Part shown: piece by piece, positions 1-64,000 of the stretch
Layout of the letters: every line of letters starts with the position of its first letter
Position numbering within the stretch: the stretch's first letter is position 1
Assembly: GCA_965203445.1 (NCBI GenBank)
Contig: OZ241883.1
Span: 32,001 to 96,000 of the forward strand
Source of the DNA: Candidatus Oxydemutator sp.
Lineage (GTDB): Bacteria; Pseudomonadota; Gammaproteobacteria; Poriferisulfidales; Oxydemutatoraceae
Length of the DNA stretch: 64,000 nt
Direction: 5' to 3'
Position numbers and translations under genes: made by a program
The notes under the pieces: model-generated
The model's database searches: none
What the model saw: only the letters and a program-made list of their open reading frames with translations
What the model was told of the DNA's origin: nothing

Positions 1-1109
1 TAGGCGACCAGCGAGCCGGCGCCCGAACCGCGCCCCGGCCCGACCGGTATGCCCTCGCGCTTGGCCCAGGCGATGAAGTCGGCGACGATCAGGAAGTAGC
101 TCTCGTAGCCCATGTCGCGGATGATCGCAAGCTCGGACGCGAGCCTCTTGCGGTAGGCCGCACGGTCGAGCGAGGCGCCCGCGGCCTCGAGGATCGCGGC
201 CAGGCCGCTCTCGGCGGCGGCCGTGATCTGGGCCGCCGCGGTGACACCCCGCGGCAGCGGGAACTCCGGCAGCAGCGTCTTGCCGAACTCGAGATCGAGC
301 GTGCAGCGCGTCGCGATCTCGAGCGTGTTCCTAAGCGCGCTCGGCACGCCGTCGAACAGCCGCGCCATCTCGTCGGCGTTCTTCAGGTACTGCTCCGGGC
401 TGTAGCGCCGCGGGCGGCGCTTGTCGGTGAGCGTGTAGCCCTGGCCGATGCACACCTTGGCTTCGTGCGAGTCGAAGTCCTCGCGCCTGAGAAAGCGCAC
501 GTCGTTGGTCGCGACCACCGGCAGGCGCGTGCGCGCCGCCAGCGCCAGAGCGTGCTCTATGTACTCCTTCTCGCCATCGCGCCGCGTGCTGTGCAACTCG
601 AGGTAATAGCGGCCGTCGAACAGGCCGCTCCAGAACTCCAGCGCGCGCTCGATCCGCGCGCGCTCGCCGCGCAGCAGCGCCTTGCCGACGTCGCCGCGCA
701 TGCCGCCCGACAGCGCGATCAGGCCGTCGTTGCAGTCGGCGAACCACTCGCGGCGCAGGTGCGGCGTATCGTGCTCCTGCCCCTCGAGGTACGCGCGGGT
801 GACCAGCCGCGTCAGGTTGTGGTAGCCGCGCGCATCGGCGCACAACAGCACGATCTCGTCATCGTCGCCGTCGTCGTCGGCGCGCACGTGCAGCTCGCAG
901 CCGATGACCGGCTTGACGCCGTGCTCGAGCGCGGCGCCGTAGAACTTGACCGCGGCGAACAGATTGTCGAGATCGGTCACCGCCACCGCCGGCGTCTTGC
1001 GGCGCGCCGTCTCCTTCATCAGCTCCGGTATCCGCAGCAGGCCGTCGCTGATCGAATACTCGGTGTGCAGGCGCAGGTGGACGAACGGCGGCGCGTTCAC
1101 GTCAGGCAC
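1..1109 (-). CDS. dnaE: DNA polymerase III alpha subunit, N-terminal part (runs off window)
   Basis: Minus strand reads [19 protein letters not shown], followed by PHP-domain motifs and the YFLIVADFI and [13 protein letters not shown] motifs; directly downstream of rnhB. Start (GTG 1109 or 1100) uncertain. Confidence 0.95.
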
Positions 1110-1762
1110 CGACGTTGCCGCCCGATTGCTTCGCGCACCGGGCGGTAGCCCTTACGGTGCGCGGCGCACGCGCCGTGCGCCTCCAATGCGCGCACGTGGG
1201 CGCGCGTCGGATAGCCCTTGTGCGACGCGAAGCCGTAGGCCGGATAGGTTTCGTGCAGACGCGCCATGCGGCGGTCGCGCTCGGTCTTCGCCAGGATCGA
1301 GGCCGCCGAAATGCAGCCGACGCGCGCGTCGCCGCCGACGACCGCGCAGCACGCGACGGCCGTATCGGGGCAGCGGTTGCCGTCTATCAGCGCGCAGTCC
1401 GGCGCCACCGCAAGCGCCCGCAACGCGCGCGCCATCGCCAACAGCGTCGCGTGCAGAATGTTCAGCCGGTGAATCTCCTCGACGCCGGCGGCGGCCACCG
1501 ACCACGCCAGCGCGCCGCGCCGGATGTCTTTTGCAAGCGCGCTCCTTGCGTCGGCAGCCAGCGTCTTCGAGTCGGCGCAGCCGGCCACCGGACGCGCCGG
1601 ATCGAACACCACCGCGGCCGCCACCACCGGCCCGGCCAACGCGCCGCGCCCCGCCTCGTCCACGCCGGCGACGAGGCGCCCGCCAAAGTCCGGCAGACGC
1701 GCGGCGGCGGGAACCAGTTTCGGCAACGGGGATCGGGCGGGCGCGTTCATCTTCGGGGACAA
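1097..1762 (-). CDS. rnhB: Ribonuclease HII
   Basis: [26 protein letters not shown] and HKGYPT motifs; true start may be ATG 1750. Confidence 0.95.
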
Positions 1763-1935
1763 TTTTACACCGCCGCGCCGAGGGGCGGCGCGGGGGCGGT
1801 TGTGGCACCCGTGGCGAGGACAGCGGCGGGCAGGTGCAGAAGTATTTTATGGCGTTTGCGGATGCGTCGCAGCGAAATGAAACCAGATGCACCGGCAGTG
1901 ACCGCTCAGCCACGCGGGAAGACGGCGGATGGGCG

Positions 1936-2256
1936 CTACAGCATGAGCCTTGCGGCAGCGTAGATGATTACGCCGAGAACCAGCAGCGCGACGAGCGACA
2001 ACGCGAACGCCTTGCTTGCGGCCACCATCTCCCGCAGTTGTTCCCGCGCTCGTCGGAACAGGCGCAGACAGGCGATAACGGCCGCCGCTATCGCGGCGAC
2101 CCCGAGCCAGAACAAGAGGTTGATCTGCGAGGTGACGAACGCCACCGCCAATGCCACGATGATCAGGACGATGATCCCGACCAGGGCCAGGAACAGCTTG
2201 GCGGGAAAGGCGCCGGTCGGGTCGCAGGTCGGTTTGTCTGTACCGGATTCAGCCAT
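1936..2256 (-). CDS. Small membrane protein (about 3 TM segments), unknown function
   Basis: Three hydrophobic stretches; TAACAT box 6 nt upstream of ATG. Confidence 0.65.
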   Translation of the reverse strand: MAESGTDKPTCDPTGAFPAKLFLALVGIIVLIIVALAVAFVTSQINLLFWLGVAAIAAAVIACLRLFRRAREQLREMVAASKAFALSLVALLVLGVIIYAAARLML

Positions 2257-2274
2257 GCGCCGATGTTACCACCG

Positions 2275-2445
2275 GGCGGCGTCCGGGCGGCGTCGGCCTG
2301 GCACATAGAGCACCGGCGGCATCCGGGCGGTGTCGGCCTGGCACATGGAGCGCCGGCGGCGTCCGGGCGGTGTCGGCCTTGCACATGGAGCGCCGGTGGC
2401 GTCCAGGCGGTGTCGGCCTGGCACATGGAGCGCTGGCGGCATCCG
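2275..2445. repeat. Intergenic 40-bp tandem repeat, about 4.3 copies
   Basis: Units RTCCRGGCGGYGTCGGCCTKGCACATRGAGCRCYGGYGGC start at 2281, 2321, 2361, 2401. Confidence 0.9.
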
Positions 2446-2643
2446 CCGGATCGCGGCCGGCCTCTATGCCATACTATATAATCGCCTCGCGCGACGGCGC
2501 GGGCGTGGCCTGCCCTTCCCGCCAGGCTGCGCGGGCAAAGAACCCCCATAGACAACGTGGCCGGCATGCCCGATGTGCTTAATGTGCTTCATGCGGCCAA
2601 CGCGACCGACACGACCAGACCAACCCGGCAAGGAGACCAACCG

Positions 2644-3078
2644 ATGGACAACCGCGAGATCATCCGCCTGTTCGGAAAGATGTGGAACGAAGAAGACTAC
2701 GATACGGCGCGCCAGATCATCGCCGAAGACATGGCGTTCAGGAGTTCCTTGGGCGAACGGAACAAGGGCGTCGAGCCTTTCTGCGAATACATCCGCGGCG
2801 TGCACAAGGCGCTCGGCGGTTTCCGCTGCGAAGTCGAGGACGTAGTCTCGGAAGGCGCCAAGGTGGTGGCCAAAATCCTCTTCTCCGGCGAACACCGCGA
2901 CGTGTTTTTCGGCATCCCGGCCACCGGCCGGAAAGTGGAATGGTACGGCGCCGGCTTCTTCGACGTCAAAGACGGAAAGATACAGCAACTGTGGTTCATG
3001 GGCGACGTCGACGGAATCAAGAGGCAGCTGATGCCCGACGCGGATGCGCGGACGGGATGGAAGCAGGCGGCCGATTAG
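2644..3078 (+). CDS. SnoaL-like ester cyclase / NTF2-like protein
   Basis: FSGEHRDVFFGIPATGRKVEW...DGKI...WFMGD signature; AAGGAG SD upstream of ATG 2644. Confidence 0.85.
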   Translation: MDNREIIRLFGKMWNEEDYDTARQIIAEDMAFRSSLGERNKGVEPFCEYIRGVHKALGGFRCEVEDVVSEGAKVVAKILFSGEHRDVFFGIPATGRKVEWYGAGFFDVKDGKIQQLWFMGDVDGIKRQLMPDADARTGWKQAAD

Positions 3079-3248
3079 ACGAAAGACGCGCAGCAGAGGC
3101 TGCCAAGATGCAGTCCCCGCGCCGAGGGCGACGCGGGAGCGGTTGCGACAGACGCAACGAACAGGCGCGGATTAGAAGTACTTTATAACGCAGTACAGAA
3201 TCACGCCAATAAAGACGTAAAAGGAAAACATCAAGGCAAGAATTTCTA

Positions 3249-3485
3249 TCATAGTTTCTCAAGCTCCTTTATATGTTTGAGGATGCGCTGTATAAAAACG
3301 AAACAAACGGCTGAAAAAACCAGTACCGTAATGAAACCAGACCAGAGCAAAAAGTTGGTGTGCTGATTCGGGCTGATATACAACGACACCAAGCCACCAA
3401 CAATCAAGACGACAACGCCCGCCAAACCAAAAAATAAGTTGGTTAAAAGAGCAATGATCGCTTTTTCTGCCTCTAATCTGGCCAT
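3249..3485 (-). CDS. Small two-TM membrane protein
   Basis: MARLEAEKAIIALLTNLFFG...; two hydrophobic helices; TATAAT 6 nt before ATG; low GC. Confidence 0.6.
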   Translation of the reverse strand: MARLEAEKAIIALLTNLFFGLAGVVVLIVGGLVSLYISPNQHTNFLLWSGFITVLVFSAVCFVFIQRILKHIKELEKL

Positions 3486-3587
3486 GCGCTCATTATACCA
3501 CCCACCAGCCACCCGCCGACAATAACCACCTGCCCCACCCAGGAAGGTAGCATTGTATAAGCCCCCTATTTTGCTATCATTGGCCTC

Positions 3588-3869
3588 ATGGCAACTACGA
3601 CAAAGCATTTCGACACCCTGCGCACGGCAGAAGCTCTCCGCGATGCTGGCGTGGAAGAGAAAGCAGCCAAGGCCATCAGCCTGGCCATTGATCAAGGCAG
3701 AGATGAGGGAACAAACACCCATCTGGAGCTTGCCGAGTTCAAAGCAGAAATGAAAGCCAGCCTGGCAGGAATGAAAGCCAGCCTGCAATTCATATTTTGG
3801 GCATTCGGCCTTGTGATTGCCCTGCTTCTCGGAAACATGGCGATGACGGCCGGCATTCTGCTGCGCTGA
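3588..3869 (+). CDS. DUF1640/CCDC90-like coiled-coil membrane protein
   Basis: HFDTLRTAEALRDAGVEEKAAKAI head, short coiled coil, C-terminal TM. Confidence 0.7.
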   Translation: MATTTKHFDTLRTAEALRDAGVEEKAAKAISLAIDQGRDEGTNTHLELAEFKAEMKASLAGMKASLQFIFWAFGLVIALLLGNMAMTAGILLR

Positions 3870-3878
3870 TCTTTCCCT

Positions 3879-4346
3879 GTGGCCGAGGGTTCGGCACCCA
3901 TTCAAACCACGCCAGAACCCTCCTCATCAGCCTTGGCACGCATTATGTTGAAATTCGAGAAAGTAATCGAATGCTTGACGCTATGCGGATATACCGCAAG
4001 CGCAAACTACATTGATTATCTGCGCTTCACCGACGATCTGGAAGAGGGAGACAAACCGCTGACCTTGGAGTCCGCCATGGGGTTTGTCGCCCTGATGCAG
4101 AACTTCGGCGACCTGGGAGAACCAATGATAGGGCTCTTTTCAGAAGGAACAATATCGGCGGAATGGCGAATTGCAGACGACAAACACCTCTTGATCGAAC
4201 CACTGGACGACAACAAAGCGTCTTTCGCCCTTATCGGCCCATCAGACAAACCAGGAAAGAAATTCCGCATGAACGGCAGAGGCACGATTACCGAAGTCAT
4301 CGCCACCTTGCGCAAACACGGCGTCGACCGGTGGATGAGCGCGTGA
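3879..4346 (+). CDS. Hypothetical protein
   Basis: Globular-looking 155-aa ORF (PMIGLFSEGTISAEW); start uncertain. Confidence 0.55.
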   Translation: MAEGSAPIQTTPEPSSSALARIMLKFEKVIECLTLCGYTASANYIDYLRFTDDLEEGDKPLTLESAMGFVALMQNFGDLGEPMIGLFSEGTISAEWRIADDKHLLIEPLDDNKASFALIGPSDKPGKKFRMNGRGTITEVIATLRKHGVDRWMSA

Positions 4347-4415
4347 AATGTTTTTCTACCAAGCCCCGACCGCGTTTTACGATGTGGCAGCCCACGCCAT
4401 GTCGCCAAAAAGTAA

Positions 4416-5843
4416 TCAAGGCGTCGGCCTTTCGCTTCCATCCCAATAACACTGGAACTGGCGAACATGGTTAAACTCGATGATGTTTCCCCTGTGCTGT
4501 CTGCATAGTGAATTTATATCGAAAAATGGGTTCCCAATATCTTTACCATTCATAGGGTAATGGGCACATTCATCGTCTATATATTGGCATCTCGGACTAG
4601 CACCCAAAGAAGGTTCATTTCCATTGTATTCCAGGTAGCGCGCGTGCGATGGAATAATACCCCCCCAGTGGCAAACTAGATCCATTAGAGTGCTAACGGC
4701 AGAAGAAGCAAGAATCCCATTCGACCAGACAACCTGTGGCTGAGCTCCCGCATCCCCATAAGATCGAGCTTCTTTATCAACTTTTTGATCTTTGAGTACG
4801 CCCATACACCTAAGACAAGGCCTCCCAGGCATGGACAAAACGACTTGACCAGAAATCCGAAAAAACTTGCCACTCTTACTGACAACCATTCCAATATCTA
4901 TATAAGGGATATGATTTCTGCGACAGAATCGTTCCAGCTCATCCCGTTCTTTGAATGAATCAAGACAACCAAAAATTACGAAACATCCAGCCAAATCATC
5001 CAGCGCTGAACTCCACTTCCCTTTTATCGCATTAACCTCAGCGTCTGGCATGAGCCCTTTAATGGTGCGGGTGGCAATTTCTGCTTTCGTGCGTTCGTTC
5101 TGTACATCTTCCTGGGTCGCGCCGACGAGACGATTCAAATTGGAATTTTCAACTATGTCATAATCACAAATAACATAACGTCCAATTCCTATATGAGCCA
5201 ACTGCTGAATGACATGTGACCCTCCGCCTCCTAACCCGACCACACCAACCCTAAGCCGTGAAAATATCTGTTGACTTTCAGGACCAAGAAAACTTTGCCT
5301 GGAAAAATTACGCTCAAATTTTTTATTATCAGAAAGTCTCTTAGCAGACCATATGGACATTGGGGATCCGACTACAACATACTCATCTATTAGTACTGGT
5401 TCACCATCTTTCGCAAGCCAAACCACCCCCTTTCCTTTATCAAGTGAAAAAACAATAGCACCATGAGGCATATTGCTTGTCACATTAAAAAAATCCGGAA
5501 TAAGTTTGCGATTCGACTCAACATCGACATCACTAAAATTTGTTGCCCCCTTATGCGCATGCAAGTGGACATGAAACATTGAGCAGCCCTCTGACAAAGC
5601 AACTTGCATTGCCATACTGATAGCTTTTCTATTTATACACGCACCGACTGTAGGATCGGCATGGTAACAAGCGTCGGATACGGGATGATATTCTCGAGCG
5701 AGAATGACAAGTGTGTCGTTCGCTGAAGACACTGCCCCGCATGACAAAAAGCCTACACGTTCATCTGCCACGGCGTGTGGTCGAGAGAGATGGACACGCA
5801 CATCCTTCAACAGTTCCTTTGTTATCTTGAAAATAACCTTCAT
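4416..5843 (-). CDS. JAB/JAMM isopeptidase fused to ThiF/E1-like enzyme (bacterial ubiquitin-like system)
   Basis: N-terminal ERVGFL...HLH-x8-SDVD JAMM-like motif; C-terminal GVVGLGGGGS, DYDIVENSNLNRL, GCLDS and PCLRC E1 motifs. Confidence 0.9.
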   Translation of the reverse strand: MKVIFKITKELLKDVRVHLSRPHAVADERVGFLSCGAVSSANDTLVILAREYHPVSDACYHADPTVGACINRKAISMAMQVALSEGCSMFHVHLHAHKGATNFSDVDVESNRKLIPDFFNVTSNMPHGAIVFSLDKGKGVVWLAKDGEPVLIDEYVVVGSPMSIWSAKRLSDNKKFERNFSRQSFLGPESQQIFSRLRVGVVGLGGGGSHVIQQLAHIGIGRYVICDYDIVENSNLNRLVGATQEDVQNERTKAEIATRTIKGLMPDAEVNAIKGKWSSALDDLAGCFVIFGCLDSFKERDELERFCRRNHIPYIDIGMVVSKSGKFFRISGQVVLSMPGRPCLRCMGVLKDQKVDKEARSYGDAGAQPQVVWSNGILASSAVSTLMDLVCHWGGIIPSHARYLEYNGNEPSLGASPRCQYIDDECAHYPMNGKDIGNPFFDINSLCRQHRGNIIEFNHVRQFQCYWDGSERPTP

Positions 5844-6163
5844 TGCAAAACCCGAAGATGATTGGCAAGAATATGTAAGAGAGGAAGGCTGCTACTCACC
5901 CCCGAGTAAGAAAAGGTGTGCCACTCCCGTCCCAAAATTACATGAGTGCTCCAATTCCGCGCCTTGCCGTGGAAACAACGCCCTAAATAGAGATTGGTGG
6001 GTTCAGTTGAGTAACCCAAGAGCACATCTACTTCCTCTACTTTCCCATCCGAGTTAATCCTCGCCCCCGGAATATAGAGGTAATGGCAGCCTGACTCCAA
6101 CCGCTTTTCAGCAGATGGATAGATCCTCCTCAAATCTTGAAAGTCTTTCTCGTCATCAGTCAT
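5840..6163 (-). CDS. Prokaryotic E2/UBC-like protein
   Basis: Overlaps both Ubl and JAB-E1 by 4 nt; NWSTHVILGREWHTFSY...ILANHLRVL resembles bacterial E2 families. Confidence 0.7.
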   Translation of the reverse strand: MTDDEKDFQDLRRIYPSAEKRLESGCHYLYIPGARINSDGKVEEVDVLLGYSTEPTNLYLGRCFHGKARNWSTHVILGREWHTFSYSGVSSSLPLLHILANHLRVLQ

Positions 6164-6387
6164 GAGTACTGCCCCGCAGGTTCATGAGAAATGAACTTTT
6201 GCTCACTTCCTGGACGATCGTTTATCTGAACCTTGTCGCCCTCTCCTATTTCCTTGAGAGTACCATCCTCGATCTGGTCTATGACCTTTACAGGATCGAC
6301 CCCGAGAACCTTTTTCAGTTCGTCAGCAGAATAGTCACCAGGGTTCACTGGAACTTCTCTGCCGTCAATTTCGATATTAACTTTCAT
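6160..6387 (-). CDS. Ubiquitin-like (multi-ubiquitin domain, beta-grasp) protein
   Basis: 75 aa from ATG 6387 with AAGGAGG SD; MKVNIEIDGREVPV...ELKKVLGV...EQKFISHEPAGQYS; Gly four residues from the C-terminus. Confidence 0.75.
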   Translation of the reverse strand: MKVNIEIDGREVPVNPGDYSADELKKVLGVDPVKVIDQIEDGTLKEIGEGDKVQINDRPGSEQKFISHEPAGQYS

Positions 6388-6494
6388 AATATCCTCCTTA
6401 ATGATTGATAGTTGATCGAAAATAGCTCGTTTGAGCTTCATTTGGCCATCATAAACAACTTCTTTCTATCTTACAAGTGAAAATAAAGTAAGAT

Positions 6495-6515
6495 AATGTC
6501 AAATATAATGACATT
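6495..6515. promoter_or_regulatory. Inverted repeat AATGTCA-N7-TGACATT in divergent promoter region, candidate operator
   Basis: Perfect 7-bp palindrome arms in the AT-rich gap between the Ubl operon and the HTH gene. Confidence 0.5.
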
Positions 6516-6612
6516 TGTATGTATATTATATTGTGTTTCAATACAAAGGTGTTCTGTTTCTGTCCCTCAGCTTCGCGGGATAAAGACAGACATCTAAACA
6601 CTCTTAATATAG

Positions 6613-7041
6613 ATGTCCAAAAACAATCTCGGTTTGGCGAACCAATTCTATAGTGCCTTCGGGAAGCGCATTAAGAACCGGAGACGCGAACTGAAATTCA
6701 CACAAGTTGGGCTGTCAGAACTTGTTGGTATGTCCCGCACTACTCTTGCCAACATAGAGGCAGGCACCCAAAGAACTTCAGTGTTCTTGCTAATGCGCAT
6801 GGCAGATGCATTAAAAATTTCTCCAAGCGAGTTGATACCAAGTCTTTCCGAAGTGGAGGATCAACTGCGACAAGCGCGGAGAGCCTCCATACCAAGTGGA
6901 AACCAATCAAAATTAATAATCAAAGAACTAAAAAGTCTCAACATTTCTGTGAAGCCTAAAAGCAACATGGAAAGTGCATTGGAGGAAACAGTAAGCGAAG
7001 AAAAACTACGACTAAATAAACACAAAAGGAGAAAAACATGA
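6613..7041 (+). CDS. XRE-family HTH regulator (CapH-like)
   Basis: GKRIKNRRRELKFTQVGLSELVGMSRTTLANIEAG HTH_3 pattern. Confidence 0.9.
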   Translation: MSKNNLGLANQFYSAFGKRIKNRRRELKFTQVGLSELVGMSRTTLANIEAGTQRTSVFLLMRMADALKISPSELIPSLSEVEDQLRQARRASIPSGNQSKLIIKELKSLNISVKPKSNMESALEETVSEEKLRLNKHKRRKT

Positions 7042-7577
7042 ATGATTTCTATAAAAGGCTCGATGAGAAGGCGTACAAACTGCTCTTGCGATCAGAAGCA
7101 CTTGCCTTACCTGTAAGTCTTGAGAAGATCATCAACTTTTTGAAACTTGTTATACGCAAGAAGCCACTGGAAGACGAATTTGCCGGTTTCTTGGCGATAG
7201 AAGAAAAGACTATCGTAGTGAACTCACGGCAGGCGTCAGTACGCAGACGCTTCACTATCGCTCATGAGATTGGACATTATGTACTTCACAGAAAAAGCAA
7301 CCCCTCTTCACCTGTTTTTATTGACCGAACATATTTCCGTAAGAAAATTGATATTAGTAGCGCGACAGAACATCAAATGGAAATAGAGGCCAATGCTTTT
7401 GCAGCCGGCCTTTTAATGCCACAGATATTATTGGACGGATACCTTGATGAACATGCCGATATAGATGTGGGCAAAACTGTAGATATAAAGCTAATGGCGG
7501 ATGAATTTGAAGTAAGCAGGCAGGCCATGCGATTCCGCCTCCGTAATCTTGGATTTCTGGTAGAAATCAGTTTTTAG
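7038..7577 (+). CDS. ImmA/IrrE (M78) Zn metallopeptidase (CapP-like)
   Basis: RRRFTIAHEIGH and EIEANAFAAGLLMP; ATGA-coupled to the HTH gene. Confidence 0.9.
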   Translation: MNDFYKRLDEKAYKLLLRSEALALPVSLEKIINFLKLVIRKKPLEDEFAGFLAIEEKTIVVNSRQASVRRRFTIAHEIGHYVLHRKSNPSSPVFIDRTYFRKKIDISSATEHQMEIEANAFAAGLLMPQILLDGYLDEHADIDVGKTVDIKLMADEFEVSRQAMRFRLRNLGFLVEISF

Positions 7578-7585
7578 GCGATCTC

Positions 7586-9214
7586 ATGCCGACGTTGGAG
7601 TTCAAGGGTAAGCATATTGTCTATGCGCACCATCTGAGCGTTCCTTACCGGACGCTTGACGTGGTGCGTCGGAAGTCGGTGCCGGCGCGTGGGGCGGGCG
7701 CCGAGGAAGGCAGCCTGATTATCCACGGCGACAACCTGGACGCGCTGAAGGCGCTGATGCCGCGCTATGCCGGGCGCGTGAACTGCATCTATATAGACCC
7801 GCCCTACAACACCGGCAACGAGGGCTGGTGCTATAACGACAACGTCAATTCGGAATTGATGAAACGTTGGCTTGCGGAAAACGGCGCGGTGGACGGCGAC
7901 GACGAGGAGCGCCACGAGAAATGGCTGTGCATGATGTGGCCGCGCCTGCAACTGTTGCGCGAACTGCTGGCCGAGGACGGCGTGATTTTCATCTCGATAG
8001 ACGACCACGAGCAGCACCGCCTGCGGCTGATGATGGACGAGATTTTTGGAGAGGACAACTTTTATGCGATGTGTAGCTGGACGGCGCGCAACAAACCAAT
8101 GAACGCGGGCAGCGCGCGATTTAAGATACAAAAATCAGAGGAATATATCTTGGCTTACGGAAAAATACCGATGCCTGATCATGCGCCTTTTGTATTGGAA
8201 GAAAAAGAAGAACTGGAATACCCGTACACGGCTGATGACGGCAGAACGTATCGTGAGGAAGAAGTCCAACAAAGAAAAAACATCGGTATCAAGAGATCCG
8301 AAAAAATGGTTTTCTCCATTCTTGGCGTAGCACCACAAGCCAGCTATCGCTGGACAATAGGACGAGACACGGCCGAGCGACTTGCGCAAGAAAACAAAGT
8401 TTTTGCGCGGAACGGGAAGCTTATAAGAATTTTCTTCAGCGATGATGAATTAGAAAAACGATACCATCCCTTGTGGGCCAATTTCAATGAGTCTTGCGGG
8501 ACGAGTGAATCCGGCAAAAAGAAATTGGATGAGATAGTCAAAGGACACGGTATGGAAACCGTAAAGCCGGTTGACGTCATCAAAAAAATAATTTTCCACT
8601 TCGCCGGCAAAGACGCCATCATACTCGACTCGTTCGCGGGCAGCGGCACCACCGCCCACGCAGTGCTCGAGCTGAACAAACAAGACGGCGGCAACCGCAA
8701 GTTCATCCTCATCGAGTGCGAGGACTACGCCGACAAGGTCACCGCCGAGCGGGTGCGGCGCGTGATCAAAGGCGTGCCCGGTGCCAGAGACAAAGCCCTG
8801 CAAAAAGGGCTGGGCGGCACCTTCACCTTCTGCACGTTGGGGCGCGAACTCAACATCGAGAGCCTGCTGCGCGGCAAAGACCTGCCCGACTACGACGCCT
8901 TGGCGCGCCACGTGGCCTATACCGCGACCGGCGCCGCGATGGACAAGATCAGGCCGGGCAGGGATCACTACTTCGGCGAGACGGCGGACTATCGCCTGCA
9001 CATGATCTACCGCCCGGAAAAAGAATTTCTGTGCTCCAAGGAATCGGCGCTGACGCGCGACCTGGCCGTGCGCATCGGCAAGGCGGCGCGCAACAAAGGC
9101 AAGACCGCGCTGGTGTTCGCGCCGTGGAAATTCATCTCGCAAAAGGACCTGAGCGCGGAAAAGGTCACCTTCTGCCAACTGCCCTACGCCATCCACCAAC
9201 TCTACGGGCTGTGA
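7586..9214 (+). CDS. mod: Type III R-M methyltransferase (Mod)
   Basis: IHGDNL, IYIDPPYNTG, ILDSFAGSGTT; followed by Res. Confidence 0.92.
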   Translation: MPTLEFKGKHIVYAHHLSVPYRTLDVVRRKSVPARGAGAEEGSLIIHGDNLDALKALMPRYAGRVNCIYIDPPYNTGNEGWCYNDNVNSELMKRWLAENGAVDGDDEERHEKWLCMMWPRLQLLRELLAEDGVIFISIDDHEQHRLRLMMDEIFGEDNFYAMCSWTARNKPMNAGSARFKIQKSEEYILAYGKIPMPDHAPFVLEEKEELEYPYTADDGRTYREEEVQQRKNIGIKRSEKMVFSILGVAPQASYRWTIGRDTAERLAQENKVFARNGKLIRIFFSDDELEKRYHPLWANFNESCGTSESGKKKLDEIVKGHGMETVKPVDVIKKIIFHFAGKDAIILDSFAGSGTTAHAVLELNKQDGGNRKFILIECEDYADKVTAERVRRVIKGVPGARDKALQKGLGGTFTFCTLGRELNIESLLRGKDLPDYDALARHVAYTATGAAMDKIRPGRDHYFGETADYRLHMIYRPEKEFLCSKESALTRDLAVRIGKAARNKGKTALVFAPWKFISQKDLSAEKVTFCQLPYAIHQLYGL

Positions 9215-9218
9215 CGCG

Positions 9219-11816
9219 ATGCGCCCGAAAGAGTTCCAGGAAAACGCCCTCGACACGTTCGCCGCGTTCCTCGCCGAGCTGAAAAAACAGCAGGACGAGA
9301 CGGACAAGCGCGTCGCGGCCCTGGAGCGGGCGGCGGTAGCCGTCGGCGAAAAAGACCGCGACTATTTCGCCAGAACCTGGGAAGAATTGGGGCGGCGCGG
9401 GCTGCTGCCGCACGTCTTGGGCAAAGACGGCTCCAGGCATCCGCCGGCTTACGTGCAACGCTGCGACTGCCGCGGTGCGGTGGTGCCGCACGTGTGCCTG
9501 AAACTGCCCACCGGCGGCGGCAAAACCTTGCTGGGGGTGGCCGCGCTCGAGCGGATGAAGCCGCAAACGGGACTGGTGCTGTGGGTCACGCCGTCGCGCG
9601 CCATCTACAAACAGACCATCAGCGCGTTCGCCTACCGGGCGCACCCGTATCGCCAGTGGCTGGAGCGCGCCTGCGGCGGGCGCGTGAAACTGCTGCGCAA
9701 GAAAGACCAGTTCTCACGCGCCGACGTCGAGAACTATCTGTGCGTGCTGCCGATCATGCTGCAAGCGGCGGATCGGCGCAATGACACCGGCTTTCTCAAG
9801 ATCTTCCGCGACACCGGAAAATATCCCGGCTTCTTTCCGGACGCCGACGACGCGCCGGCCAACGACGAACTGCTGGCAAAGCACCCCGACCTGCACACCG
9901 GCGACCTGGCCGAAGACGCGCCCGGCGCGATCCGGCACAGTCTTTTCAACGCGCTCAAGATCGCGCGCCCGATCATCGTGCTCGACGAGGCGCACAACGC
10001 CTACACCGAAAACCGGCGGCGGCGGCTTTGCGAGTTCAACCCGCGCTTTGTGCTCGAACTGTCGGCGACGCCGGAACCCGGCGTCAGCAACGTCCTGGTG
10101 GACGTGCCGGGGGCGGCGCTGAAACGCGAGCAGATGATCAAACTGCCGCTGCACGTCCACAACTTCGAGAAGACCGACTGGAAATACACGCTGTCGAAAG
10201 CCAAAGAAAAGCGCGACATCCTGGAGCAGGAGGCGAAGGCGCTCCAGGGCGAGAGCGGGCGCTACATCCGCCCGATCATGCTGATCCGCGTCGAGCGCGT
10301 CGGCAAAGAGCAGCGCGACGGCCACCACGTGCACGCCGAAGACGTGCGCGACTACCTGATGACGCAACTGAAAGTGCCGCAAGACCATATCCGCCGCAAG
10401 ACCGCCGAGAAAGACGAGATCGCCGACGAGAACCTGCTGTCGCCCTATTCCGCGGTGCGCTACATCCTGACCAAAGACGCATTGCGCGAGGGTTGGGACT
10501 GCCCATTCGCCTACGTGCTGGCGCTGCTCGACACCACCAGAACGAAGGGCGCCCTGACCCAGATGACCGGACGCATCCTGCGCCAGCCCGACGCCGAACT
10601 GACCGGGCAAACGGCGCTGGACGAGTCCTATATCTATTGCTTCGACCGCAACGTGGGCGAGACCGTGGCCCAGGTAAAGCGCGGCCTCGAACAGGAAGGC
10701 ATGAGCGACCTGGCCGAGTTCGTGCGCCAGGGCGATGCGTCGGGCGACATCGCGAGCGGCGCCGTGGTCAAAACAATACGGCGTCGGCGAGCGTTCAAAG
10801 ACACGCGCATCTTCCTGCCGCGCGTCCTGCACCGCGCCGCCAAAGGCGGCAAGCGCTATCGCCCGCTGGACTACGAGACCGACGTGTTGGGCGGCGTGCA
10901 CTGGCACGACGTGGCCGCCGCGCCGCTGGGAATAGACGCGGCGGCGATAGACAAAGTCCGCGAGATCAGGGCCTCGGTGGATTTGCCGGGGTTCGACTTC
11001 GATTCGGACAACGAAGAGAAAATCATCGTCGTGGACAAGGAGTTGGCCGTCGAGTTTTTTGCCCGCCGCGTGTATGAAATCCTGCCCAACCCGTGGCTGG
11101 CGGGAGAAGTCGTGCGGCGGATGTTCGCCTCGCTGCGCCGCGAATACAACTATGACGACGACGCGATCTTCGACCGCCGCTACCACCTGTCGGAAATCCT
11201 GAAACAACGGCTCACCGAACTGATCGAGCACGAGGCGCGGCAAGTCTTTGCGCGCAAGCTTGAGAGCGGCGACATCCGCTTTGAACTGACTGCCGCCGAC
11301 GCCGGCTTTGAACTTGTGCGGACGCTGGAAAAAATGGTCGCAAGCGGCCAGCAGCCGCTGTTCCGCGAGCACAGCGATGTGCTTGAGAAATCGCTCTACG
11401 AAACGATGTACACCAAAGAGTTCAACGGCCTGGAAAAGGACTTCGCGCTCTATCTGGACGGCCACAGCGCCGTCGCCTGGTGGCACCGCTTCGCCGCCCG
11501 CCAGGACTACGGGCTGCAAGGCTGGCAGCGCCACCGGGTGTATCCGGACTTCGTCGTCTGCGTCGGCAAGGCCAACGGCAAAGGCGGCAGGCGCCGCGTC
11601 CTGGTGCTGGAGACAAAGGGAATGCAACTGGCCGGCAACCCCGACACCGAATACAAGGAAGCGCTGTTCCAGATGCTGGAAACGGCCGAACCCCGCGCCG
11701 CCGAATACGGCAGCCTGGCACTCGCAAAAGACAACCGCAAAGAACACCGCATGTCCCTGAGAATGATGTTCGAGAACAATTACCGGGAAGAATTCGAGAG
11801 GCTGGTGCAAAGTTGA
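9219..11816 (+). CDS. res: Type III R-M restriction subunit (Res)
   Basis: PTGGGKT, LDEAH, LSAT, LREGWDCP, QMTGRILR helicase motifs; C-terminal YPDF...LETKG nuclease. Confidence 0.9.
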   Translation: MRPKEFQENALDTFAAFLAELKKQQDETDKRVAALERAAVAVGEKDRDYFARTWEELGRRGLLPHVLGKDGSRHPPAYVQRCDCRGAVVPHVCLKLPTGGGKTLLGVAALERMKPQTGLVLWVTPSRAIYKQTISAFAYRAHPYRQWLERACGGRVKLLRKKDQFSRADVENYLCVLPIMLQAADRRNDTGFLKIFRDTGKYPGFFPDADDAPANDELLAKHPDLHTGDLAEDAPGAIRHSLFNALKIARPIIVLDEAHNAYTENRRRRLCEFNPRFVLELSATPEPGVSNVLVDVPGAALKREQMIKLPLHVHNFEKTDWKYTLSKAKEKRDILEQEAKALQGESGRYIRPIMLIRVERVGKEQRDGHHVHAEDVRDYLMTQLKVPQDHIRRKTAEKDEIADENLLSPYSAVRYILTKDALREGWDCPFAYVLALLDTTRTKGALTQMTGRILRQPDAELTGQTALDESYIYCFDRNVGETVAQVKRGLEQEGMSDLAEFVRQGDASGDIASGAVVKTIRRRRAFKDTRIFLPRVLHRAAKGGKRYRPLDYETDVLGGVHWHDVAAAPLGIDAAAIDKVREIRASVDLPGFDFDSDNEEKIIVVDKELAVEFFARRVYEILPNPWLAGEVVRRMFASLRREYNYDDDAIFDRRYHLSEILKQRLTELIEHEARQVFARKLESGDIRFELTAADAGFELVRTLEKMVASGQQPLFREHSDVLEKSLYETMYTKEFNGLEKDFALYLDGHSAVAWWHRFAARQDYGLQGWQRHRVYPDFVVCVGKANGKGGRRRVLVLETKGMQLAGNPDTEYKEALFQMLETAEPRAAEYGSLALAKDNRKEHRMSLRMMFENNYREEFERLVQS

Positions 11817-11833
11817 ACAACGGTAAGAAAACG

Positions 11834-12066
11834 AAACCTGCCCCCTCTGGGAAAGGATGGCCGAAGGCCCCTATCAAACCTTCTCCCTCTGGAAAAGATA
11901 GCCGCAGGCCCCTGTCAAACCCTCTCCCTCTGGAAAAGATAGCCGCAGGCCCCTATCAAACCCTCTCCCTCTGGGAGAGGGTGGCCGTAGGCCGGGTGAG
12001 GGTGAAAAGGAAGGCAACTTACTCCCTCCGGCCCTCACCCCAACCCTCTCCCAGAGGGAGAGGGTG
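11834..12066. repeat. REP-like palindrome cluster (CCCTCTCCC..GGGAGAGGG) with a ~41-bp unit repeated 4 times
   Basis: Units AAACCCTCTCCCTCTGGRARAG.. start near 11834, 11876, 11917, 11958, followed by an inverted copy ending ~12064. Confidence 0.85.
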
Positions 12067-12071
12067 ACATA

Positions 12072-13442
12072 ATGAAGCTTCAAAGCCTGATCGCCGGCTA
12101 TCTGGAGAGGCTTGCGTGGTTGACCACCTCCCCAGGCACGTACGCCTACCGCGGCCAGGCAAATGCCGGTTGGCCGCTGAAATCGGCGGCTTACCGGCGG
12201 TTCGAGAATAATAGCGAGGAAGAACCCACCCGAGATGATTTTATCGAATACCATGAAGAGATTCTGGAATCTGCCCGCATGGATGGACACGGTGTAGTGG
12301 ACGGCCGCGATTTGAGAGACCTGGAACTGCTGGCCAAGTTGCAGCACCTCCGCACGGCGACCTGCCTGATTGACTTCAGCCGCAACTTCCTTGTTGCATT
12401 GTGGTTCGCCTGCCTTCCTCATAAAGGTAAAGACGGCACGTATACAAACGGCAAAGTGTTTGTCGTGAACACGAATGATCCTGTTACTTTTCTTTCTTTG
12501 GAACAACAAGACTTAAAGAAAAACATACAGAAAGTTCTTACTTTCAAAACACGCGAACAAGACGAATCCAGCACCGGAAGGAATGAAACCAGTATGCGAA
12601 AACCCTTGTATTGGCACTGGTCACCACACGGCCTGAACGAGAGGATTCTGAAGCAAGACAGCCTATTCATCTTTGGGCCGCCGAAGATAGAAGACACGCT
12701 GCTGCAAAGCATTAAGATCAGGCAAGAGGACAAAACCAGCCTCCTGCAAGAGCTCGAAACATTAGGCATAACGAGGAGATCTCTATTTAAAGATCTATCG
12801 GGATATGCAGAATCGCACGGCTGCAACGAACCTCTGCCGAAATTCCCGCGGACGGCAGAGGACTATTTTCGGGCAGGAAACGAAGCCTATCAACGGGGTA
12901 AAATAGACAAAGCTATAGAAAACTACAACAAAGCGATCAAACGCAAATCTGATTATGCACAAGCTTACAACAACCTAGGAGTTGCCAAAGCCAATCAAGG
13001 AAAAATGCTCGATGCCATAACAGACTATGACCAGGCGATCAAACTCAAGCCCGATCACGCGAACGCCTACTACAACCGAGCAATTACCAAAACCAAGCTG
13101 GAACGCTATCACGCTGCCATAACAGACTATGATCGTGTGATTGAACTCAAGCCCGATGATGCGGAAGCCTATATCAGCCGAGGGCGTGCCAAAACCAAGC
13201 TAACAGGCTATCACACTGCTGCCATAGCAGACTTTGACCGGGCGATTCAACTCAATCCTGATGATGCGAATGCCTATTGCTGCCGAGGAATTGCCAAGGC
13301 CAAACAGGGTGGTACAAATTCGGCACGAAGCGACCTCATCCGCGCAAGGCAGTTGGCTGAGCAAAGCGGAGACAACGAGCTTATGAAAATAATTGACGAA
13401 GCCCTATCGTACCTGGACGGCATAGACAAGCGCGGCAAATAA
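12072..13442 (+). CDS. FRG-domain protein with about 5 C-terminal TPR repeats
   Basis: YAYRGQAN.GWPL, LAKLQHLRTATCLIDFS.NFLVALWFAC, NERILKQDSLF, LGITRRSLF; then 34-aa TPR units. Confidence 0.88.
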   Translation: MKLQSLIAGYLERLAWLTTSPGTYAYRGQANAGWPLKSAAYRRFENNSEEEPTRDDFIEYHEEILESARMDGHGVVDGRDLRDLELLAKLQHLRTATCLIDFSRNFLVALWFACLPHKGKDGTYTNGKVFVVNTNDPVTFLSLEQQDLKKNIQKVLTFKTREQDESSTGRNETSMRKPLYWHWSPHGLNERILKQDSLFIFGPPKIEDTLLQSIKIRQEDKTSLLQELETLGITRRSLFKDLSGYAESHGCNEPLPKFPRTAEDYFRAGNEAYQRGKIDKAIENYNKAIKRKSDYAQAYNNLGVAKANQGKMLDAITDYDQAIKLKPDHANAYYNRAITKTKLERYHAAITDYDRVIELKPDDAEAYISRGRAKTKLTGYHTAAIADFDRAIQLNPDDANAYCCRGIAKAKQGGTNSARSDLIRARQLAEQSGDNELMKIIDEALSYLDGIDKRGK

Positions 13443-13450
13443 AACAATAG

Positions 13451-13575
13451 TTCTCCCTCTCCCTCTGGGAGAGGGCCGGGGTGAGGGCCGTTCAGGGGCG
13501 TTGCGTAACTTAGCACCCTCACCCGGCCTTCGGCCATTCTTCCTTGGCCACCCTCTCCTAGGGGGAGAGGGTTAC
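13451..13575. repeat. REP-like palindrome pair
   Basis: CCCTCTCCCTCTGGGAGAGGG ... CCCTCACCCGGCC ... CCCTCTCCTAGGGGGAGAGGG. Confidence 0.8.
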
Positions 13576-13635
13576 ATTTTTTCTGCCCCCCAGACGACCG
13601 CCGCCGACGCAACCAGACCACAACCTCCCCACACC

Positions 13636-13897
13636 GCCCCGCCCCTTGTTTTATAATGCCGCAATGCCATTGAACGAAGCGGATGCGCGGGCCGAGCCGA
13701 TTGGCCCTGCGCTGCACCGGCGCGGCTGGTCGGGGGACGTGATCCGCCGCGAGACGACGGCGGGGAAAATCGAGAGTATCGGCGGCAAGGCAAGGCGGCG
13801 CGGCCACGGGAAAACCGATAAGGAACACCGCACGTCGTCGCGCATGATGTTCGAGAACAACTACCGGAAAGAGTCCGAGAGGCTGACACAAAATTGA
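13636..13897 (+). pseudogene. Chimeric stub: hsdR promoter and 5' end joined to the res 3' end
   Basis: MPLNEADARAEPIGPALHRRGWSGDVIRRETTAG matches HsdR start (19930); KEHRTSSRMMFENNYRKESERL matches Res end KEHRMSLRMMFENNYREEFERL. Confidence 0.85.
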
Positions 13898-15291
13898 AGG
13901 ACGATAAGAAACAACCGAAAGGCTTGATCGCCTTTCTGAAGAAACTTTTGGCAGAGGGCTATTTCCAGGCGGGCAACATAGTCTATCAGCGGGGCGACAA
14001 AAACGCCGCCATAGAAAAATACACCCGGGCGATTGAACTCAACCCCGATCATCCGGAAGCCCACAACAACCGGGGCATTGCCAAAACCAGGCTGGGAGAC
14101 CTGCCCGGTGCCGTAAAAGACTTTGGCCGAGTCATTGCCCTGAAACCCGATTGTGCCGACGCCTGCTACAACCGGGGAGTTGTCAAAGCCGATCTGGGAG
14201 ACATGCGCGGCGCGATAAAAGACTTTACGCAAGCGATTGCTCTTAAATCCGATTATGTCGACGCCTACTACAACCGAGGGGTTACCAAGGTCGATCTGGG
14301 AGACGTGCGCGACGCCATAACGGACTATGACCGGGTGATTGAACTCGACCCCAAGCACGCGAACGCCTACAACAACCGGGGAGTCGCCAAGGCCCATCTG
14401 GGAGACGTGCCCGCCGCCACGGCGGACTATGACCGCGCGCTTGAACTCGCCCCTGATCATGCGAGCGCCTGTTTCAACCGGGGAAACGCCAAAACCAAGC
14501 AGGGAGACAACCGCGGCGCCATCAAGGACTACGACCGCGCGATAGAACTCAAACCCGATCTTGCGAGCGCCTACTTCAACCGAGGAGTCGCCAAAACCGA
14601 TCTGGGAGACATGCCCGACGCCATAGCAGACTATGACCGCGCGATAGAACTCGAACCCGATGATGCGAGCGCCTACTACAACCGAGGAAATGCCAAAGCC
14701 GGGCGAGGAGACAACCGCGGCGCCATAAAGGACTACGACCGCGCGATAGCACTCAAACCCGATCTTGCGAACGCCTACTTCCACCGAGGGAATGCCAAAG
14801 TCAAGTGGGGAAACATGCCCGACGCCATAACAGACTATGACCGCGCGATTGCACTCAAACCTGATGATGCGAGCGCCTACTACAACCGGGGAGTCGCCAA
14901 AACCAGGCAGAAAGACAACCGCGGCGCGATAAAAGACTACGACCGCGCGATTGAACTCGAGCCTGATGACGCGGACGCCTACTACAACCGAGCAGTCGCC
15001 AAAGCCAGGCGAGGAAACGACCGCGGCGCCATAAAGGACTACGACCGCGCGATTGAACTCAAGCCTGATCTTGCGAACGCCTACTACAACCGAGGAGTTG
15101 CCAAAGCCAGGCAGAAAGACAACCACGGCGCCATAGAGGACTACAACCGGGCGGTTGAACTCGAACCTGATCTTGCGAAAGACCACAAACGAGGAAACGG
15201 CAAAACCAACGGAGGAGACACGTCCGCCATAACGGACTACGACCAGGCGAGTGAACTCAAACCCGATGATGCGAGCACCTACTACCACTGA
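13894..15291 (+). CDS. TPR-repeat protein (12 repeats plus one degenerate), probably prematurely terminated
   Basis: 102-bp/34-aa units AxAYYNRGxAKxxxGDxxGAIKDYDRAIELKPD; TTG start. Confidence 0.85.
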   Translation: MKDDKKQPKGLIAFLKKLLAEGYFQAGNIVYQRGDKNAAIEKYTRAIELNPDHPEAHNNRGIAKTRLGDLPGAVKDFGRVIALKPDCADACYNRGVVKADLGDMRGAIKDFTQAIALKSDYVDAYYNRGVTKVDLGDVRDAITDYDRVIELDPKHANAYNNRGVAKAHLGDVPAATADYDRALELAPDHASACFNRGNAKTKQGDNRGAIKDYDRAIELKPDLASAYFNRGVAKTDLGDMPDAIADYDRAIELEPDDASAYYNRGNAKAGRGDNRGAIKDYDRAIALKPDLANAYFHRGNAKVKWGNMPDAITDYDRAIALKPDDASAYYNRGVAKTRQKDNRGAIKDYDRAIELEPDDADAYYNRAVAKARRGNDRGAIKDYDRAIELKPDLANAYYNRGVAKARQKDNHGAIEDYNRAVELEPDLAKDHKRGNGKTNGGDTSAITDYDQASELKPDDASTYYH

Positions 15292-15514
15292 GGAAATGAA
15301 CTTATCAAAAAAATTAACAACGTCTTGCCGGAACTGGATGACGAAAATAGCGACGAATGAACAAACCTCGGACAGAAACCGCCCCCGCGCGGGAAACCAT
15401 CGGCCAGCGGTCAGTCCGCGCCGGATCGGGGCGGGCGCCCATCCGCCATCCGGCGGTGGCGGCCTTGCACCAGGCCGGTGGCAGTACCAACCAGGCCACG
15501 TCCATGAGCGCCGG

Positions 15515-15632
15515 CGACACCAGCCAAGCCACAACCCGCCCGCATACCATTCCGCCCCTTGTTCTATAATGCAGCAATGCCATTGAACGAAGCGGATGCG
15601 CGGGCCAAGCCGATTGCCCCCGCCCCGCACTG
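15515..15632 (+). pseudogene. Second copy of hsdR promoter and 5' stub
   Basis: GCCCCTTGTTCTATAATGCAGCAATGCCATTGAACGAAGCGGATGCGCGGGCCAAG matches 19906-19961. Confidence 0.8.
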
Positions 15633-15655
15633 ACACGGCTGAGGAGACAACCACA

Positions 15656-16729
15656 ATGCCATCTGAAAGCTACAACCTGGGGATTCAACTCAGGCCTGAT
15701 GACGAGAGCGCCGACTACAACCGAGGGAATATCAAAGCTTCTTTCGGAGACCTGCGCGGCGCGATAAAGGACTACGACCGCGCGATTGAACGCAAGCCCG
15801 ATGATACGGACGCCTACAACGGCCGCGGCATGGCCAAAGCCCATCTGGGAGACTACCACGGCGCGATAAAAGATTACGACCGCGCGATTGAAATCGAACC
15901 CGATTTTGCGGCCGCCCACGTCAACCGAGGAGCTGCCAAAGCCCATCTGGGAGACAACCGCGGCGCGATAAAAGACTACGACCGCGCGATTGAATTCCAA
16001 CCTGATATTGCGGAAGCCTACAACAACCGAGGAGGTGCCAAATCATATCTGGGAGACAGGCGCGGCGCCATAAAAGACTATGACCGCGCGATTAAACTCA
16101 AACCTGATTATGTGCACGCCTACACCGGTCGAGGAACTGTCAAAGCCGAGATGGAAGACTATCGCGGCGCCATAGCAGACTTTGACCGGGCGATTGCACT
16201 CCAACCCGATCATGCGGGTGCCTATTTCAGCCGCGGCATGACCAAAGCCGAAATGGAAGACCACCAAGGCGCCATAAAAGACTACAACCGGGCGATTAAA
16301 CTCAAACCCGATTATGAGGGCGCCTACTGCGCCCGCGGCATGGCCAAAGTCTGGACAGGAGACGAACGCGGCGCCATAAAAGACTATGACCGCGCGATTA
16401 AACTCAAACCCGATTATGCGGACGCCTACAACGCGCGAGGACATGCCAGAGCCGAGCTGTCCGACGCCATAAAAGACTATGACCGGGCGATTGAATGCCA
16501 ACCCGATCACGCGGGCGCCCTCTGTAACCGGGCAAGTGCCGAAGCCGTTATGGCCGATATACATGCGGACCGGGGCGACTTCAAACGCGCAAAGCAGTCG
16601 ACCAAGTCGGCACGAGGCTACCTCGCCCGCGCAAAGAAGTCGGCCAGAAAAAGCGGAGACAAGGAACTCATCGAGGAGATCGACGACATCCTGTCGGACC
16701 TGGCCGCCACAGACAAACGCGCCAAATAA
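15656..16729 (+). CDS. TPR-repeat protein (about 8 repeats plus capping helix)
   Basis: Same TPR family; GAGGAG SD before ATG 15656; ends SGDKELIEEIDDILSDL..DKRAK, like the FRG-TPR C-terminus. Confidence 0.85.
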   Translation: MPSESYNLGIQLRPDDESADYNRGNIKASFGDLRGAIKDYDRAIERKPDDTDAYNGRGMAKAHLGDYHGAIKDYDRAIEIEPDFAAAHVNRGAAKAHLGDNRGAIKDYDRAIEFQPDIAEAYNNRGGAKSYLGDRRGAIKDYDRAIKLKPDYVHAYTGRGTVKAEMEDYRGAIADFDRAIALQPDHAGAYFSRGMTKAEMEDHQGAIKDYNRAIKLKPDYEGAYCARGMAKVWTGDERGAIKDYDRAIKLKPDYADAYNARGHARAELSDAIKDYDRAIECQPDHAGALCNRASAEAVMADIHADRGDFKRAKQSTKSARGYLARAKKSARKSGDKELIEEIDDILSDLAATDKRAK

Positions 16730-16799
16730 ACCAGTAGATCTTCCTCTCCCAGAGGGAGAGATTGTCCGCCGATCCGTTAACGTAACCCTCTCCCCTTAC

Positions 16800-16940
16800 G
16801 CCCACTCCCCCTCACGCCCGCAGTCAACCAACGCCGCGACCAGAAAGGACGCATCGGCGACGACTGTCACTTCCGGTCGGCGTCGCGTGCGCGCAAAATA
16901 TCGGACGGGCGGACGCGGCTTTGGGCCGCGGCCTTGCGCT
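16800..16940 (-). pseudogene. Fragment of the vapBC junction
   Basis: About 140 bp near-identical to ~27772-27913. Confidence 0.85.
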
Positions 16941-16970
16941 AAAACACGGGGCGGTTCAGTTCACGGTTCA
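16941..16970 (-). mobile_element. IS3 left-end remnant with stacked terminal fragments
   Basis: AAAACACGGGGCGGTTCA-GTTCA-CGGTTCA; first part identical to IS end at 18962-18979. Confidence 0.8.
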
Positions 16971-17667
16971 GTTGGGGTGAGGGTACAAAGAGCCAGCATT
17001 AGCCTCCCACAAAAACATCATCCCATCAGGAAAAAATCATTCGTCGGCTATATGCTGCCGTTTGTCTGATGATTCGTGCTATGCTTCGGGACGTGCGTTA
17101 CAACATCCTTTTCATCTTGAAAAGGAGTAAAAATGATGGCTGAAAGAACCAACATGATAGACAGCGTCCGTAACCTGCAACAAAGCGGCATGAACCGAAA
17201 GCAGGCCGAGGCCCTGACAAAACTGATGCGCGCTTCGATTGCCGAGGCGATTGCCGAAGCCGTCCAGCACTTGGCGACCAAAGCCGAGGTGGCCGATCTC
17301 AGGCAGAATATGGCGACCAAAGCGGAGTTGGCCGAGCTCAGGCAGTATACCAAAGCGGAGTTGGCCGAACTGAGAGCGCATGTTGACGCGCAGCATATGG
17401 AGATCAGGACCGAATTGGACAAACTCAAAGCTGCCCACGACGCGCAAGTGGAGCATAACGACTCGCAAATAGCGCTTCTTAAAGCTGAACTTATCGAGAA
17501 GATGAGTGAGAACCTGAAGTATATTGCGTTTTCCGTGGGCTTTTCGACGATTGCCATCATCGCGGCGTTTTTCATCGCGCGCTTCGCCACCTGAAGAAGC
17601 GGCGGCTGCAAGCCGCCTCTTTATCTCCCTCCGAGAGAGGGCCTCCCCATGCTCCCTCTCCTCCTAT
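16966..17667 (+). repeat. ~0.7-kb direct repeat, copy 1
   Basis: Near-identical to 18980-19768 except for an 87-bp insertion in copy 2. Confidence 0.9.
17133..17594 (+). CDS. DUF1640/CCDC90-like coiled-coil membrane protein, copy 1
   Basis: LQQSGMNRKQAEAL head, LATKAEV/MATKAEL/YTKAEL necks, C-terminal TM; AAGGAG SD. Confidence 0.8.
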   Translation: MMAERTNMIDSVRNLQQSGMNRKQAEALTKLMRASIAEAIAEAVQHLATKAEVADLRQNMATKAELAELRQYTKAELAELRAHVDAQHMEIRTELDKLKAAHDAQVEHNDSQIALLKAELIEKMSENLKYIAFSVGFSTIAIIAAFFIARFAT

Positions 17668-17706
17668 TGAACTGCCCCGACTTTTCCGGAGACTGGTTTA
17701 TGAGAG

Positions 17707-18612
17707 TCAGGCTGCAACAGCCGACTCCTTCTCTCGGCAATAATACATTGCCTCCCACTCCGCCGGGGGACGGTAGCCTATCGAACTCAACAAACGACGA
17801 TTGTTGTACCAGTCCACCCATTTCAGCGTCTCGCATTCCAGCGATGACTTCCCGTTCCACGTACCCAGACGCCGGATCAATTCGCTCTTGTAGAGACCTA
17901 TCACCGTCTCCGCCAGGGCATTGTCATACGAGTCTCCTACGCGACCTACCGACTGCGTTATACCGGCACGCAACAGACGCTCGTTGTAGTCCATAGACAG
18001 ATACGGGCTGCCGCGGTCGCTGTGATGGATCAGCCCCTTGCCTACCTCGCGCGAACACAAGGCCTGCTCCAAGGCGTCCAACACCAGCCGCGTGTCCATA
18101 AAGGACGACACGCTCCAGCCCACTATGCGCCGCGCATAGGCGTCTATCACAAACGCCGCATACATCACACCGCTCGACGTCCTCACATACGTCGCGTCCG
18201 ATACCCACAACTGGTTCGGACGCGGCGCCTGAAAGTTGCGCTTCACCTCATCCCGGTACTCAGAGCCCTGCGCCGCGGCGCTGTCCGTCGTTTGCCACCG
18301 GCGCCCGCGAACCACGCCCTGCATACCCGCCCTTCTCATCAAACGCTCCACCGTGCAGCGCGCCGCCGCTATCTCTTCACGCTCCAACTGGTGCCACACC
18401 TTGCGCGCACCATACGTCTCATGACTCCCTTCCCATATGCGCGCTATCTCCATAGACAGCGCCGCGTCCGTGTGCCAGCGACGACAGCGCAGTCTCGGAT
18501 CGCGCTCCTGCGCCTTGTGCGCATAGTAGGTGGATGGGGCTATCGGCAACACCTTGCACATAGGCTCGACCCCATACACTTCCTTGTTCTCGTCTATAAA
18601 ACGCACCATCAC
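17707..18612 (-). CDS. IS3 OrfB DDE transposase
   Basis: LWVSDATYV, IHHSDRGSPY, SYDNALAETVIGLYKSE. Confidence 0.93.
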   Translation of the reverse strand: MMVRFIDENKEVYGVEPMCKVLPIAPSTYYAHKAQERDPRLRCRRWHTDAALSMEIARIWEGSHETYGARKVWHQLEREEIAAARCTVERLMRRAGMQGVVRGRRWQTTDSAAAQGSEYRDEVKRNFQAPRPNQLWVSDATYVRTSSGVMYAAFVIDAYARRIVGWSVSSFMDTRLVLDALEQALCSREVGKGLIHHSDRGSPYLSMDYNERLLRAGITQSVGRVGDSYDNALAETVIGLYKSELIRRLGTWNGKSSLECETLKWVDWYNNRRLLSSIGYRPPAEWEAMYYCREKESAVAA

Positions 18613-18929
18613 TTCGCTTCGCGGTCGAGCTCCGCCTGGGCAAAAAAAGCCGTCGCCTTGCGCAGAATCTCGTTCGTGCGACGCAACGCAGCATTCTCCC
18701 TTTGCAGTCTCTTGCACTCCTGGGCTCGCTGCTCGTTGCTCATGCCCGGCGTCGCCGCCGCCTGCTCCGCTCGACGTACCCACCTGCGCAGTGTCTCCGA
18801 ACCGCAGCCGAACATAGCGGCCACCGATTCGATGGCTTTCCATTGCGATGGATGCTCCTGTTGGTTCTCAAGAACCATCTGGACGGCGCGTTCACGCACC
18901 TCCGGCGTATATTGGTTAAGGTGTTTCAT
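18609..18929 (-). CDS. IS3 OrfA
   Basis: YTPEVRERAVQMV...ETLRRWV...NEILRKATAFFAQAELDR; T7G candidate -1 frameshift site near 18641-18648. Confidence 0.92.
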   Translation of the reverse strand: MKHLNQYTPEVRERAVQMVLENQQEHPSQWKAIESVAAMFGCGSETLRRWVRRAEQAAATPGMSNEQRAQECKRLQRENAALRRTNEILRKATAFFAQAELDREAK

Positions 18930-18979
18930 ACCCCTATTCTCCCTCATTTAGAGGTCTCCGAAAAACACGGGGCGGTTCA

Positions 18980-19768
18980 GTTCAGTTGGGGTGAGGGTAC
19001 AAAGAGCCAGCATTAGCCTCCCACAAAAACATCATCCCATCAGGAAAAAATCATTCGTCGGCTATACGCTGCCGTTTGTCTGATGATTTGTGCTATGCTT
19101 CGGGACGTGCGTTACAACATCCTTTTCATCTTGAAAAGGAGTAACAATGATGGCTGAAAGAACCAACATGATAGACAGCGTCCGCAACCTGCAACAAAGC
19201 GGCATGAACCGAAAGCAGGCCGAGGCCCTGACAAAACTGATGCGCGCTTCGATTGCCGAGGCGATTGCCGAAGCCGTCCAGCACTTGGCGACCAAAGCCG
19301 AGGTGGCCGATCTCAGGCAGAATATGGCGACCAAAGCGGAGTTGGCCGAGCTTAGGCAGTATACCAAAGCGGAATTGGCCGAACTGAGAGCGCAAGTTGA
19401 CGCGCAGCATATGGAGATCAGGGCGGAGTTGGCCGAGCTCAGGCAGTATACCAAAGCAGAGTTGGCCGAACTGAGAGCGCACGTTGACGCGCAGCATATG
19501 GAGATCAGGACCGAATTGGACAAACTCAAAGCCGCCCACGACGCGCAAGTGGAGCATAACGACTCGCAAATAGCGCTTCTTAAAGCTGAACTTATCGAGA
19601 AGATGAGTGAGAACCTGAAGTATATTGCGTTTTCCGTGGGCTTTTCGACGATTGCCATCATCGCGGCGTTTTTCATCGCGCGCTTCGCCACCTGAAGAAG
19701 CGGCGGCTGCAAGCCGCCTCTTTATCTCCCTCCGAGAGAGGGCCTCCCCATGCTCCCTCTTCCCCTAT
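18980..19768 (+). repeat. ~0.8-kb direct repeat, copy 2
   Basis: Duplicate of 16966-17667. Confidence 0.9.
19147..19695 (+). CDS. DUF1640/CCDC90-like protein, copy 2 (29 aa longer)
   Basis: Same as copy 1 plus an extra AELAELRQYTKAELAELRAxVDAQHMEIR unit. Confidence 0.8.
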   Translation: MMAERTNMIDSVRNLQQSGMNRKQAEALTKLMRASIAEAIAEAVQHLATKAEVADLRQNMATKAELAELRQYTKAELAELRAQVDAQHMEIRAELAELRQYTKAELAELRAHVDAQHMEIRTELDKLKAAHDAQVEHNDSQIALLKAELIEKMSENLKYIAFSVGFSTIAIIAAFFIARFAT

Positions 19769-19890
19769 GGAGAGGGTTGTTCGCAGGCCCATAATGTAAT
19801 CCTCTCCCCCTAGGAGAGGATGGGCGGCTTCCATGAGGGCCGTTCAGGGCCGTTGCATAACTTGGCACCCTCACCCGGCCTTCGGCAACC
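19720..19890. repeat. REP-like palindrome cluster
   Basis: CTCCCTCCGAGAGAG, CCCTCTTCCCCTATGGAGAGGG, CCTCTCCCCCTAGGAGAGG, CCCTCACCCGGCC. Confidence 0.75.
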
Positions 19891-19929
19891 TGACCTCGCC
19901 GCCCCGCCCCCTTGTTCTATAATGCTGCA

Positions 19930-22293
19930 ATGCCATTGAACGAAGCGGATACGCGGGCCAAGCTGATTGACCCCGCCCTGCACCGGCGCGGCTGGTCGGA
20001 GGACATGATCCGCCGCGAGACGACGGCGGGGGCAATCGAGATTATCGGCGTCAGGGGAAGGCGCCGCAACCGCAAGAAAAGCGATTACGTCCTGCGGCTG
20101 AAAATCGCGGAAGGCCGCCAGCCGGTCGCGGTCGCGCTGATCGAGGCGAAAAAAGAGGACCTGCCGCCGGCACACGGGCTTGAGCAGGCCAAAAACTACA
20201 GCAGGCGCCTGAACGTCCCGTTCGTGTTTTCCGCCAACGGCCATCAGTTTGTCGAATACGACGCCTTCACCGGAAAAACCAGCAGGCCGCGCAAGATGGA
20301 GAAATTCCCCAAGCCGGAAGACCTGCGCCATCGCTACGAGGAAGCCCAGGGGTTCGGCCTGGAAGACCCAATCGCCAAACCGCTGTTGACACCCTACCAC
20401 CGCGGCGAGGGCACCAGACGCTATTACCAGGACGCATCCATCCGCGCCGCATTAGAGAAAATCGCGCGTTGCGAGAACGCGGGCGAACAAAAACGCATCC
20501 TGCTGAGTCTCGCCACCGGCACCGGCAAGACCTTCATCGCCGTGCACCTGCTGAAGCGTATCGCCGACGCCGGCCAGCTGAAACGCGCGCTGTTTCTCTG
20601 CGACCGCGACGAGTTGCGCACCCAGGCCCACGCCGCCTTTGCCAATGCTTTCGGTTCCGATGCGGCCATCGTCTCGCGCGACGCCGACGGCAAAAACGCG
20701 GCCCGCAACGCCCGCGTGCACGTCGCCACCTATCAGACCCTCGGCGTGGAAAACGAAGACGACGACGCCAGTTTTCTGACCGAACACTACCCGGAAAACC
20801 ATTTCAGCCACGTCATCATTGACGAGTGCCACCGCTCGGCCTGGAACAAGTGGTCGCAGGTGCTGCGGCGCAATCCGGACGCCGTGCACGTCGGGCTGAC
20901 CGCGACCCCGAGAAAAATCACCGCCACCGGCGGCGATACGGCGGAGGATCGAAAGATCACCGCCAACAACCTCGAGTATTTCGGCGAACCGACCTACGAG
21001 TACGGCATCGGCCAAGGCATGGAAGACGGCTATCTCGCCGCCTGGCAGATACGCAAGGACAGAGTCGACATAGACGAAACCGGCGTCACCCAGGAACAAA
21101 TCATGGTGCGTGAACCCCGCGACGCCACGACCGGGAAACCTGCCACCGCCGGGCAGGTCAAGGAAGCGTACGAAAAGCACGGCTATGAAAGAATCCTGAT
21201 GCTCCCCGACCGCGTGCAGGTGATGTGCGAAGACCTCTTTGCGGTGCTGCTGGAAAGCGGCGACCCGGAACAAAAGACCATCATATTCTGCGTGCGCGAC
21301 CGGCACGCCGACGACGTGGCGGGCAGGATGAACAATCTGTACGCCGACTGGTGCCGGGAAAACAACCGGAAGCTCGCCGAACCCTACGCGTTCAAGTGCA
21401 CCGCCGCCGCCGCCGGCAACGAGCAGCTGCCGGACTTCCGCAACGCATCGAGGCATCACTTCATCGCCACGACGGTGGACTTGCTGACCACCGGCGTGGA
21501 CGTTCCGTGCGTGCGCAACATCGCGTTCTTCAAATACGTCCGCTCGCCCATCAGCCTGTATCAGATGATCGGGCGCGGCACGCGCATCCACGAGGCAACC
21601 GAAAAACTGATGTTCACGGTGCACGACTACACCGACGCCACCGACCTGCTCGGCGCCGAGTTGGAGACTACCGCATCCACTTATTCGAAAACGACGCCGC
21701 CCACGGATGAGGAACGGGAAAGACCGCCGCCGATAGAGGTGGACGGCTTCGACGTGCACATCGCCGAAAGCGGCAGTTACGTGGTGGTGGAAGAAGATGG
21801 CCGCCTGGAGCGCATTTCCACGGAGGAATACCGGGAGCGGCTTGCCAGAAGCCTGGCCGAAGAAGTAAAAACCCCGGACGACCTGCGCCGACGTTGGATT
21901 GAGCCGGAGCACCGCCGGGCCTTGCTGAAAAGACTGCGGGAGAGGCACTGTTCGGCGGAAGCCTTGCAGACACTGCAAGAAATGCAGGACTACGATCTAT
22001 ACGACATTCTTGCGGACCTGGGTTTCGGCATGGCGCCCCGCACCCGCACCGAACGCGCCGAGGCCTTCGACTACAAAAATGAAAAGTGGCTGAAGAAACT
22101 GCCGCCCCAAGCCGCCGCCGTCATAAAAGCCTTTGTCCGCCAGTTTGAAAGAAACGGCACCGAGGAACTGGAAAGTCAGATGATCTTTCAGACCCCGGCC
22201 GTCAAGCAGGCAGGCGGCATAGCGGCTTTACAGGAGGCCGGCGTCCCCAAAGACCTGCTGCAAGACGCCAAAGAGCGGGTGTTCGCGCCCTGA
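19930..22293 (+). CDS. hsdR: Type I restriction subunit HsdR (EcoAI/EcoEI-like)
   Basis: LNEADTRAKLIDPAL, SDYVL..IEAKK, LATGTGKT, IIDECHRS, GLTATP, LLTTGVD, QMIGRGTR. Confidence 0.93.
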   Translation: MPLNEADTRAKLIDPALHRRGWSEDMIRRETTAGAIEIIGVRGRRRNRKKSDYVLRLKIAEGRQPVAVALIEAKKEDLPPAHGLEQAKNYSRRLNVPFVFSANGHQFVEYDAFTGKTSRPRKMEKFPKPEDLRHRYEEAQGFGLEDPIAKPLLTPYHRGEGTRRYYQDASIRAALEKIARCENAGEQKRILLSLATGTGKTFIAVHLLKRIADAGQLKRALFLCDRDELRTQAHAAFANAFGSDAAIVSRDADGKNAARNARVHVATYQTLGVENEDDDASFLTEHYPENHFSHVIIDECHRSAWNKWSQVLRRNPDAVHVGLTATPRKITATGGDTAEDRKITANNLEYFGEPTYEYGIGQGMEDGYLAAWQIRKDRVDIDETGVTQEQIMVREPRDATTGKPATAGQVKEAYEKHGYERILMLPDRVQVMCEDLFAVLLESGDPEQKTIIFCVRDRHADDVAGRMNNLYADWCRENNRKLAEPYAFKCTAAAAGNEQLPDFRNASRHHFIATTVDLLTTGVDVPCVRNIAFFKYVRSPISLYQMIGRGTRIHEATEKLMFTVHDYTDATDLLGAELETTASTYSKTTPPTDEERERPPPIEVDGFDVHIAESGSYVVVEEDGRLERISTEEYRERLARSLAEEVKTPDDLRRRWIEPEHRRALLKRLRERHCSAEALQTLQEMQDYDLYDILADLGFGMAPRTRTERAEAFDYKNEKWLKKLPPQAAAVIKAFVRQFERNGTEELESQMIFQTPAVKQAGGIAALQEAGVPKDLLQDAKERVFAP

Positions 22294-22347
22294 CGGACGG
22301 GCGCATGTTCCCAGCGACGACCGTGTGCGACGCACACTCGTAACGAG

Positions 22348-23535
22348 ATGGCCAAGGCCCGGATACTCATCGAACCGGAACTCGTTGCCTGGGCGCGGGA
22401 GCGCGCCGGCCTGTCCGAAGAGGCCCTGGCAAAGAAAATGTCCGTCAAGCCCGAGCGTTTGCGCGGCTGGCAGACCGGCGATCTGCCGATGACCTTCGGG
22501 CAGATAAAAAAACTGGCGGCAAAAACCCATACGCCGCTTGGCTATCTGTTCGCCCCCAAAGCGCCCAGGGAAACCCTGCCCATCGCCGATTTTCGCACTT
22601 TCGGCGACCACGACCCGGCAAAGGCAAGGCCGAGCGGCGCGATGCTCACGACCATATACACGATGCAGCGGCGCCAGAACTGGTATCGGGATTATCTCAT
22701 GGAAGCGGGCGCCGCCCCGGTTGCGTTGGTGGGCCGGTGCGACCAGAAGCAGGGAGTGTCCAAAGCGGCCGCGGCCATTCGGCAGATATATCGAGTGGAT
22801 GAAGGCACGGGCTTGAGCGAGCACTACCCGAACAGGCAACAAGCCCTGAGAGAACTCTTCGCTGCCACCGAGGACATCGGTATTCTGACAATTCGCAACG
22901 GCGTCGTCGGCAACAATACGCGCCGCCCCCTGAACGTACGGGAGTTTCGGGGGTTCGCGCTTTGCGACCGCCACGCGCCGCTGATCTTCATCAACGGCAG
23001 GGACGCCCGCGCCGCGCAGATATTCACGCTGGCCCACGAATTAGCCCACCTCTGCATAGAGGAAAGCGGCGTCTCCAACCTGGATGCCGCAACCCTGAAA
23101 AACGCCAACGCCACCGAGCAATTCTGCAACGAGGTGGCAGCGGAACTGCTGCTCCCCCGCGCGTCTTTTCTGCACCGCTGGAACAAAAAAGCGGAACCGG
23201 AACCTCAGATCAGACGCCTTGCAGAAAGCTTCAACGTCAGTACTCAAGCCACCGCGCGGCGGGCTTGGAATAATGGACTGATCAGCCGCCAGTGGTACTG
23301 GGAGTTTCATGAAAAAGAAGCGGCAGAAAACATACCGGATAAACCCGCCAAAGGAAGAGGGAATTTCTACACAACCCATCGCTATCGCAGAAGCAACCGT
23401 TTCGCAAAGGCAGTGATAGCGTGCGCCCGGGAAGGCGCCCTGTCCTATCGTGAAGCGCACGAACTGCTGGACATAAACACAACCGCCACCTTCGAGGAAA
23501 TCGCCGGGGAACTTGGGTACGGAACGTGTTTTTAG
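22348..23535 (+). CDS. XRE-HTH fused to ImmA/IrrE M78 peptidase
   Basis: PELVAWARERAGLS HTH; FTLAHELAHL; EQFCNEVAAELLLP. Confidence 0.88.
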   Translation: MAKARILIEPELVAWARERAGLSEEALAKKMSVKPERLRGWQTGDLPMTFGQIKKLAAKTHTPLGYLFAPKAPRETLPIADFRTFGDHDPAKARPSGAMLTTIYTMQRRQNWYRDYLMEAGAAPVALVGRCDQKQGVSKAAAAIRQIYRVDEGTGLSEHYPNRQQALRELFAATEDIGILTIRNGVVGNNTRRPLNVREFRGFALCDRHAPLIFINGRDARAAQIFTLAHELAHLCIEESGVSNLDAATLKNANATEQFCNEVAAELLLPRASFLHRWNKKAEPEPQIRRLAESFNVSTQATARRAWNNGLISRQWYWEFHEKEAAENIPDKPAKGRGNFYTTHRYRRSNRFAKAVIACAREGALSYREAHELLDINTTATFEEIAGELGYGTCF

Positions 23536-23573
23536 GGATATAATCGCCAAAAAAACGTGCCGGAATCCTTTTC

Positions 23574-25022
23574 ATGCCTGAGCAAAAATCACAAATAAAA
23601 TTTCAGCAACTGGAGATACATCCAGATGCGGATAAGCCATTTGCCGAAGACAAACTCGACAGAAAGGTACTCTGCGAGGACTTGACCAACATCATTGAAA
23701 ACGCCGCCACGCCCTATACTTTGGCGGTCAATGCCGGTTGGGGGAACGGCAAGACTGTTTTTCTCCAAATGCTACGTGCGCATTTAAGGAAACAAGGGTA
23801 TGGCTGTGTCCTCTTCGATGCCTGGCGCGCAGATTTCTATAAAGACGCCCTGCCCGCCTTAATCGGGGAGATTAAAGAACAGATTAAACCAAATCGGACT
23901 CTTAGCAATAAGGCAAAGAATCTAAGCAAAGCCCTTATCCCGCAGGATACTGTTCAAGTAATTGCATTATTAGCTAAGGCAGCTAAGTTGGTGGCAGGAG
24001 AAGCTGGTGAAGAAATTGTCAAAGCAATAAACCGATTACTACGAAAGCATGACGCTATAGAACATTATCGTACTTACCAGAAAGCCTTGAAAGATTTTAA
24101 GGACGCACTCAAAAAAGCAGCGGCTTCAAACGGCAAACCCCTGGTCATTCTGGTTGATGAGCTGGATCGCTGCCGGCCCGATTTTGCCCTCGATGTGCTG
24201 GAAAAAGTCAAGCATGTTTTTGATGTTGAATCGGTATTTTTTGTTTTCGCCTTGAATAAAGAACAATTAGAAAGAACGATCGAGAAAACATACGGTGAGA
24301 TAGGCGCCGAGCTTTATTTACGGAAGTTTTTCGACTTGACAATTCCCTTGGTGAATGTGGTGAATGAAGCCGATCTGGTAACTCACATGGTTGAGAAAAT
24401 CGGGCTGGATAAGCTTATAGAAAACAGCACTATGCGAGATAGAAAAAGTGAACTCATAAAATATCTGGGGATATTTTTCGAGATGTTTAATCATCTATCA
24501 CTAAGAGACCGGGAGCAAGTGATTGCAATAATTAATCTGTTTTTCCTTATGAAGCCATCTAATCAACATCATACTGATGAATTTTATCCCATGATGCTTG
24601 CCTACTTTCCGATCATAAAGTTGGCCAAGCCTGAGTTATTCCAGAAATCCAAAGATGGTGCTGATCGGAACAATCCGGAAGCTTTTCCCTTTGAGGAACA
24701 TTTGCAACTCTATAAAAACCAAGCCGGCTTTGAAAAAACTAAAGATATGCATGACGAACCTTACGAAAAGTATCAAGGGCTTTATTTTTATCTACACCTT
24801 ATATATTATCAAATGGATAACAGGCATAAGGAATATGTGAGAAAAAGATGTGAGGAGGGAAAACCAGAGGATCTTTGGCCTTGGTGCCGAATAATTGAGT
24901 ATCAAGGCCCCCCCTACGCAAATTGGCGTACAAAGATGGGTTATGTCAGCGCATTTATTAACAAAATTGACTCCATTGGCAAACTGGTTGCTCGTCCAGA
25001 AGAGGCAGAGAAAAATCAATAA
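23574..25022 (+). CDS. KAP-family P-loop NTPase
   Basis: DKLDRK, GWGNGKT, FDAW, VILVDELDRCRP, LEKVKHVF, YLRKFFD; low-GC C-terminal half. Confidence 0.88.
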   Translation: MPEQKSQIKFQQLEIHPDADKPFAEDKLDRKVLCEDLTNIIENAATPYTLAVNAGWGNGKTVFLQMLRAHLRKQGYGCVLFDAWRADFYKDALPALIGEIKEQIKPNRTLSNKAKNLSKALIPQDTVQVIALLAKAAKLVAGEAGEEIVKAINRLLRKHDAIEHYRTYQKALKDFKDALKKAAASNGKPLVILVDELDRCRPDFALDVLEKVKHVFDVESVFFVFALNKEQLERTIEKTYGEIGAELYLRKFFDLTIPLVNVVNEADLVTHMVEKIGLDKLIENSTMRDRKSELIKYLGIFFEMFNHLSLRDREQVIAIINLFFLMKPSNQHHTDEFYPMMLAYFPIIKLAKPELFQKSKDGADRNNPEAFPFEEHLQLYKNQAGFEKTKDMHDEPYEKYQGLYFYLHLIYYQMDNRHKEYVRKRCEEGKPEDLWPWCRIIEYQGPPYANWRTKMGYVSAFINKIDSIGKLVARPEEAEKNQ

Positions 25023-25614
25023 ACTGCCAAATAGCGATGGCAAATTGCCGCAAGGCTGGCAGTGGGTGCGGCTGGGTGATGTAAGCGATATTATCTCTGG
25101 TCAATCCCCACCAGGAAATACTTATCGGAAAACACCTGAAGGGCTGCCATTTTTTCAGGGGAAAGCCGATTTTGGCCCGAGAAGTCCGAAAGCAAGGGTT
25201 TGGTGTGTGGCTCCTAAAAAGATTGCCGAGCCTGGCGATATTCTAATCTCGGTCCGAGCACCAGTAGGGCCTACTAATGTGGCAGATGTAGAGTGTTGCA
25301 TCGGTCGCGGCCTCGCAATCATCCGCTGTAAGAATGACGCAAACACAGATTTTGTTCTATCGTTCTTGAAGCTCACGGAGGAAAAAATCTCACAAATGGG
25401 ATCGGGAAGCACTTTTGGATCAATAAATCGAGAGCATCTTTTGTCTCTTCAAATTCCCCTCCCACCCCTTGATGAACAGAGGAAAATCGTTGCCGACTTG
25501 AACCAGAAAACAGCCGCCGCCGACAAAGCCCGCGTTGCGGCCGAGGCGGAACTGGAGGCCATCAATGCCCTGCCTGCGGCTTTTCTTCGTCAAGCGTTTC
25601 ACGGTACTTTATAG
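25023..25614 (+). CDS. hsdS: Type I specificity subunit, single-TRD (half-size) HsdS; start unclear
   Basis: LPQGWQWVRLGDV...GDILISVRAPVG...IPLPPLDEQRKIV...AFLRQAFHGTL; one TRD only; frame is open from 24895. Confidence 0.85.
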
Positions 25615-25616
25615 CC

Positions 25617-27320
25617 GTGTCGAAAAAGAAGAAACAAACCAACGGGCGTCAATCGGTGGACGCCATCGTCAAGTCCATTTGCGACATCATGCGTCGCGGC
25701 AACATGGCGGGCGCCTTGCAGTATGTGCCGGAACTTACCTGGATCCTGTTTCTGCGGATTCTGGATGAAATCGAGGAACAGGAACGAACCGAGAGTGAAG
25801 CCGTAAGCGGAGACTGGTCGCCGGCCTTGGAAAAGCCATTTCGCTGGCGCGACTGGGCGGCGCCGGACGGGAAAAAACGCATTGCATTGACCGAGAGCGC
25901 GGCCGGCGACTTTCTCCAATTTGTCAACGGGGAACTTCTGTCGCACCTCAAGGGGTTGCGCGACAACGCCGGCGCCAGCGTCAAACAGAAGGTCATCAGC
26001 GAAATCCTGAGCGGCGTGGACAAGGTCGGCATGGACACCGAACGCAACTTCCTGGACGTGCTGGACAAGGTGGACGCGCTGCGCCAGGAGAGCGTGGATC
26101 CCACCCATGTTTTCACCCTGTCCCAGGTCTATGAAGGCCTGCTGCTCAAGATGGGCGAGAAAAACAACGACGGCGGCCAGTTTTTCACACCGCGCGAAGT
26201 CATCCGGGCGATGGTGCGGGTGGTGGACCCCAAACTCGATGAAACCGTGTTCGATCCGTGTTGCGGCACCGGCGGCTTTTTGGCCCAGGCCTATGAGCAT
26301 ATCTGGAACGCCAATAAACAGGCCGCGGCGACACAGCTCGAGAACTTGAAGGAGAGAACATTTTACGGGCGGGAAAAGGAAAACCTGATATACCCCGTCG
26401 CCCTGGCCAACCTGGTGCTGCACGGTATTGACCATCCGCGCATCTGGCACGGCAACACCCTGACCCGACAGGCGGATTACGACGGCCTGTTTGAGGGCGC
26501 GCCGTCATTTTTTAACGTCGTGCTGACCAATCCGCCGTTCGGCGGCAAGGAGGGTTCGGAGGCGCAGACCCGCTATGATTACCAGACCAACTCCACCCAG
26601 GTGTTGTTTTTGCAGGAAGTCGTCAAAAGCCTGAAAGAGGACGGCAGGTGCGGCATGGTGGTGGATGAAGGCCTGCTGTTTCGCACCAACGAGACCGCTT
26701 TTGTGAAAACCAAGCGCTACTTGTCGGAAGAGTGCAATTTGTGGTGCGTGTTGAGCCTGCCCGGCGGCGTGTTCACCCAGGCCGGCGCCGGAGTGAAAAC
26801 CAATCTGCTGTTTTTTACCAAGGGCGAACGCACCGGGAAGATCTGGTATTACGATCTGAGCGAGGTAAAAGTAACCAAGCGCCAGCCGCTGACCTTGTCC
26901 CACTTCGACGAGTTCTTCCGCCTGCTGCCCGAACGCGCCGAGAGCGAAAACAGCTGGACGGTGGATCTCAGGGGGCGGATTCAGGAAGCCGGCGAAGAAG
27001 CCAGGCCCTTTCGTCAGAAGGCCGGGGAAAAAGGCCGGGAGCGGACGCGGATTGAAAAGCGGCTGACCAGACTACGCCGCCAACGCGAAAACAAAGACCA
27101 GGCCGCCATCGAAGAAACACAGGCCGCCCTGAGCGCGCTGAAAAAGGAGATCAGCACACTGCAAAAACAAGCGACGGATATAGAGAACGCCGCCTACGAC
27201 TTGAAAGCGGTCAATCCGAACAAGCAACCCGAAATGGACACCCGCACGCCGGATGAACTGCTGGACATTATCGCGGCCAAGGGCCAGGAAATCAGGGAAG
27301 CATTGAAGACGCTGAGCTGA
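25617..27320 (+). CDS. hsdM: Type I methyltransferase HsdM
   Basis: GQFFTPREVI, DPCCGTGGFL, VLTNPPFGG; coiled-coil insertion near C-terminus. Confidence 0.93.
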   Translation: MSKKKKQTNGRQSVDAIVKSICDIMRRGNMAGALQYVPELTWILFLRILDEIEEQERTESEAVSGDWSPALEKPFRWRDWAAPDGKKRIALTESAAGDFLQFVNGELLSHLKGLRDNAGASVKQKVISEILSGVDKVGMDTERNFLDVLDKVDALRQESVDPTHVFTLSQVYEGLLLKMGEKNNDGGQFFTPREVIRAMVRVVDPKLDETVFDPCCGTGGFLAQAYEHIWNANKQAAATQLENLKERTFYGREKENLIYPVALANLVLHGIDHPRIWHGNTLTRQADYDGLFEGAPSFFNVVLTNPPFGGKEGSEAQTRYDYQTNSTQVLFLQEVVKSLKEDGRCGMVVDEGLLFRTNETAFVKTKRYLSEECNLWCVLSLPGGVFTQAGAGVKTNLLFFTKGERTGKIWYYDLSEVKVTKRQPLTLSHFDEFFRLLPERAESENSWTVDLRGRIQEAGEEARPFRQKAGEKGRERTRIEKRLTRLRRQRENKDQAAIEETQAALSALKKEISTLQKQATDIENAAYDLKAVNPNKQPEMDTRTPDELLDIIAAKGQEIREALKTLS

Positions 27321-27344
27321 CAACAGTGTTTCCTGATTTAATCA

Positions 27345-27410
27345 GAGCCGTTGCATAACTTGGCACCCTCACCCGGCCTACGGCCACCCTCTCCCAGAGG
27401 GAGAGGGTTT
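27345..27410. repeat. REP-like element
   Basis: GCCGTTGCATAACTTGGCACCCTCACCCGGCCTACGGCCACCCTCTCCCAGAGGGAGAGGGTTT, identical to ~28188-28251. Confidence 0.85.
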
Positions 27411-27447
27411 GATTTTCAGCTCTGCAAACCCCCTCTTGTCCGCCGCC

Positions 27448-27843
27448 TCAGAGTGGCGCGATAACTTTGCATTTGACGCCGGCGGCACGGTTGATCTTTT
27501 TGTCGAGCGTCGCCAGCGGACGACTGAGCGCCTCGGCCAGCGCCACGTACCAGGCGTCGTAACTGGTCAGATTGGCCCGCAACTCCCAGATGCGTCCGGC
27601 AAACGGCGCAAAGGGAAATAGTTCGATGTCCAGTTGCAGAAGGTTTCGGTACGCGCTGGTCGCCTCAAGCGATGATACGTCACCGGCGCGCTCCAGCCGA
27701 CGCAGAACGTTGCCAGTCTCGACCAGCACCAGTTCGGGGGCGGCCAAAGAACTTTCGGCAAGTACCGATTCCGCCCACTCCCCCTCACGCCCGCAGTCAA
27801 CCAACGCCGCGACCAGAAAGGACGCATCGGCGACGACTGTCAC
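27448..27843 (-). CDS. vapC: PIN-domain toxin
   Basis: VVADAS, APELVLVE, NLTSYDAWYVALAE, LATLD. Confidence 0.9.
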   Translation of the reverse strand: MTVVADASFLVAALVDCGREGEWAESVLAESSLAAPELVLVETGNVLRRLERAGDVSSLEATSAYRNLLQLDIELFPFAPFAGRIWELRANLTSYDAWYVALAEALSRPLATLDKKINRAAGVKCKVIAPL

Positions 27844-28076
27844 TTCCGGTTGGCGTCGCGTGCGCGCAAAATATCGGACGGGCGGACGCGGCTTCCGGCC
27901 GCGGCCTTGCGCTCGCGTATTTCATACAACAGCGTCTCGATAGCAGGGCGGGAGGCAATCCGCTCCAACTCGCAAAGAAGAAATTCCTGCATGGATTGGC
28001 GTTTGAATGCCGCTCGCGCCGCGATTTCGTCGCGCACCTGCTCGGGAACGCCGCGCACTGTAATTTGCACTGGCAT
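27840..28076 (-). CDS. FitA/VapB-like ribbon-helix-helix antitoxin
   Basis: MPVQITVRGVPEQVRDEIAARAA..RQSMQEFL; GTGA overlap with vapC. Confidence 0.8.
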   Translation of the reverse strand: MPVQITVRGVPEQVRDEIAARAAFKRQSMQEFLLCELERIASRPAIETLLYEIRERKAAAGSRVRPSDILRARDANRK

Positions 28077-28082
28077 GAAAGC

Positions 28083-28111
28083 ATTATGAGATTGACGAAG
28101 GCATTTTGCAA
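28083..28111 (-). promoter_or_regulatory. Sigma70-type promoter for the antitoxin, leaderless geometry
   Basis: TTGCAA-N17-CATAAT-N6-ATG on the minus strand. Confidence 0.55.
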
Positions 28112-28121
28112 ACATATGGAT

Positions 28122-28158
28122 GGGGCGGTTCAGTCTCCGAAAAACACGGGGCGGTTCA
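28122..28158 (-). mobile_element. Two stacked IS3 left-end remnants
   Basis: GGGGCGGTTCA followed by the full 26-bp GTCTCCGAAAAACACGGGGCGGTTCA. Confidence 0.85.
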
Positions 28159-28251
28159 GGAGAGGGTTGGGGCGAGGGCTGTTCAGGGCCGTTGCATAAC
28201 TTGGCACCCTCACCCGGCCTACGGCCACCCTCTCCCAGAGGGAGAGGGTTT
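28159..28251. repeat. REP-like element whose first hairpin is truncated at the IS end
   Basis: Begins with half hairpin GGAGAGGGTTGGGG; ends CCCTCTCCCAGAGGGAGAGGG. Confidence 0.8.
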
Positions 28252-28326
28252 CAATCGTGTAAAATCGCAATTCTGGCAGCGGGCTGCCGCCGGGTCGCGG
28301 CCCGGCAGACCATTACGGAATAAGAC

Positions 28327-28713
28327 ATGGGAAGAATAGTAACCACCGTCAATATCCAAAACCTTGCTTCGGAAGGAAAATCAAAAAGAATGGATATTCT
28401 TGTGGATACCGGAGCAAGTTATCTGACCCTTCCTCTGGCCTGGAAAGAGGATTTTGGATCGTTCGACACGGAGGAAACGGTTGACTTGCAAACTGCCACT
28501 CAGGAAGTTGTGCGAGGTGTTGTGTGCGGCCCGGTCAAGATACAGGTGGAAGGATTCAGGGCTATTCATAATGAAGTGCTTTTCCTGGATAGGAAACCGA
28601 ATGGAGGCGAGTACGAACCGCTGCTCGGCTATATTGTTTTGGAACAATCCGGGGTGGCCGTTGACAGGATTGGACACAGGCTGATTCCGCTTACGTATAT
28701 GGATCTTAAATGA
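28327..28713 (+). CDS. Clan AA (retropepsin-like) aspartyl protease
   Basis: ILVDTGAS and PLLGYIVLEQ motifs. Confidence 0.8.
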   Translation: MGRIVTTVNIQNLASEGKSKRMDILVDTGASYLTLPLAWKEDFGSFDTEETVDLQTATQEVVRGVVCGPVKIQVEGFRAIHNEVLFLDRKPNGGEYEPLLGYIVLEQSGVAVDRIGHRLIPLTYMDLK

Positions 28714-28746
28714 CGAGGCGTACGGGGCTTGCACTAAGGGCTTGCG

Positions 28747-29895
28747 TTGATCAATGACCGTATCATGCTTGTCGCCGGCGAGGCTTCGGGGGATGAGCAC
28801 GCGGCGCGCCTGATACGGCGCTTGCGCGAGAGTGGCGATTGCGAATGCTTCGGCATGGGCGGGGGCGCGATGAGGGACGCGGGGGCGCGGCTGCTGGTGG
28901 ACTCGACGGCGTTGGCGGTGGTCGGCATCGTCGAGGTCATCCGTTATTACCCGGCGTTGCGGCGCGCGTTTCGGACGCTGGTTCGGGCCTTGCGGCGCGA
29001 GCGCCCGGCACTGCTGGTGCTGGTGGATTATCCGGAGTTCAATCTGCGGCTTGCGCGCGTCGCCTCCCGCCTCGGCGTTCCGGTTTTGTTCTATATCGCG
29101 CCGCAGGCGTGGGCGTGGCGGCGCGGGCGCGTCAAAAAAATCCGCCGGCGCGTCAGCCGGCTTGCGGTGATCCTGCCGTTCGAGCGGGCGTTCTTTGAAC
29201 AACACGGGATTGCGGCGGATTACGTCGGCCATCCGCTGGTCGAGGACGTCGCGCGCTGGGAGAGCGCGAACGACGCGCCACCGGCGCCCGCGCGCTCGCG
29301 CAAAAGCAAGACCGTGCTGCTGCTGCCCGGCAGCCGGCGCGGCGAGGTCGAGCGGCTGCTGCCGGCGTTTTGCGGCGCGGCGGAGAGATTGACGCGGCGC
29401 CTCGGCGGCCTGGTCGCCTTCCGCGTGCTGCGCGCCCCCAGCATCGGCGAAGAGATGATCGCACCGCTGCTGAATCAAGACCGTTTCGACTGCCGCTTGG
29501 CGGACGGCGGCACCTACGCGGAAATGCGGCGCGCCGACGCCGCGATCAGCGCGACCGGCACCGCGATCCTGCAACTCGCGCTGTGCGGGACGCCCGCGGT
29601 CGGCGTCTATAAACTGTCGCCGCCGACATACTTCCTGGCCAAGCGCCTGGTCAAGGTGCCGCACGCAAGCCTTGTCAACATCATTGGCGGCAAGGCGGTC
29701 ATCCCCGAACTGCTGCAAGAGGCGGCGACGCCGCAGGCTATTTGCGGCGAGACCTATAACCTGCTGACGAACGAGAGCAGGCGGCGCGACATGCTGCAAG
29801 GCTACGGCGAAGTCCGCCGGAAACTCGGCGAAAGGCGCGCGTCGGAAAGGCTTGCGGAAATTGTGCGGGAGATGATCGAGGCGACAAAGCGCTGA
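28747..29895 (+). CDS. lpxB: Lipid-A-disaccharide synthase
   Basis: VAGEASGD, VDYPEFN, YIAPQAWAWR, ILPFE, VGHPL, LLPGSR, PELLQ. Confidence 0.95.
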   Translation: MINDRIMLVAGEASGDEHAARLIRRLRESGDCECFGMGGGAMRDAGARLLVDSTALAVVGIVEVIRYYPALRRAFRTLVRALRRERPALLVLVDYPEFNLRLARVASRLGVPVLFYIAPQAWAWRRGRVKKIRRRVSRLAVILPFERAFFEQHGIAADYVGHPLVEDVARWESANDAPPAPARSRKSKTVLLLPGSRRGEVERLLPAFCGAAERLTRRLGGLVAFRVLRAPSIGEEMIAPLLNQDRFDCRLADGGTYAEMRRADAAISATGTAILQLALCGTPAVGVYKLSPPTYFLAKRLVKVPHASLVNIIGGKAVIPELLQEAATPQAICGETYNLLTNESRRRDMLQGYGEVRRKLGERRASERLAEIVREMIEATKR

Positions 29896-30019
29896 ATGAA
29901 GCCCTTTTCCAGAGACTGGTCGTTTCCAGGGGTCAATTATGCTTGCCATAGTATTACCTCGTGTTTGCCCGGGTGTTCATCGAACAACCGGCCATTTACA
30001 TCCTAACCTCATGTTCAGT

Positions 30020-30270
30020 ATGTATATTTTCCGGGATTTTTTGTATATATTTCTCGGACATGTTAAAAAAGTATATGCTTTCTGAAAACATGTATAATTT
30101 TTTGGACTTTTTGTACGTATTTCTTGGATATGTTAAGAAATTGTATGCTTTGGAGGAACGTGTATAATTTTTTGGACTTTTTGTATATGTTTCTCGGACG
30201 TGTTAAAAATGTGTACGCTTTCTGAAAACATGTATAATTTCTGAGTTTTTTTATACATATCTCCTCGAAA
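30020..30270. repeat. AT-rich 70-bp tandem repeat, about 3.5 copies
   Basis: TGTATAATTT recurs at 30091, 30161 and 30231 with conserved intervening sequence. Confidence 0.85.
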
Positions 30271-30284
30271 AAGCCGAGAAACCT

Positions 30285-31394
30285 ATGAGATCAAACACCC
30301 TCGACCCCGACCGCCCCTATAACGAGTTGCCCCCGTTGCCTCCCGCACGAGACCTCGAGACGCCCGCCATCCTGAAGGCGTGCACCCGGGCCGCCCGCGC
30401 GTTGGCGGAGCTGAAGGGAGTCTCACGCCAACTTCCCGACCCCAGAATATTATTGATCATGCTGCCCCTGCAGGAAGCCCGCAGCAGTTCGGCGATTGAA
30501 AACATCATTACGACCACGGACAAGCTTTTCCGCGCAAGCGCGTTGGACGACGCAAACGCGGACCCCAGCACAAAAGAAGTGCTTCGTTACCGCCAGGCAA
30601 TGGACGTCGGAGAACGGCTACTCAAAAAAAACGACTTGCTCACGACCCGCCTGCTGGAGGGAGTCTGCTCGATTCTGCTCAGCAGGGAAATGCGCGTACG
30701 CGCCGTGCCGGGCACAAAACTGAAAAACGCAAATACCGGAGAAACAATCTCCACGCCGCCGGAGGGAGAAGACCACCTGAGAAAATTGCTGGCCAATCTG
30801 GAGAAGTTCATACACGACTATGCGCACGCCGATCCGCTGATCAAAATGGGCGTCATCCACTACCAGTTCGAGGCGATCCATCCGTTCCACGACGGCAACG
30901 GGCGCACCGGGCGCATCCTGAACATCCTGTATCTGATGCAGAACAAACTGCTGCATCTGCCGATTCTGTATCTGAGCCGCTACTTCATCGAAAACCGCCG
31001 TGGCTATTACCACAACCTCGGCCAGGTCACGCGCACCGGAGAGTGGCAGCCGTGGATCCTGTATATGCTGAAGGCGGTGGAGGAGACGGCGCGGCAGACT
31101 TCGGATCAGATAGAGGAAATAGACGCTCTTTTCCGCGAACGCCTGGAGCAGGCCAAGGCGCGGGTGGGCGGCGCGCACGCGAAAGAAATGCTGGAGTTGG
31201 TGTTCACCAGACCATACATCCGGATCAAAACCGTAGCGGAGCACCTCGGCATCTCCAGGCAGACGGCGCGAAAATATCTACAGAAGTGGGCCGACGCCGA
31301 ACTGCTGACCAGCGAGAAAAGCGGGCGCGACCTTTTGTTCATCAACGATGCCTTGATGAAACTGTTCCTGGAAGAGGGAGAACAAGCGATCTGA
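30285..31394 (+). CDS. Fic-family AMP transferase with N-terminal inhibitory motif and C-terminal HTH
   Basis: PYNELPPLP, SSAIENI (S/T-xxx-E-G/N), HPFHDGNGRTGR, ISRQTARKYL. Confidence 0.93.
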   Translation: MRSNTLDPDRPYNELPPLPPARDLETPAILKACTRAARALAELKGVSRQLPDPRILLIMLPLQEARSSSAIENIITTTDKLFRASALDDANADPSTKEVLRYRQAMDVGERLLKKNDLLTTRLLEGVCSILLSREMRVRAVPGTKLKNANTGETISTPPEGEDHLRKLLANLEKFIHDYAHADPLIKMGVIHYQFEAIHPFHDGNGRTGRILNILYLMQNKLLHLPILYLSRYFIENRRGYYHNLGQVTRTGEWQPWILYMLKAVEETARQTSDQIEEIDALFRERLEQAKARVGGAHAKEMLELVFTRPYIRIKTVAEHLGISRQTARKYLQKWADAELLTSEKSGRDLLFINDALMKLFLEEGEQAI

Positions 31395-31440
31395 TCCGGG
31401 GATCACTCCCTGCCCGCCGCCCGCCGCCCGCGCCCGCCGC

Positions 31441-32541
31441 TCAGCGAGACGCCGGCGGGGTGCCGTCGCCCAGATGCACCGTCGTCGTCGGAAACGCGAT
31501 CTCGGCGCCTTGCCGTTCGATCACGTCGTGCACCTTCAACAAAACGTCCTGCTTGACCTCGTGGAACTTCGCCCAATCGGTGGTCTTCGTATAGACGTAG
31601 ATCAGGATGTCCACCGACGAGGCGGAAAACTCGTCGAGATTGACGATGACGACCTTGTCCGTATCAATCTCGGGGTGCCCGCGCAGCATTTGTTTGACGC
31701 CCTCGGCGATGGCCGCCACTTTGGCGACGTCGTCGTAGCGCACGCCGACCGCCTCGTTGATGCGGCGGTGGCTCATGCGCGACGGGTTCTCGACGGCGAC
31801 GTTGGCGAACACCGAATTGGGCACGTAGAGCGGACGCTGATCGAAGGTGCGGATGCGCGTAAGCCGCCAGCCGATGTTCTCCACGGTGCCCTCTATGTCG
31901 CGGTCGGGCGAGCGGATCCAGTCGCCTTCGGTGAACGGGCGGTCCAAGTAGATCATCAGGCCGCCGAAGAAGTTGGCCAGCAGATCCTTGGCCGCGAAGC
32001 CGACGACGATGCCGCCGATGCCGCCGAACGTCAGCAGCCCGGCGATGCTGTAGCCCATCGTCTGCAACGCCATCAGGGCCGCGGTTACGACGACCGACGC
32101 GCGCAGCAGTTTGTTCAGCGCGCGCGTGCCGGCGCGGTCGAGCATTTTGTCTCCGGCGTCGTCGGCGAGCAGGCGCTGCTCCACCCCGCGCAAAAAGCGC
32201 AGCACGAACCACGCCAGCGTGCCGATGACCAGCAGTTTTCTGACGGTGGCGATCAGCCCGGTGAACCAGGCGTCGCCAGCGTGCCACGTGAACTCGGCGG
32301 CGTAGCTGATGCCGAGCGTCCACACGAACACCGTCAGCGGCGTCTTCAGGCTGGTCAGCAGCACGTCGTCCCACTTCGTCTGCGTGCGCCCGGCGCGCTC
32401 GATCAGTTTGCGGATGCCGCGGTTCAGCAGCCAACTGGCGACCATCACCGCAAATACGATCGCGAACAGCGCCAATACCAGCCACAGCGGCGAGTCCGGG
32501 CCGAACCCAAAATAATTCGATTGTTGCAGCCACTCCTGCAT
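31441..32541 (-). CDS. MscS-family mechanosensitive channel
   Basis: GFAAKDLLANFFGG, DRPFTEGDWI, GTVENIGWRLTRIR, IAFPT. Confidence 0.93.
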   Translation of the reverse strand: MQEWLQQSNYFGFGPDSPLWLVLALFAIVFAVMVASWLLNRGIRKLIERAGRTQTKWDDVLLTSLKTPLTVFVWTLGISYAAEFTWHAGDAWFTGLIATVRKLLVIGTLAWFVLRFLRGVEQRLLADDAGDKMLDRAGTRALNKLLRASVVVTAALMALQTMGYSIAGLLTFGGIGGIVVGFAAKDLLANFFGGLMIYLDRPFTEGDWIRSPDRDIEGTVENIGWRLTRIRTFDQRPLYVPNSVFANVAVENPSRMSHRRINEAVGVRYDDVAKVAAIAEGVKQMLRGHPEIDTDKVVIVNLDEFSASSVDILIYVYTKTTDWAKFHEVKQDVLLKVHDVIERQGAEIAFPTTTVHLGDGTPPASR

Positions 32542-32623
32542 GGTGTCTCCTTCTTTGAATGAACGCTTGGATTAACGCCCCGAATCAACGTCGGGCGTCA
32601 ACGTCGCCCGCCGACGTTGTTCG

Positions 32624-33655
32624 TCAACGCGGCGACGCCGCGAACCTCTCCAACAACGCGACCGCCTGCGCATAATCGAACGCCTGGCCGACGGCGGCGG
32701 CGCGCGCGCGACGTACCGAATCCCAGCGCCGCGCCGCCGCCGCGCCGTAGCGTTCGGCTTCGGCGTCGTCGAAACCGGCCATCAGTCGCCGCGCCATCGC
32801 GCGATTATTGCAGACTAAGGCCACGTCGCAACCGGCATCCAAGGCCCGTTTCAGCGCGGCGGCGTCGGGGGACAGGCTGCCGCTCATGCCGAGGTCGTCG
32901 GTGAACGCGACGCCGCCGAACCCCATTCGCCCGCGCAGCACGTCGCGCAGCCAATAACGCGACAGGCTTGCGGGCCGGTCGTCGGCCTCGGCATAGACCA
33001 CGTGCGACAACATCACCGCGTCGAGCAGGCGCCGCGACGCCAGCATCTCGAAGGGTTTGAGATCGAGGGCCGCTATCGCGTCGAGCCTGCGCCCGTCGAG
33101 GACGCGGCGATGATGGGTGTCGCCTGCCGCCGAACCGTGTCCGGGAAAATGCTTGGCGACCGCGATCATGCCGGCGTCGTGCAGCCCGGTGATGAACGCG
33201 CCGCCGAGCGCGGCTATGGCATGCGGATCACGATGGAACGCGCGCTCGCCGATGACGCCGCCGGCACCGGTGTGGACGTCCAACACCGGCGCGAAACTGA
33301 AATCAACGCCGACGCCCTGCAACTCGCGCGCGACGACGCGCCCGAACGCGCGCGCGACCGCCAGCGCCTCGTCGCGGTCGCGGTCGTAACGCCGTCCGAC
33401 GGCCGCGGCTTGCGGCAGCGCGGTGAAATGCGCGCGCAGCCGCTGGACGTCGGCGCTTTCCTGATCCACCGCGATTTGCAGGCCCGGTTTCAGTGCGTGA
33501 ACGTCGTCGCACAACGCGCGCAACTGTTCCGGTTCGCGGTAGTTGCGCGCAAACAGCACGACGCCGCCGACCAGCGGGTGCGCCAACAATTCTCTTTCCT
33601 CGGGCGTCGGGGCGAGGCCGTCGAGACCCAGCATGAACACGCCGGCGTCAGCCAT
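32624..33655 (-). CDS. nagZ: Beta-N-acetylhexosaminidase (GH3)
   Basis: GGVVLFARN, AVDQE, FAPVLD, KHFPGHG, FTDDLGM. Confidence 0.9.
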   Translation of the reverse strand: MADAGVFMLGLDGLAPTPEERELLAHPLVGGVVLFARNYREPEQLRALCDDVHALKPGLQIAVDQESADVQRLRAHFTALPQAAAVGRRYDRDRDEALAVARAFGRVVARELQGVGVDFSFAPVLDVHTGAGGVIGERAFHRDPHAIAALGGAFITGLHDAGMIAVAKHFPGHGSAAGDTHHRRVLDGRRLDAIAALDLKPFEMLASRRLLDAVMLSHVVYAEADDRPASLSRYWLRDVLRGRMGFGGVAFTDDLGMSGSLSPDAAALKRALDAGCDVALVCNNRAMARRLMAGFDDAEAERYGAAAARRWDSVRRARAAAVGQAFDYAQAVALLERFAASPR

Positions 33656-34433
33656 CACGGCGCCCCCACCCCGACGCTTCGGCGACAATCGCAATCCCCT
33701 CCAACACCAGATTCGGCGCCGCCACGCAATTCTCGAAAACCGCAAGCGTTCGCGCCCCGCCGCCGGTCAGCACGAGCGGGGCGTCGGCGTCGCGTTGCGC
33801 GCGCATGTCGCGGATGATGGATTCGACTCCGGCGGCGACAACGCGCCGGCAACCGGCGGCGACGGCTTCGTCGGTGGCGGTGGCGAAGAGGTCGTCTTTG
33901 GAGACGGCGGCTTCGGAGGCCGCGGCAAAAGCGGCCCGCCGCAAACCATGCGTCCGACGACACAGGGCGTCTCGCAGCAAGCCGGCGCCGGGCAGTATCA
34001 CGCCGCCGTGGTGCAGTCCGTCGCCGTCGAGGTAATCCAACGTCAGCGCGGTGCCGCAATCCGCGACGATACACGAGCGCTTCAGGCGCCGCCGCGCCGC
34101 GATCAGCGCAAGGCAGCGGTCGGCGCCGAGCTGGTCCGCGCGGTAGCGCGTCGCAACGCCGCACGCCGGCAACGCCGGCGAGAGAAAGATCGGATCGGGC
34201 GCGTCGTCGCCAAAAGCCGTGCGCACGGCTTGCGCGACGCGGGCGTCGCATTCGGCGCCGGCGACGCTTGCAATATGCACCGATTGCGGTGCTTGGCGCA
34301 GACGTTGTCTCAACGAGCGCCGCAGTCCGTCGCCGAGATCGGCGGTCGGCAACGCGGCGCAAAACGCGACCGCGCCTTCGTCCACGCGCGCGTACTTGCA
34401 GCGGCTGTTGCCGACGTCTATCAGTAATCTCAC
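33648..34433 (-). CDS. coaX: Type III pantothenate kinase
   Basis: LLIDVGNS, LGADR, DCGTALTLD, GGVILPG, LTGGG, NLVLEG. Confidence 0.9.
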   Translation of the reverse strand: MRLLIDVGNSRCKYARVDEGAVAFCAALPTADLGDGLRRSLRQRLRQAPQSVHIASVAGAECDARVAQAVRTAFGDDAPDPIFLSPALPACGVATRYRADQLGADRCLALIAARRRLKRSCIVADCGTALTLDYLDGDGLHHGGVILPGAGLLRDALCRRTHGLRRAAFAAASEAAVSKDDLFATATDEAVAAGCRRVVAAGVESIIRDMRAQRDADAPLVLTGGGARTLAVFENCVAAPNLVLEGIAIVAEASGWGRRDG

Positions 34434-34462
34434 GCTACTCTCGCGTTCCGCTCGCGTTCCGC

Positions 34463-35290
34463 TCAGGCGGGCGGGCGCACGCGCACTTCCTCGCAGCGGC
34501 AAATCCTGACGCCCTTTGGCGTTTCGACGCGCAGGCAGGCTTGTTCGTCCACGCCGCGCGCGACGCCGCGGAAAGAAGCGCGCGCGACGCCCGCCGTCGG
34601 CACAACCTCGACCGGCTTGTCGCGCAACAGATCGAGCGGCGCGAAACGCCTTGCCAGCGAGCCCTTTGTGGCCGACGACGTGCAGTCGGCCGCCTCGAAG
34701 ACGGCCTCGATGACAAGCGCCGCGACGCGGTCGCCGTCCGGCGAAGGCAGACCGGCGTCGGCCAACGTCGCCCCCGACGTCGTCCCCAACGTCGTCCCCG
34801 AGCGCTCGATTGCGGCGCCCGCGTCCCGCGGCAACGCGACGTTGACGCCGACGCCGGCCACGCACAACGACCCGCGCCGCTCGATCAGAACACCGGCGAG
34901 TTTTCCGGCGCCGCAATACAGATCGTTCGGCCACTTGACGCCGACCCGCGTAGCACTCGCCTCGCACAGGCGTCGCGCCAACGCGACGGCGATCATCAAA
35001 CCGAGCCAGCCGGCGCGCGTCTCGTCCGGCGACGCGCGCCACGCCGCCGACAGATACACGCCGCCCGCGGGCGAAATCCAGGAGCGCCCGCGGCGCCCGC
35101 GCCCCGCCGTCTGCCGGCGCGCCAGGCACAACGTGAATTTCCTGTACGGCGGCGGCGCCCTCGACAGCAGATAATCGTTGGTCGAGTCGACGACGTCGAG
35201 CGCGCAAAACGCGGCGATGCGCCGTCGCGCGCGCAGCGGCAGCCGCGTAAGCAGACGGGCGGAAGCAAAAGGGGAGACGGCGGCTTGCAC
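34463..35290 (-). CDS. birA: Biotin-protein ligase lacking an N-terminal HTH
   Basis: VDSTN, QTAGRGRRGRSW, KWPNDL, KLAGVLIE. Confidence 0.9.
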   Translation of the reverse strand: MQAAVSPFASARLLTRLPLRARRRIAAFCALDVVDSTNDYLLSRAPPPYRKFTLCLARRQTAGRGRRGRSWISPAGGVYLSAAWRASPDETRAGWLGLMIAVALARRLCEASATRVGVKWPNDLYCGAGKLAGVLIERRGSLCVAGVGVNVALPRDAGAAIERSGTTLGTTSGATLADAGLPSPDGDRVAALVIEAVFEAADCTSSATKGSLARRFAPLDLLRDKPVEVVPTAGVARASFRGVARGVDEQACLRVETPKGVRICRCEEVRVRPPA

Positions 35291-35399
35291 AACGCCGCTA
35301 TTTTATATCGGCTTTACGTCGGCGCGCCGCGGCGCGGCGAATACACGGAGATTTGTCGGCGGACGAAAGGCACCCACCCAGGCTTGCGGCTGATAACTC

Positions 35400-36479
35400 C
35401 TATTCGCGGCACGGAATGTAGCGCAGGTATTCCATGTCCGTGCGCACTTTCTGTCCGTCCGGCGACAATACCACGTAACCGTATTCGTGGGCCAACGCGA
35501 CGGCGTCATCATCCACGGTCATGCCCGCCACCACCGGCACCAGGATTCTGCCGCGCAACTCCGGCAACCTGCGCATGGCGTTCGGCAGCAACGTCTTGTG
35601 CACCTTCTCCACGTCGGTCTTGCGCAATCGCAGCTTGATCTCGACGACGGCGACGTACTTCCCGTTGTGCATGACCAGATCGTATTCCGCTCTCCTGCCG
35701 CGGCGGTCAACTATGACGTTGGGGCGAATTTCTCCAAAATGCATACCGCCGATCCAGCGGTTTTTTCTCAGCGCCTCGTAGAAGAAGTCTTCCGCTAAGC
35801 GGCCATGTGTCTCGCCCATGCCGCCGACCAGCTCTTTGAGCTTCTCCCATTTCTGATCGCGCTTGTGCTCGAGTTTCTCGCGTTCCTGTTCGAGCCTCTT
35901 CCGTTCCTGCTCGAGCTTCTGCCGTTTCTGCTCGCGTTCCTGATCGCGTTCCCGCTCGAGCTTCTCCCATTCCTGCTTGCGTTCCTGCTCGAGCTTCTGC
36001 TCGAGCTTCTCGCGTTCCCGCTCGAGCTTCTCCCATTCCCGCTTGCGTTCCTGCTCGCGCTTCTCCCACTCACGCTCGCGCTCCTGCTCGAGCCTCTCCT
36101 GCTCCTGCTTGCGTTCCTGCTCACGCTTCTGCTCGAGCTTCTCGCGCTCCTGCTCGCGCTTCTCCCACTCACGCTCGCGCTCCTGCTCGAGCCTCTCCTG
36201 CTCCTGCTTGCGTTCCTGCTCACGCTTCTGCTCGAGCTTCTCGCGCTCCTGCTCGCGCTTCTCCCATTCACGCTCGTGCCTCTGCTCGCGCTCGGCGTCG
36301 GCTTTATGGCGCTCAGCCCTCTCCCTTTCGAAGGCCGTCATCATCTCGTTCAATCTCGCCCTGAAGTCGGCGCGATCTCTGACGCTGTCTCGGGTGGCCT
36401 TGGCCTGAATTGCGGCGGCCTGGCCCAGGTATCTCTCGGCGCGATCCAGATAGTCTCGTGTTTTTTCGGAGTCGTTCAT
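35400..36479 (-). CDS. Charged coiled-coil repeat protein with C-terminal PD-(D/E)xK nuclease-like domain (DUF3782-like)
   Basis: E/R/K/Q repeats, then GRLAEDFF and EYDLV...VVEIK; TACAAT 7 nt before ATG 36479. Confidence 0.75.
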   Translation of the reverse strand: MNDSEKTRDYLDRAERYLGQAAAIQAKATRDSVRDRADFRARLNEMMTAFERERAERHKADAEREQRHEREWEKREQEREKLEQKREQERKQEQERLEQEREREWEKREQEREKLEQKREQERKQEQERLEQEREREWEKREQERKREWEKLEREREKLEQKLEQERKQEWEKLERERDQEREQKRQKLEQERKRLEQEREKLEHKRDQKWEKLKELVGGMGETHGRLAEDFFYEALRKNRWIGGMHFGEIRPNVIVDRRGRRAEYDLVMHNGKYVAVVEIKLRLRKTDVEKVHKTLLPNAMRRLPELRGRILVPVVAGMTVDDDAVALAHEYGYVVLSPDGQKVRTDMEYLRYIPCRE

Positions 36480-36766
36480 GGCGTTCATTGTATATTGGTG
36501 TTCGCCGCGCGCAAGCGGCAAACACCGGCGGTCGCGGAGTCACACTGCGCCCCGGCCAACCCTTTCTACCATTCGTCGGATGACTTCTTCCGCGCAATCT
36601 GCAAGTTGCATTTCCACCTGCCACTCGTCGCCGTTTTTGTGAATACTCTGCTCTTCGTCGGCTATTTGGGGCATCTCGTCGCAGCGGCTTCGGTATGGCC
36701 GGATGGTTGCGTATATAATTCCCGGCCAAAACGTCCAAAATGTCCAAAACGAGGGGAGGAACACAA

Positions 36767-37363
36767 ATGGCGATGCAAGACAAAACATCCAAAGCCGCGG
36801 GCGCCTTGAAGACGACGTGCGCGGCCGCCGTGCTGGCGCTGTTCGCCACCGCCGCGCCCGCCGCCGACTACACGATAGACGAGAGCCACGCCTTCATCCA
36901 ATTTCGCGTCAAGCACCTGGGCTATAGCTGGCTGGTGGGCAGGTTCAACCGCTTTTCCGGCGCGTTCTCATACGATGCCGACGGCGGCGGCATGGGCGAG
37001 GTCGAGGTCGAGATTGACACCGCGAGCGTGGACAGCAACCACGCCGAGCGCGACAAGCACCTGCGCAACGAGGACTTCCTCGACGTGGCGAAATACCCGA
37101 GCGCGACGTTTCGCGCCACGCGCTACGACGGCGACGCCGACGGCGGCACGCTGCACGGTGCGCTGACGCTGCACGGCCACGTGCGCCCGCTCGCAATCAC
37201 GGTGCGCAAGATCGGCGAAGGCCCCGACCCGTGGGGCGGCTACCGCGCCGGCTTCGAGGGCAAGGTCGTCTTTGCGCTCGCCGACTTCGGCATTGATTAC
37301 GACCTGGGGCCGACGGCAAAGAACGTCGAGATGGAACTGCACATCGAGGGCATCCGGCGCTGA
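36767..37363 (+). CDS. yceI: YceI-family periplasmic protein
   Basis: Signal peptide; FRVKHLGYSW..GRF, SVDSNHAERDKHLR, DPWGGYRAGF. Confidence 0.92.
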   Translation: MAMQDKTSKAAGALKTTCAAAVLALFATAAPAADYTIDESHAFIQFRVKHLGYSWLVGRFNRFSGAFSYDADGGGMGEVEVEIDTASVDSNHAERDKHLRNEDFLDVAKYPSATFRATRYDGDADGGTLHGALTLHGHVRPLAITVRKIGEGPDPWGGYRAGFEGKVVFALADFGIDYDLGPTAKNVEMELHIEGIRR

Positions 37364-37926
37364 TGCGCGCGCGACCGGCGCGACCGGCATACTCGGCGCG
37401 CTATGGCGTCGTCGCGCGGGCGATGCACTGGCTGATCGCGGCGCTGATTCTGTCCATGGTCGCGCTCGGCGCGTGGCTGGTCGCGGCCGGCTATTACGAC
37501 CGCTGGTATCAGGACGCGCTGTTCTGGCATCGCGCGCTCGGGATCGCGGTGCTGCCGCTGGCGGCGTTTTACATCGTGTGGCGCGGCGTGCGTCCCAAGC
37601 CCGCGCCCGCCGCCGGCCTCGCCGCCTGGGAACGCGCCGCGGCCACGGCGGCGCACCGCGCGTTCTTCGTGCTGATGTTCGCGCTGCCGGTGAGCGGCTA
37701 TCTGATCTCGGCGGCCGCCGGCGCGCGGGTGCCGCTGCCGGGAGGCCTCGCAATTCCGGCGCCCGCGTCTTTCGGCGTCGAGATCGGCGACGGCCTGCGC
37801 GCGCTCGCCGAGCAGGCGCATTACTGGCTTGGCTACGGCGTGGCGGCCTTGGCCGCGATCCACGCCGCGGCCGCGATCAAACATCAGTGGTTCGACGGCA
37901 ACGGCGTGCTGCGCCGGATGTGGTGA
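37363..37926 (+). CDS. Cytochrome b561 (YceJ-like)
   Basis: RYGVVARAMHW, WHRALG, LPVSGY, IHAAAAIKHQ, LRRM. Confidence 0.88.
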   Translation: MRARPARPAYSARYGVVARAMHWLIAALILSMVALGAWLVAAGYYDRWYQDALFWHRALGIAVLPLAAFYIVWRGVRPKPAPAAGLAAWERAAATAAHRAFFVLMFALPVSGYLISAAAGARVPLPGGLAIPAPASFGVEIGDGLRALAEQAHYWLGYGVAALAAIHAAAAIKHQWFDGNGVLRRMW

Positions 37927-37939
37927 AGCGGGCGCGACG

Positions 37940-39646
<1,707 letters not shown>

Positions 39647-39668
39647 GGCGGGTGACGCGCAGCGCCGA

Positions 39669-40901
39669 TCAAGGACTGTGATGCGCGTAAATTGTCAATA
39701 TCAGCTCGGAATCGTCTATCAACCGATATTGTGGCCTGCGCCCGCTGAGCCGCTCGCTCTCCTCCATGATGATGGGCACCCCTTCTCCGCGGCGTTCCAG
39801 ATAGTAGCGACGCAGCACGCGGTCATGGTCTATCGCCACGCGGCAGCGACTCAACAGGCTGGTCAACAGCTCGTTCCTCGTGGCTTGGCGCAGATGGATA
39901 TTGTCGACGGAAATGGTGTTTGGCGGCGCGCCCGGGGAGAATATTTCCAGGTGGTCGTCGAACATGAAAAAGCGTATCTTCGAGCCGTGAACGGAGTAAT
40001 CCCGATGCGCCACCGCGTTGACTATCGCCTCGAAGACGACGCGGTCGGAATACTGGGGCGTCTCCTCGCGGTAAGGCTTTTTCACGGCGCCGATGAGCTG
40101 ATTCCTCGCAAGGAAGCCCATCGCCTCGTCAATCTGTTTGTTCAAAGGCCCGGTAATCTGGTGTGCGTCAATCTGGCGATGAGAATCTCTCCTCGTTCCC
40201 CTGTAGCGCACCGCCTCGATAAAGGCGTTCGGCAGAAACTTTTCGGGTTGCTCGGCACACATCAACACCCCGCCGACGGAGGCATGCAGCCGCCCTTGGT
40301 CCTCCACCAGTAAACGGCACTTTTTCAGGAGATCCTCCGCGGCACCCGCGGAGCGCGCCACCAGCGGACGCCATAACTCCTCTGCCAAATCGGCCGCGGA
40401 CGATTCCGGCACGGACTGCTCGTCAAACCGGATGAGCCGCGCCTGGCTACGCTGTTGCATCAGGCGCGCCAGAATATCGGGAGACATCTTGCGCTTGCTG
40501 CTCCCCTGCCTCTCAAAATACCCGTGCGGACTGCTGTGCACCCACAGGCTTCGAGGAACGTGTACAAACAGAACGGGGCGCTCTTCACCGTCCAAACCGG
40601 GGAGATAATCCTTGCGAGTATGGACGTTGATCCTTGGTTCTATAGTGTCCTTGCATAACTCTACTACCCTGCTTTCGATGGACTCGATCTGCTCCGCTGA
40701 GAGCCCTGTAACCTCCCGATTTTTGTTCACCCCGAATACTATGGTGCCCCCGTTGGAATTGGCGAAAGCAGCTATTTCATCGGCCAAACCATGCCAGTCT
40801 TCCTTGCTTGGTCTCCTGGCGACAGTACCATTCTTGAACTCAAGAGTAGAGTCTTCCCCCAAACTCAGCCTCTTTCTGATATCTCCAATAATCTCGAACA
40901 T
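39669..40901 (-). CDS. Schlafen/AlbA_2 domain plus HATPase_c_4-type domain protein
   Basis: GEDSTLEFK, IAAFANSNGGTIVFGV; EAIVNAVAHRDYS, IFSPG, RNELL, ERRGEGV. Confidence 0.85.
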   Translation of the reverse strand: MFEIIGDIRKRLSLGEDSTLEFKNGTVARRPSKEDWHGLADEIAAFANSNGGTIVFGVNKNREVTGLSAEQIESIESRVVELCKDTIEPRINVHTRKDYLPGLDGEERPVLFVHVPRSLWVHSSPHGYFERQGSSKRKMSPDILARLMQQRSQARLIRFDEQSVPESSAADLAEELWRPLVARSAGAAEDLLKKCRLLVEDQGRLHASVGGVLMCAEQPEKFLPNAFIEAVRYRGTRRDSHRQIDAHQITGPLNKQIDEAMGFLARNQLIGAVKKPYREETPQYSDRVVFEAIVNAVAHRDYSVHGSKIRFFMFDDHLEIFSPGAPPNTISVDNIHLRQATRNELLTSLLSRCRVAIDHDRVLRRYYLERRGEGVPIIMEESERLSGRRPQYRLIDDSELILTIYAHHSP

Positions 40902-40903
40902 GT

Positions 40904-43633
40904 TTATTTCTCATCAATATGTATTTTCCGATAACGCTTCTCAAAGGCCTCTTTACCGCCCTCCATAATATCGCATACTTTTTTCCTGACGTTCCTGTCT
41001 TGCAGGCCACTGCAACATCCCATATGGGTTTCCCCATTCTTTGGTTCCAAAGCAACTACCAGTTCCGCGTCGCCGTTGACCACGATGTTGGCGTTGTGGG
41101 TGACCACGATGACTTGTCTGCGTGTTTTTATTTGCCGCAACTGTTGCACGACCAACCCGTACACCAACTCATTGTCAAGATCATCTTCGGGCTGATCAAG
41201 CAACAGGGGGCCTTCGCCATGAGAGAGCAGAAAAGCCAATAAAGCAGCGTTTTTCTGCCCTGGTGATCCTTCAGCGATGTTTCTTTTGTCAGGACCAAAG
41301 GTGACTTCGAGCGCATCCTCAGGGAACCAGCACTGCAATCTGTCCAATTGTTCTGGTGCCAGTCTTTGCAAGTGTGCCCTGAAACGCTTACCGGCCACGT
41401 ATCCCTCATTTCTCAAAATAGCATGTACCTCTTTTTTCAACCGGCTTATTTTTTGTTCCATGTTGTCGTCCGGCGCGGTTATTATCCTTACCAAGCCTCC
41501 GATGTCCTGTAAAAACGTCTTATCATCACATTGCAGCAGTTCTCTGATCGCTTGTTCCACCTCCGCGTCCGGAGCCGCCATCTCCCGCACCTCCATTTGC
41601 ACGTGCTGATTCTCAGACAAAACGTCTTTTACAAAACTGCTCCTTTTCCGTGTCAAACGACGACGATGAGTTAACATTTTTTCCATGCATTTATCCAGGC
41701 CCTTTTGCACGGAATCCGAACCTTTCAGCCTTGCAATTTCCGTTAAACGTTCTTCCAACTTCCTCCTGTTTCCCACTAGTACACTATACCGAGCAGGATC
41801 GATACCCCTCTCTCGCAGTTCTTCTTTCTTTTCTTTATAACGGACTATATCTTGTTCCATTCTCATCATCCAGGGCGCATTCTTTTTCGTCTGTTCCCAC
41901 CTTGACAAAGCTTTCCGCGCTTCTTCTCTGGCAAGACCCAGCTTCTCTTTCACGCTTGACCAACAGTGATTGATCTCCCGTAACGCCTGCATACAGGCGG
42001 CTTCCGTCTCATCCTGCGGATCGAACAGGTCTTCATTGATCTCGACGGGCCCCACTTCGCCAATATTCTTCTGGATCCCGGCTGCCATCTCTTCCCATTC
42101 TCTCTGCAAAGTCTGCGTCTCTTCCACCTGATCTCTGCGACGCTGGTACAGTCTCAAAAGCTCGGAATAATCAGACTTCTCTATCTGTCTTAAATGCCGT
42201 CGGGTCTCATCCAGTTCTCCTCGCAACCGAGTTTCCTGACTCAACTCCTCGTCAATTCGCCGTTTTTCTCTGGACAATTCACAGTATTTTCTCTCAAGCG
42301 CGGCTTTCTCTTCTTGCCACGCCTTACTATCCATGTCAGACGAATTATCAATAATTCCCAACAATCCTTGCGGGTCACCGGCAAGAGTATATATTTGCTT
42401 TTGGCTGAATATGCTGACGGGAAACAAACCAGACACCTCTCCTTCATAAGGCTGCCATTCACCCTGCTCTTGTTTCTCAGCGTACGGAACATCTTCTTCT
42501 GAGGACCAGCATAAGCGGAAGCGTTCCTCCCCCTTGCGATACACCAATTTAATATCTGTTTTTTCGGTTAACACGCCGTCATCTCCACGCCCCCCGTAAA
42601 TACGGCTATATCTCTCTATATCACCGCGCAAAGTTTCGGGAACATCGCCATCTTTCTGCATAACCAAGCGCATGAATTCGATCAGGGTTGATTTGCCGCT
42701 ACCGCGACCGCCGATGACGGCGTTCAGAAATGGATTCCACTGACATTCAAAAGAACTACTTCTGCCAATGTATTTCGATTTATTCACGCGTAGAGATTCA
42801 ATCACGTATCCCGCACGTTTATTGGGATTTTCATTAGTGCCGTCGCTCCGTTGCACGGACGTTGGGTTTCCATCCAGTAACGCAAGCCGTATTCCCTCCA
42901 GAGTCGGCTCATCCATCTTAATCCAGGTGTAATGGCTACCAGGAAAAGAGCCGCCGGTTGTGGAACTCTCCCGGTGGTGGCTATCTGATCCCAATACTTC
43001 AGTCCAGCGAACCTTTTCACCCTGATACAACCCGGGCTTCGAATAGTTTGGGTCTTTCAATTCGATAGCGATTATATTTTCGTTGCGCAGTACTTCTCTA
43101 AGAGTGCTGCCACGGTTACGCAATTCCTCAAGTAAGCCCTTTGGTCCATCCGCATGTGCTGGGATAGCAATACCATTTGCTTCCTTAATGGCATCAACGA
43201 CTTCATTGATAGGCTTCCTCGTTTCAGTCCCACTTTCCCCTCGTCTGTTCGGGTAGTACTCAACGGCACCTAATAAGCGAGCAATGTCACTTGTCTTTGT
43301 TTCTTTGTCAAAAATCGCCAATACGTGAACTCCCCCATGAACCGAAATCTCAACACCTGGAAACAAATGCAACGGACGGTACCCATCTGGTTCTTCCGTC
43401 TCTAATGCATGCAAAGCATCTTGCAGTTTGTCTATCCATTCACCACTGTCATGATCAGTCACAGCCACACAATCAATGTCCGCCCGCATGTAATCCAGTA
43501 ACCAGTCGCGCGGAGCAATCATCCTCGTTTCAGCTTGCCGCGGCCCCTTCCCGTAATCCGGCGAGGCCGGCGTGTGGGTATGAAAATCAAACTGCCACCA
43601 ACGGGCGCCGGACCAATTCCAATCGGTGCTCAT
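40904..43633 (-). CDS. PHP phosphoesterase fused to ABC/SMC-type ATPase (TrlF/Ppl-like defence protein)
   Basis: DFHTHTPAS, VTDHD, GVEI, PAHAD, GSDSH; GGRGSGKS, coiled coil, SPGQK, LLLDQPEDDLD, VTHN. Confidence 0.9.
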   Translation of the reverse strand: MSTDWNWSGARWWQFDFHTHTPASPDYGKGPRQAETRMIAPRDWLLDYMRADIDCVAVTDHDSGEWIDKLQDALHALETEEPDGYRPLHLFPGVEISVHGGVHVLAIFDKETKTSDIARLLGAVEYYPNRRGESGTETRKPINEVVDAIKEANGIAIPAHADGPKGLLEELRNRGSTLREVLRNENIIAIELKDPNYSKPGLYQGEKVRWTEVLGSDSHHRESSTTGGSFPGSHYTWIKMDEPTLEGIRLALLDGNPTSVQRSDGTNENPNKRAGYVIESLRVNKSKYIGRSSSFECQWNPFLNAVIGGRGSGKSTLIEFMRLVMQKDGDVPETLRGDIERYSRIYGGRGDDGVLTEKTDIKLVYRKGEERFRLCWSSEEDVPYAEKQEQGEWQPYEGEVSGLFPVSIFSQKQIYTLAGDPQGLLGIIDNSSDMDSKAWQEEKAALERKYCELSREKRRIDEELSQETRLRGELDETRRHLRQIEKSDYSELLRLYQRRRDQVEETQTLQREWEEMAAGIQKNIGEVGPVEINEDLFDPQDETEAACMQALREINHCWSSVKEKLGLAREEARKALSRWEQTKKNAPWMMRMEQDIVRYKEKKEELRERGIDPARYSVLVGNRRKLEERLTEIARLKGSDSVQKGLDKCMEKMLTHRRRLTRKRSSFVKDVLSENQHVQMEVREMAAPDAEVEQAIRELLQCDDKTFLQDIGGLVRIITAPDDNMEQKISRLKKEVHAILRNEGYVAGKRFRAHLQRLAPEQLDRLQCWFPEDALEVTFGPDKRNIAEGSPGQKNAALLAFLLSHGEGPLLLDQPEDDLDNELVYGLVVQQLRQIKTRRQVIVVTHNANIVVNGDAELVVALEPKNGETHMGCCSGLQDRNVRKKVCDIMEGGKEAFEKRYRKIHIDEK

Positions 43634-43659
43634 GCTTCCAATTCTACACTGCTCGACTG

Positions 43660-45087
43660 CTATTGCGGCCGGTTTGGGCCGCACGAACGCACACCATTCG
43701 CAGACACGGGACTGTTATGAGCGCCGGCCTTGGCCGTCCTTGCCCTCGTATCCAGATCGGTGAAGAGATCGTCCGGCAGTTTTTCGCCGGTTTGCGGGTG
43801 GCGCAACGTGCGCTTGAGGACGAAGTCGAACAGCAGCGGGTTGTAGCCGTAAATCTCGTCGAGCCATTGCTGCTCGTCGTCGGTGATCATCGCGTGCGCG
43901 GCAAGCGCCTTGGTCGGGTTGAAAAACGCAATCGCCGGAACCGGATAATCGCTGCCGTTCAGCATCCGTCGGTGCAGCGCGCCCACCGGGCGCGTCCCTT
44001 CGATCACTCGCACCATCAGTTTGCGCGAGTCGCCGGACAACAGGCCGCCCATCACCATGACCGAGATCTCGCCGAACAGCAGGCCTTCGTATTCCGGCAT
44101 CCCCATCAGCTCGATGAAATCGTTGAAATACGGCTCCCCGGTATCCGGGTTTTCGCCGCGACGGGCGCCGTGCAACGCGACCGCGGTCACGCCGCAATCG
44201 AGCGCCTTGCGCAGGCTGCGCGGATCGCCCAGGCGCTGGTAGCTTCCATCCGGCGTCCGCAGGACGTACTCGTGTCCGGTGTGCACCAGCAACGCGACGC
44301 CGTTTTCGGCCAGCGCGCGGTAGTTGTGCGCGGAAACTTTCTCGAGGTCCATGCCCATCGAGGGCGGCAGCCATTTGAGATAGCGCACGCCGAGCGCGGC
44401 GAGACGCTCGATGCGGGGCTGAAAATCCTTGCGGTACGGGTGCACCGACGCCACCGGCACGACGCGCACGCGGTTGCTGCTCTTGTCGTCAAGGGCAGGC
44501 GCGGCCGCCTGCTCCAGCGCGCGGTTCATCCGCGCCGCCAACCCGATCACGTAGTCGTCGGGCACGTACAGGTCGGTGTATTCCGGCAACGCGCGGCCTT
44601 GCTCGTCGTGAAAATAGTCGAGCGCGTAGAGATAGAAACGATGCTCGACGGCGCCCGCAAAATACTTGCGCTGCACGTCCTGAAAATGCAGCAGCAGGCG
44701 CAGAAGCCGGTCTTCGTACTGCTGGTCCAGGCGCTCGAAATCATCCACGCCGGAAGCGCTCATGAAAACCCGCGCCTTCAGCCACGACACCGGGCGCAGC
44801 AGACTGTTCATGTCGGGATGGAGATAGGCATCGCGGCCGGCCGCGGACGTGCCGCGCGCGATCGCGTGCAGGTGGTGGTCCGCCAGCACCAGAGTTCCAG
44901 CGTCGGCGCCCGCGCCCGCGTCGTCGAAAGCAAACGCCTCCGCCAACAGCCTCTTCGCGCCGGCGCCGACGTTCGCCTCCATCTGCGACGGCTCGCCGCG
45001 AAAATCCCCGCCTATGGACGAAAACGAACACCCGGCCAAACACCCGACGCCCGCCAACACAACCGCAAACCGAATGGATTTATTCAT
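43660..45087 (-). CDS. Amidohydrolase-superfamily lipoprotein
   Basis: LAGC lipobox; DHHLH, VASVHPY, KWLP, LVHTG, ALHG, NGSDYP. Confidence 0.8.
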   Translation of the reverse strand: MNKSIRFAVVLAGVGCLAGCSFSSIGGDFRGEPSQMEANVGAGAKRLLAEAFAFDDAGAGADAGTLVLADHHLHAIARGTSAAGRDAYLHPDMNSLLRPVSWLKARVFMSASGVDDFERLDQQYEDRLLRLLLHFQDVQRKYFAGAVEHRFYLYALDYFHDEQGRALPEYTDLYVPDDYVIGLAARMNRALEQAAAPALDDKSSNRVRVVPVASVHPYRKDFQPRIERLAALGVRYLKWLPPSMGMDLEKVSAHNYRALAENGVALLVHTGHEYVLRTPDGSYQRLGDPRSLRKALDCGVTAVALHGARRGENPDTGEPYFNDFIELMGMPEYEGLLFGEISVMVMGGLLSGDSRKLMVRVIEGTRPVGALHRRMLNGSDYPVPAIAFFNPTKALAAHAMITDDEQQWLDEIYGYNPLLFDFVLKRTLRHPQTGEKLPDDLFTDLDTRARTAKAGAHNSPVSANGVRSCGPNRPQ

Positions 45088-46114
45088 TTTCTTTTACCAC
45101 GTCGCAATGCAACCCTGTCCCTCCGGGAGAGGGAGAATAATTCGTCCGTTCGCGTGGCGTGTTTCTTTCCCGGAAGACGCCGTCCGCGTAACCCTGCACG
45201 CTTTTGTCGTAGCGCGCCCTCTCCAGGCGCTTTTCGGCCAGACAGCAATAATACTCATCAATCTCTACGCCGACGTAGCGGCGGCCCAATTTGGCCGCGA
45301 CCACCGAAGTCGTGCCGGAACCTGCGAACGGGTCGAACACGACGTCGTTCGGTTTCGAGCTTGCCAGAATAATTTTGGCGAGGAGTTTTTCCGGCTTCTG
45401 CGTCGGGTGGTCGGTATTCTCCGGCATGGACCAGAACGGAACCGTGACGTCGGTCCAGACGTTGGAGGGATGGGTGGCGCGGTATTTCCCGCCGCCTTCG
45501 TCCCGCCAGTCCTTCGGCCTGCCGTTCGCGTCCCTGTACGGTGCCACGACCTTGCGCCTTATTTTTACCGCCTCGACGTCAAAATAATAGTCTTTCGACA
45601 GGGTGCAAAACCAGATGTCCTCGGAGCAATTTTTCCAGTTGGATTTCGCGCCGCACCCTTTCTCCCTCTCAAAAGTAATCCGGTTTTGAATCTGAAAATA
45701 GCGGCGCGCGACGTTGCATATCGCGGCGCCCGAGCGCCAGTCGCCGCACAGATAGATCGAGGCGCGCGGCTGCATCAGGCGAACGATTTTTTGCATCCAG
45801 GAATCCAGCCATTCTTCGTATCGCTCCCATTCCATGGCCTGGAACGAGGCCGCGCCAAACGTCTTGGTCAGATTGTACGGGGGATCAACAAAAACAAGAT
45901 CGGCAAACGCATCCGGCAGACGTTCCAATGCCTCGAAAATATCCTGATGTATCGTCTTGTTTTCGATCACGTCCAAAGACGCCGGCCCTTTCAGCGTGAT
46001 CAAGCGCTTTTTGAGCAGTGCTACGTCGGTATCGTCCAACGTCAGCGTGCGGTTGCCCGGCGCCCGTTGTTTGTCCGCCGATTGTTTCGTCAGTTGTTCC
46101 GTCAGTGGTTTCAT
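45080..46114 (-). CDS. Orphan N4/N6 DNA methyltransferase (beta class)
   Basis: VDPPYN precedes HPTQKP and DPFAGSGTT. Confidence 0.9.
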   Translation of the reverse strand: MKPLTEQLTKQSADKQRAPGNRTLTLDDTDVALLKKRLITLKGPASLDVIENKTIHQDIFEALERLPDAFADLVFVDPPYNLTKTFGAASFQAMEWERYEEWLDSWMQKIVRLMQPRASIYLCGDWRSGAAICNVARRYFQIQNRITFEREKGCGAKSNWKNCSEDIWFCTLSKDYYFDVEAVKIRRKVVAPYRDANGRPKDWRDEGGGKYRATHPSNVWTDVTVPFWSMPENTDHPTQKPEKLLAKIILASSKPNDVVFDPFAGSGTTSVVAAKLGRRYVGVEIDEYYCCLAEKRLERARYDKSVQGYADGVFRERNTPRERTNYSPSPGGTGLHCDVVKENE

Positions 46115-46138
46115 CAAAAGTCTGGCGCCCGCGCCTGA

Positions 46139-46214
46139 TGGTGCCGGGGAGAGGAATCGAACCCCCAACCTTCGCATTACAAATGCGCTGCACTACCGAT
46201 TGTGCTACCCCGGC
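46139..46214 (-). tRNA. tRNA-Thr (anticodon TGT)
   Basis: GCCGGGG acceptor stem, anticodon loop TTTGTAA, GGTTCGATTCC T-arm, encoded CCA; 76 nt. Confidence 0.97.
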
Positions 46215-46251
46215 CAGGCCGCGACGATGCGCCGGGACGCATTATAGAGGG

Positions 46252-46923
46252 TCAAACCGGGTTGCGCAGATAGACCGGCAGCGCGCGCGCGGCTTCCACG
46301 GTCTCGCAGCCGTTGCCGGCCAGCGCGAGTTTGAGCATGGCCGCGGCCGCGGGCCGCAGGTCGCCGTCGCAGACGGTCGGCGCGGCGCCTAATGCCTCGA
46401 TCATCTCGTCGCGGTACAGGTGCCACGCCGAACCGGCGCCGACGCCGCGAAAGTCGCGCGCCGGCGGCAACTTTGCGGGTGCCGCCAGCCCCTCTGCCGC
46501 GGCCGGGGCGGCCAAGCCGTCGTCGTCTTTGACGAAGCGCCCGTAGTACACCTCGCCCATGCGCGCGTCCATGGCCGCGAACACCTCGGCGGCGGCGTGG
46601 CGCTCGATGGCCACCTGCGCGAGCGCCTGCAAATCGGATACCGGCACCACCGGAAGACCACGCGCGTAAGCCACGCTTTGGGCGACCGCGGCCGCGACGC
46701 GCACGCCGGTAAAGGCGCCCGGCCCCCTGCCGAAAACCAGCGCGTCGAGTTGGCCGAGACCGACGCCGGCCTCATGAAACAACGCCTCGCACATCTCGAA
46801 GATCAGCACGTTGTGGCGGCGCGGCGCAATCGCAAAACGCCGGTAGATCCTGCCGTCGCAACCGAGCGCCGCCGAACACGCCTCGGTGGCGGTGTCGACC
46901 GCAAGCACGTGAAATCGTCCCAC
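46252..46923 (-). CDS. tsaB: t6A biosynthesis protein TsaB
   Basis: LAVDTATEACSAAL, GRGPGAFTGVR, MDARMGEVY, PVYLR. Confidence 0.93.
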   Translation of the reverse strand: MGRFHVLAVDTATEACSAALGCDGRIYRRFAIAPRRHNVLIFEMCEALFHEAGVGLGQLDALVFGRGPGAFTGVRVAAAVAQSVAYARGLPVVPVSDLQALAQVAIERHAAAEVFAAMDARMGEVYYGRFVKDDDGLAAPAAAEGLAAPAKLPPARDFRGVGAGSAWHLYRDEMIEALGAAPTVCDGDLRPAAAAMLKLALAGNGCETVEAARALPVYLRNPV

Positions 46924-46945
46924 GTCGGTTCTTACCGGGCGGTTC

Positions 46946-48889
46946 CTACTGGAAGTAGCCCCGCAGCGGCGCCAGTTCCCGAAACACTTTCATCGGCGGC
47001 AGGCTGTCGAGAAAAATCCGTCCGTACGGTCTGGTGGTCACGCGGCAATCGCCGATGACGATGACGCCCGAATCGGCGGCGTCGCGGATCAGGCGACCGA
47101 CGCCCTGGCGCAACGCGAGCACCGCCTCCGGCAGCGTGTTCTCGACGAAGTAGTTGCGTTCCTGCTCGCGCGCACGCGCGATCTTTGCCTGCACCACCGG
47201 GTCGCCCGGCGATGCGAACGGCAGGCGGTCTATGACCACGCAACTCAATGCCGCGCCCTTGACGTCCACGCCCTCCCAGAAACTGTTGGTGCCGAGCAGC
47301 AGCCGGCCGCGCCCGTCGCCAAAGCGCCTGATCAGTTCCATCTTCGGCGCGCTCCCCTGCACCAGCAGTTGCCACGCGGTGTTTTCGTCCAGCCATTCGG
47401 CGGCGCGCCTCAGCGCGTGGTGACTGGTGAACAGCAGGAAAGCGCGCCCGTTCGACGCCGCCAGCAGCGGTTCGACGGCGCCCAACAGTTTGTCCGTATA
47501 GCGCTCGTTGTTCGGTTCGGGCAGGCCCCGCGGCAAATAAAGCGCGGCCTGCTCGCGGTAGTCGAACGGGCTGTCGAAGGCCGCCTGGGCGCCGTCGGCG
47601 GCCAGCCCCAACTCGGACCGAAAATGCGTGAAATCGTCGCCGACGGCGATGGTCGCCGACGTATAGATCCAGTTCGCGTCGTACAGGCGGGTCTTTTCGG
47701 ACAACAACGCGGACACGTCGCACGGGGAAAGATACAGTTGAAACGAGCGCCGCACGTGCGAAAACCACGCGACGAGACCGTCGTCGCCGACGTCGCCGAG
47801 CGCGCGCTCGAAATCATCGTCGAGCGCGGCGACGCGCTGCCACAGGCTCGCCCAATGCTCCGACAACGCGCGCAACGGCTTCAAATGCGACACCAACGCC
47901 TGGTGCGCGTCGGCGAGCGCCCGGCGCCTCTCGTCGAACTTCTTCACTGCCTTCAGCACGGCGACGGGGCCGCGCTCCGGCAGCCTTGCGAACAGATGCG
48001 TGAACGCCCCGAGCGCGTCGCGGCATTGCCCGAGGCACTTTTGCCGGCGCGCGTCGTCGCGCGTGTCGTCCCGTTTTTCCGCCTTCGCCGCGATCTCGCA
48101 ATCGCGCAGCAGATCGTGCCACCGGCGGCTCGTCAGGCGTTCGGTAAAATTGCGCTCGGCGACGCCCTTGAATTGGTGCGCCTCGTCCACGACGATGACG
48201 TCGGTACCCGGCAGCAGTTCCATGAACCCCTCCTCCTTCAACGCCATGTCGGCCATCAGCAGGTGGTGGTTGACGACGACGAGATCGGCGCGCGCGGCCC
48301 TCTGCCGCGCCTTGGCGACGAAGCACGGACGGTAGTGCGGGCAGTTCGCGCCGAGGCAACTGTCCGGCGTCGACAGCACCAGCGGCCACGTCGGATCGTC
48401 TTCGGCGACCTCCTTCAGCGTATGAACGTCGCCGTCGTCGGTCTCGCGCGACCAGCGCCGGATGAGCTCGACGCTGCCGGCGTCCGCCTCCAACGTCGGC
48501 GTTTGCGTCAGGTACTCGAGGCGCTCGAGACACAGGTAATTGGCGCGCCCCTTCAACAGCGCGGTCTTTATCGTGGCGCCAAGCGCCTTACGCACGACCG
48601 GCAAATCCTTGTAATAGATCTGATCCTGCAAGTGGCGCGTCGCGGTCGAGATGATCGTGCGGCGCCCGGACAACACCGCCGGCACCAGATAGGCGAAGGT
48701 CTTGCCGATTCCGGTGCCGGCCTCGACCACGAGGTCGTCGCGGCCCGCGACGGCGGCGGCGACCCGCGCCGTCATCTCCAGTTGCTGGCGGCGCTCGCCG
48801 TAGCCTTCGATCAGACGCGCGAACGGCCCGCGCACGGACAGCAGACCGGCGCAGCGGCGCGCGAAATCCTTCGTCGGGGCGTGGTTCAT
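46946..48889 (-). CDS. yoaA: DinG/YoaA-family Fe-S DNA helicase
   Basis: EAGTGIGKT, KGRANYLC, Cys cluster, VDEAH, TSAT, FWEGVDV, QGVGRLIR. Confidence 0.9.
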   Translation of the reverse strand: MNHAPTKDFARRCAGLLSVRGPFARLIEGYGERRQQLEMTARVAAAVAGRDDLVVEAGTGIGKTFAYLVPAVLSGRRTIISTATRHLQDQIYYKDLPVVRKALGATIKTALLKGRANYLCLERLEYLTQTPTLEADAGSVELIRRWSRETDDGDVHTLKEVAEDDPTWPLVLSTPDSCLGANCPHYRPCFVAKARQRAARADLVVVNHHLLMADMALKEEGFMELLPGTDVIVVDEAHQFKGVAERNFTERLTSRRWHDLLRDCEIAAKAEKRDDTRDDARRQKCLGQCRDALGAFTHLFARLPERGPVAVLKAVKKFDERRRALADAHQALVSHLKPLRALSEHWASLWQRVAALDDDFERALGDVGDDGLVAWFSHVRRSFQLYLSPCDVSALLSEKTRLYDANWIYTSATIAVGDDFTHFRSELGLAADGAQAAFDSPFDYREQAALYLPRGLPEPNNERYTDKLLGAVEPLLAASNGRAFLLFTSHHALRRAAEWLDENTAWQLLVQGSAPKMELIRRFGDGRGRLLLGTNSFWEGVDVKGAALSCVVIDRLPFASPGDPVVQAKIARAREQERNYFVENTLPEAVLALRQGVGRLIRDAADSGVIVIGDCRVTTRPYGRIFLDSLPPMKVFRELAPLRGYFQ

Positions 48890-48912
48890 CGAATTTGGGC
48901 AACCCCCTGTTT

Positions 48913-49887
48913 TCATTGCGACCATTGCGATAGTTTTACCGGATGGATGTACAACGTGCCTTCAGGCCAGTTGGCCAACAACTTCCCGAGCTGCATCCCG
49001 TATTGTTCAGCAAACCGCCCCTGCTCTTCGCTTTCCCACATTGCCTTTCCCCACGATGAAATGTCTCCTTGCGTAATAATCTCTCCAGGTTCGGCGCACA
49101 TCATCAACGAGGTCGGCAACGCTATTTCCACAAATAAATTGCCCGAGGCGAAAATCCCGCAGTAGTGAGCGAATTGTCTTATGTGCTTCGAGGATACAAT
49201 GCAGATATCCGAATAACCACGAATAAAAGGCAAACGCGGGACATATGTGCGGTTGAGTCGTTTGAGGTACGCGACTAGAAACCTCGCTCCTAATAGACGG
49301 AGAGTTCTCCTAATATCGGTTATATCTCTCCACCCGAACGATTGAGTCAACCAATACATGAGAGGCCTGTTAAGGTAATAGGTTGGTATCGGTTTTATTG
49401 TCAATCCCAGATTCTCAAATCTTTTCAGGGTCTCATCATAAGTGGGAAGTAGATCTTCTACCTGAAAGTTATTGCTCCATGTGAGAACCCCCCGCGTGTG
49501 AGTCCAAAGGTCTGCTTGATGCAGAAGCCTAAATCCAGGAAGAAAAGACTTGGCTCTGTCACCACCCAATCCGAAATGCTCCATATAATTCCCTTCGTTG
49601 ATCATCGGATTCAACACCAGATCATCTGCGATGAACAGGTAATGCCGATGTTTCTCCGCAAAGTATTGATTGTATCCTTGAGCTATGTGTCCTTGAAAGG
49701 AATAAGAATCTTCATAAACGGGGATCACGTTCTCACCCCCCCCCCCCCCCCCCCCCCCTTCATGGAAAGGCATCAGGTGATAGACATGCGAAAACCTGCC
49801 GCGATACAGGTTCTCCAGCTTTTCCACGTTGGCGCTGTGGCGGTGGTTGTAAATGACAACCAGGCAGACGCTGCCGCTCATCTGCAT
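48913..49887 (-). CDS. Putative glycosyltransferase-like protein (resembles STELLO/DUF288 C-terminal domain), paralog A, with G23 tract
   Basis: YLFIADDLVLN, YSDICIV, FVEIALPT, IHPVKLS; low GC. Family call by recall only. Confidence 0.6.
   Translation of the reverse strand: MQMSGSVCLVVIYNHRHSANVEKLENLYRGRFSHVYHLMPFHEGGGGGGGGENVIPVYEDSYSFQGHIAQGYNQYFAEKHRHYLFIADDLVLNPMINEGNYMEHFGLGGDRAKSFLPGFRLLHQADLWTHTRGVLTWSNNFQVEDLLPTYDETLKRFENLGLTIKPIPTYYLNRPLMYWLTQSFGWRDITDIRRTLRLLGARFLVAYLKRLNRTYVPRLPFIRGYSDICIVSSKHIRQFAHYCGIFASGNLFVEIALPTSLMMCAEPGEIITQGDISSWGKAMWESEEQGRFAEQYGMQLGKLLANWPEGTLYIHPVKLSQWSQ
49736..49758 (-). repeat. G23 homopolymer in coding strand
   Basis: 23 consecutive C on + strand; encodes Gly8 in frame. 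Confidence 0.85.
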
Positions 49888-50153
49888 CACGTCCCCGCCC
49901 GCCCGGAAGGAAAGATGATCGTGCGGCGTCCGGACGACACCGCCGGCACCAGATAGGCGAAGGTCTTGCCGATTCCGGTGCCGGCCTCGACCACGAGGTC
50001 GTCGCGGCCCGCGACGGCGGCGGCGACCCGCGCCGTCATCTCCAGCTGCTGGCGGCGCTCGCCGTAGCCTTCGATCAGACGCGCGAACGGCCCGCGCACG
50101 GACAGCAGACCGGCGCAGCGGCGCGCGAAATCCTTCGTCGGGGCGTGGTTCAT
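49887..50153 (-). pseudogene. Duplicated 5' stub of yoaA/dinG
   Basis: ~49913-50153 nearly identical to ~48649-48889; truncated after Walker A and joined to the ispF tail (FPSGRAGT). Confidence 0.9.
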
Positions 50154-50176
50154 CGAATTTGGGCAACCCCCTGTTT

Positions 50177-51181
50177 TCATTGCGACCATTGCGATAGTTT
50201 TACCGGATGGATGTACAACGTGCCTTCAGGCCAGTTGGCCAACAACTTCCCGAGCTGCATCCCGTATTGTTCAGCAAGCCGTCTCTGCTCTTCGCTTTCC
50301 CACATTGCCTTTCCCCACGATGAAATGTCTCCTTGCGTAATAATCTCTCCAGGTTCGGCACACATCATCAACGAGGTCGGCAACGCTATTTCCACAAATA
50401 AATTGCCCGAGGCGAAAATCCCGCAGTAGTGAGCGAATTGCCTTATGTGCTTCGAGGATACGATGCAAATATCCGAATAACCAAAAACTAAAGGCACACG
50501 CGGGACAACATCCCGTGGTATTAAATACCAGGCTCGAAACTTCCTTATTAATCGCGCAATAACTTTGACCTTCCCCCTGAACGCTGATCCGCGCCACCCA
50601 CGTTCAACGTGTCCCAATGTTTTCCTAATATCGGTTATATTTTCCCGACCGAGCAACTCAATCCGCAAACGTGGCGCTATCGCGAAATAGGCCGGTATCG
50701 GTTTTATTGCCAACCCCAGATTCTCAAATCTTTTCAGGATCTTATCACGAGTGGGAAAGAGACCTTTCATCTGAAGCCCCTCGCCCCATCCAAAAGCCCT
50801 ATGCGTGTTACCCCAAGAGGCTGCTTCATGCAGAAACCCACATTCGGGAATAAAAGACTTGACTCTGCCACCGCCTAATCCGAAATACTCCGCATAATTC
50901 CCTTCGTTGATCATCGGATTCAACACCAGATCATCCGCGATGAACAGGTAATGCCGATGTTTCTCCGCAAAGTATTGACTGTATCCTTGAGCTATGTGTC
51001 CTTGAAAGTAACCAGAGCTTTCATAAACGGGAATCACGTTCTCACGCCCCCCCTGATAGAAAGGCATCAGGTGATAGATATGGGAAAACCTGCCGCGATA
51101 CAGGTTCTCCAGCTTTTCCACGTTGGCGATATAGCGGTGGTTGTAAATGACAACCAGGCAGACGCTGCCGTTCATCCGCAT
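50177..51181 (-). CDS. Putative glycosyltransferase-like protein, paralog B
   Basis: Same motifs as paralog A; near-identical termini, divergent centre. Confidence 0.6.
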   Translation of the reverse strand: MRMNGSVCLVVIYNHRYIANVEKLENLYRGRFSHIYHLMPFYQGGRENVIPVYESSGYFQGHIAQGYSQYFAEKHRHYLFIADDLVLNPMINEGNYAEYFGLGGGRVKSFIPECGFLHEAASWGNTHRAFGWGEGLQMKGLFPTRDKILKRFENLGLAIKPIPAYFAIAPRLRIELLGRENITDIRKTLGHVERGWRGSAFRGKVKVIARLIRKFRAWYLIPRDVVPRVPLVFGYSDICIVSSKHIRQFAHYCGIFASGNLFVEIALPTSLMMCAEPGEIITQGDISSWGKAMWESEEQRRLAEQYGMQLGKLLANWPEGTLYIHPVKLSQWSQ

Positions 51182-51693
51182 CACGTCCCCGCCCGTCCGG
51201 AAGGAAAATCGGGCGCGCGAATCAGCGCGATGCTGTGCGCGGCGATGCCCTCGCCGCGACCGGCGAAGCCGAGTTTCTCGGTGGTCGTCGCCTTGATGCT
51301 GACGCAATTTTGCGCAAGCGCCAGATCCTCGGCCAGGTTCTTGCGCATTCCGGGGATATGCGGCTGCAACCTCGGTTCCTGCGCGATCAACGTCGAGTCG
51401 AGGTTGACGATTGCAAATCCGGCGTCTTCGAGCATCGCGTGCACTTTGCGCAGCAGCCAGCGGCTGTTGATCGCGCGGTAGGTCTCGTCTTCGTCCGGGA
51501 AATGCACGCCGACGTCGCCGAGCGCGGCGGCGCCCAGCAGCGCGTCGCACACCGAATGGATCAGCACGTCGCCGTCAGAATGCGCCTTCAGCCCGAAGGC
51601 AAACGGAATGCGCACGCCGCCGATGACGATGTGCCGGCCCTCGCCAAAGGCGTGCACGTCGTAGCCGTGCCCGATCCGCAACGTGTCGTTCAT
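51181..51693 (-). CDS. ispF: MECDP synthase
   Basis: RIGHGYDVH, AHSDGDV, KATTTEKLGF.GRGEGIA. Confidence 0.96.
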   Translation of the reverse strand: MNDTLRIGHGYDVHAFGEGRHIVIGGVRIPFAFGLKAHSDGDVLIHSVCDALLGAAALGDVGVHFPDEDETYRAINSRWLLRKVHAMLEDAGFAIVNLDSTLIAQEPRLQPHIPGMRKNLAEDLALAQNCVSIKATTTEKLGFAGRGEGIAAHSIALIRAPDFPSGRAGT

Positions 51694-52385
51694 CGGTCCT
51701 CTCCCGCGCCCAGACTGACTTCCGCGTAACGCAAATCGTCCGGATAAGTGATTTTTACGTTGCCGGCGTCGCCGACGACCGCCTTGACCGGGTGGCCGGC
51801 GCGCTCCATCGCGCCGGCCTCGTCGGTGACCGCGTCGCCGCACGCAACGGCATCCTCCATCGCTGCGCGCAACGGCGCGTAGCGAAACAGCTGCGGCGTC
51901 ACCGCGCGCATGATGCAATCGCGGTCGAGGGTGCGCTCGACGTAGCCGCCCGTGACCTGTTTAAGCGTGTCCGCAATCGGCACGACCAATATTGCACCGC
52001 CCGCGCCGGCGGCCGCGGCCTCGCGCAACAGCCGCTCAAGGTCGGCGGCGCGCAGGCACGGGCGCACGGCATCGTGCACCGCGACCCAGTCGTCGGGCGC
52101 GGCCAAGCCGTCCAGCGCGGCCAGCGCGTTGGCCACCGACTCGGCGCGGCTGCACCCGCCGGTGCATTGCCGCACGCGCGCGTCCCGGGCGAACGCGCTT
52201 CCCGACCAACGGTCGTCTCTGGCCGACAAAGCGACGACCACGGCCTGCATCGCCGGGTGCCCGAGCAGCACCGCGAGACTGCGGTCGAGCACGCTGACGC
52301 CCGCGAGCGGCAGGTATTGCTTGGGCACGCCGCCGTTCATGCGCGCGCCGGCACCGGCCGCCGGCACGACGCCCCAACACTTCAT
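51690..52385 (-). CDS. ispD: MEP cytidylyltransferase
   Basis: PAAGAGARM..PKQY, VHDAVRP, TPQLF, VTDEA, NVKITYPDDL. Confidence 0.95.
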   Translation of the reverse strand: MKCWGVVPAAGAGARMNGGVPKQYLPLAGVSVLDRSLAVLLGHPAMQAVVVALSARDDRWSGSAFARDARVRQCTGGCSRAESVANALAALDGLAAPDDWVAVHDAVRPCLRAADLERLLREAAAAGAGGAILVVPIADTLKQVTGGYVERTLDRDCIMRAVTPQLFRYAPLRAAMEDAVACGDAVTDEAGAMERAGHPVKAVVGDAGNVKITYPDDLRYAEVSLGAGEDR

Positions 52386-52720
52386 TCCTGCTCCTGTCGC
52401 GCCTCGGGCGCGCGCTCGATGACGCGCACGAAAGTCTCGCCGCGCTTGACCATACCCAGGTCCTCGCGCGCCTTTTCCTCGAGCGCACTGACGCCGGTCT
52501 TGACGTCGCGCACCTCGCGCACCAGCGCCCGGTTCTGTTCCTTCAGCGTCTCGTTGACGAGGCGCTCGCGCTCGTTCGACTCGCGCAACCCGAACCACCG
52601 CGACAGGCCGTCGTCGCCCCACAGCGAAAACTGCAACGACGCGAACAGCACCAGCAGCAGCGCCCCCAGGACGCGCACGCCCCAACGCGCGCCGCCGCGC
52701 TTTGCGCGCCGCGCCGTCAC
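52382..52720 (-). CDS. ftsB: Cell division protein FtsB
   Basis: TM, LQFSLWG, coiled coil, LEEKAREDLGMVKRGETF; upstream of ispD. Confidence 0.88.
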   Translation of the reverse strand: MTARRAKRGGARWGVRVLGALLLVLFASLQFSLWGDDGLSRWFGLRESNERERLVNETLKEQNRALVREVRDVKTGVSALEEKAREDLGMVKRGETFVRVIERAPEARQEQE

Positions 52721-53307
52721 CGCGTCTCCAACAGGCGTTCGAGATAGCGCGCGAGCACGTCCACCTCGATGTTGACGCGGTCGCCGGCGACGCGGTCACG
52801 CAAGGTGGTCGCCTCCAACGTGTACGGAATCAGGTTCGTCCAAAAACTGGACGAACCCACGTCGTTGATCGTCAGGCTTACGCCGTCCACGCACACCGCG
52901 CCCTTGCGCGCGAGATAACGCGCAAGCGCCGGCGGAAAACGGATTGCAACGCGCCGCGATCCGCCGTCGGCGACGACGCTTGTGATTTCACCCACGCCGT
53001 CCACGTGGCCGCTGACGAAATGGCCGTCGAGTCGGGCCGACGCCTGCAACGCGGGCTCGAGATTGACCGCGTCGCCGATCTCGAGACCACCGAGCGTCGT
53101 GCACGACAGCGTCTCGGACGACACGTCGGAGGCAAAACCGCGGCCGTTGCGCGCGGCGACGGTCAGACAGACGCCGTTGACCGCAATGCTGGCGCCGGCG
53201 CGGGCGGCTACGAGGCCGGCGTCCGGCTCGACGTGCAGGCGGCGGTCGCGGCCGCCGTCGCCGACCGCCACAACCCGCCCCGTCGCGCGCACGATGCCGC
53301 TGAACAT
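52717..53307 (-). CDS. ribE: Riboflavin synthase (alpha type)
   Basis: MFSGIV, SIAVNGVCLTV, GHFVSGHVD, DGVSLT, VNIEVD (ribC in E. coli nomenclature). Confidence 0.93.
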   Translation of the reverse strand: MFSGIVRATGRVVAVGDGGRDRRLHVEPDAGLVAARAGASIAVNGVCLTVAARNGRGFASDVSSETLSCTTLGGLEIGDAVNLEPALQASARLDGHFVSGHVDGVGEITSVVADGGSRRVAIRFPPALARYLARKGAVCVDGVSLTINDVGSSSFWTNLIPYTLEATTLRDRVAGDRVNIEVDVLARYLERLLETR

Positions 53308-53310
53308 CGC

Positions 53311-53937
53311 CTACCCGACGCGCCTTTTGCGCACGGACGCCTTCCTGCGCGACGCGGCGGCGGCCTCGGCGGCGAGAGCGACCGAATACAAGGTCATCGG
53401 CAACCCGCTCGCGTTGTCGAACTCGGCGGCCGCGGCCACGCCGACGCGCGCGATCTCCTCGGCCTCGTCGCAGCGCTCATAGACGCCGAACATCGCGCCC
53501 AACGCGAACTCGCTGCCGGCGCCGATGGCCCAGAACTTCGAGTACTCGAAGACCTCGCGCAGCGAGAACACCGAAAATACACCGTGGCGGTTGACGATCA
53601 GCGCGTCTATGCGGCTCGATTCGTACGGCGTGTCGTCGTCCTCCTTCGGGTTCAGGTAATAGCGCTCCTTCAACAGCGGGTGGATGCGGCGAAACGACTC
53701 GAAAATCGCCATGCGCGAACTGAAGTCGTAGTCGCCGCCGGCGTCGGCCAGCAGGCTTCTGACGACCGCGTCGTGGGCGGCGCTGCCGACGAGGCCGACG
53801 TGGCTGCCGGCGTACTCGAAAATCTTGTCGTGCGACAACTCATAGGCGCTGCTCTGCTTGACGTCGCCGAAGCTGGTCAGCGTGTCGGCGGCGATGCAGG
53901 CGCGGCCACCCTTGCGCACGACGACTATCGTGGACAC
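53311..53937 (-). CDS. Proteasome/HslV-like Ntn hydrolase (BPH-like)
   Basis: MSTIVVVRK..IAADT, KIF, GLVG, WAIGAGSEFALGAM, AAAEFD. Confidence 0.75.
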   Translation of the reverse strand: MSTIVVVRKGGRACIAADTLTSFGDVKQSSAYELSHDKIFEYAGSHVGLVGSAAHDAVVRSLLADAGGDYDFSSRMAIFESFRRIHPLLKERYYLNPKEDDDTPYESSRIDALIVNRHGVFSVFSLREVFEYSKFWAIGAGSEFALGAMFGVYERCDEAEEIARVGVAAAAEFDNASGLPMTLYSVALAAEAAAASRRKASVRKRRVG

Positions 53938-55058
53938 GGTTCCGCCAGTATTCTGAGATCGTTTCCCATCATGCGCACGTCGCGGTAGCGGAACTCCTCC
54001 CGCCGCCCGATACTTTCAATGATACCGTCGAAGCGCGCAAGTCCCCTGCCGGCGTGCCCCAACAGGTGCGGCGCGACGTACAACAGCAGTTCGTCGCAGA
54101 GCCTGGCCTCGATCAGCGCACCGGCCAGCACCGCGCCGCTCTCGACCTGCACTTCGTTGATCGCGAAGCGCGCGGCCAGCGTTTCGAGCAACGCCGCCAG
54201 CGGCACGCGACGTTTATCCGTATCGAACGCGAGCACCTCGACGCCGCGCTCCCGAAACGCGCGCACGCGCCCACCGTCGGCGCGACACGCGGCGACCACG
54301 GCTTTGCCCGCGCACGCATAGACGTTCGCCGTCGGCTTCGTCTTCAGGTCGCCGTCTATGACTACGCGCAACGGCTGGCGCACTTCGCCGGTTCCCATGC
54401 CGAGACCGAGGTCGGAAGCGGTCAAGCGTACGTTCAGACGCGGATCGTCGTGGTTCACGGTGCCGCTGCCGGCCACCAACGCGCCGCTCCGCGCGCGCCA
54501 GAACTGCACGTCGCGTCGCGCCGCCTCGCCGCTGATCCAGGCGCTTTCCCCCGACGCCAGCGCGGTGCGCCCATCGAGGCTGATCGCCGACTTGACGCGC
54601 ACCCACGGACGCCCGCGCGTCATGCGCGATACGAAACCGCGGTTCAGGCGCCCGGCCTCATCGCCCAGCAGACCGCACTCGACGGCGACACCGGCCGCGG
54701 CCAGCGCCGCGACGCCGGCACCGTTGACTCGCGGGTTCGGATCGCGCATCGCCGCGACCACGCGTGCGACGCCGGCCTCGATCAGCGCGTCGCTGCACGG
54801 CGGCGTCCTCCCCTGGTGCGAACACGGTTCGAGCGTCAGGTACGCGGTGGCGCCGCGCGCCGCTGCGCCGGCGTCGTGCAACGCGGCAATCTCGGCGTGC
54901 GCGCCGCCGGCGCGGGCGTGAAACCCCCGCCCGACGATACGTCCGCCGTGATCGTCGGGCCGCACGATGACGCAGCCGACGCTCGGATTGGGGTGTGCGG
55001 TGTACAGCCCGCGCCGCGCCAACGCCAGCGCCTTGCACATGAAATAGGCGTCGTTCAT
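53925..55058 (-). CDS. ribD: Riboflavin biosynthesis deaminase/reductase
   Basis: PNPSVGC, HAE, TLEPCSH.GRTPPC, SLDGRTA, DDPRLNVR. Confidence 0.95.
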   Translation of the reverse strand: MNDAYFMCKALALARRGLYTAHPNPSVGCVIVRPDDHGGRIVGRGFHARAGGAHAEIAALHDAGAAARGATAYLTLEPCSHQGRTPPCSDALIEAGVARVVAAMRDPNPRVNGAGVAALAAAGVAVECGLLGDEAGRLNRGFVSRMTRGRPWVRVKSAISLDGRTALASGESAWISGEAARRDVQFWRARSGALVAGSGTVNHDDPRLNVRLTASDLGLGMGTGEVRQPLRVVIDGDLKTKPTANVYACAGKAVVAACRADGGRVRAFRERGVEVLAFDTDKRRVPLAALLETLAARFAINEVQVESGAVLAGALIEARLCDELLLYVAPHLLGHAGRGLARFDGIIESIGRREEFRYRDVRMMGNDLRILAEPCPR

Positions 55059-55639
55059 CGCCCCGCCGCGACGCCCTCCCCGCTATTGCCCCCGTCGCGG
55101 TCCCCGCCGTGGCTCCCGCCGTCACCCTTGCCGTCGCCCTCGCCGTCGAGTGCGAGCGGCAGCTGCCCGTCGTCGGCTTTGCCGGCGGCGGGCCTGCCGA
55201 TGCCGTCCACCAGTTCGCGGAACGCGCCGGCGTCCTGAAAATTCCTGTAGACCGACGCAAAACGCACGTAGGCTACGGTGTCTAGTTTTTCCAGCTTGCG
55301 CATCACCATCTGACCGATACGCCGCGACCCGACCTCGCGCTTTCTGACCGACATCAAGCTGAGTTCGACGGCCTTGACGAGTTCGTCCAACGTGCCCTCG
55401 GCGACCGGTCTTTTGGTCGTCGCCAGTTCCAGGCTGCGCCGCAGTTTGTCGGCGTCGAACGGTTCGCGGCGCCCGTCGCGCTTGACGACCTTGGGAGCGG
55501 TCGGGTGCAGCGTTTCGTACGTCGTGAAGCGTTTGCGGCAATCGCGGCACTCGCGCCGGCGTCGGATAGCGGTGCCGTCGGAAACCGGGCGCGTGTCGGT
55601 GACCTCGGCCTTCGGGGCGCCGCAGAACGGGCAGTTCAC
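55055..55639 (-). CDS. nrdR: Transcriptional repressor NrdR
   Basis: CPFC..DTR..IRRRREC..C.KRFTTYE, ATP cone, VAYVRFASVY; Gly/Asp-rich tail. Confidence 0.95.
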   Translation of the reverse strand: MNCPFCGAPKAEVTDTRPVSDGTAIRRRRECRDCRKRFTTYETLHPTAPKVVKRDGRREPFDADKLRRSLELATTKRPVAEGTLDELVKAVELSLMSVRKREVGSRRIGQMVMRKLEKLDTVAYVRFASVYRNFQDAGAFRELVDGIGRPAAGKADDGQLPLALDGEGDGKGDGGSHGGDRDGGNSGEGVAAGR

Positions 55640-55664
55640 TGTACGCGGGACGCGCGCGGGCTCC

Positions 55665-56918
55665 TCAGTCGCCGTACACCGGAAACTTGCGGCACAACTC
55701 GAGAACCTGGGCCTTGACGGCGGCGATTGTGGCCTCGTTTTCAAGATCGTCCAGCACGTCGCACACGAGGTTCGTAAGGTGCGCGGTTTCCTCGTTGCCG
55801 AAGCCGCGCGTCGTGATCGCCGGCGTTCCCAGGCGCAGCCCGCTGGTCACAAAAGGCGACTTCGGATCGTTCGGCACGCTGTTCTTGTTGACCGTGACGT
55901 TGGCGCGCCCGAGGGCGGCGTCCGCGGCCTTGCCAGTCACATCTCTCGAGATCAGACTGACCAACATCAGGTGGTTGTCGGTGCCGCCCGACACGATCTC
56001 GTAGCCGCGCTCGATCATCGTGTTCGCCATGACCGCGGCGTTGCTCTTGACCAGGCGGATGTAGTCCCGGAAGTCGGCCTGCATCGCCTCCTTGAACGCG
56101 ACCGCCTTGGCCGCGATGACGTGCATCAGCGGGCCGCCCTGCATTCCGGGGAACACCATCGAATTGATTTTTTTCTCGATCTCTTCGTTGCGCTTGCAGA
56201 CGATGAAGCCGCTGCGCGGGCCGCGCAAGGTCTTGTGCGTGGTCGAAGTCACGACGTCGGCGTGCGCCACCGGGTTGGGGTATTCGCCGGCGGCGACCAA
56301 GCCCGACACGTGCGCCATGTCCACCACCAGCCAGGCGCCGACTTTGGCGGCGATCGCGGCCATGCGCTCCCAGTCCACGATGCGCGAGTACGCCGAGAAG
56401 CCGGCGATGATCATCTTCGGTTTGCACGCGAGCGCCTGGCGCTCGATCTCGTCATAGACGAGCAGGCCGTCCTCGTTCACGCCGTACTGCTCGGCGTTGA
56501 AGATCTGGCCCGAGAAATTGACCTGGGAACCGTGCGTCAGATGGCCGCCGTCGGCGAGACTCATGCCCATAATCACGTCGCCCGGCTGGCACAGCGCCAG
56601 ATAGACCGCGGCGTTGGCCTGCGAACCCGAGTGCGGCTGGACGTTGGCGTAGTCGGCGCCGTAGAGTTCCTTCAGCCGTTCGATTGCCAGCTGCTCGGCG
56701 ACGTCGACGTTGTCGCAGCCGCCGTAGTAGCGCTTGCCGGGGTAACCTTCGGCGTACTTGTTGGTCAGCACCGATCCCTGCGCCTCGAGCACGCGCGGGC
56801 TGGTGTAGTTCTCGGACGCGATCAACTCGACGTGTTCCTCCTGGCGCCTGCGCTCGGCTTCGAGCGCGATGCCCAGTTCGGGATCGAAATCCGCGATTTT
56901 CATGCTGCGGTCGAACAT
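55665..56918 (-). CDS. glyA: Serine hydroxymethyltransferase
   Basis: [39 protein letters not shown]. Confidence 0.97.
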
Positions 56919-56989
56919 GCCTGCTCCTTCGGGTGGGTGAAAACGGCCGATTATACCTTGAGAGGGGCCGGCGCACCGTCGCCGCGGTC

Positions 56990-58108
<1,119 letters not shown>

Positions 58109-59542
58109 GGGACGCCCTGCCGACGTGCTCCTCAGGGAAGTAATTCTTGAAATGGGTGTATTTGCCGATGAAGGTCAGCTTGCTCTTAAACGTCGGGCCG
58201 TTGCGCTGCTTGACGACCTCGACGTTGATGACGCCGCTGTTTTCGTCCTCGCCGCGCTCGTCGCCCCGGTAGAGCACGGCGATCAGGTCGGCGTCCTGTT
58301 CGAGCGCGCCGGACTCGCGCAGGTCGGACATCTGCGGTTTTTTCTCGGGGCGGCTCTCGATGTTGCGATTCAACTGCGACAGCGCGACGACCGGCAGGTT
58401 CACTTCCCTCGCCAGCGCCTTCAGCGCGCGCGAGATCTCGGAAATCTCGACGGCGCGGTTTTCGACCGAGTTGCGCGAGCGCATCAGCTGCAAATAATCC
58501 ACGACGACCAGCGCCAGGTCGCGGTGTTCGCGGTGCAGGCGGCGCACGCGCGCGCGCACCTCGGTCGGCGTCAGGCTCGGGCTGTCGTCCACGTAAATGC
58601 CGACGTCGGAGAAGCGCGTGTACCACTCGGTCAGCCGCGCCCATTCCTCATCCGCGAGCCTGCCGGTGCGCAGGTGCATCTGGTCTATCCGGCCGAGCGA
58701 CGAATACAGGCGCGTCGCGATCTGGTGCGCCGGCATCTCCATGCTGAAGATCGCGACCGTGCCGCACCGCTGGCGGACCGCGGCGTGTTCGGCGACGTTC
58801 AGCGCGAAACTGGTCTTGCCCATGGACGGGCGCCCGGCGACGATCACCAGATCGCCGGCTTGCAGGCCGCTGGTCTTCTCGTCGAATTCGGTGAAGCCGG
58901 TGGCCACGCCGGTGATCGCGCCGGGCGATTTGCGGCGCTCGTCCACCTGCTCATAGACCAGCTTGCCAAGATGATGCAGTGGCTGAAATTCCGCCGACTT
59001 GCGCGCGACGCGGTCGGCCAGGCCGAAGACGCGCTGTTCGGCGCGGTCGAGCAGTTCGCTGCTGCCCTCGCCGGTGCTCGCGTGCGCGTCCTCGATGATC
59101 TCGGTCGCCTCCTTGATCAGGCGGCGACGCATCGCGTTCTCGTGCACGATGCGCGCGTAGGCGGCGATGTTGGCCGAGCCTGGCACCTCGCCGGCGAGTT
59201 CCGACAAATACGACAGCGTCTTGTCGCCGCCGGCCTGCTTGTCGCCCCTCAGACGGTCGGCGACGGTGACCACGTCGCACGGCTGCCCGGCCTCGGCGAG
59301 ATCGCTTACGACGCGAAACAGCTCGCGGTTCTGCCGCGAGTAGAAATCCTCCTCCGACAGAACGTCGGAGACCTTGTCCCAGGCCTCGTCGTCCAGCAAC
59401 AGCCCGCCGATGACGGCCTGCTCGGCCTCGACGGAATGAGGCGGCACGCGCATGGCCGCGACCTCGCCGCCGTTGCGCGCGGGTTCCGACAACGCCGCCA
59501 CCGCCGTCTATCCTATGGTGCCCTCGGCCGACGCGACGCGGC

Positions 59543-60013
59543 CTACTCCCGGCCGCTCTCGCCGCCCGCGCCGGCTATCGTCAGGCGGACGACCGCGTTG
59601 ACGTCGGCGTGCAGGTGCAGTTCCACCGGGTACTCGCCCAGCTCGCGGAACACGCCGTCCGGCAGGCGCACTTCCGACTTGGCGACGTCCACGCCGCAGG
59701 TCCTCGACACCGCGGCGGCGATCTCGGCGGTGCCGACCGAACCGAACATCTTGCCCTCCGCGCCGACCTCTACGGTGACCACGACCGCGGCGTCGTTCAC
59801 CTTGGCCGCGCGCTCCTCGGCCTTGGCGCGCTCCTCGCGCATCTGCTGCTCGAGCTCGGCCTTGCGGCGCTCGACTTTGGCGACGTTTTCCTCGGTCGCA
59901 GGCTCGGCCTTGCCCGACGGGATCAGGTAGTTGCGGGCGTAGCCCGGGCGCGTCCTGACGACGTCGCCCACGTCGCCCAGTTTCTCGACTTTGTCGAGCA
60001 ATATGATTTCCAC
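59543..60013 (-). CDS. rplI: 50S ribosomal protein L9
   Basis: VEIILLDKVEKLG, GYARNYLIP, GKMFGSVG. Confidence 0.95.
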   Translation of the reverse strand: MEIILLDKVEKLGDVGDVVRTRPGYARNYLIPSGKAEPATEENVAKVERRKAELEQQMREERAKAEERAAKVNDAAVVVTVEVGAEGKMFGSVGTAEIAAAVSRTCGVDVAKSEVRLPDGVFRELGEYPVELHLHADVNAVVRLTIAGAGGESGRE

Positions 60014-60023
60014 GTCGTCCTCT

Positions 60024-60935
60024 TCAGTCGTTTTCTCGTTCGCCGCCGGCGCGCGCCGAAAGACGGCGCAAACCGAACAGGCTGTCACTCCATCCCAGCA
60101 CCACCACCGCAAGCAGCAGCAGCGGCTCGAAGACGGACAGCGCCAGCAGCACGTAGAAGACGCGGTGCCACAGCCGCCCGCGCGCAAGGCCGGCAAGCCA
60201 GCCGTGCACCACGGCCACACCCTGCAGCAGGAACAACGGCATCATGACCAGCGCCAGCTGCCGCAACACCGGCGCCTCGGCCGGCACCGAGACAACCGCC
60301 GTCGCAATTCCCAGAACCGCAACTCCCCTGCCGACGCCAAGCGACGTGAACTCGTCCCTGAAGCACCCCGGCGCGTCCAGCAGCGACTGCCACCAGCGCC
60401 CCAATAATAACATCAACGACCAGATCAGCAGCAGCGACGACAGCGCGATGCCGTTCATCAGGGGCGCCATCGCAAGCAACGCGGCCGTCACGGGGTCGCC
60501 GACGCCAAGCAGGCGCGCGTAGCCGAGCAGCGCCTCGCGCCACCAATCCTCGACACCGGGTAGCTGCGCCATCACGACCACCGCCGCCGCCGTCACCGCC
60601 GAGGCCGCGACCAGCGGCCGCGACGGCGAGCGGCAACGCCGCAGCAGCGCGGCCAGCGGCAGCAGCGGCAGCCACTGCAACAGCGACACACCGACAATCG
60701 GCGGCAGGCCGCCGCGAAAACCATGCAGCAGGTAGAACAATACCGCCAGCACCGCGCACGCGCCCGCGACCACCCCGGCGGCGCGACGCCAGTCGAGCGC
60801 CAGCGCAAGCAACGCGACGCAGCCGCCGGCGAGAATACCGACGACCGGCAACAGCACCGACAACAGCGCAAAACCGAGCACCGCGGCCAACGCCTGCGGA
60901 TAGCCCGTCATGACGAAGGCGGCGATCTTTCTCAT
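60024..60935 (-). CDS. DUF2232/YybS-like membrane protein
   Basis: Multiple TMs, GRWWQSLL..PG.FRDEF, QGVAVVH; usual position before rplI. Confidence 0.8.
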   Translation of the reverse strand: MRKIAAFVMTGYPQALAAVLGFALLSVLLPVVGILAGGCVALLALALDWRRAAGVVAGACAVLAVLFYLLHGFRGGLPPIVGVSLLQWLPLLPLAALLRRCRSPSRPLVAASAVTAAAVVVMAQLPGVEDWWREALLGYARLLGVGDPVTAALLAMAPLMNGIALSSLLLIWSLMLLLGRWWQSLLDAPGCFRDEFTSLGVGRGVAVLGIATAVVSVPAEAPVLRQLALVMMPLFLLQGVAVVHGWLAGLARGRLWHRVFYVLLALSVFEPLLLLAVVVLGWSDSLFGLRRLSARAGGEREND

Positions 60936-61034
60936 GACCAGGAGCAGGTTGAAGACGTCGGGCGCCCCCGTTCGGGAGCGCCCGTATATGGAAACGCCCT
61001 GAGCGAGGGTTCGGGTCGCCGCTACTTACCGAGG

Positions 61035-61445
61035 TTACAGCCGTCCGGTGGCATGGGCGCCGACGACCGCGGCCCCCGTTGCGAGCGCGCTGGCCCCGGC
61101 CCCGACCGCGGTAAGGGCGCCGCCGATCGCGAACAGTATCGTGACGATAATCTCGCCGCCGGAAATGGCCCGCAACTGTTCGTCGGTCAAATCGGAAAAG
61201 GATCTGTCGAAGCTATCGTAACAAGGCAACGCGACGTGCACGGTGTCCGCGGTATTCTGCACCAGGCGCACGTTCATCCCGTCCGCCAGCAAAACGCCTC
61301 TGTCGGCGAACGTCTTTCTGACGTCCTTTTGCAACTCCGCACGGAAGTTTTCGTCGCGACGGCAAGTATCGGCGAGCAGCGCCGCGGCCACCTCGTTCAT
61401 CGCCGGAATTCGAGTTGTTGTTGATTCGGGTTGTTGATTTGGCAT
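61035..61445 (-). CDS. NHLP (nitrile-hydratase-like leader) RiPP precursor, proteusin-like
   Basis: DENFRAELQKD, VRLVQNTADTVHVALP, LTDEQLRAISGG double-Gly site, then 39-aa hydrophobic core; GAGGTG SD. Confidence 0.85.
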   Translation of the reverse strand: MPNQQPESTTTRIPAMNEVAAALLADTCRRDENFRAELQKDVRKTFADRGVLLADGMNVRLVQNTADTVHVALPCYDSFDRSFSDLTDEQLRAISGGEIIVTILFAIGGALTAVGAGASALATGAAVVGAHATGRL

Positions 61446-61675
61446 TGTCAGCACCTCATTATTTTGCGTAGATTGGTTTCTTTATGATAAACCGGATGCA
61501 GACAAAAAACCGAAAACCGCCGCCACAATAAAGTTCGGCAACACTTGGCAGTCCCCGAGAACGCGGCGGGCGCCGGCCCCTCGCGCTCCCGCGCCGCACC
61601 CATGGTTTGCGCATAGCCTGCACATTTGTAATAGGGGGAAGGGACTGGAAAACCCGTCCCGTCCGCGACTCATGG

Positions 61676-61900
61676 TCAGTGGCGATCCGTGTAGGGCAAC
61701 AACGCCAAGTAGCGCGCGCGCTTGACGGCGGTGGCCAGTTGACGCTGGTAGATGGCCTTGGTGCCGGTTACGCGGCTCGGGATGATTTTGCCGGTGTCGC
61801 TGATGAAATCCTTGAGTAGCGCGACGTCCTTGTAGTCTATCTCGGTGACCCCGGCGCGCGTGAAACGGCAATACCTGCGGCCTTTGGGATAATTCGCCAT
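61676..61900 (-). CDS. rpsR: 30S ribosomal protein S18
   Basis: [35 protein letters not shown]. Confidence 0.97.
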
Positions 61901-61922
61901 CTGCTCCTATTCTCCCGCTTCG

Positions 61923-62585
61923 TCACGCCTTCGCGGAGTCGTCGCCGGTGTCGCCATCAGAGGCCGCGCCGGGGGAATCGGCGGCAGTGTCCGCGGGCGC
62001 TTGCGCGCCGGCGGCGGCCTTCGCGTCGGCGGCAGTGTCCTCGGGTGCTTGCGCACCGGTGACGGGGTTCGCGGGCGCTTGCGTACCGGCGGCGGCCTTC
62101 GCATCGGCAGCATTGTCCGCGGGTGTTTGCGCGCCGGCGGCAGCCTTCGCATCGGCGGCGGGGGTCGCGTCCGCTTGCGCACCGGCGGCGGCCTTCGCAC
62201 CGGCGGCCGCGGCGGGCGCCTTCGCCGCCGCTTTCACGCGCGCTTCGTCCTCTTCGCGCGCGCGCTCGGCGGCGCGCGCAATCGGAGAAGGCGCCGTCAC
62301 CGCGTGTTCGCGCCGGATTACGAGGTCACGAATCACGGCGTCGTTGAACTGAAACGAACGGGAAATCTCGCCGACCGCCTCGGACGTGGTCTCGACGTTC
62401 ATCAGAACGTAATGCGCCTTGTTGATCTTGTTGATCGGGTACGCAAGCTGGCGCAGGCCCCAGTCCTCGAACCGGTGCACGGCGCCGCCGCTGCCCTTTA
62501 CAATCTCGCGGTAGCGCGCGACCATCGCCCCGACCTGGGCGGTCTGGTCCGGGTGCACCAGGAACAGAATTTCGTAGTGACGCAT
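61923..62585 (-). CDS. rpsF: 30S ribosomal protein S6 with long Ala-rich repeat tail
   Basis: MRHYEI.FLVHPDQ, EDWG.RQLAYPI.K, FNDAVIR. Confidence 0.95.
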
Positions 62586-62689
62586 TATTTGTGGCTTTCC
62601 GCGGGAAGCTTTTTATTATAGGAAAAAGAGCCGCAGGAGTCAAATCGCCGTCTGCTATAGTAGCGGACGAAGGACGCGGTGACGCAACT

Positions 62690-63598
62690 ATGATTACCAC
62701 GACGCTGATGGGCGGACTCGGCAACCAGATGTTTCAGTACGCGGCCGGCAAAGTACTGGCGGAGAAGCATCGGACCTCGCTGCAACTATACTCGCGGCGG
62801 GCAGCGGACTATCGCCTGCACCCTTTCGATATAAAGGGAAAAGTGGTCTCCGACTATCCGCCGACGCCGCTCATGAGGCTGTGCCCGAAAGCAATCCGCT
62901 ACGAAACGCGGCCATTCACCATGGTGCTAGGGCGCTGCCTGGGATTCTGCTCCCTGATAACACGCGACGCGAAGCGCCGAATGACGAGACAGGTGATCTT
63001 GAACGAATTGGCATCACCCACTTCTGAATCCTTCCTCGGCACAAAGAGTCACGTTTTCTTACGCGGGTGTTGGCAAAAGCACGCTTACTACGAGCCTATC
63101 GCCGACGCGCTCGCGCGCGACTTCACCGTCAAGACGAAACCGAATGCCGCCAACCGTGACGTGCTGAGGCGCATTCGCGCGTCGTCCGAAGCCGTGGCCG
63201 TGCACGTACGGCGCGGGGATTATCAGTCCAGCTCGTACCACTACCTATGTAGTCCCAATTACTATCGCGCCGCCTTTCGGCACCTCCGTGAGGTGCTGAC
63301 CGACCCCGTGTTCTTCGTATTTTCCGATGACATGCAGTGGGCCAAGCGCCACCTGTCGCCGCCGGGAGAAACGCATTACATAGACAACAACGGACCGTCG
63401 CAGAGCCATGAAGACATGCGCCTGATGCAGGCGTGCTCGCACTTTGTCATCGCCAACTCGACCTTCAGCTGGTGGCCGGCGTGGCTTGCCGACGCGCCCG
63501 ATAAGATCGTCATCGCCCCCAAGATGTGGCACACGCCCGAGGTGGATGAAAGAAGGTGCCTCGGCAAGCATTGTCCAGAAGACTGGCTGCGCCTGTAA
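62690..63598 (+). CDS. GT11 alpha-1,2-fucosyltransferase-like protein
   Basis: GGLGNQMFQYA, VHVRRGDY, FVFSDD, IANSTFSWW.AWL. Confidence 0.9.
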   Translation: MITTTLMGGLGNQMFQYAAGKVLAEKHRTSLQLYSRRAADYRLHPFDIKGKVVSDYPPTPLMRLCPKAIRYETRPFTMVLGRCLGFCSLITRDAKRRMTRQVILNELASPTSESFLGTKSHVFLRGCWQKHAYYEPIADALARDFTVKTKPNAANRDVLRRIRASSEAVAVHVRRGDYQSSSYHYLCSPNYYRAAFRHLREVLTDPVFFVFSDDMQWAKRHLSPPGETHYIDNNGPSQSHEDMRLMQACSHFVIANSTFSWWPAWLADAPDKIVIAPKMWHTPEVDERRCLGKHCPEDWLRL

Positions 63599-63632
63599 TA
63601 GACCCGCCAATGGGCCTGTAACGGCGCGCGTC

Positions 63633-64000
63633 TCACCCCGGGCGCACGCCGCGGCGTCGGTTCAGGCGATGGAAAAACTTCCGGCGCGCGGCCTCGCCCG
63701 GCGGTGCCAGGTCAATTTCGCGCTCGCGCGGGGCGACGCGCATCAGCGTGACCTCCAGCGCGTCGCCCAGGCGGTATTCGCCGCCGCGCTCGCCCACCAG
63801 CCGGTGGCGCGCCGCGTCGTGGTGGTAGTAGTCGTCGTCTAGCAGACGCACGTGCAACAAGCCCTCGACGTAAAGGTTCTCCAACTCGATGAACAGACCG
63901 AACGACGTGACGCCGGTGACGACGCCGGCGAACGTCTCGCCGACGCGCTTTTCCAAAAACACGCACTTGAAGTAGCTTTCGACGTCGCGGCTTGCGTCGT
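63633..64000 (-). CDS. rnr: Ribonuclease R, C-terminal S1 domain (partial)
   Basis: ASRDVE..KC, GVVTGVTSFGLFIEL..VEGLLHV, YRLGD, REIDL. Confidence 0.9.
   Translation of the reverse strand, partial: DASRDVESYFKCVFLEKRVGETFAGVVTGVTSFGLFIELENLYVEGLLHVRLLDDDYYHHDAARHRLVGERGGEYRLGDALEVTLMRVAPREREIDLAPPGEAARRKFFHRLNRRRGVRPG

Follow-up and report, generated by a model that had tools for sequence, protein, structure and literature searches.

To our knowledge, Bub is alone among ubiquitin-like pathways in using intermediates that are oxyesters instead of thioesters. Type I Bub (class 6e of Iyer 2006, or '6E.1') is represented by BubAB, BubCD and BubE of Citrobacter, and Type II by BubA, BubBD and BubE. 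According to Ye et al. (10.1101/2024.11.21.623953), all Bub operons possess bubE, the catalogue having been selected by DUF6527; a CapH+CapP regulator pair stands beside 168 of the 544 operons; some Type I operons in Table S1 carry separate genes for the ubiquitin-like protein (Ubl) and the E2; and a relay through Y370 and S333 has been demonstrated for Citrobacter Bub. None of the sources, as far as they were accessible, demonstrates phage protection by canonical Bub. Canonical CapP is described as composed of peptidase, linker and C-terminal GAF domains (10.1101/2022.04.27.489752), with ssDNA held in the inter-domain groove (10.64898/2026.05.16.725639). Of the 443 cases considered in the CapK/CapS paper, 88 have regulator pairs adjoining R-M systems.

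Here we describe an operon encoded in a 64,000-nucleotide stretch of DNA from Candidatus Oxydemutator sp. (contig OZ241883.1), referred to as the window. We interpret it, with a probability of roughly 75%, as a four-module Ubl conjugation system under a repressor/protease switch, belonging to a sister family of Type I Bub that lacks BubE.

Results

The initial annotation had placed five ORFs at positions 4416–7577 of the window, and their coordinates agree. The minus strand carries three translationally coupled low-GC genes, encoding a Ubl precursor of 75 aa (6160–6387), an E2-like conjugating enzyme of 107 aa (5840–6163) and a JAB-E1 fusion of 475 aa (4416–5843). The Ubl ORF is listed as 6160–6441(-) with 93 aa; however, we assign the true start to the internal ATG at 6387, because an AAGGAGG Shine-Dalgarno sequence lies 6 nt upstream of it. 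By coordinates, both the Ubl/E2 and the E2/JAB-E1 junctions are 4-nt ATGA overlaps, as the sequence itself shows for the former. Divergent from this operon, on the plus strand, are the genes for a 142-aa XRE-family HTH protein, a predicted repressor (6613–7041), and a 179-aa M78 (ImmA/IrrE-type) HExxH metallopeptidase predicted to cleave it (7038–7577). A Type III R-M system adjoins the pair on the same strand, with mod (7586–9214) directly 3' of the M78 gene and res (9219–11816) directly after mod. The GC content is 0.41–0.47 over 4501–7500, compared with 0.70 in the flank at 1–2000, and the Ubl operon stands within a defence island. The locus is far beyond chance: each protein has many homologues, and the gene order is kept across 80 fetched loci.

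The Ubl consists of a single beta-grasp domain ending in ...HEPAG-QYS, in which the tail QYS comes directly after the conserved Gly72. Its AF2 model (pLDDT 82.8) has its best fold matches among five solved bacterial multi-ubiquitin structures (VIA; Z 9.0–10.6), including those of E. coli (10.6), Citrobacter (10.2) and M. brachiatum (9.5), whereas ubiquitin itself scores about 6.9; this bears out the proposed beta-grasp assignment. The Pfam model Multi_ubiq gave only a subthreshold match (E 0.0026, 18.4 bits; cut-off 24.5). The protein is of the multi-ubiquitin type, whose members have 1–3 beta-grasp domains and conserve a Gly at the C-terminus. Gly72 is nearly invariant across the family, and 65 of the 76 Ubl ORFs terminate in F-x-S-H-x3-G plus exactly three further residues. 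Since a Gly with a three-residue tail is the family rule, the C-terminus fits JAB maturation, in agreement with the earlier proposal that the JAB domain removes QYS to expose the Gly.

The 107-aa protein has no match in Pfam, NCBIfam, PADLOC or PDB sequence searches, and Pfam Prok-E2_E returns nothing at E values up to 10. Its AF2 model (pLDDT 92.9) nevertheless adopts a minimal UBC fold, as had been anticipated, with Citrobacter BubB (9eae_C) as the best fold match (Z 11.0, rmsd 3.0 Å, 105 residues) and the TSG101 UEV domain as the second best (Z 7.8). In an alignment of 80 family sequences, the predicted catalytic Ser85 is invariant (80/80), while His102, Trp71 and Trp81 are each found in 79 sequences; no conserved Cys is present in this alignment. 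A profile comparison with hhalign between the family and seven canonical Prok-E2_E proteins yielded a probability of 90.7% (E 1.2e-6) and brought Ser85 into register with the Ser of WQRWSRH, a motif invariant in those proteins. The His of the Type I S-x-H motif is absent: the window protein has a Ser two positions after Ser85, and the column is variable in the family. An Arg or Lys aligns near the Asp position of the canonical E2. At this column, 57, the window E2 is the sole exception, carrying Asn where 79 of the 80 sequences have Arg or Lys, and it has Glu54 where 75 of 80 have Tyr. These two substitutions may lower or alter its activity. Its three nearest relatives are also off-consensus at columns 54 and 57 (with Lys at 57), which makes part of the deviation lineage-specific. 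In RefSeq, the E2 and JAB proteins of this family are labelled 'hypothetical protein'.

The largest ORF was recognised as a JAB-E1 fusion, and its best PDB sequence match is BubCD (E 4.8e-17 when searched as a single sequence, 8.7e-28 when searched as a profile). The JAB/JAMM metallopeptidase domain, a predicted Ubl maturase, covers residues of about 1–170 (5334–5843, minus strand), and the ThiF-type E1 adenylation domain residues of about 171–475 (4416–5333, minus strand). Pfam Prok-JAB does not match the JAB domain. By phmmer, residues 78–322 align to 78–315 of Citrobacter BubCD, spanning the H-x-H...S-x-x-D motif. Among 21 homologues, Glu28, His91, His93 and Asp107 are invariant and Ser104 nearly so, and HxHx(6-14)SxxD occurs in 75 of 78 JAB ORFs of related loci. 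The spacing is HxHx10SxxD in 66 of these 75 and HxHx7SxxD in the aligned part of BubCD.

The E1 domain matches Pfam ThiF (E 6e-36, residues 184–418), and Arg182, Gly203–Gly208, Asp227, Asn235, Asn237, Arg238, Lys253 and Asp295 are invariant in the 21 homologues, as are Cys343, Cys346, Cys426, His428 and Tyr362. The only conserved Cys residues in these homologues are ligands of the Cys3-His zinc site. No Cys lies between the CxxC and the crossover-loop Tyr in 63 of 75 E1 ORFs, and no loop Cys is conserved. The crossover Tyr itself is kept in 78 of 79 E1 ORFs of related loci. Sequence alignments with BubCD end at residue 322/323, and Tyr362 corresponds to BubCD Tyr370 by position rather than by alignment. 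With this positional equivalence, the protein shows the Bub arrangement, in which a JAB/JAMM domain is fused to an E1, of the homodimeric type in Bub, with an invariant Tyr and no catalytic Cys. Taken together, each of the three proteins has its closest solved relative in a Bub system: the JAB-E1 in BubCD (by sequence), the E2 in BubB and the Ubl in the multi-ubiquitin BubA (both by fold).

The four-module operon was confirmed by tblastn at 443 loci in species-representative genomes. Among 81 loci, 72 contain all four modules, arranged as Ubl, E2 and JAB-E1 in 39 cases, with JAB and E1 as separate genes in 32, and with a Ubl-E2 fusion in one; overall, JAB and E1 are separate in 37 of the 81. 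Relatives are located on ten plasmids, of which six are conjugative and three mobilizable. Apart from HTH/M78 genes, no neighbour is common to more than eight of the 81 loci. Neither an E3 or effector, whose absence the initial annotation had pointed out, nor thiamine, molybdopterin or peptide-maturation genes are conserved neighbours in these loci.

The serine protease BubE (DUF6527) is missing from the window's genome and from every related locus checked. In the complete 2.38-Mb genome to which the window belongs, the best DUF6527 (PF20137) match, far from the window, reaches E 0.08 and 14.5 bits (profile cut-off 23.6 bits), and the domain is absent within about 6 kb of the operon at all 50 related loci checked. 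Of the genomes carrying these loci, 41 of 50 have no DUF6527 at all; in the other nine it lies, by coordinates, outside the fetched locus. A blastn check of five of the nine, with eight DUF6527 loci, found no overlap with the fetched loci. Three genomes of the same bacterial family encode canonical operons, which are recognised by Multi_ubiq (5e-17), Prok-E2_E (1.5e-28), Prok-JAB (1.5e-6) and DUF6527 (1.2e-12). The window JAB-E1 shares 33% identity over 249 aa with these canonical counterparts. The designation 'Bub type' is therefore not borne out as originally written, since BubE/DUF6527 is absent and the proteins fall outside Pfam Prok-E2_E and Prok-JAB.

The two genes divergent from the operon encode an adjacent XRE-HTH/M78 pair, as in CapH+CapP. 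The HTH protein matches Pfam HTH_3 (E 3.6e-12, residues 20–74) and PADLOC capH (E 6.1e-10) in the HTH alone, residues 12–77 corresponding to profile positions 3–68 of 103. The M78 protein matches Pfam Peptidase_M78 (E 4.3e-19), has HEIGH starting at residue 76, and aligns to PADLOC capP (E 5.7e-30) only at profile positions 7–152 of 242. It has no GAF domain, and from HExxH to its C-terminus there are 104 residues, compared with 180–210 in the long class. Eighteen of the 53 partners in related loci with enough upstream DNA are of this short class, including that of the nearest relative (L038, 180 aa). The label 'CapH/CapP-type' is accordingly not borne out as written for this pair. As the peptidase lacks the GAF domain, the inducing signal of CapP is not transferable to it, and induction by DNA damage is not established. 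An M78 gene is found upstream in 53 of the 73 related loci with enough flank, divergently oriented in 44. The divergent intergenic region (6388–6612), a presumed control region, contains the Ubl Shine-Dalgarno sequence, a promoter-like site on the minus strand (6476–6448), although shuffling predicts the same number of such sites there, and two short palindromes. These, TATCTTAC-N13-GTAAGATA at 6467–6495 and GACATCTA-N13-TAGATGTC at 6589–6617, are candidate operators.

Discussion

The invariant E2 Ser, the lack of a conserved Cys and the crossover Tyr of the E1 form a sequence pattern that fits the oxyester relay of Bub. We propose the following mechanism: (i) in analogy to the CapH/CapP, ImmR/ImmA and DdrO/IrrE pairs, the HTH protein would repress the divergent promoter until its cleavage by the M78 peptidase, triggered by some stress or phage signal; (ii) the JAB domain would cut QYS off the 75-aa Ubl to expose Gly72, as the conserved Gly with its three-residue tail and BubCD biochemistry suggest; (iii) the ThiF-type E1 domain, in which the required residues are present, would adenylate Gly72; and (iv), judging from this pattern and from the Y370/S333 relay demonstrated for Citrobacter Bub (Ye et al.), the Ubl would form an oxyester with Tyr362 of the crossover loop and then with the E2's Ser85, which would deliver it to target lysines. 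With no E3, effector or BubE deconjugase encoded, the choice of targets would be left to the E2, and any reversal of conjugation would fall to the JAB domain, which possibly acts as an additional deconjugase. The operon had also been called anti-phage, a function that the sources, as far as accessible, leave unproven even for canonical Bub.

We considered whether the operon is simply an ordinary Type I Bub member working exactly like Citrobacter BubAB/BubCD/BubE. The module set of Ubl, E2 and JAB-E1 fusion is identical, the top PDB matches are BubCD, BubB and BubA, and, in Ye et al., separate Ubl and E2 genes are listed for Type I and HTH/M78 genes are common near Bub operons. However, the same study has bubE in all Bub operons, while DUF6527 is absent here and at the 50 related loci; moreover, the Pfam models that recognise canonical operons in the same bacterial family fail on the window proteins, the identity of the JAB-E1 is just 33%, and the S-x-H motif is missing. 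We therefore regard this explanation as improbable. Loss of BubE together with a crippled E2 could instead mark a decaying, inactive remnant of a Bub-like operon, as the singular Asn at the Arg/Lys57 column, the Glu at the Tyr54 column and the foreign, low-GC nature of the operon in a 70% GC genome might suggest. Against this speak three intact and translationally coupled ORFs with a strong Ubl Shine-Dalgarno sequence, the retention of all invariant catalytic residues of JAB, E1 and E2 (Ser85 and His102), the deviation of the three nearest E2 relatives at the same columns, and the BubE-less layout being the norm of the family rather than a local loss. Decay thus appears very improbable, and the operon is a real and probably functional BubE-less variant.

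Also weighed was adenylation without conjugation, as in a sulfur carrier or another system resembling ThiS/MoaD-ThiF/MoeB or MccB: the PDB and NCBIfam matches of the E1 domain include ThiF, MoeB and MccB, and ThiS and MoaD share the Ubl fold (Z 6.2–6.4; ThiS 6.4). Yet the NCBIfam scores stay well below their cut-offs (ThiF 86 versus 275 bits, MoeB 59 versus 377), ThiS is a more distant match to the Ubl than the Bub multi-ubiquitin proteins are (Z about 10 for the latter), and every complete locus includes a UBC-fold protein and a JAB peptidase. Clustering with sulfur-transfer genes, named beforehand as evidence that would speak for such a role, was not seen among the homologues' neighbours; the HTH/M78 pair is the only conserved neighbour in the 81 loci. 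Such a system is scarcely credible here. A different question is whether regulation by the HTH/M78 pair extends to, or is chiefly directed at, the downstream Type III R-M system rather than being confined to the Ubl operon. HTH, M78, mod and res are co-oriented with successive gaps of −4, 8 and 4 nt, making read-through plausible, and the CapK/CapS paper finds regulator pairs near R-M systems. In contrast, the pair accompanies the Ubl operon in most related loci (53/73) while R-M genes are no conserved neighbour, and its GC content of 0.41 fits the Ubl operon but not mod/res (0.58–0.66, except 0.47 at 8001–8500). We consider control of the R-M system unlikely and favour the Ubl conjugation system as the regulated unit.

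With 443 loci in species-representative genomes, such a family would be roughly as abundant as the catalogued Bub operons taken together (544). Because the published catalogue rests on DUF6527 operons, BubE-less systems cannot be among its entries. A large related family in which the Tyr/Ser relay residues are retained and BubE is dropped offers a natural test of the purpose of BubE, and the altered residues near the E2 Ser provide a second active-site set for probing serine reactivity. It also supplies many more candidate operons, some plasmid-borne and from cultured strains, for a search for phenotypes and targets.

Compared with known regulators, the switch shares with CapH+CapP, ImmR/ImmA and DdrO/IrrE the succession of an XRE-HTH and an M78 HExxH gene, transcribed away from the operon under control, and the top PADLOC matches of the pair are capH and capP. 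In contrast to CapP, the M78 protein is only 179 aa long, presumably nearer to ImmA in size, and it lacks both the GAF part and a Cys in the region of the switch loop; with CapH, the HTH protein has only the HTH in common. The Bil systems (Type I/II BilABCD, bacterial ISG15-like) resemble the family in having Ubl, E2, JAB and E1 as separate genes, no E3, and a Ubl whose conserved Gly is followed by extra residues requiring removal. Bil, however, uses a multidomain IAD-AAD-CYS E1 with a catalytic Cys and a Cys-dependent E2, neither of which is found here: the E1 part of the window protein comprises one ThiF domain (about 300 residues), and a conserved catalytic Cys is absent from both enzymes.

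Type I Bub is the closest system, sharing a Ubl of the multi-ubiquitin kind whose conserved C-terminal Gly has to be processed by JAB, an E2 of minimal UBC fold in which Ser replaces Cys, a JAB-E1 fusion with a ThiF-type E1, a conserved crossover Tyr and no catalytic Cys, as well as frequent HTH/M78 regulators and an occurrence in defence islands and mobile elements. It differs in possessing BubE/DUF6527, in being recognised by the Pfam models for the canonical parts, in an E2 site of Asp plus Ser-x-His instead of Ser85, Arg/Lys57 and His102, and in the JAMM spacer (x7 in BubCD, x10 here); JAB and E1 are separate in almost half of the window-family loci, and M78 genes accompany most of these loci, compared with CapH+CapP at 168 of 544 Bub operons in Ye et al. 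Type II Bub uses oxyester chemistry with a crossover Tyr and an E2 Ser, as proposed for the family, but, in the same study, is characterised by an E2-E1 fusion, no JAB and the presence of BubE. The Type II E2 Ser is accompanied there by an invariant Lys and His, an arrangement that resembles Arg/Lys57 and His102. We tentatively suggest, at slightly less than even odds, that the family represents a third, unnamed type of Bub-like oxyester pathway. This type would combine the Type I-like modules Ubl, E2, JAB and E1, without BubE, with an E2 site, nearer to that reported for Type II, of Ser85, a basic residue at column 57 and a His from the C-terminal helix; its conjugation would be reversed by JAB or never, and its control would be exerted mainly via the HTH/M78 pair that stands beside about three quarters of the loci.

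Gene organisation and sequence context

The three minus-strand genes at 4416–6387 form a real and probably functional operon for the conjugation of a ubiquitin-like protein (Ubl). They are joined by 4-nt overlaps in the ORF list and encode the Ubl (frame 6160–6441, 93 aa), a 107-aa E2-like protein (5840–6163) and a 475-aa JAB-E1 fusion (4416–5843). The real start of the Ubl gene is the ATG at 6387, since an AAGGAGG sequence sits 6 nt upstream, which gives a product of 75 aa. On the plus strand, divergent from the operon, lie an HTH gene (6613–7041, 142 aa; Pfam HTH_3, E 3.6e-12) and an M78 peptidase gene (7038–7577, 179 aa; Pfam Peptidase_M78, E 4.3e-19), followed by the Type III restriction–modification (R-M) genes mod (7586–9214; PADLOC MTase_III, E 4.7e-155) and res (9219–11816; PADLOC REase_III, E 3e-224). 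GC content is 0.41–0.47 across 4501–7500, compared with 0.70 at the window's left end. The ORF list, GC content, Pfam and PADLOC thus bear out in all particulars the initial annotation, which had described a low-GC three-gene operon divergent from an HTH/HExxH pair and next to a Type III R-M system.

The M78, mod and res genes share a strand and are separated by 8 and 4 nt (7038–11816), so that the R-M system could be co-transcribed or co-induced with the HTH/M78 module; at the M78/mod junction, GC rises from 0.41 to 0.58. A 155-aa ORF (3879–4346, plus strand) is convergent with the operon; it matches no family in Pfam, NCBIfam or PADLOC, retrieves only unnamed clusters in an Atlas search and is not conserved beside related operons.

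The Ubl and its tail

Pfam matches the Ubl only below threshold, to Multi_ubiq. A model built from 26 sequences (pLDDT 82.8) has the element order of a beta-grasp fold, and its eight best Foldseek chains are all bacterial multi-ubiquitin proteins. Structural comparison by VIA gave Z-scores of 10.6 for the Type II Bub protein of E. coli ZDHYS365, 10.2 for the Type I Bub protein of Citrobacter, 9.5 for the Type II Bil protein of M. brachiatum and 7.5 for BubA 155–229; ubiquitin reached about 6.9 and ThiS 6.4. The assignment of the small ORF as a Ubl therefore holds.

The protein ends in FISHEPAG-QYS. Among the related loci, 65 of 76 Ubl ORFs close with F-x-S-H-x3-G and exactly three further residues, mostly x-S-S, so that the QYS of the window has the typical length but a sequence seen nowhere else in the set. 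A conserved glycine followed by a three-residue tail fits the earlier proposal that the JAB domain would remove the tail to expose Gly72. BubCD has been reported to trim BubAB after a conserved glycine (Ye et al., 10.1101/2024.11.21.623953), and Bil Ubls likewise need trimming. Across the 80 fetched loci of the family, the Ubl ranges from about 75–110 aa (one beta-grasp) to about 150–290 aa (several domains), a spread that mirrors the diversity of one to three domains reported for Bub and Bil.

The E2-like protein

The 107-aa protein has no match in Pfam, NCBIfam or PADLOC, and none in the PDB, whether the query is the single sequence or a profile of 80 sequences. A word-indexed protein search returned only one relative, whereas scanning all 1.84 billion representatives with HMMER returned 93 (E up to 0.001). 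All but two of these (91/93) are 89–143 residues long; the others are a 360-aa protein matched at its C-terminus (247–360) and one of 392 aa with six short matching stretches. The AlphaFold model made from the HMMER-scan alignment (pLDDT 92.9, pTM 0.85) consists of a helix, a four-strand meander, a hairpin and a helix, and the solved structure closest to it is Citrobacter BubB (9eae_C; Foldseek probability 1.00, TM 0.65). The Foldseek E-values exceed 0.001 (0.017 for this model, 0.0045 for the Ubl model); we relied on VIA Z-scores, which place BubB at Z 11.0 (rmsd 3.0 Å, 105 of 107 residues) ahead of UEV and E2 domains at Z 5–8. This confirms the ORF as E2-like, as first proposed.

Conservation among 80 sequences centres on S85 (80/80), H102 (79/80), W71 and W81 (79/80 each) and N70 (66/80), with Arg (75/80) or Lys (4/80) at column 57 and Tyr at column 54 (75/80); none of the columns is a conserved cysteine. 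Profile–profile alignment by hhalign relates the family to seven canonical Prok-E2_E proteins (probability 90.7%, E 1.2e-6, 88 columns), whereas the same comparison with a single canonical sequence is not significant (probability 0.9%). The alignment places S85 onto the serine of the WQRWSRH stretch that is invariant in canonical Prok-E2_E, and the S-x-H motif of the Bub E2 is described as catalytic (Ye et al., 10.1101/2024.11.21.623953). In contrast to canonical Prok-E2_E, however, the family lacks a histidine two residues past Ser85 and has instead His102 in the last helix and the basic column 57, near the invariant Asp of the canonical proteins. The window protein itself departs from this pattern: residue 57, which is Arg or Lys in 79 of 80 family members, is Asn (AAT at 5993–5995, one base from Lys), and residue 54, Tyr in 75 of 80, is Glu. 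The three relatives nearest to it carry Lys57, and column 54 varies among them too. Asn57 and Glu54 could possibly weaken the enzyme, but we do not take them as a sign of decay.

The JAB-E1 fusion

Pfam recognises ThiF in residues 184–418 of the 475-aa fusion (E 6e-36), and its first 180 residues have no Pfam match, with only a chance match to DUF3085 at E up to 10. Among all PDB sequences, Citrobacter BubCD is the best match (E 4.8e-17, residues 78–322 against 78–315), with ThiF behind at 1.5e-13; with a 21-sequence profile the lead of BubCD widens (E 8.7e-28, next match 6.6e-18). In the 21-sequence alignment, the JAMM residues E28, H91, H93 and D107 are invariant and S104 nearly so; the adenylation residues R182, G203–G208, D227, N235, N237, R238, K253 and D295 and the Cys3-His set C343, C346, C426 and H428 are invariant without exception. 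The motif HxHx(6-14)SxxD occurs in 75 of 78 JAB ORFs of the 80 related loci and the window. The protein-collection record for this gene (P0002) gives a 387-aa product starting at Met89; with that start the JAB domain would lose half of its length, E28 included, and homologues span the full 475-aa frame.

Tyr362, also invariant in the 21 sequences, lies between the CxxC and a conserved PQVVW, that is, in the crossover loop. BubCD conjugation is reported to require the crossover-loop residue Y370 and no cysteine (Ye et al., 10.1101/2024.11.21.623953). We infer from its position and invariance that Y362 is the counterpart of Y370, as neither the sequence-based nor the profile-based alignment with BubCD extends beyond residue 322/323 to reach the loop. 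In the 80 related loci and the window, the tyrosine is retained in 78 of 79 E1 ORFs, and the stretch between CxxC and Tyr is free of cysteine in 63 of 75. A predicted complex of the E1 domain (residues 170–475) with the E2 scored 0.23 against a mark of 0.32 and is given no weight for or against their pairing.

Regulators and control region

PADLOC matches the HTH protein to capH (E 6.1e-10) and the M78 protein to capP (E 5.7e-30). Canonical CapP is described as consisting of peptidase, linker and GAF domains (10.1101/2022.04.27.489752) and as holding ssDNA in an inter-domain groove (10.64898/2026.05.16.725639). In contrast, the peptidase of the window aligns with positions 7–152 of the 242-position capP profile only and is short and GAF-less. 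The description of the pair as CapH/CapP-type therefore fits the arrangement of the two genes and their profile matches but, with the GAF part of the peptidase missing, is not supported as it stood. Of the 73 loci whose upstream flank reaches 3.5 kb or more, 53 have an M78 gene, which is divergent in 44; by the length of the product, 18 of the 53 fall into a short class (at most 210 aa) and 35 into a long one. The 179-aa window protein and its counterpart in the nearest relative are both in the short class, so that the window protein is not the product of truncation by the R-M insertion. Repression by the HTH protein and proteolytic derepression by the peptidase would be a reasonable analogy. 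The intergenic region contains two palindromes of 8 bp, each with a 13-bp spacer, and a site resembling a promoter, all of them candidates only, because the promoter count equals the shuffle expectation.

Distribution and genomic setting

An alignment-based scan (one genome per species) confirmed 443 JAB-E1 relatives, from which 80 loci were kept; the single JAB-E1 protein as query found no relative. Layouts were tallied over these loci and the window with HMMs from our own alignments. The order Ubl, E2, JAB-E1 occurs in 39 of 81 loci, the window included, and JAB and E1 are separate genes in 37; one locus has a Ubl-E2 fusion, three are cut by contig ends, and the E2 is stand-alone in 76. Clustering of all neighbouring ORFs left the HTH/M78 pair as the sole conserved neighbour (59/81), with no other cluster beyond 8 of 81 loci. 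Among three genomes of the same genus, JAB-E1 is present in one (57% identical) and absent from two. Relatives occur on 10 plasmid records (6 conjugative, 3 mobilizable), and a search of 50,697 phage records with a cut-off of E 1e-10 returned none. The annotation of plasmid pSHV1 lists the four genes as a multiubiquitin domain protein, two hypothetical proteins and a ThiF family adenylyltransferase.

In the window, the operon and the Type III R-M system belong to a defence island of roughly 3–32 kb. It continues with a 456-aa protein with N-terminal FRG and C-terminal TPR (12072–13442; PADLOC candidate defence family PDC-S15, E 4e-28), two TPR-only proteins (13894–15291 and 15596–16729), an IS-type transposase (rve; 17707–18843), an interrupted Type I R-M system (hsdR 19912–22293, hsdM 25617–27320) and a Fic/DOC protein with a SoFic-like C-terminus (30285–31394). 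Within the Type I system lie a 395-aa protein that carries an M78 domain at its C-terminus (22348–23535) and a KAP-family NTPase (23574–25022); a GC dip to 0.47 at 24–26 kb points to an inserted module. Further on, a low-GC pair of a Schlafen AlbA_2/HATPase_c_4 protein and a 926-aa AAA_21/SMC_N ATPase (39669–43684) looks like another defence module. ARAGORN calls a 91-nt tRNA-Trp at 1151–1241, inside an RNase HII-like ORF (1097–1762, minus strand), probably a false call in GC-rich DNA. From its genomic context, a role of the operon in phage defence is plausible; even canonical Bub is not known to have such a role.

Relation to Bub

Bub has been defined through DUF6527-containing operons, all of which are said to possess bubE (Bub papers; Table S1 header, Ye et al., 10.1101/2024.11.21.623953). 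In those systems BubE acts as a deconjugase. The DUF6527 family, PF20137, is absent from the complete 2.38-Mb genome of the window, and no DUF6527 was found in 41 of 50 genomes with related loci. In the other nine, the DUF6527 matches lie outside the fetched loci by coordinates, and for five of these genomes (eight DUF6527 loci) blastn confirms that there is no overlap. Our literature search, which for Ye et al. covered the preprint and part 1 of Table S1, found no description of a BubE-less or 'Type III' Bub; all it returned was a pair of Corbett-lab preprints from 2024 and the CapK/CapS papers. Parts 2–7 of that table and the journal version, dated 2026, could bear on this.

Canonical Bub does occur in genomes of the same family. 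A JAB-E1 with about 30% identity to that of the window is encoded by seven further genomes from its order, including six from its family; three of the same-family loci (L086, L087 and L088) were fetched for comparison. By Pfam, L086 is canonical, with Multi_ubiq (5e-17), a stand-alone Prok-E2_E (1.5e-28), a JAB-E1 with Prok-JAB, and DUF6527 (1.2e-12). In tblastn, L087 and L088 carry the same gene set, whereas the window yields JAB-E1 only, at 33% identity. In all three loci (L086 8165–10068, L087 and L088), an AAA_15 ATPase and a 172-aa protein of no known family stand ahead of the canonical operon on its own strand, and each is conserved from locus to locus (35–40% identity).

The earlier assignment to the Bub type is thus not supported as it stood: Type I Bub is the closest known relative of the operon, but BubE/DUF6527 is missing and Pfam Prok-E2_E and Prok-JAB are unmatched. 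The unfused Ubl and E2 are no difference from Bub, because Table S1 lists Type I Bub operons with separate E2 genes (Ye et al., 10.1101/2024.11.21.623953) and stand-alone E2-like genes were noted in class 6e (Iyer et al. 2006, PMC1779556). Conserved residues point to the same Tyr-to-Ser oxyester relay as in Bub as the most likely chemistry. On sequence evidence, the operon belongs to a distinct, widespread BubE-less family whose E2 has a different active-site setting from that of Bub.
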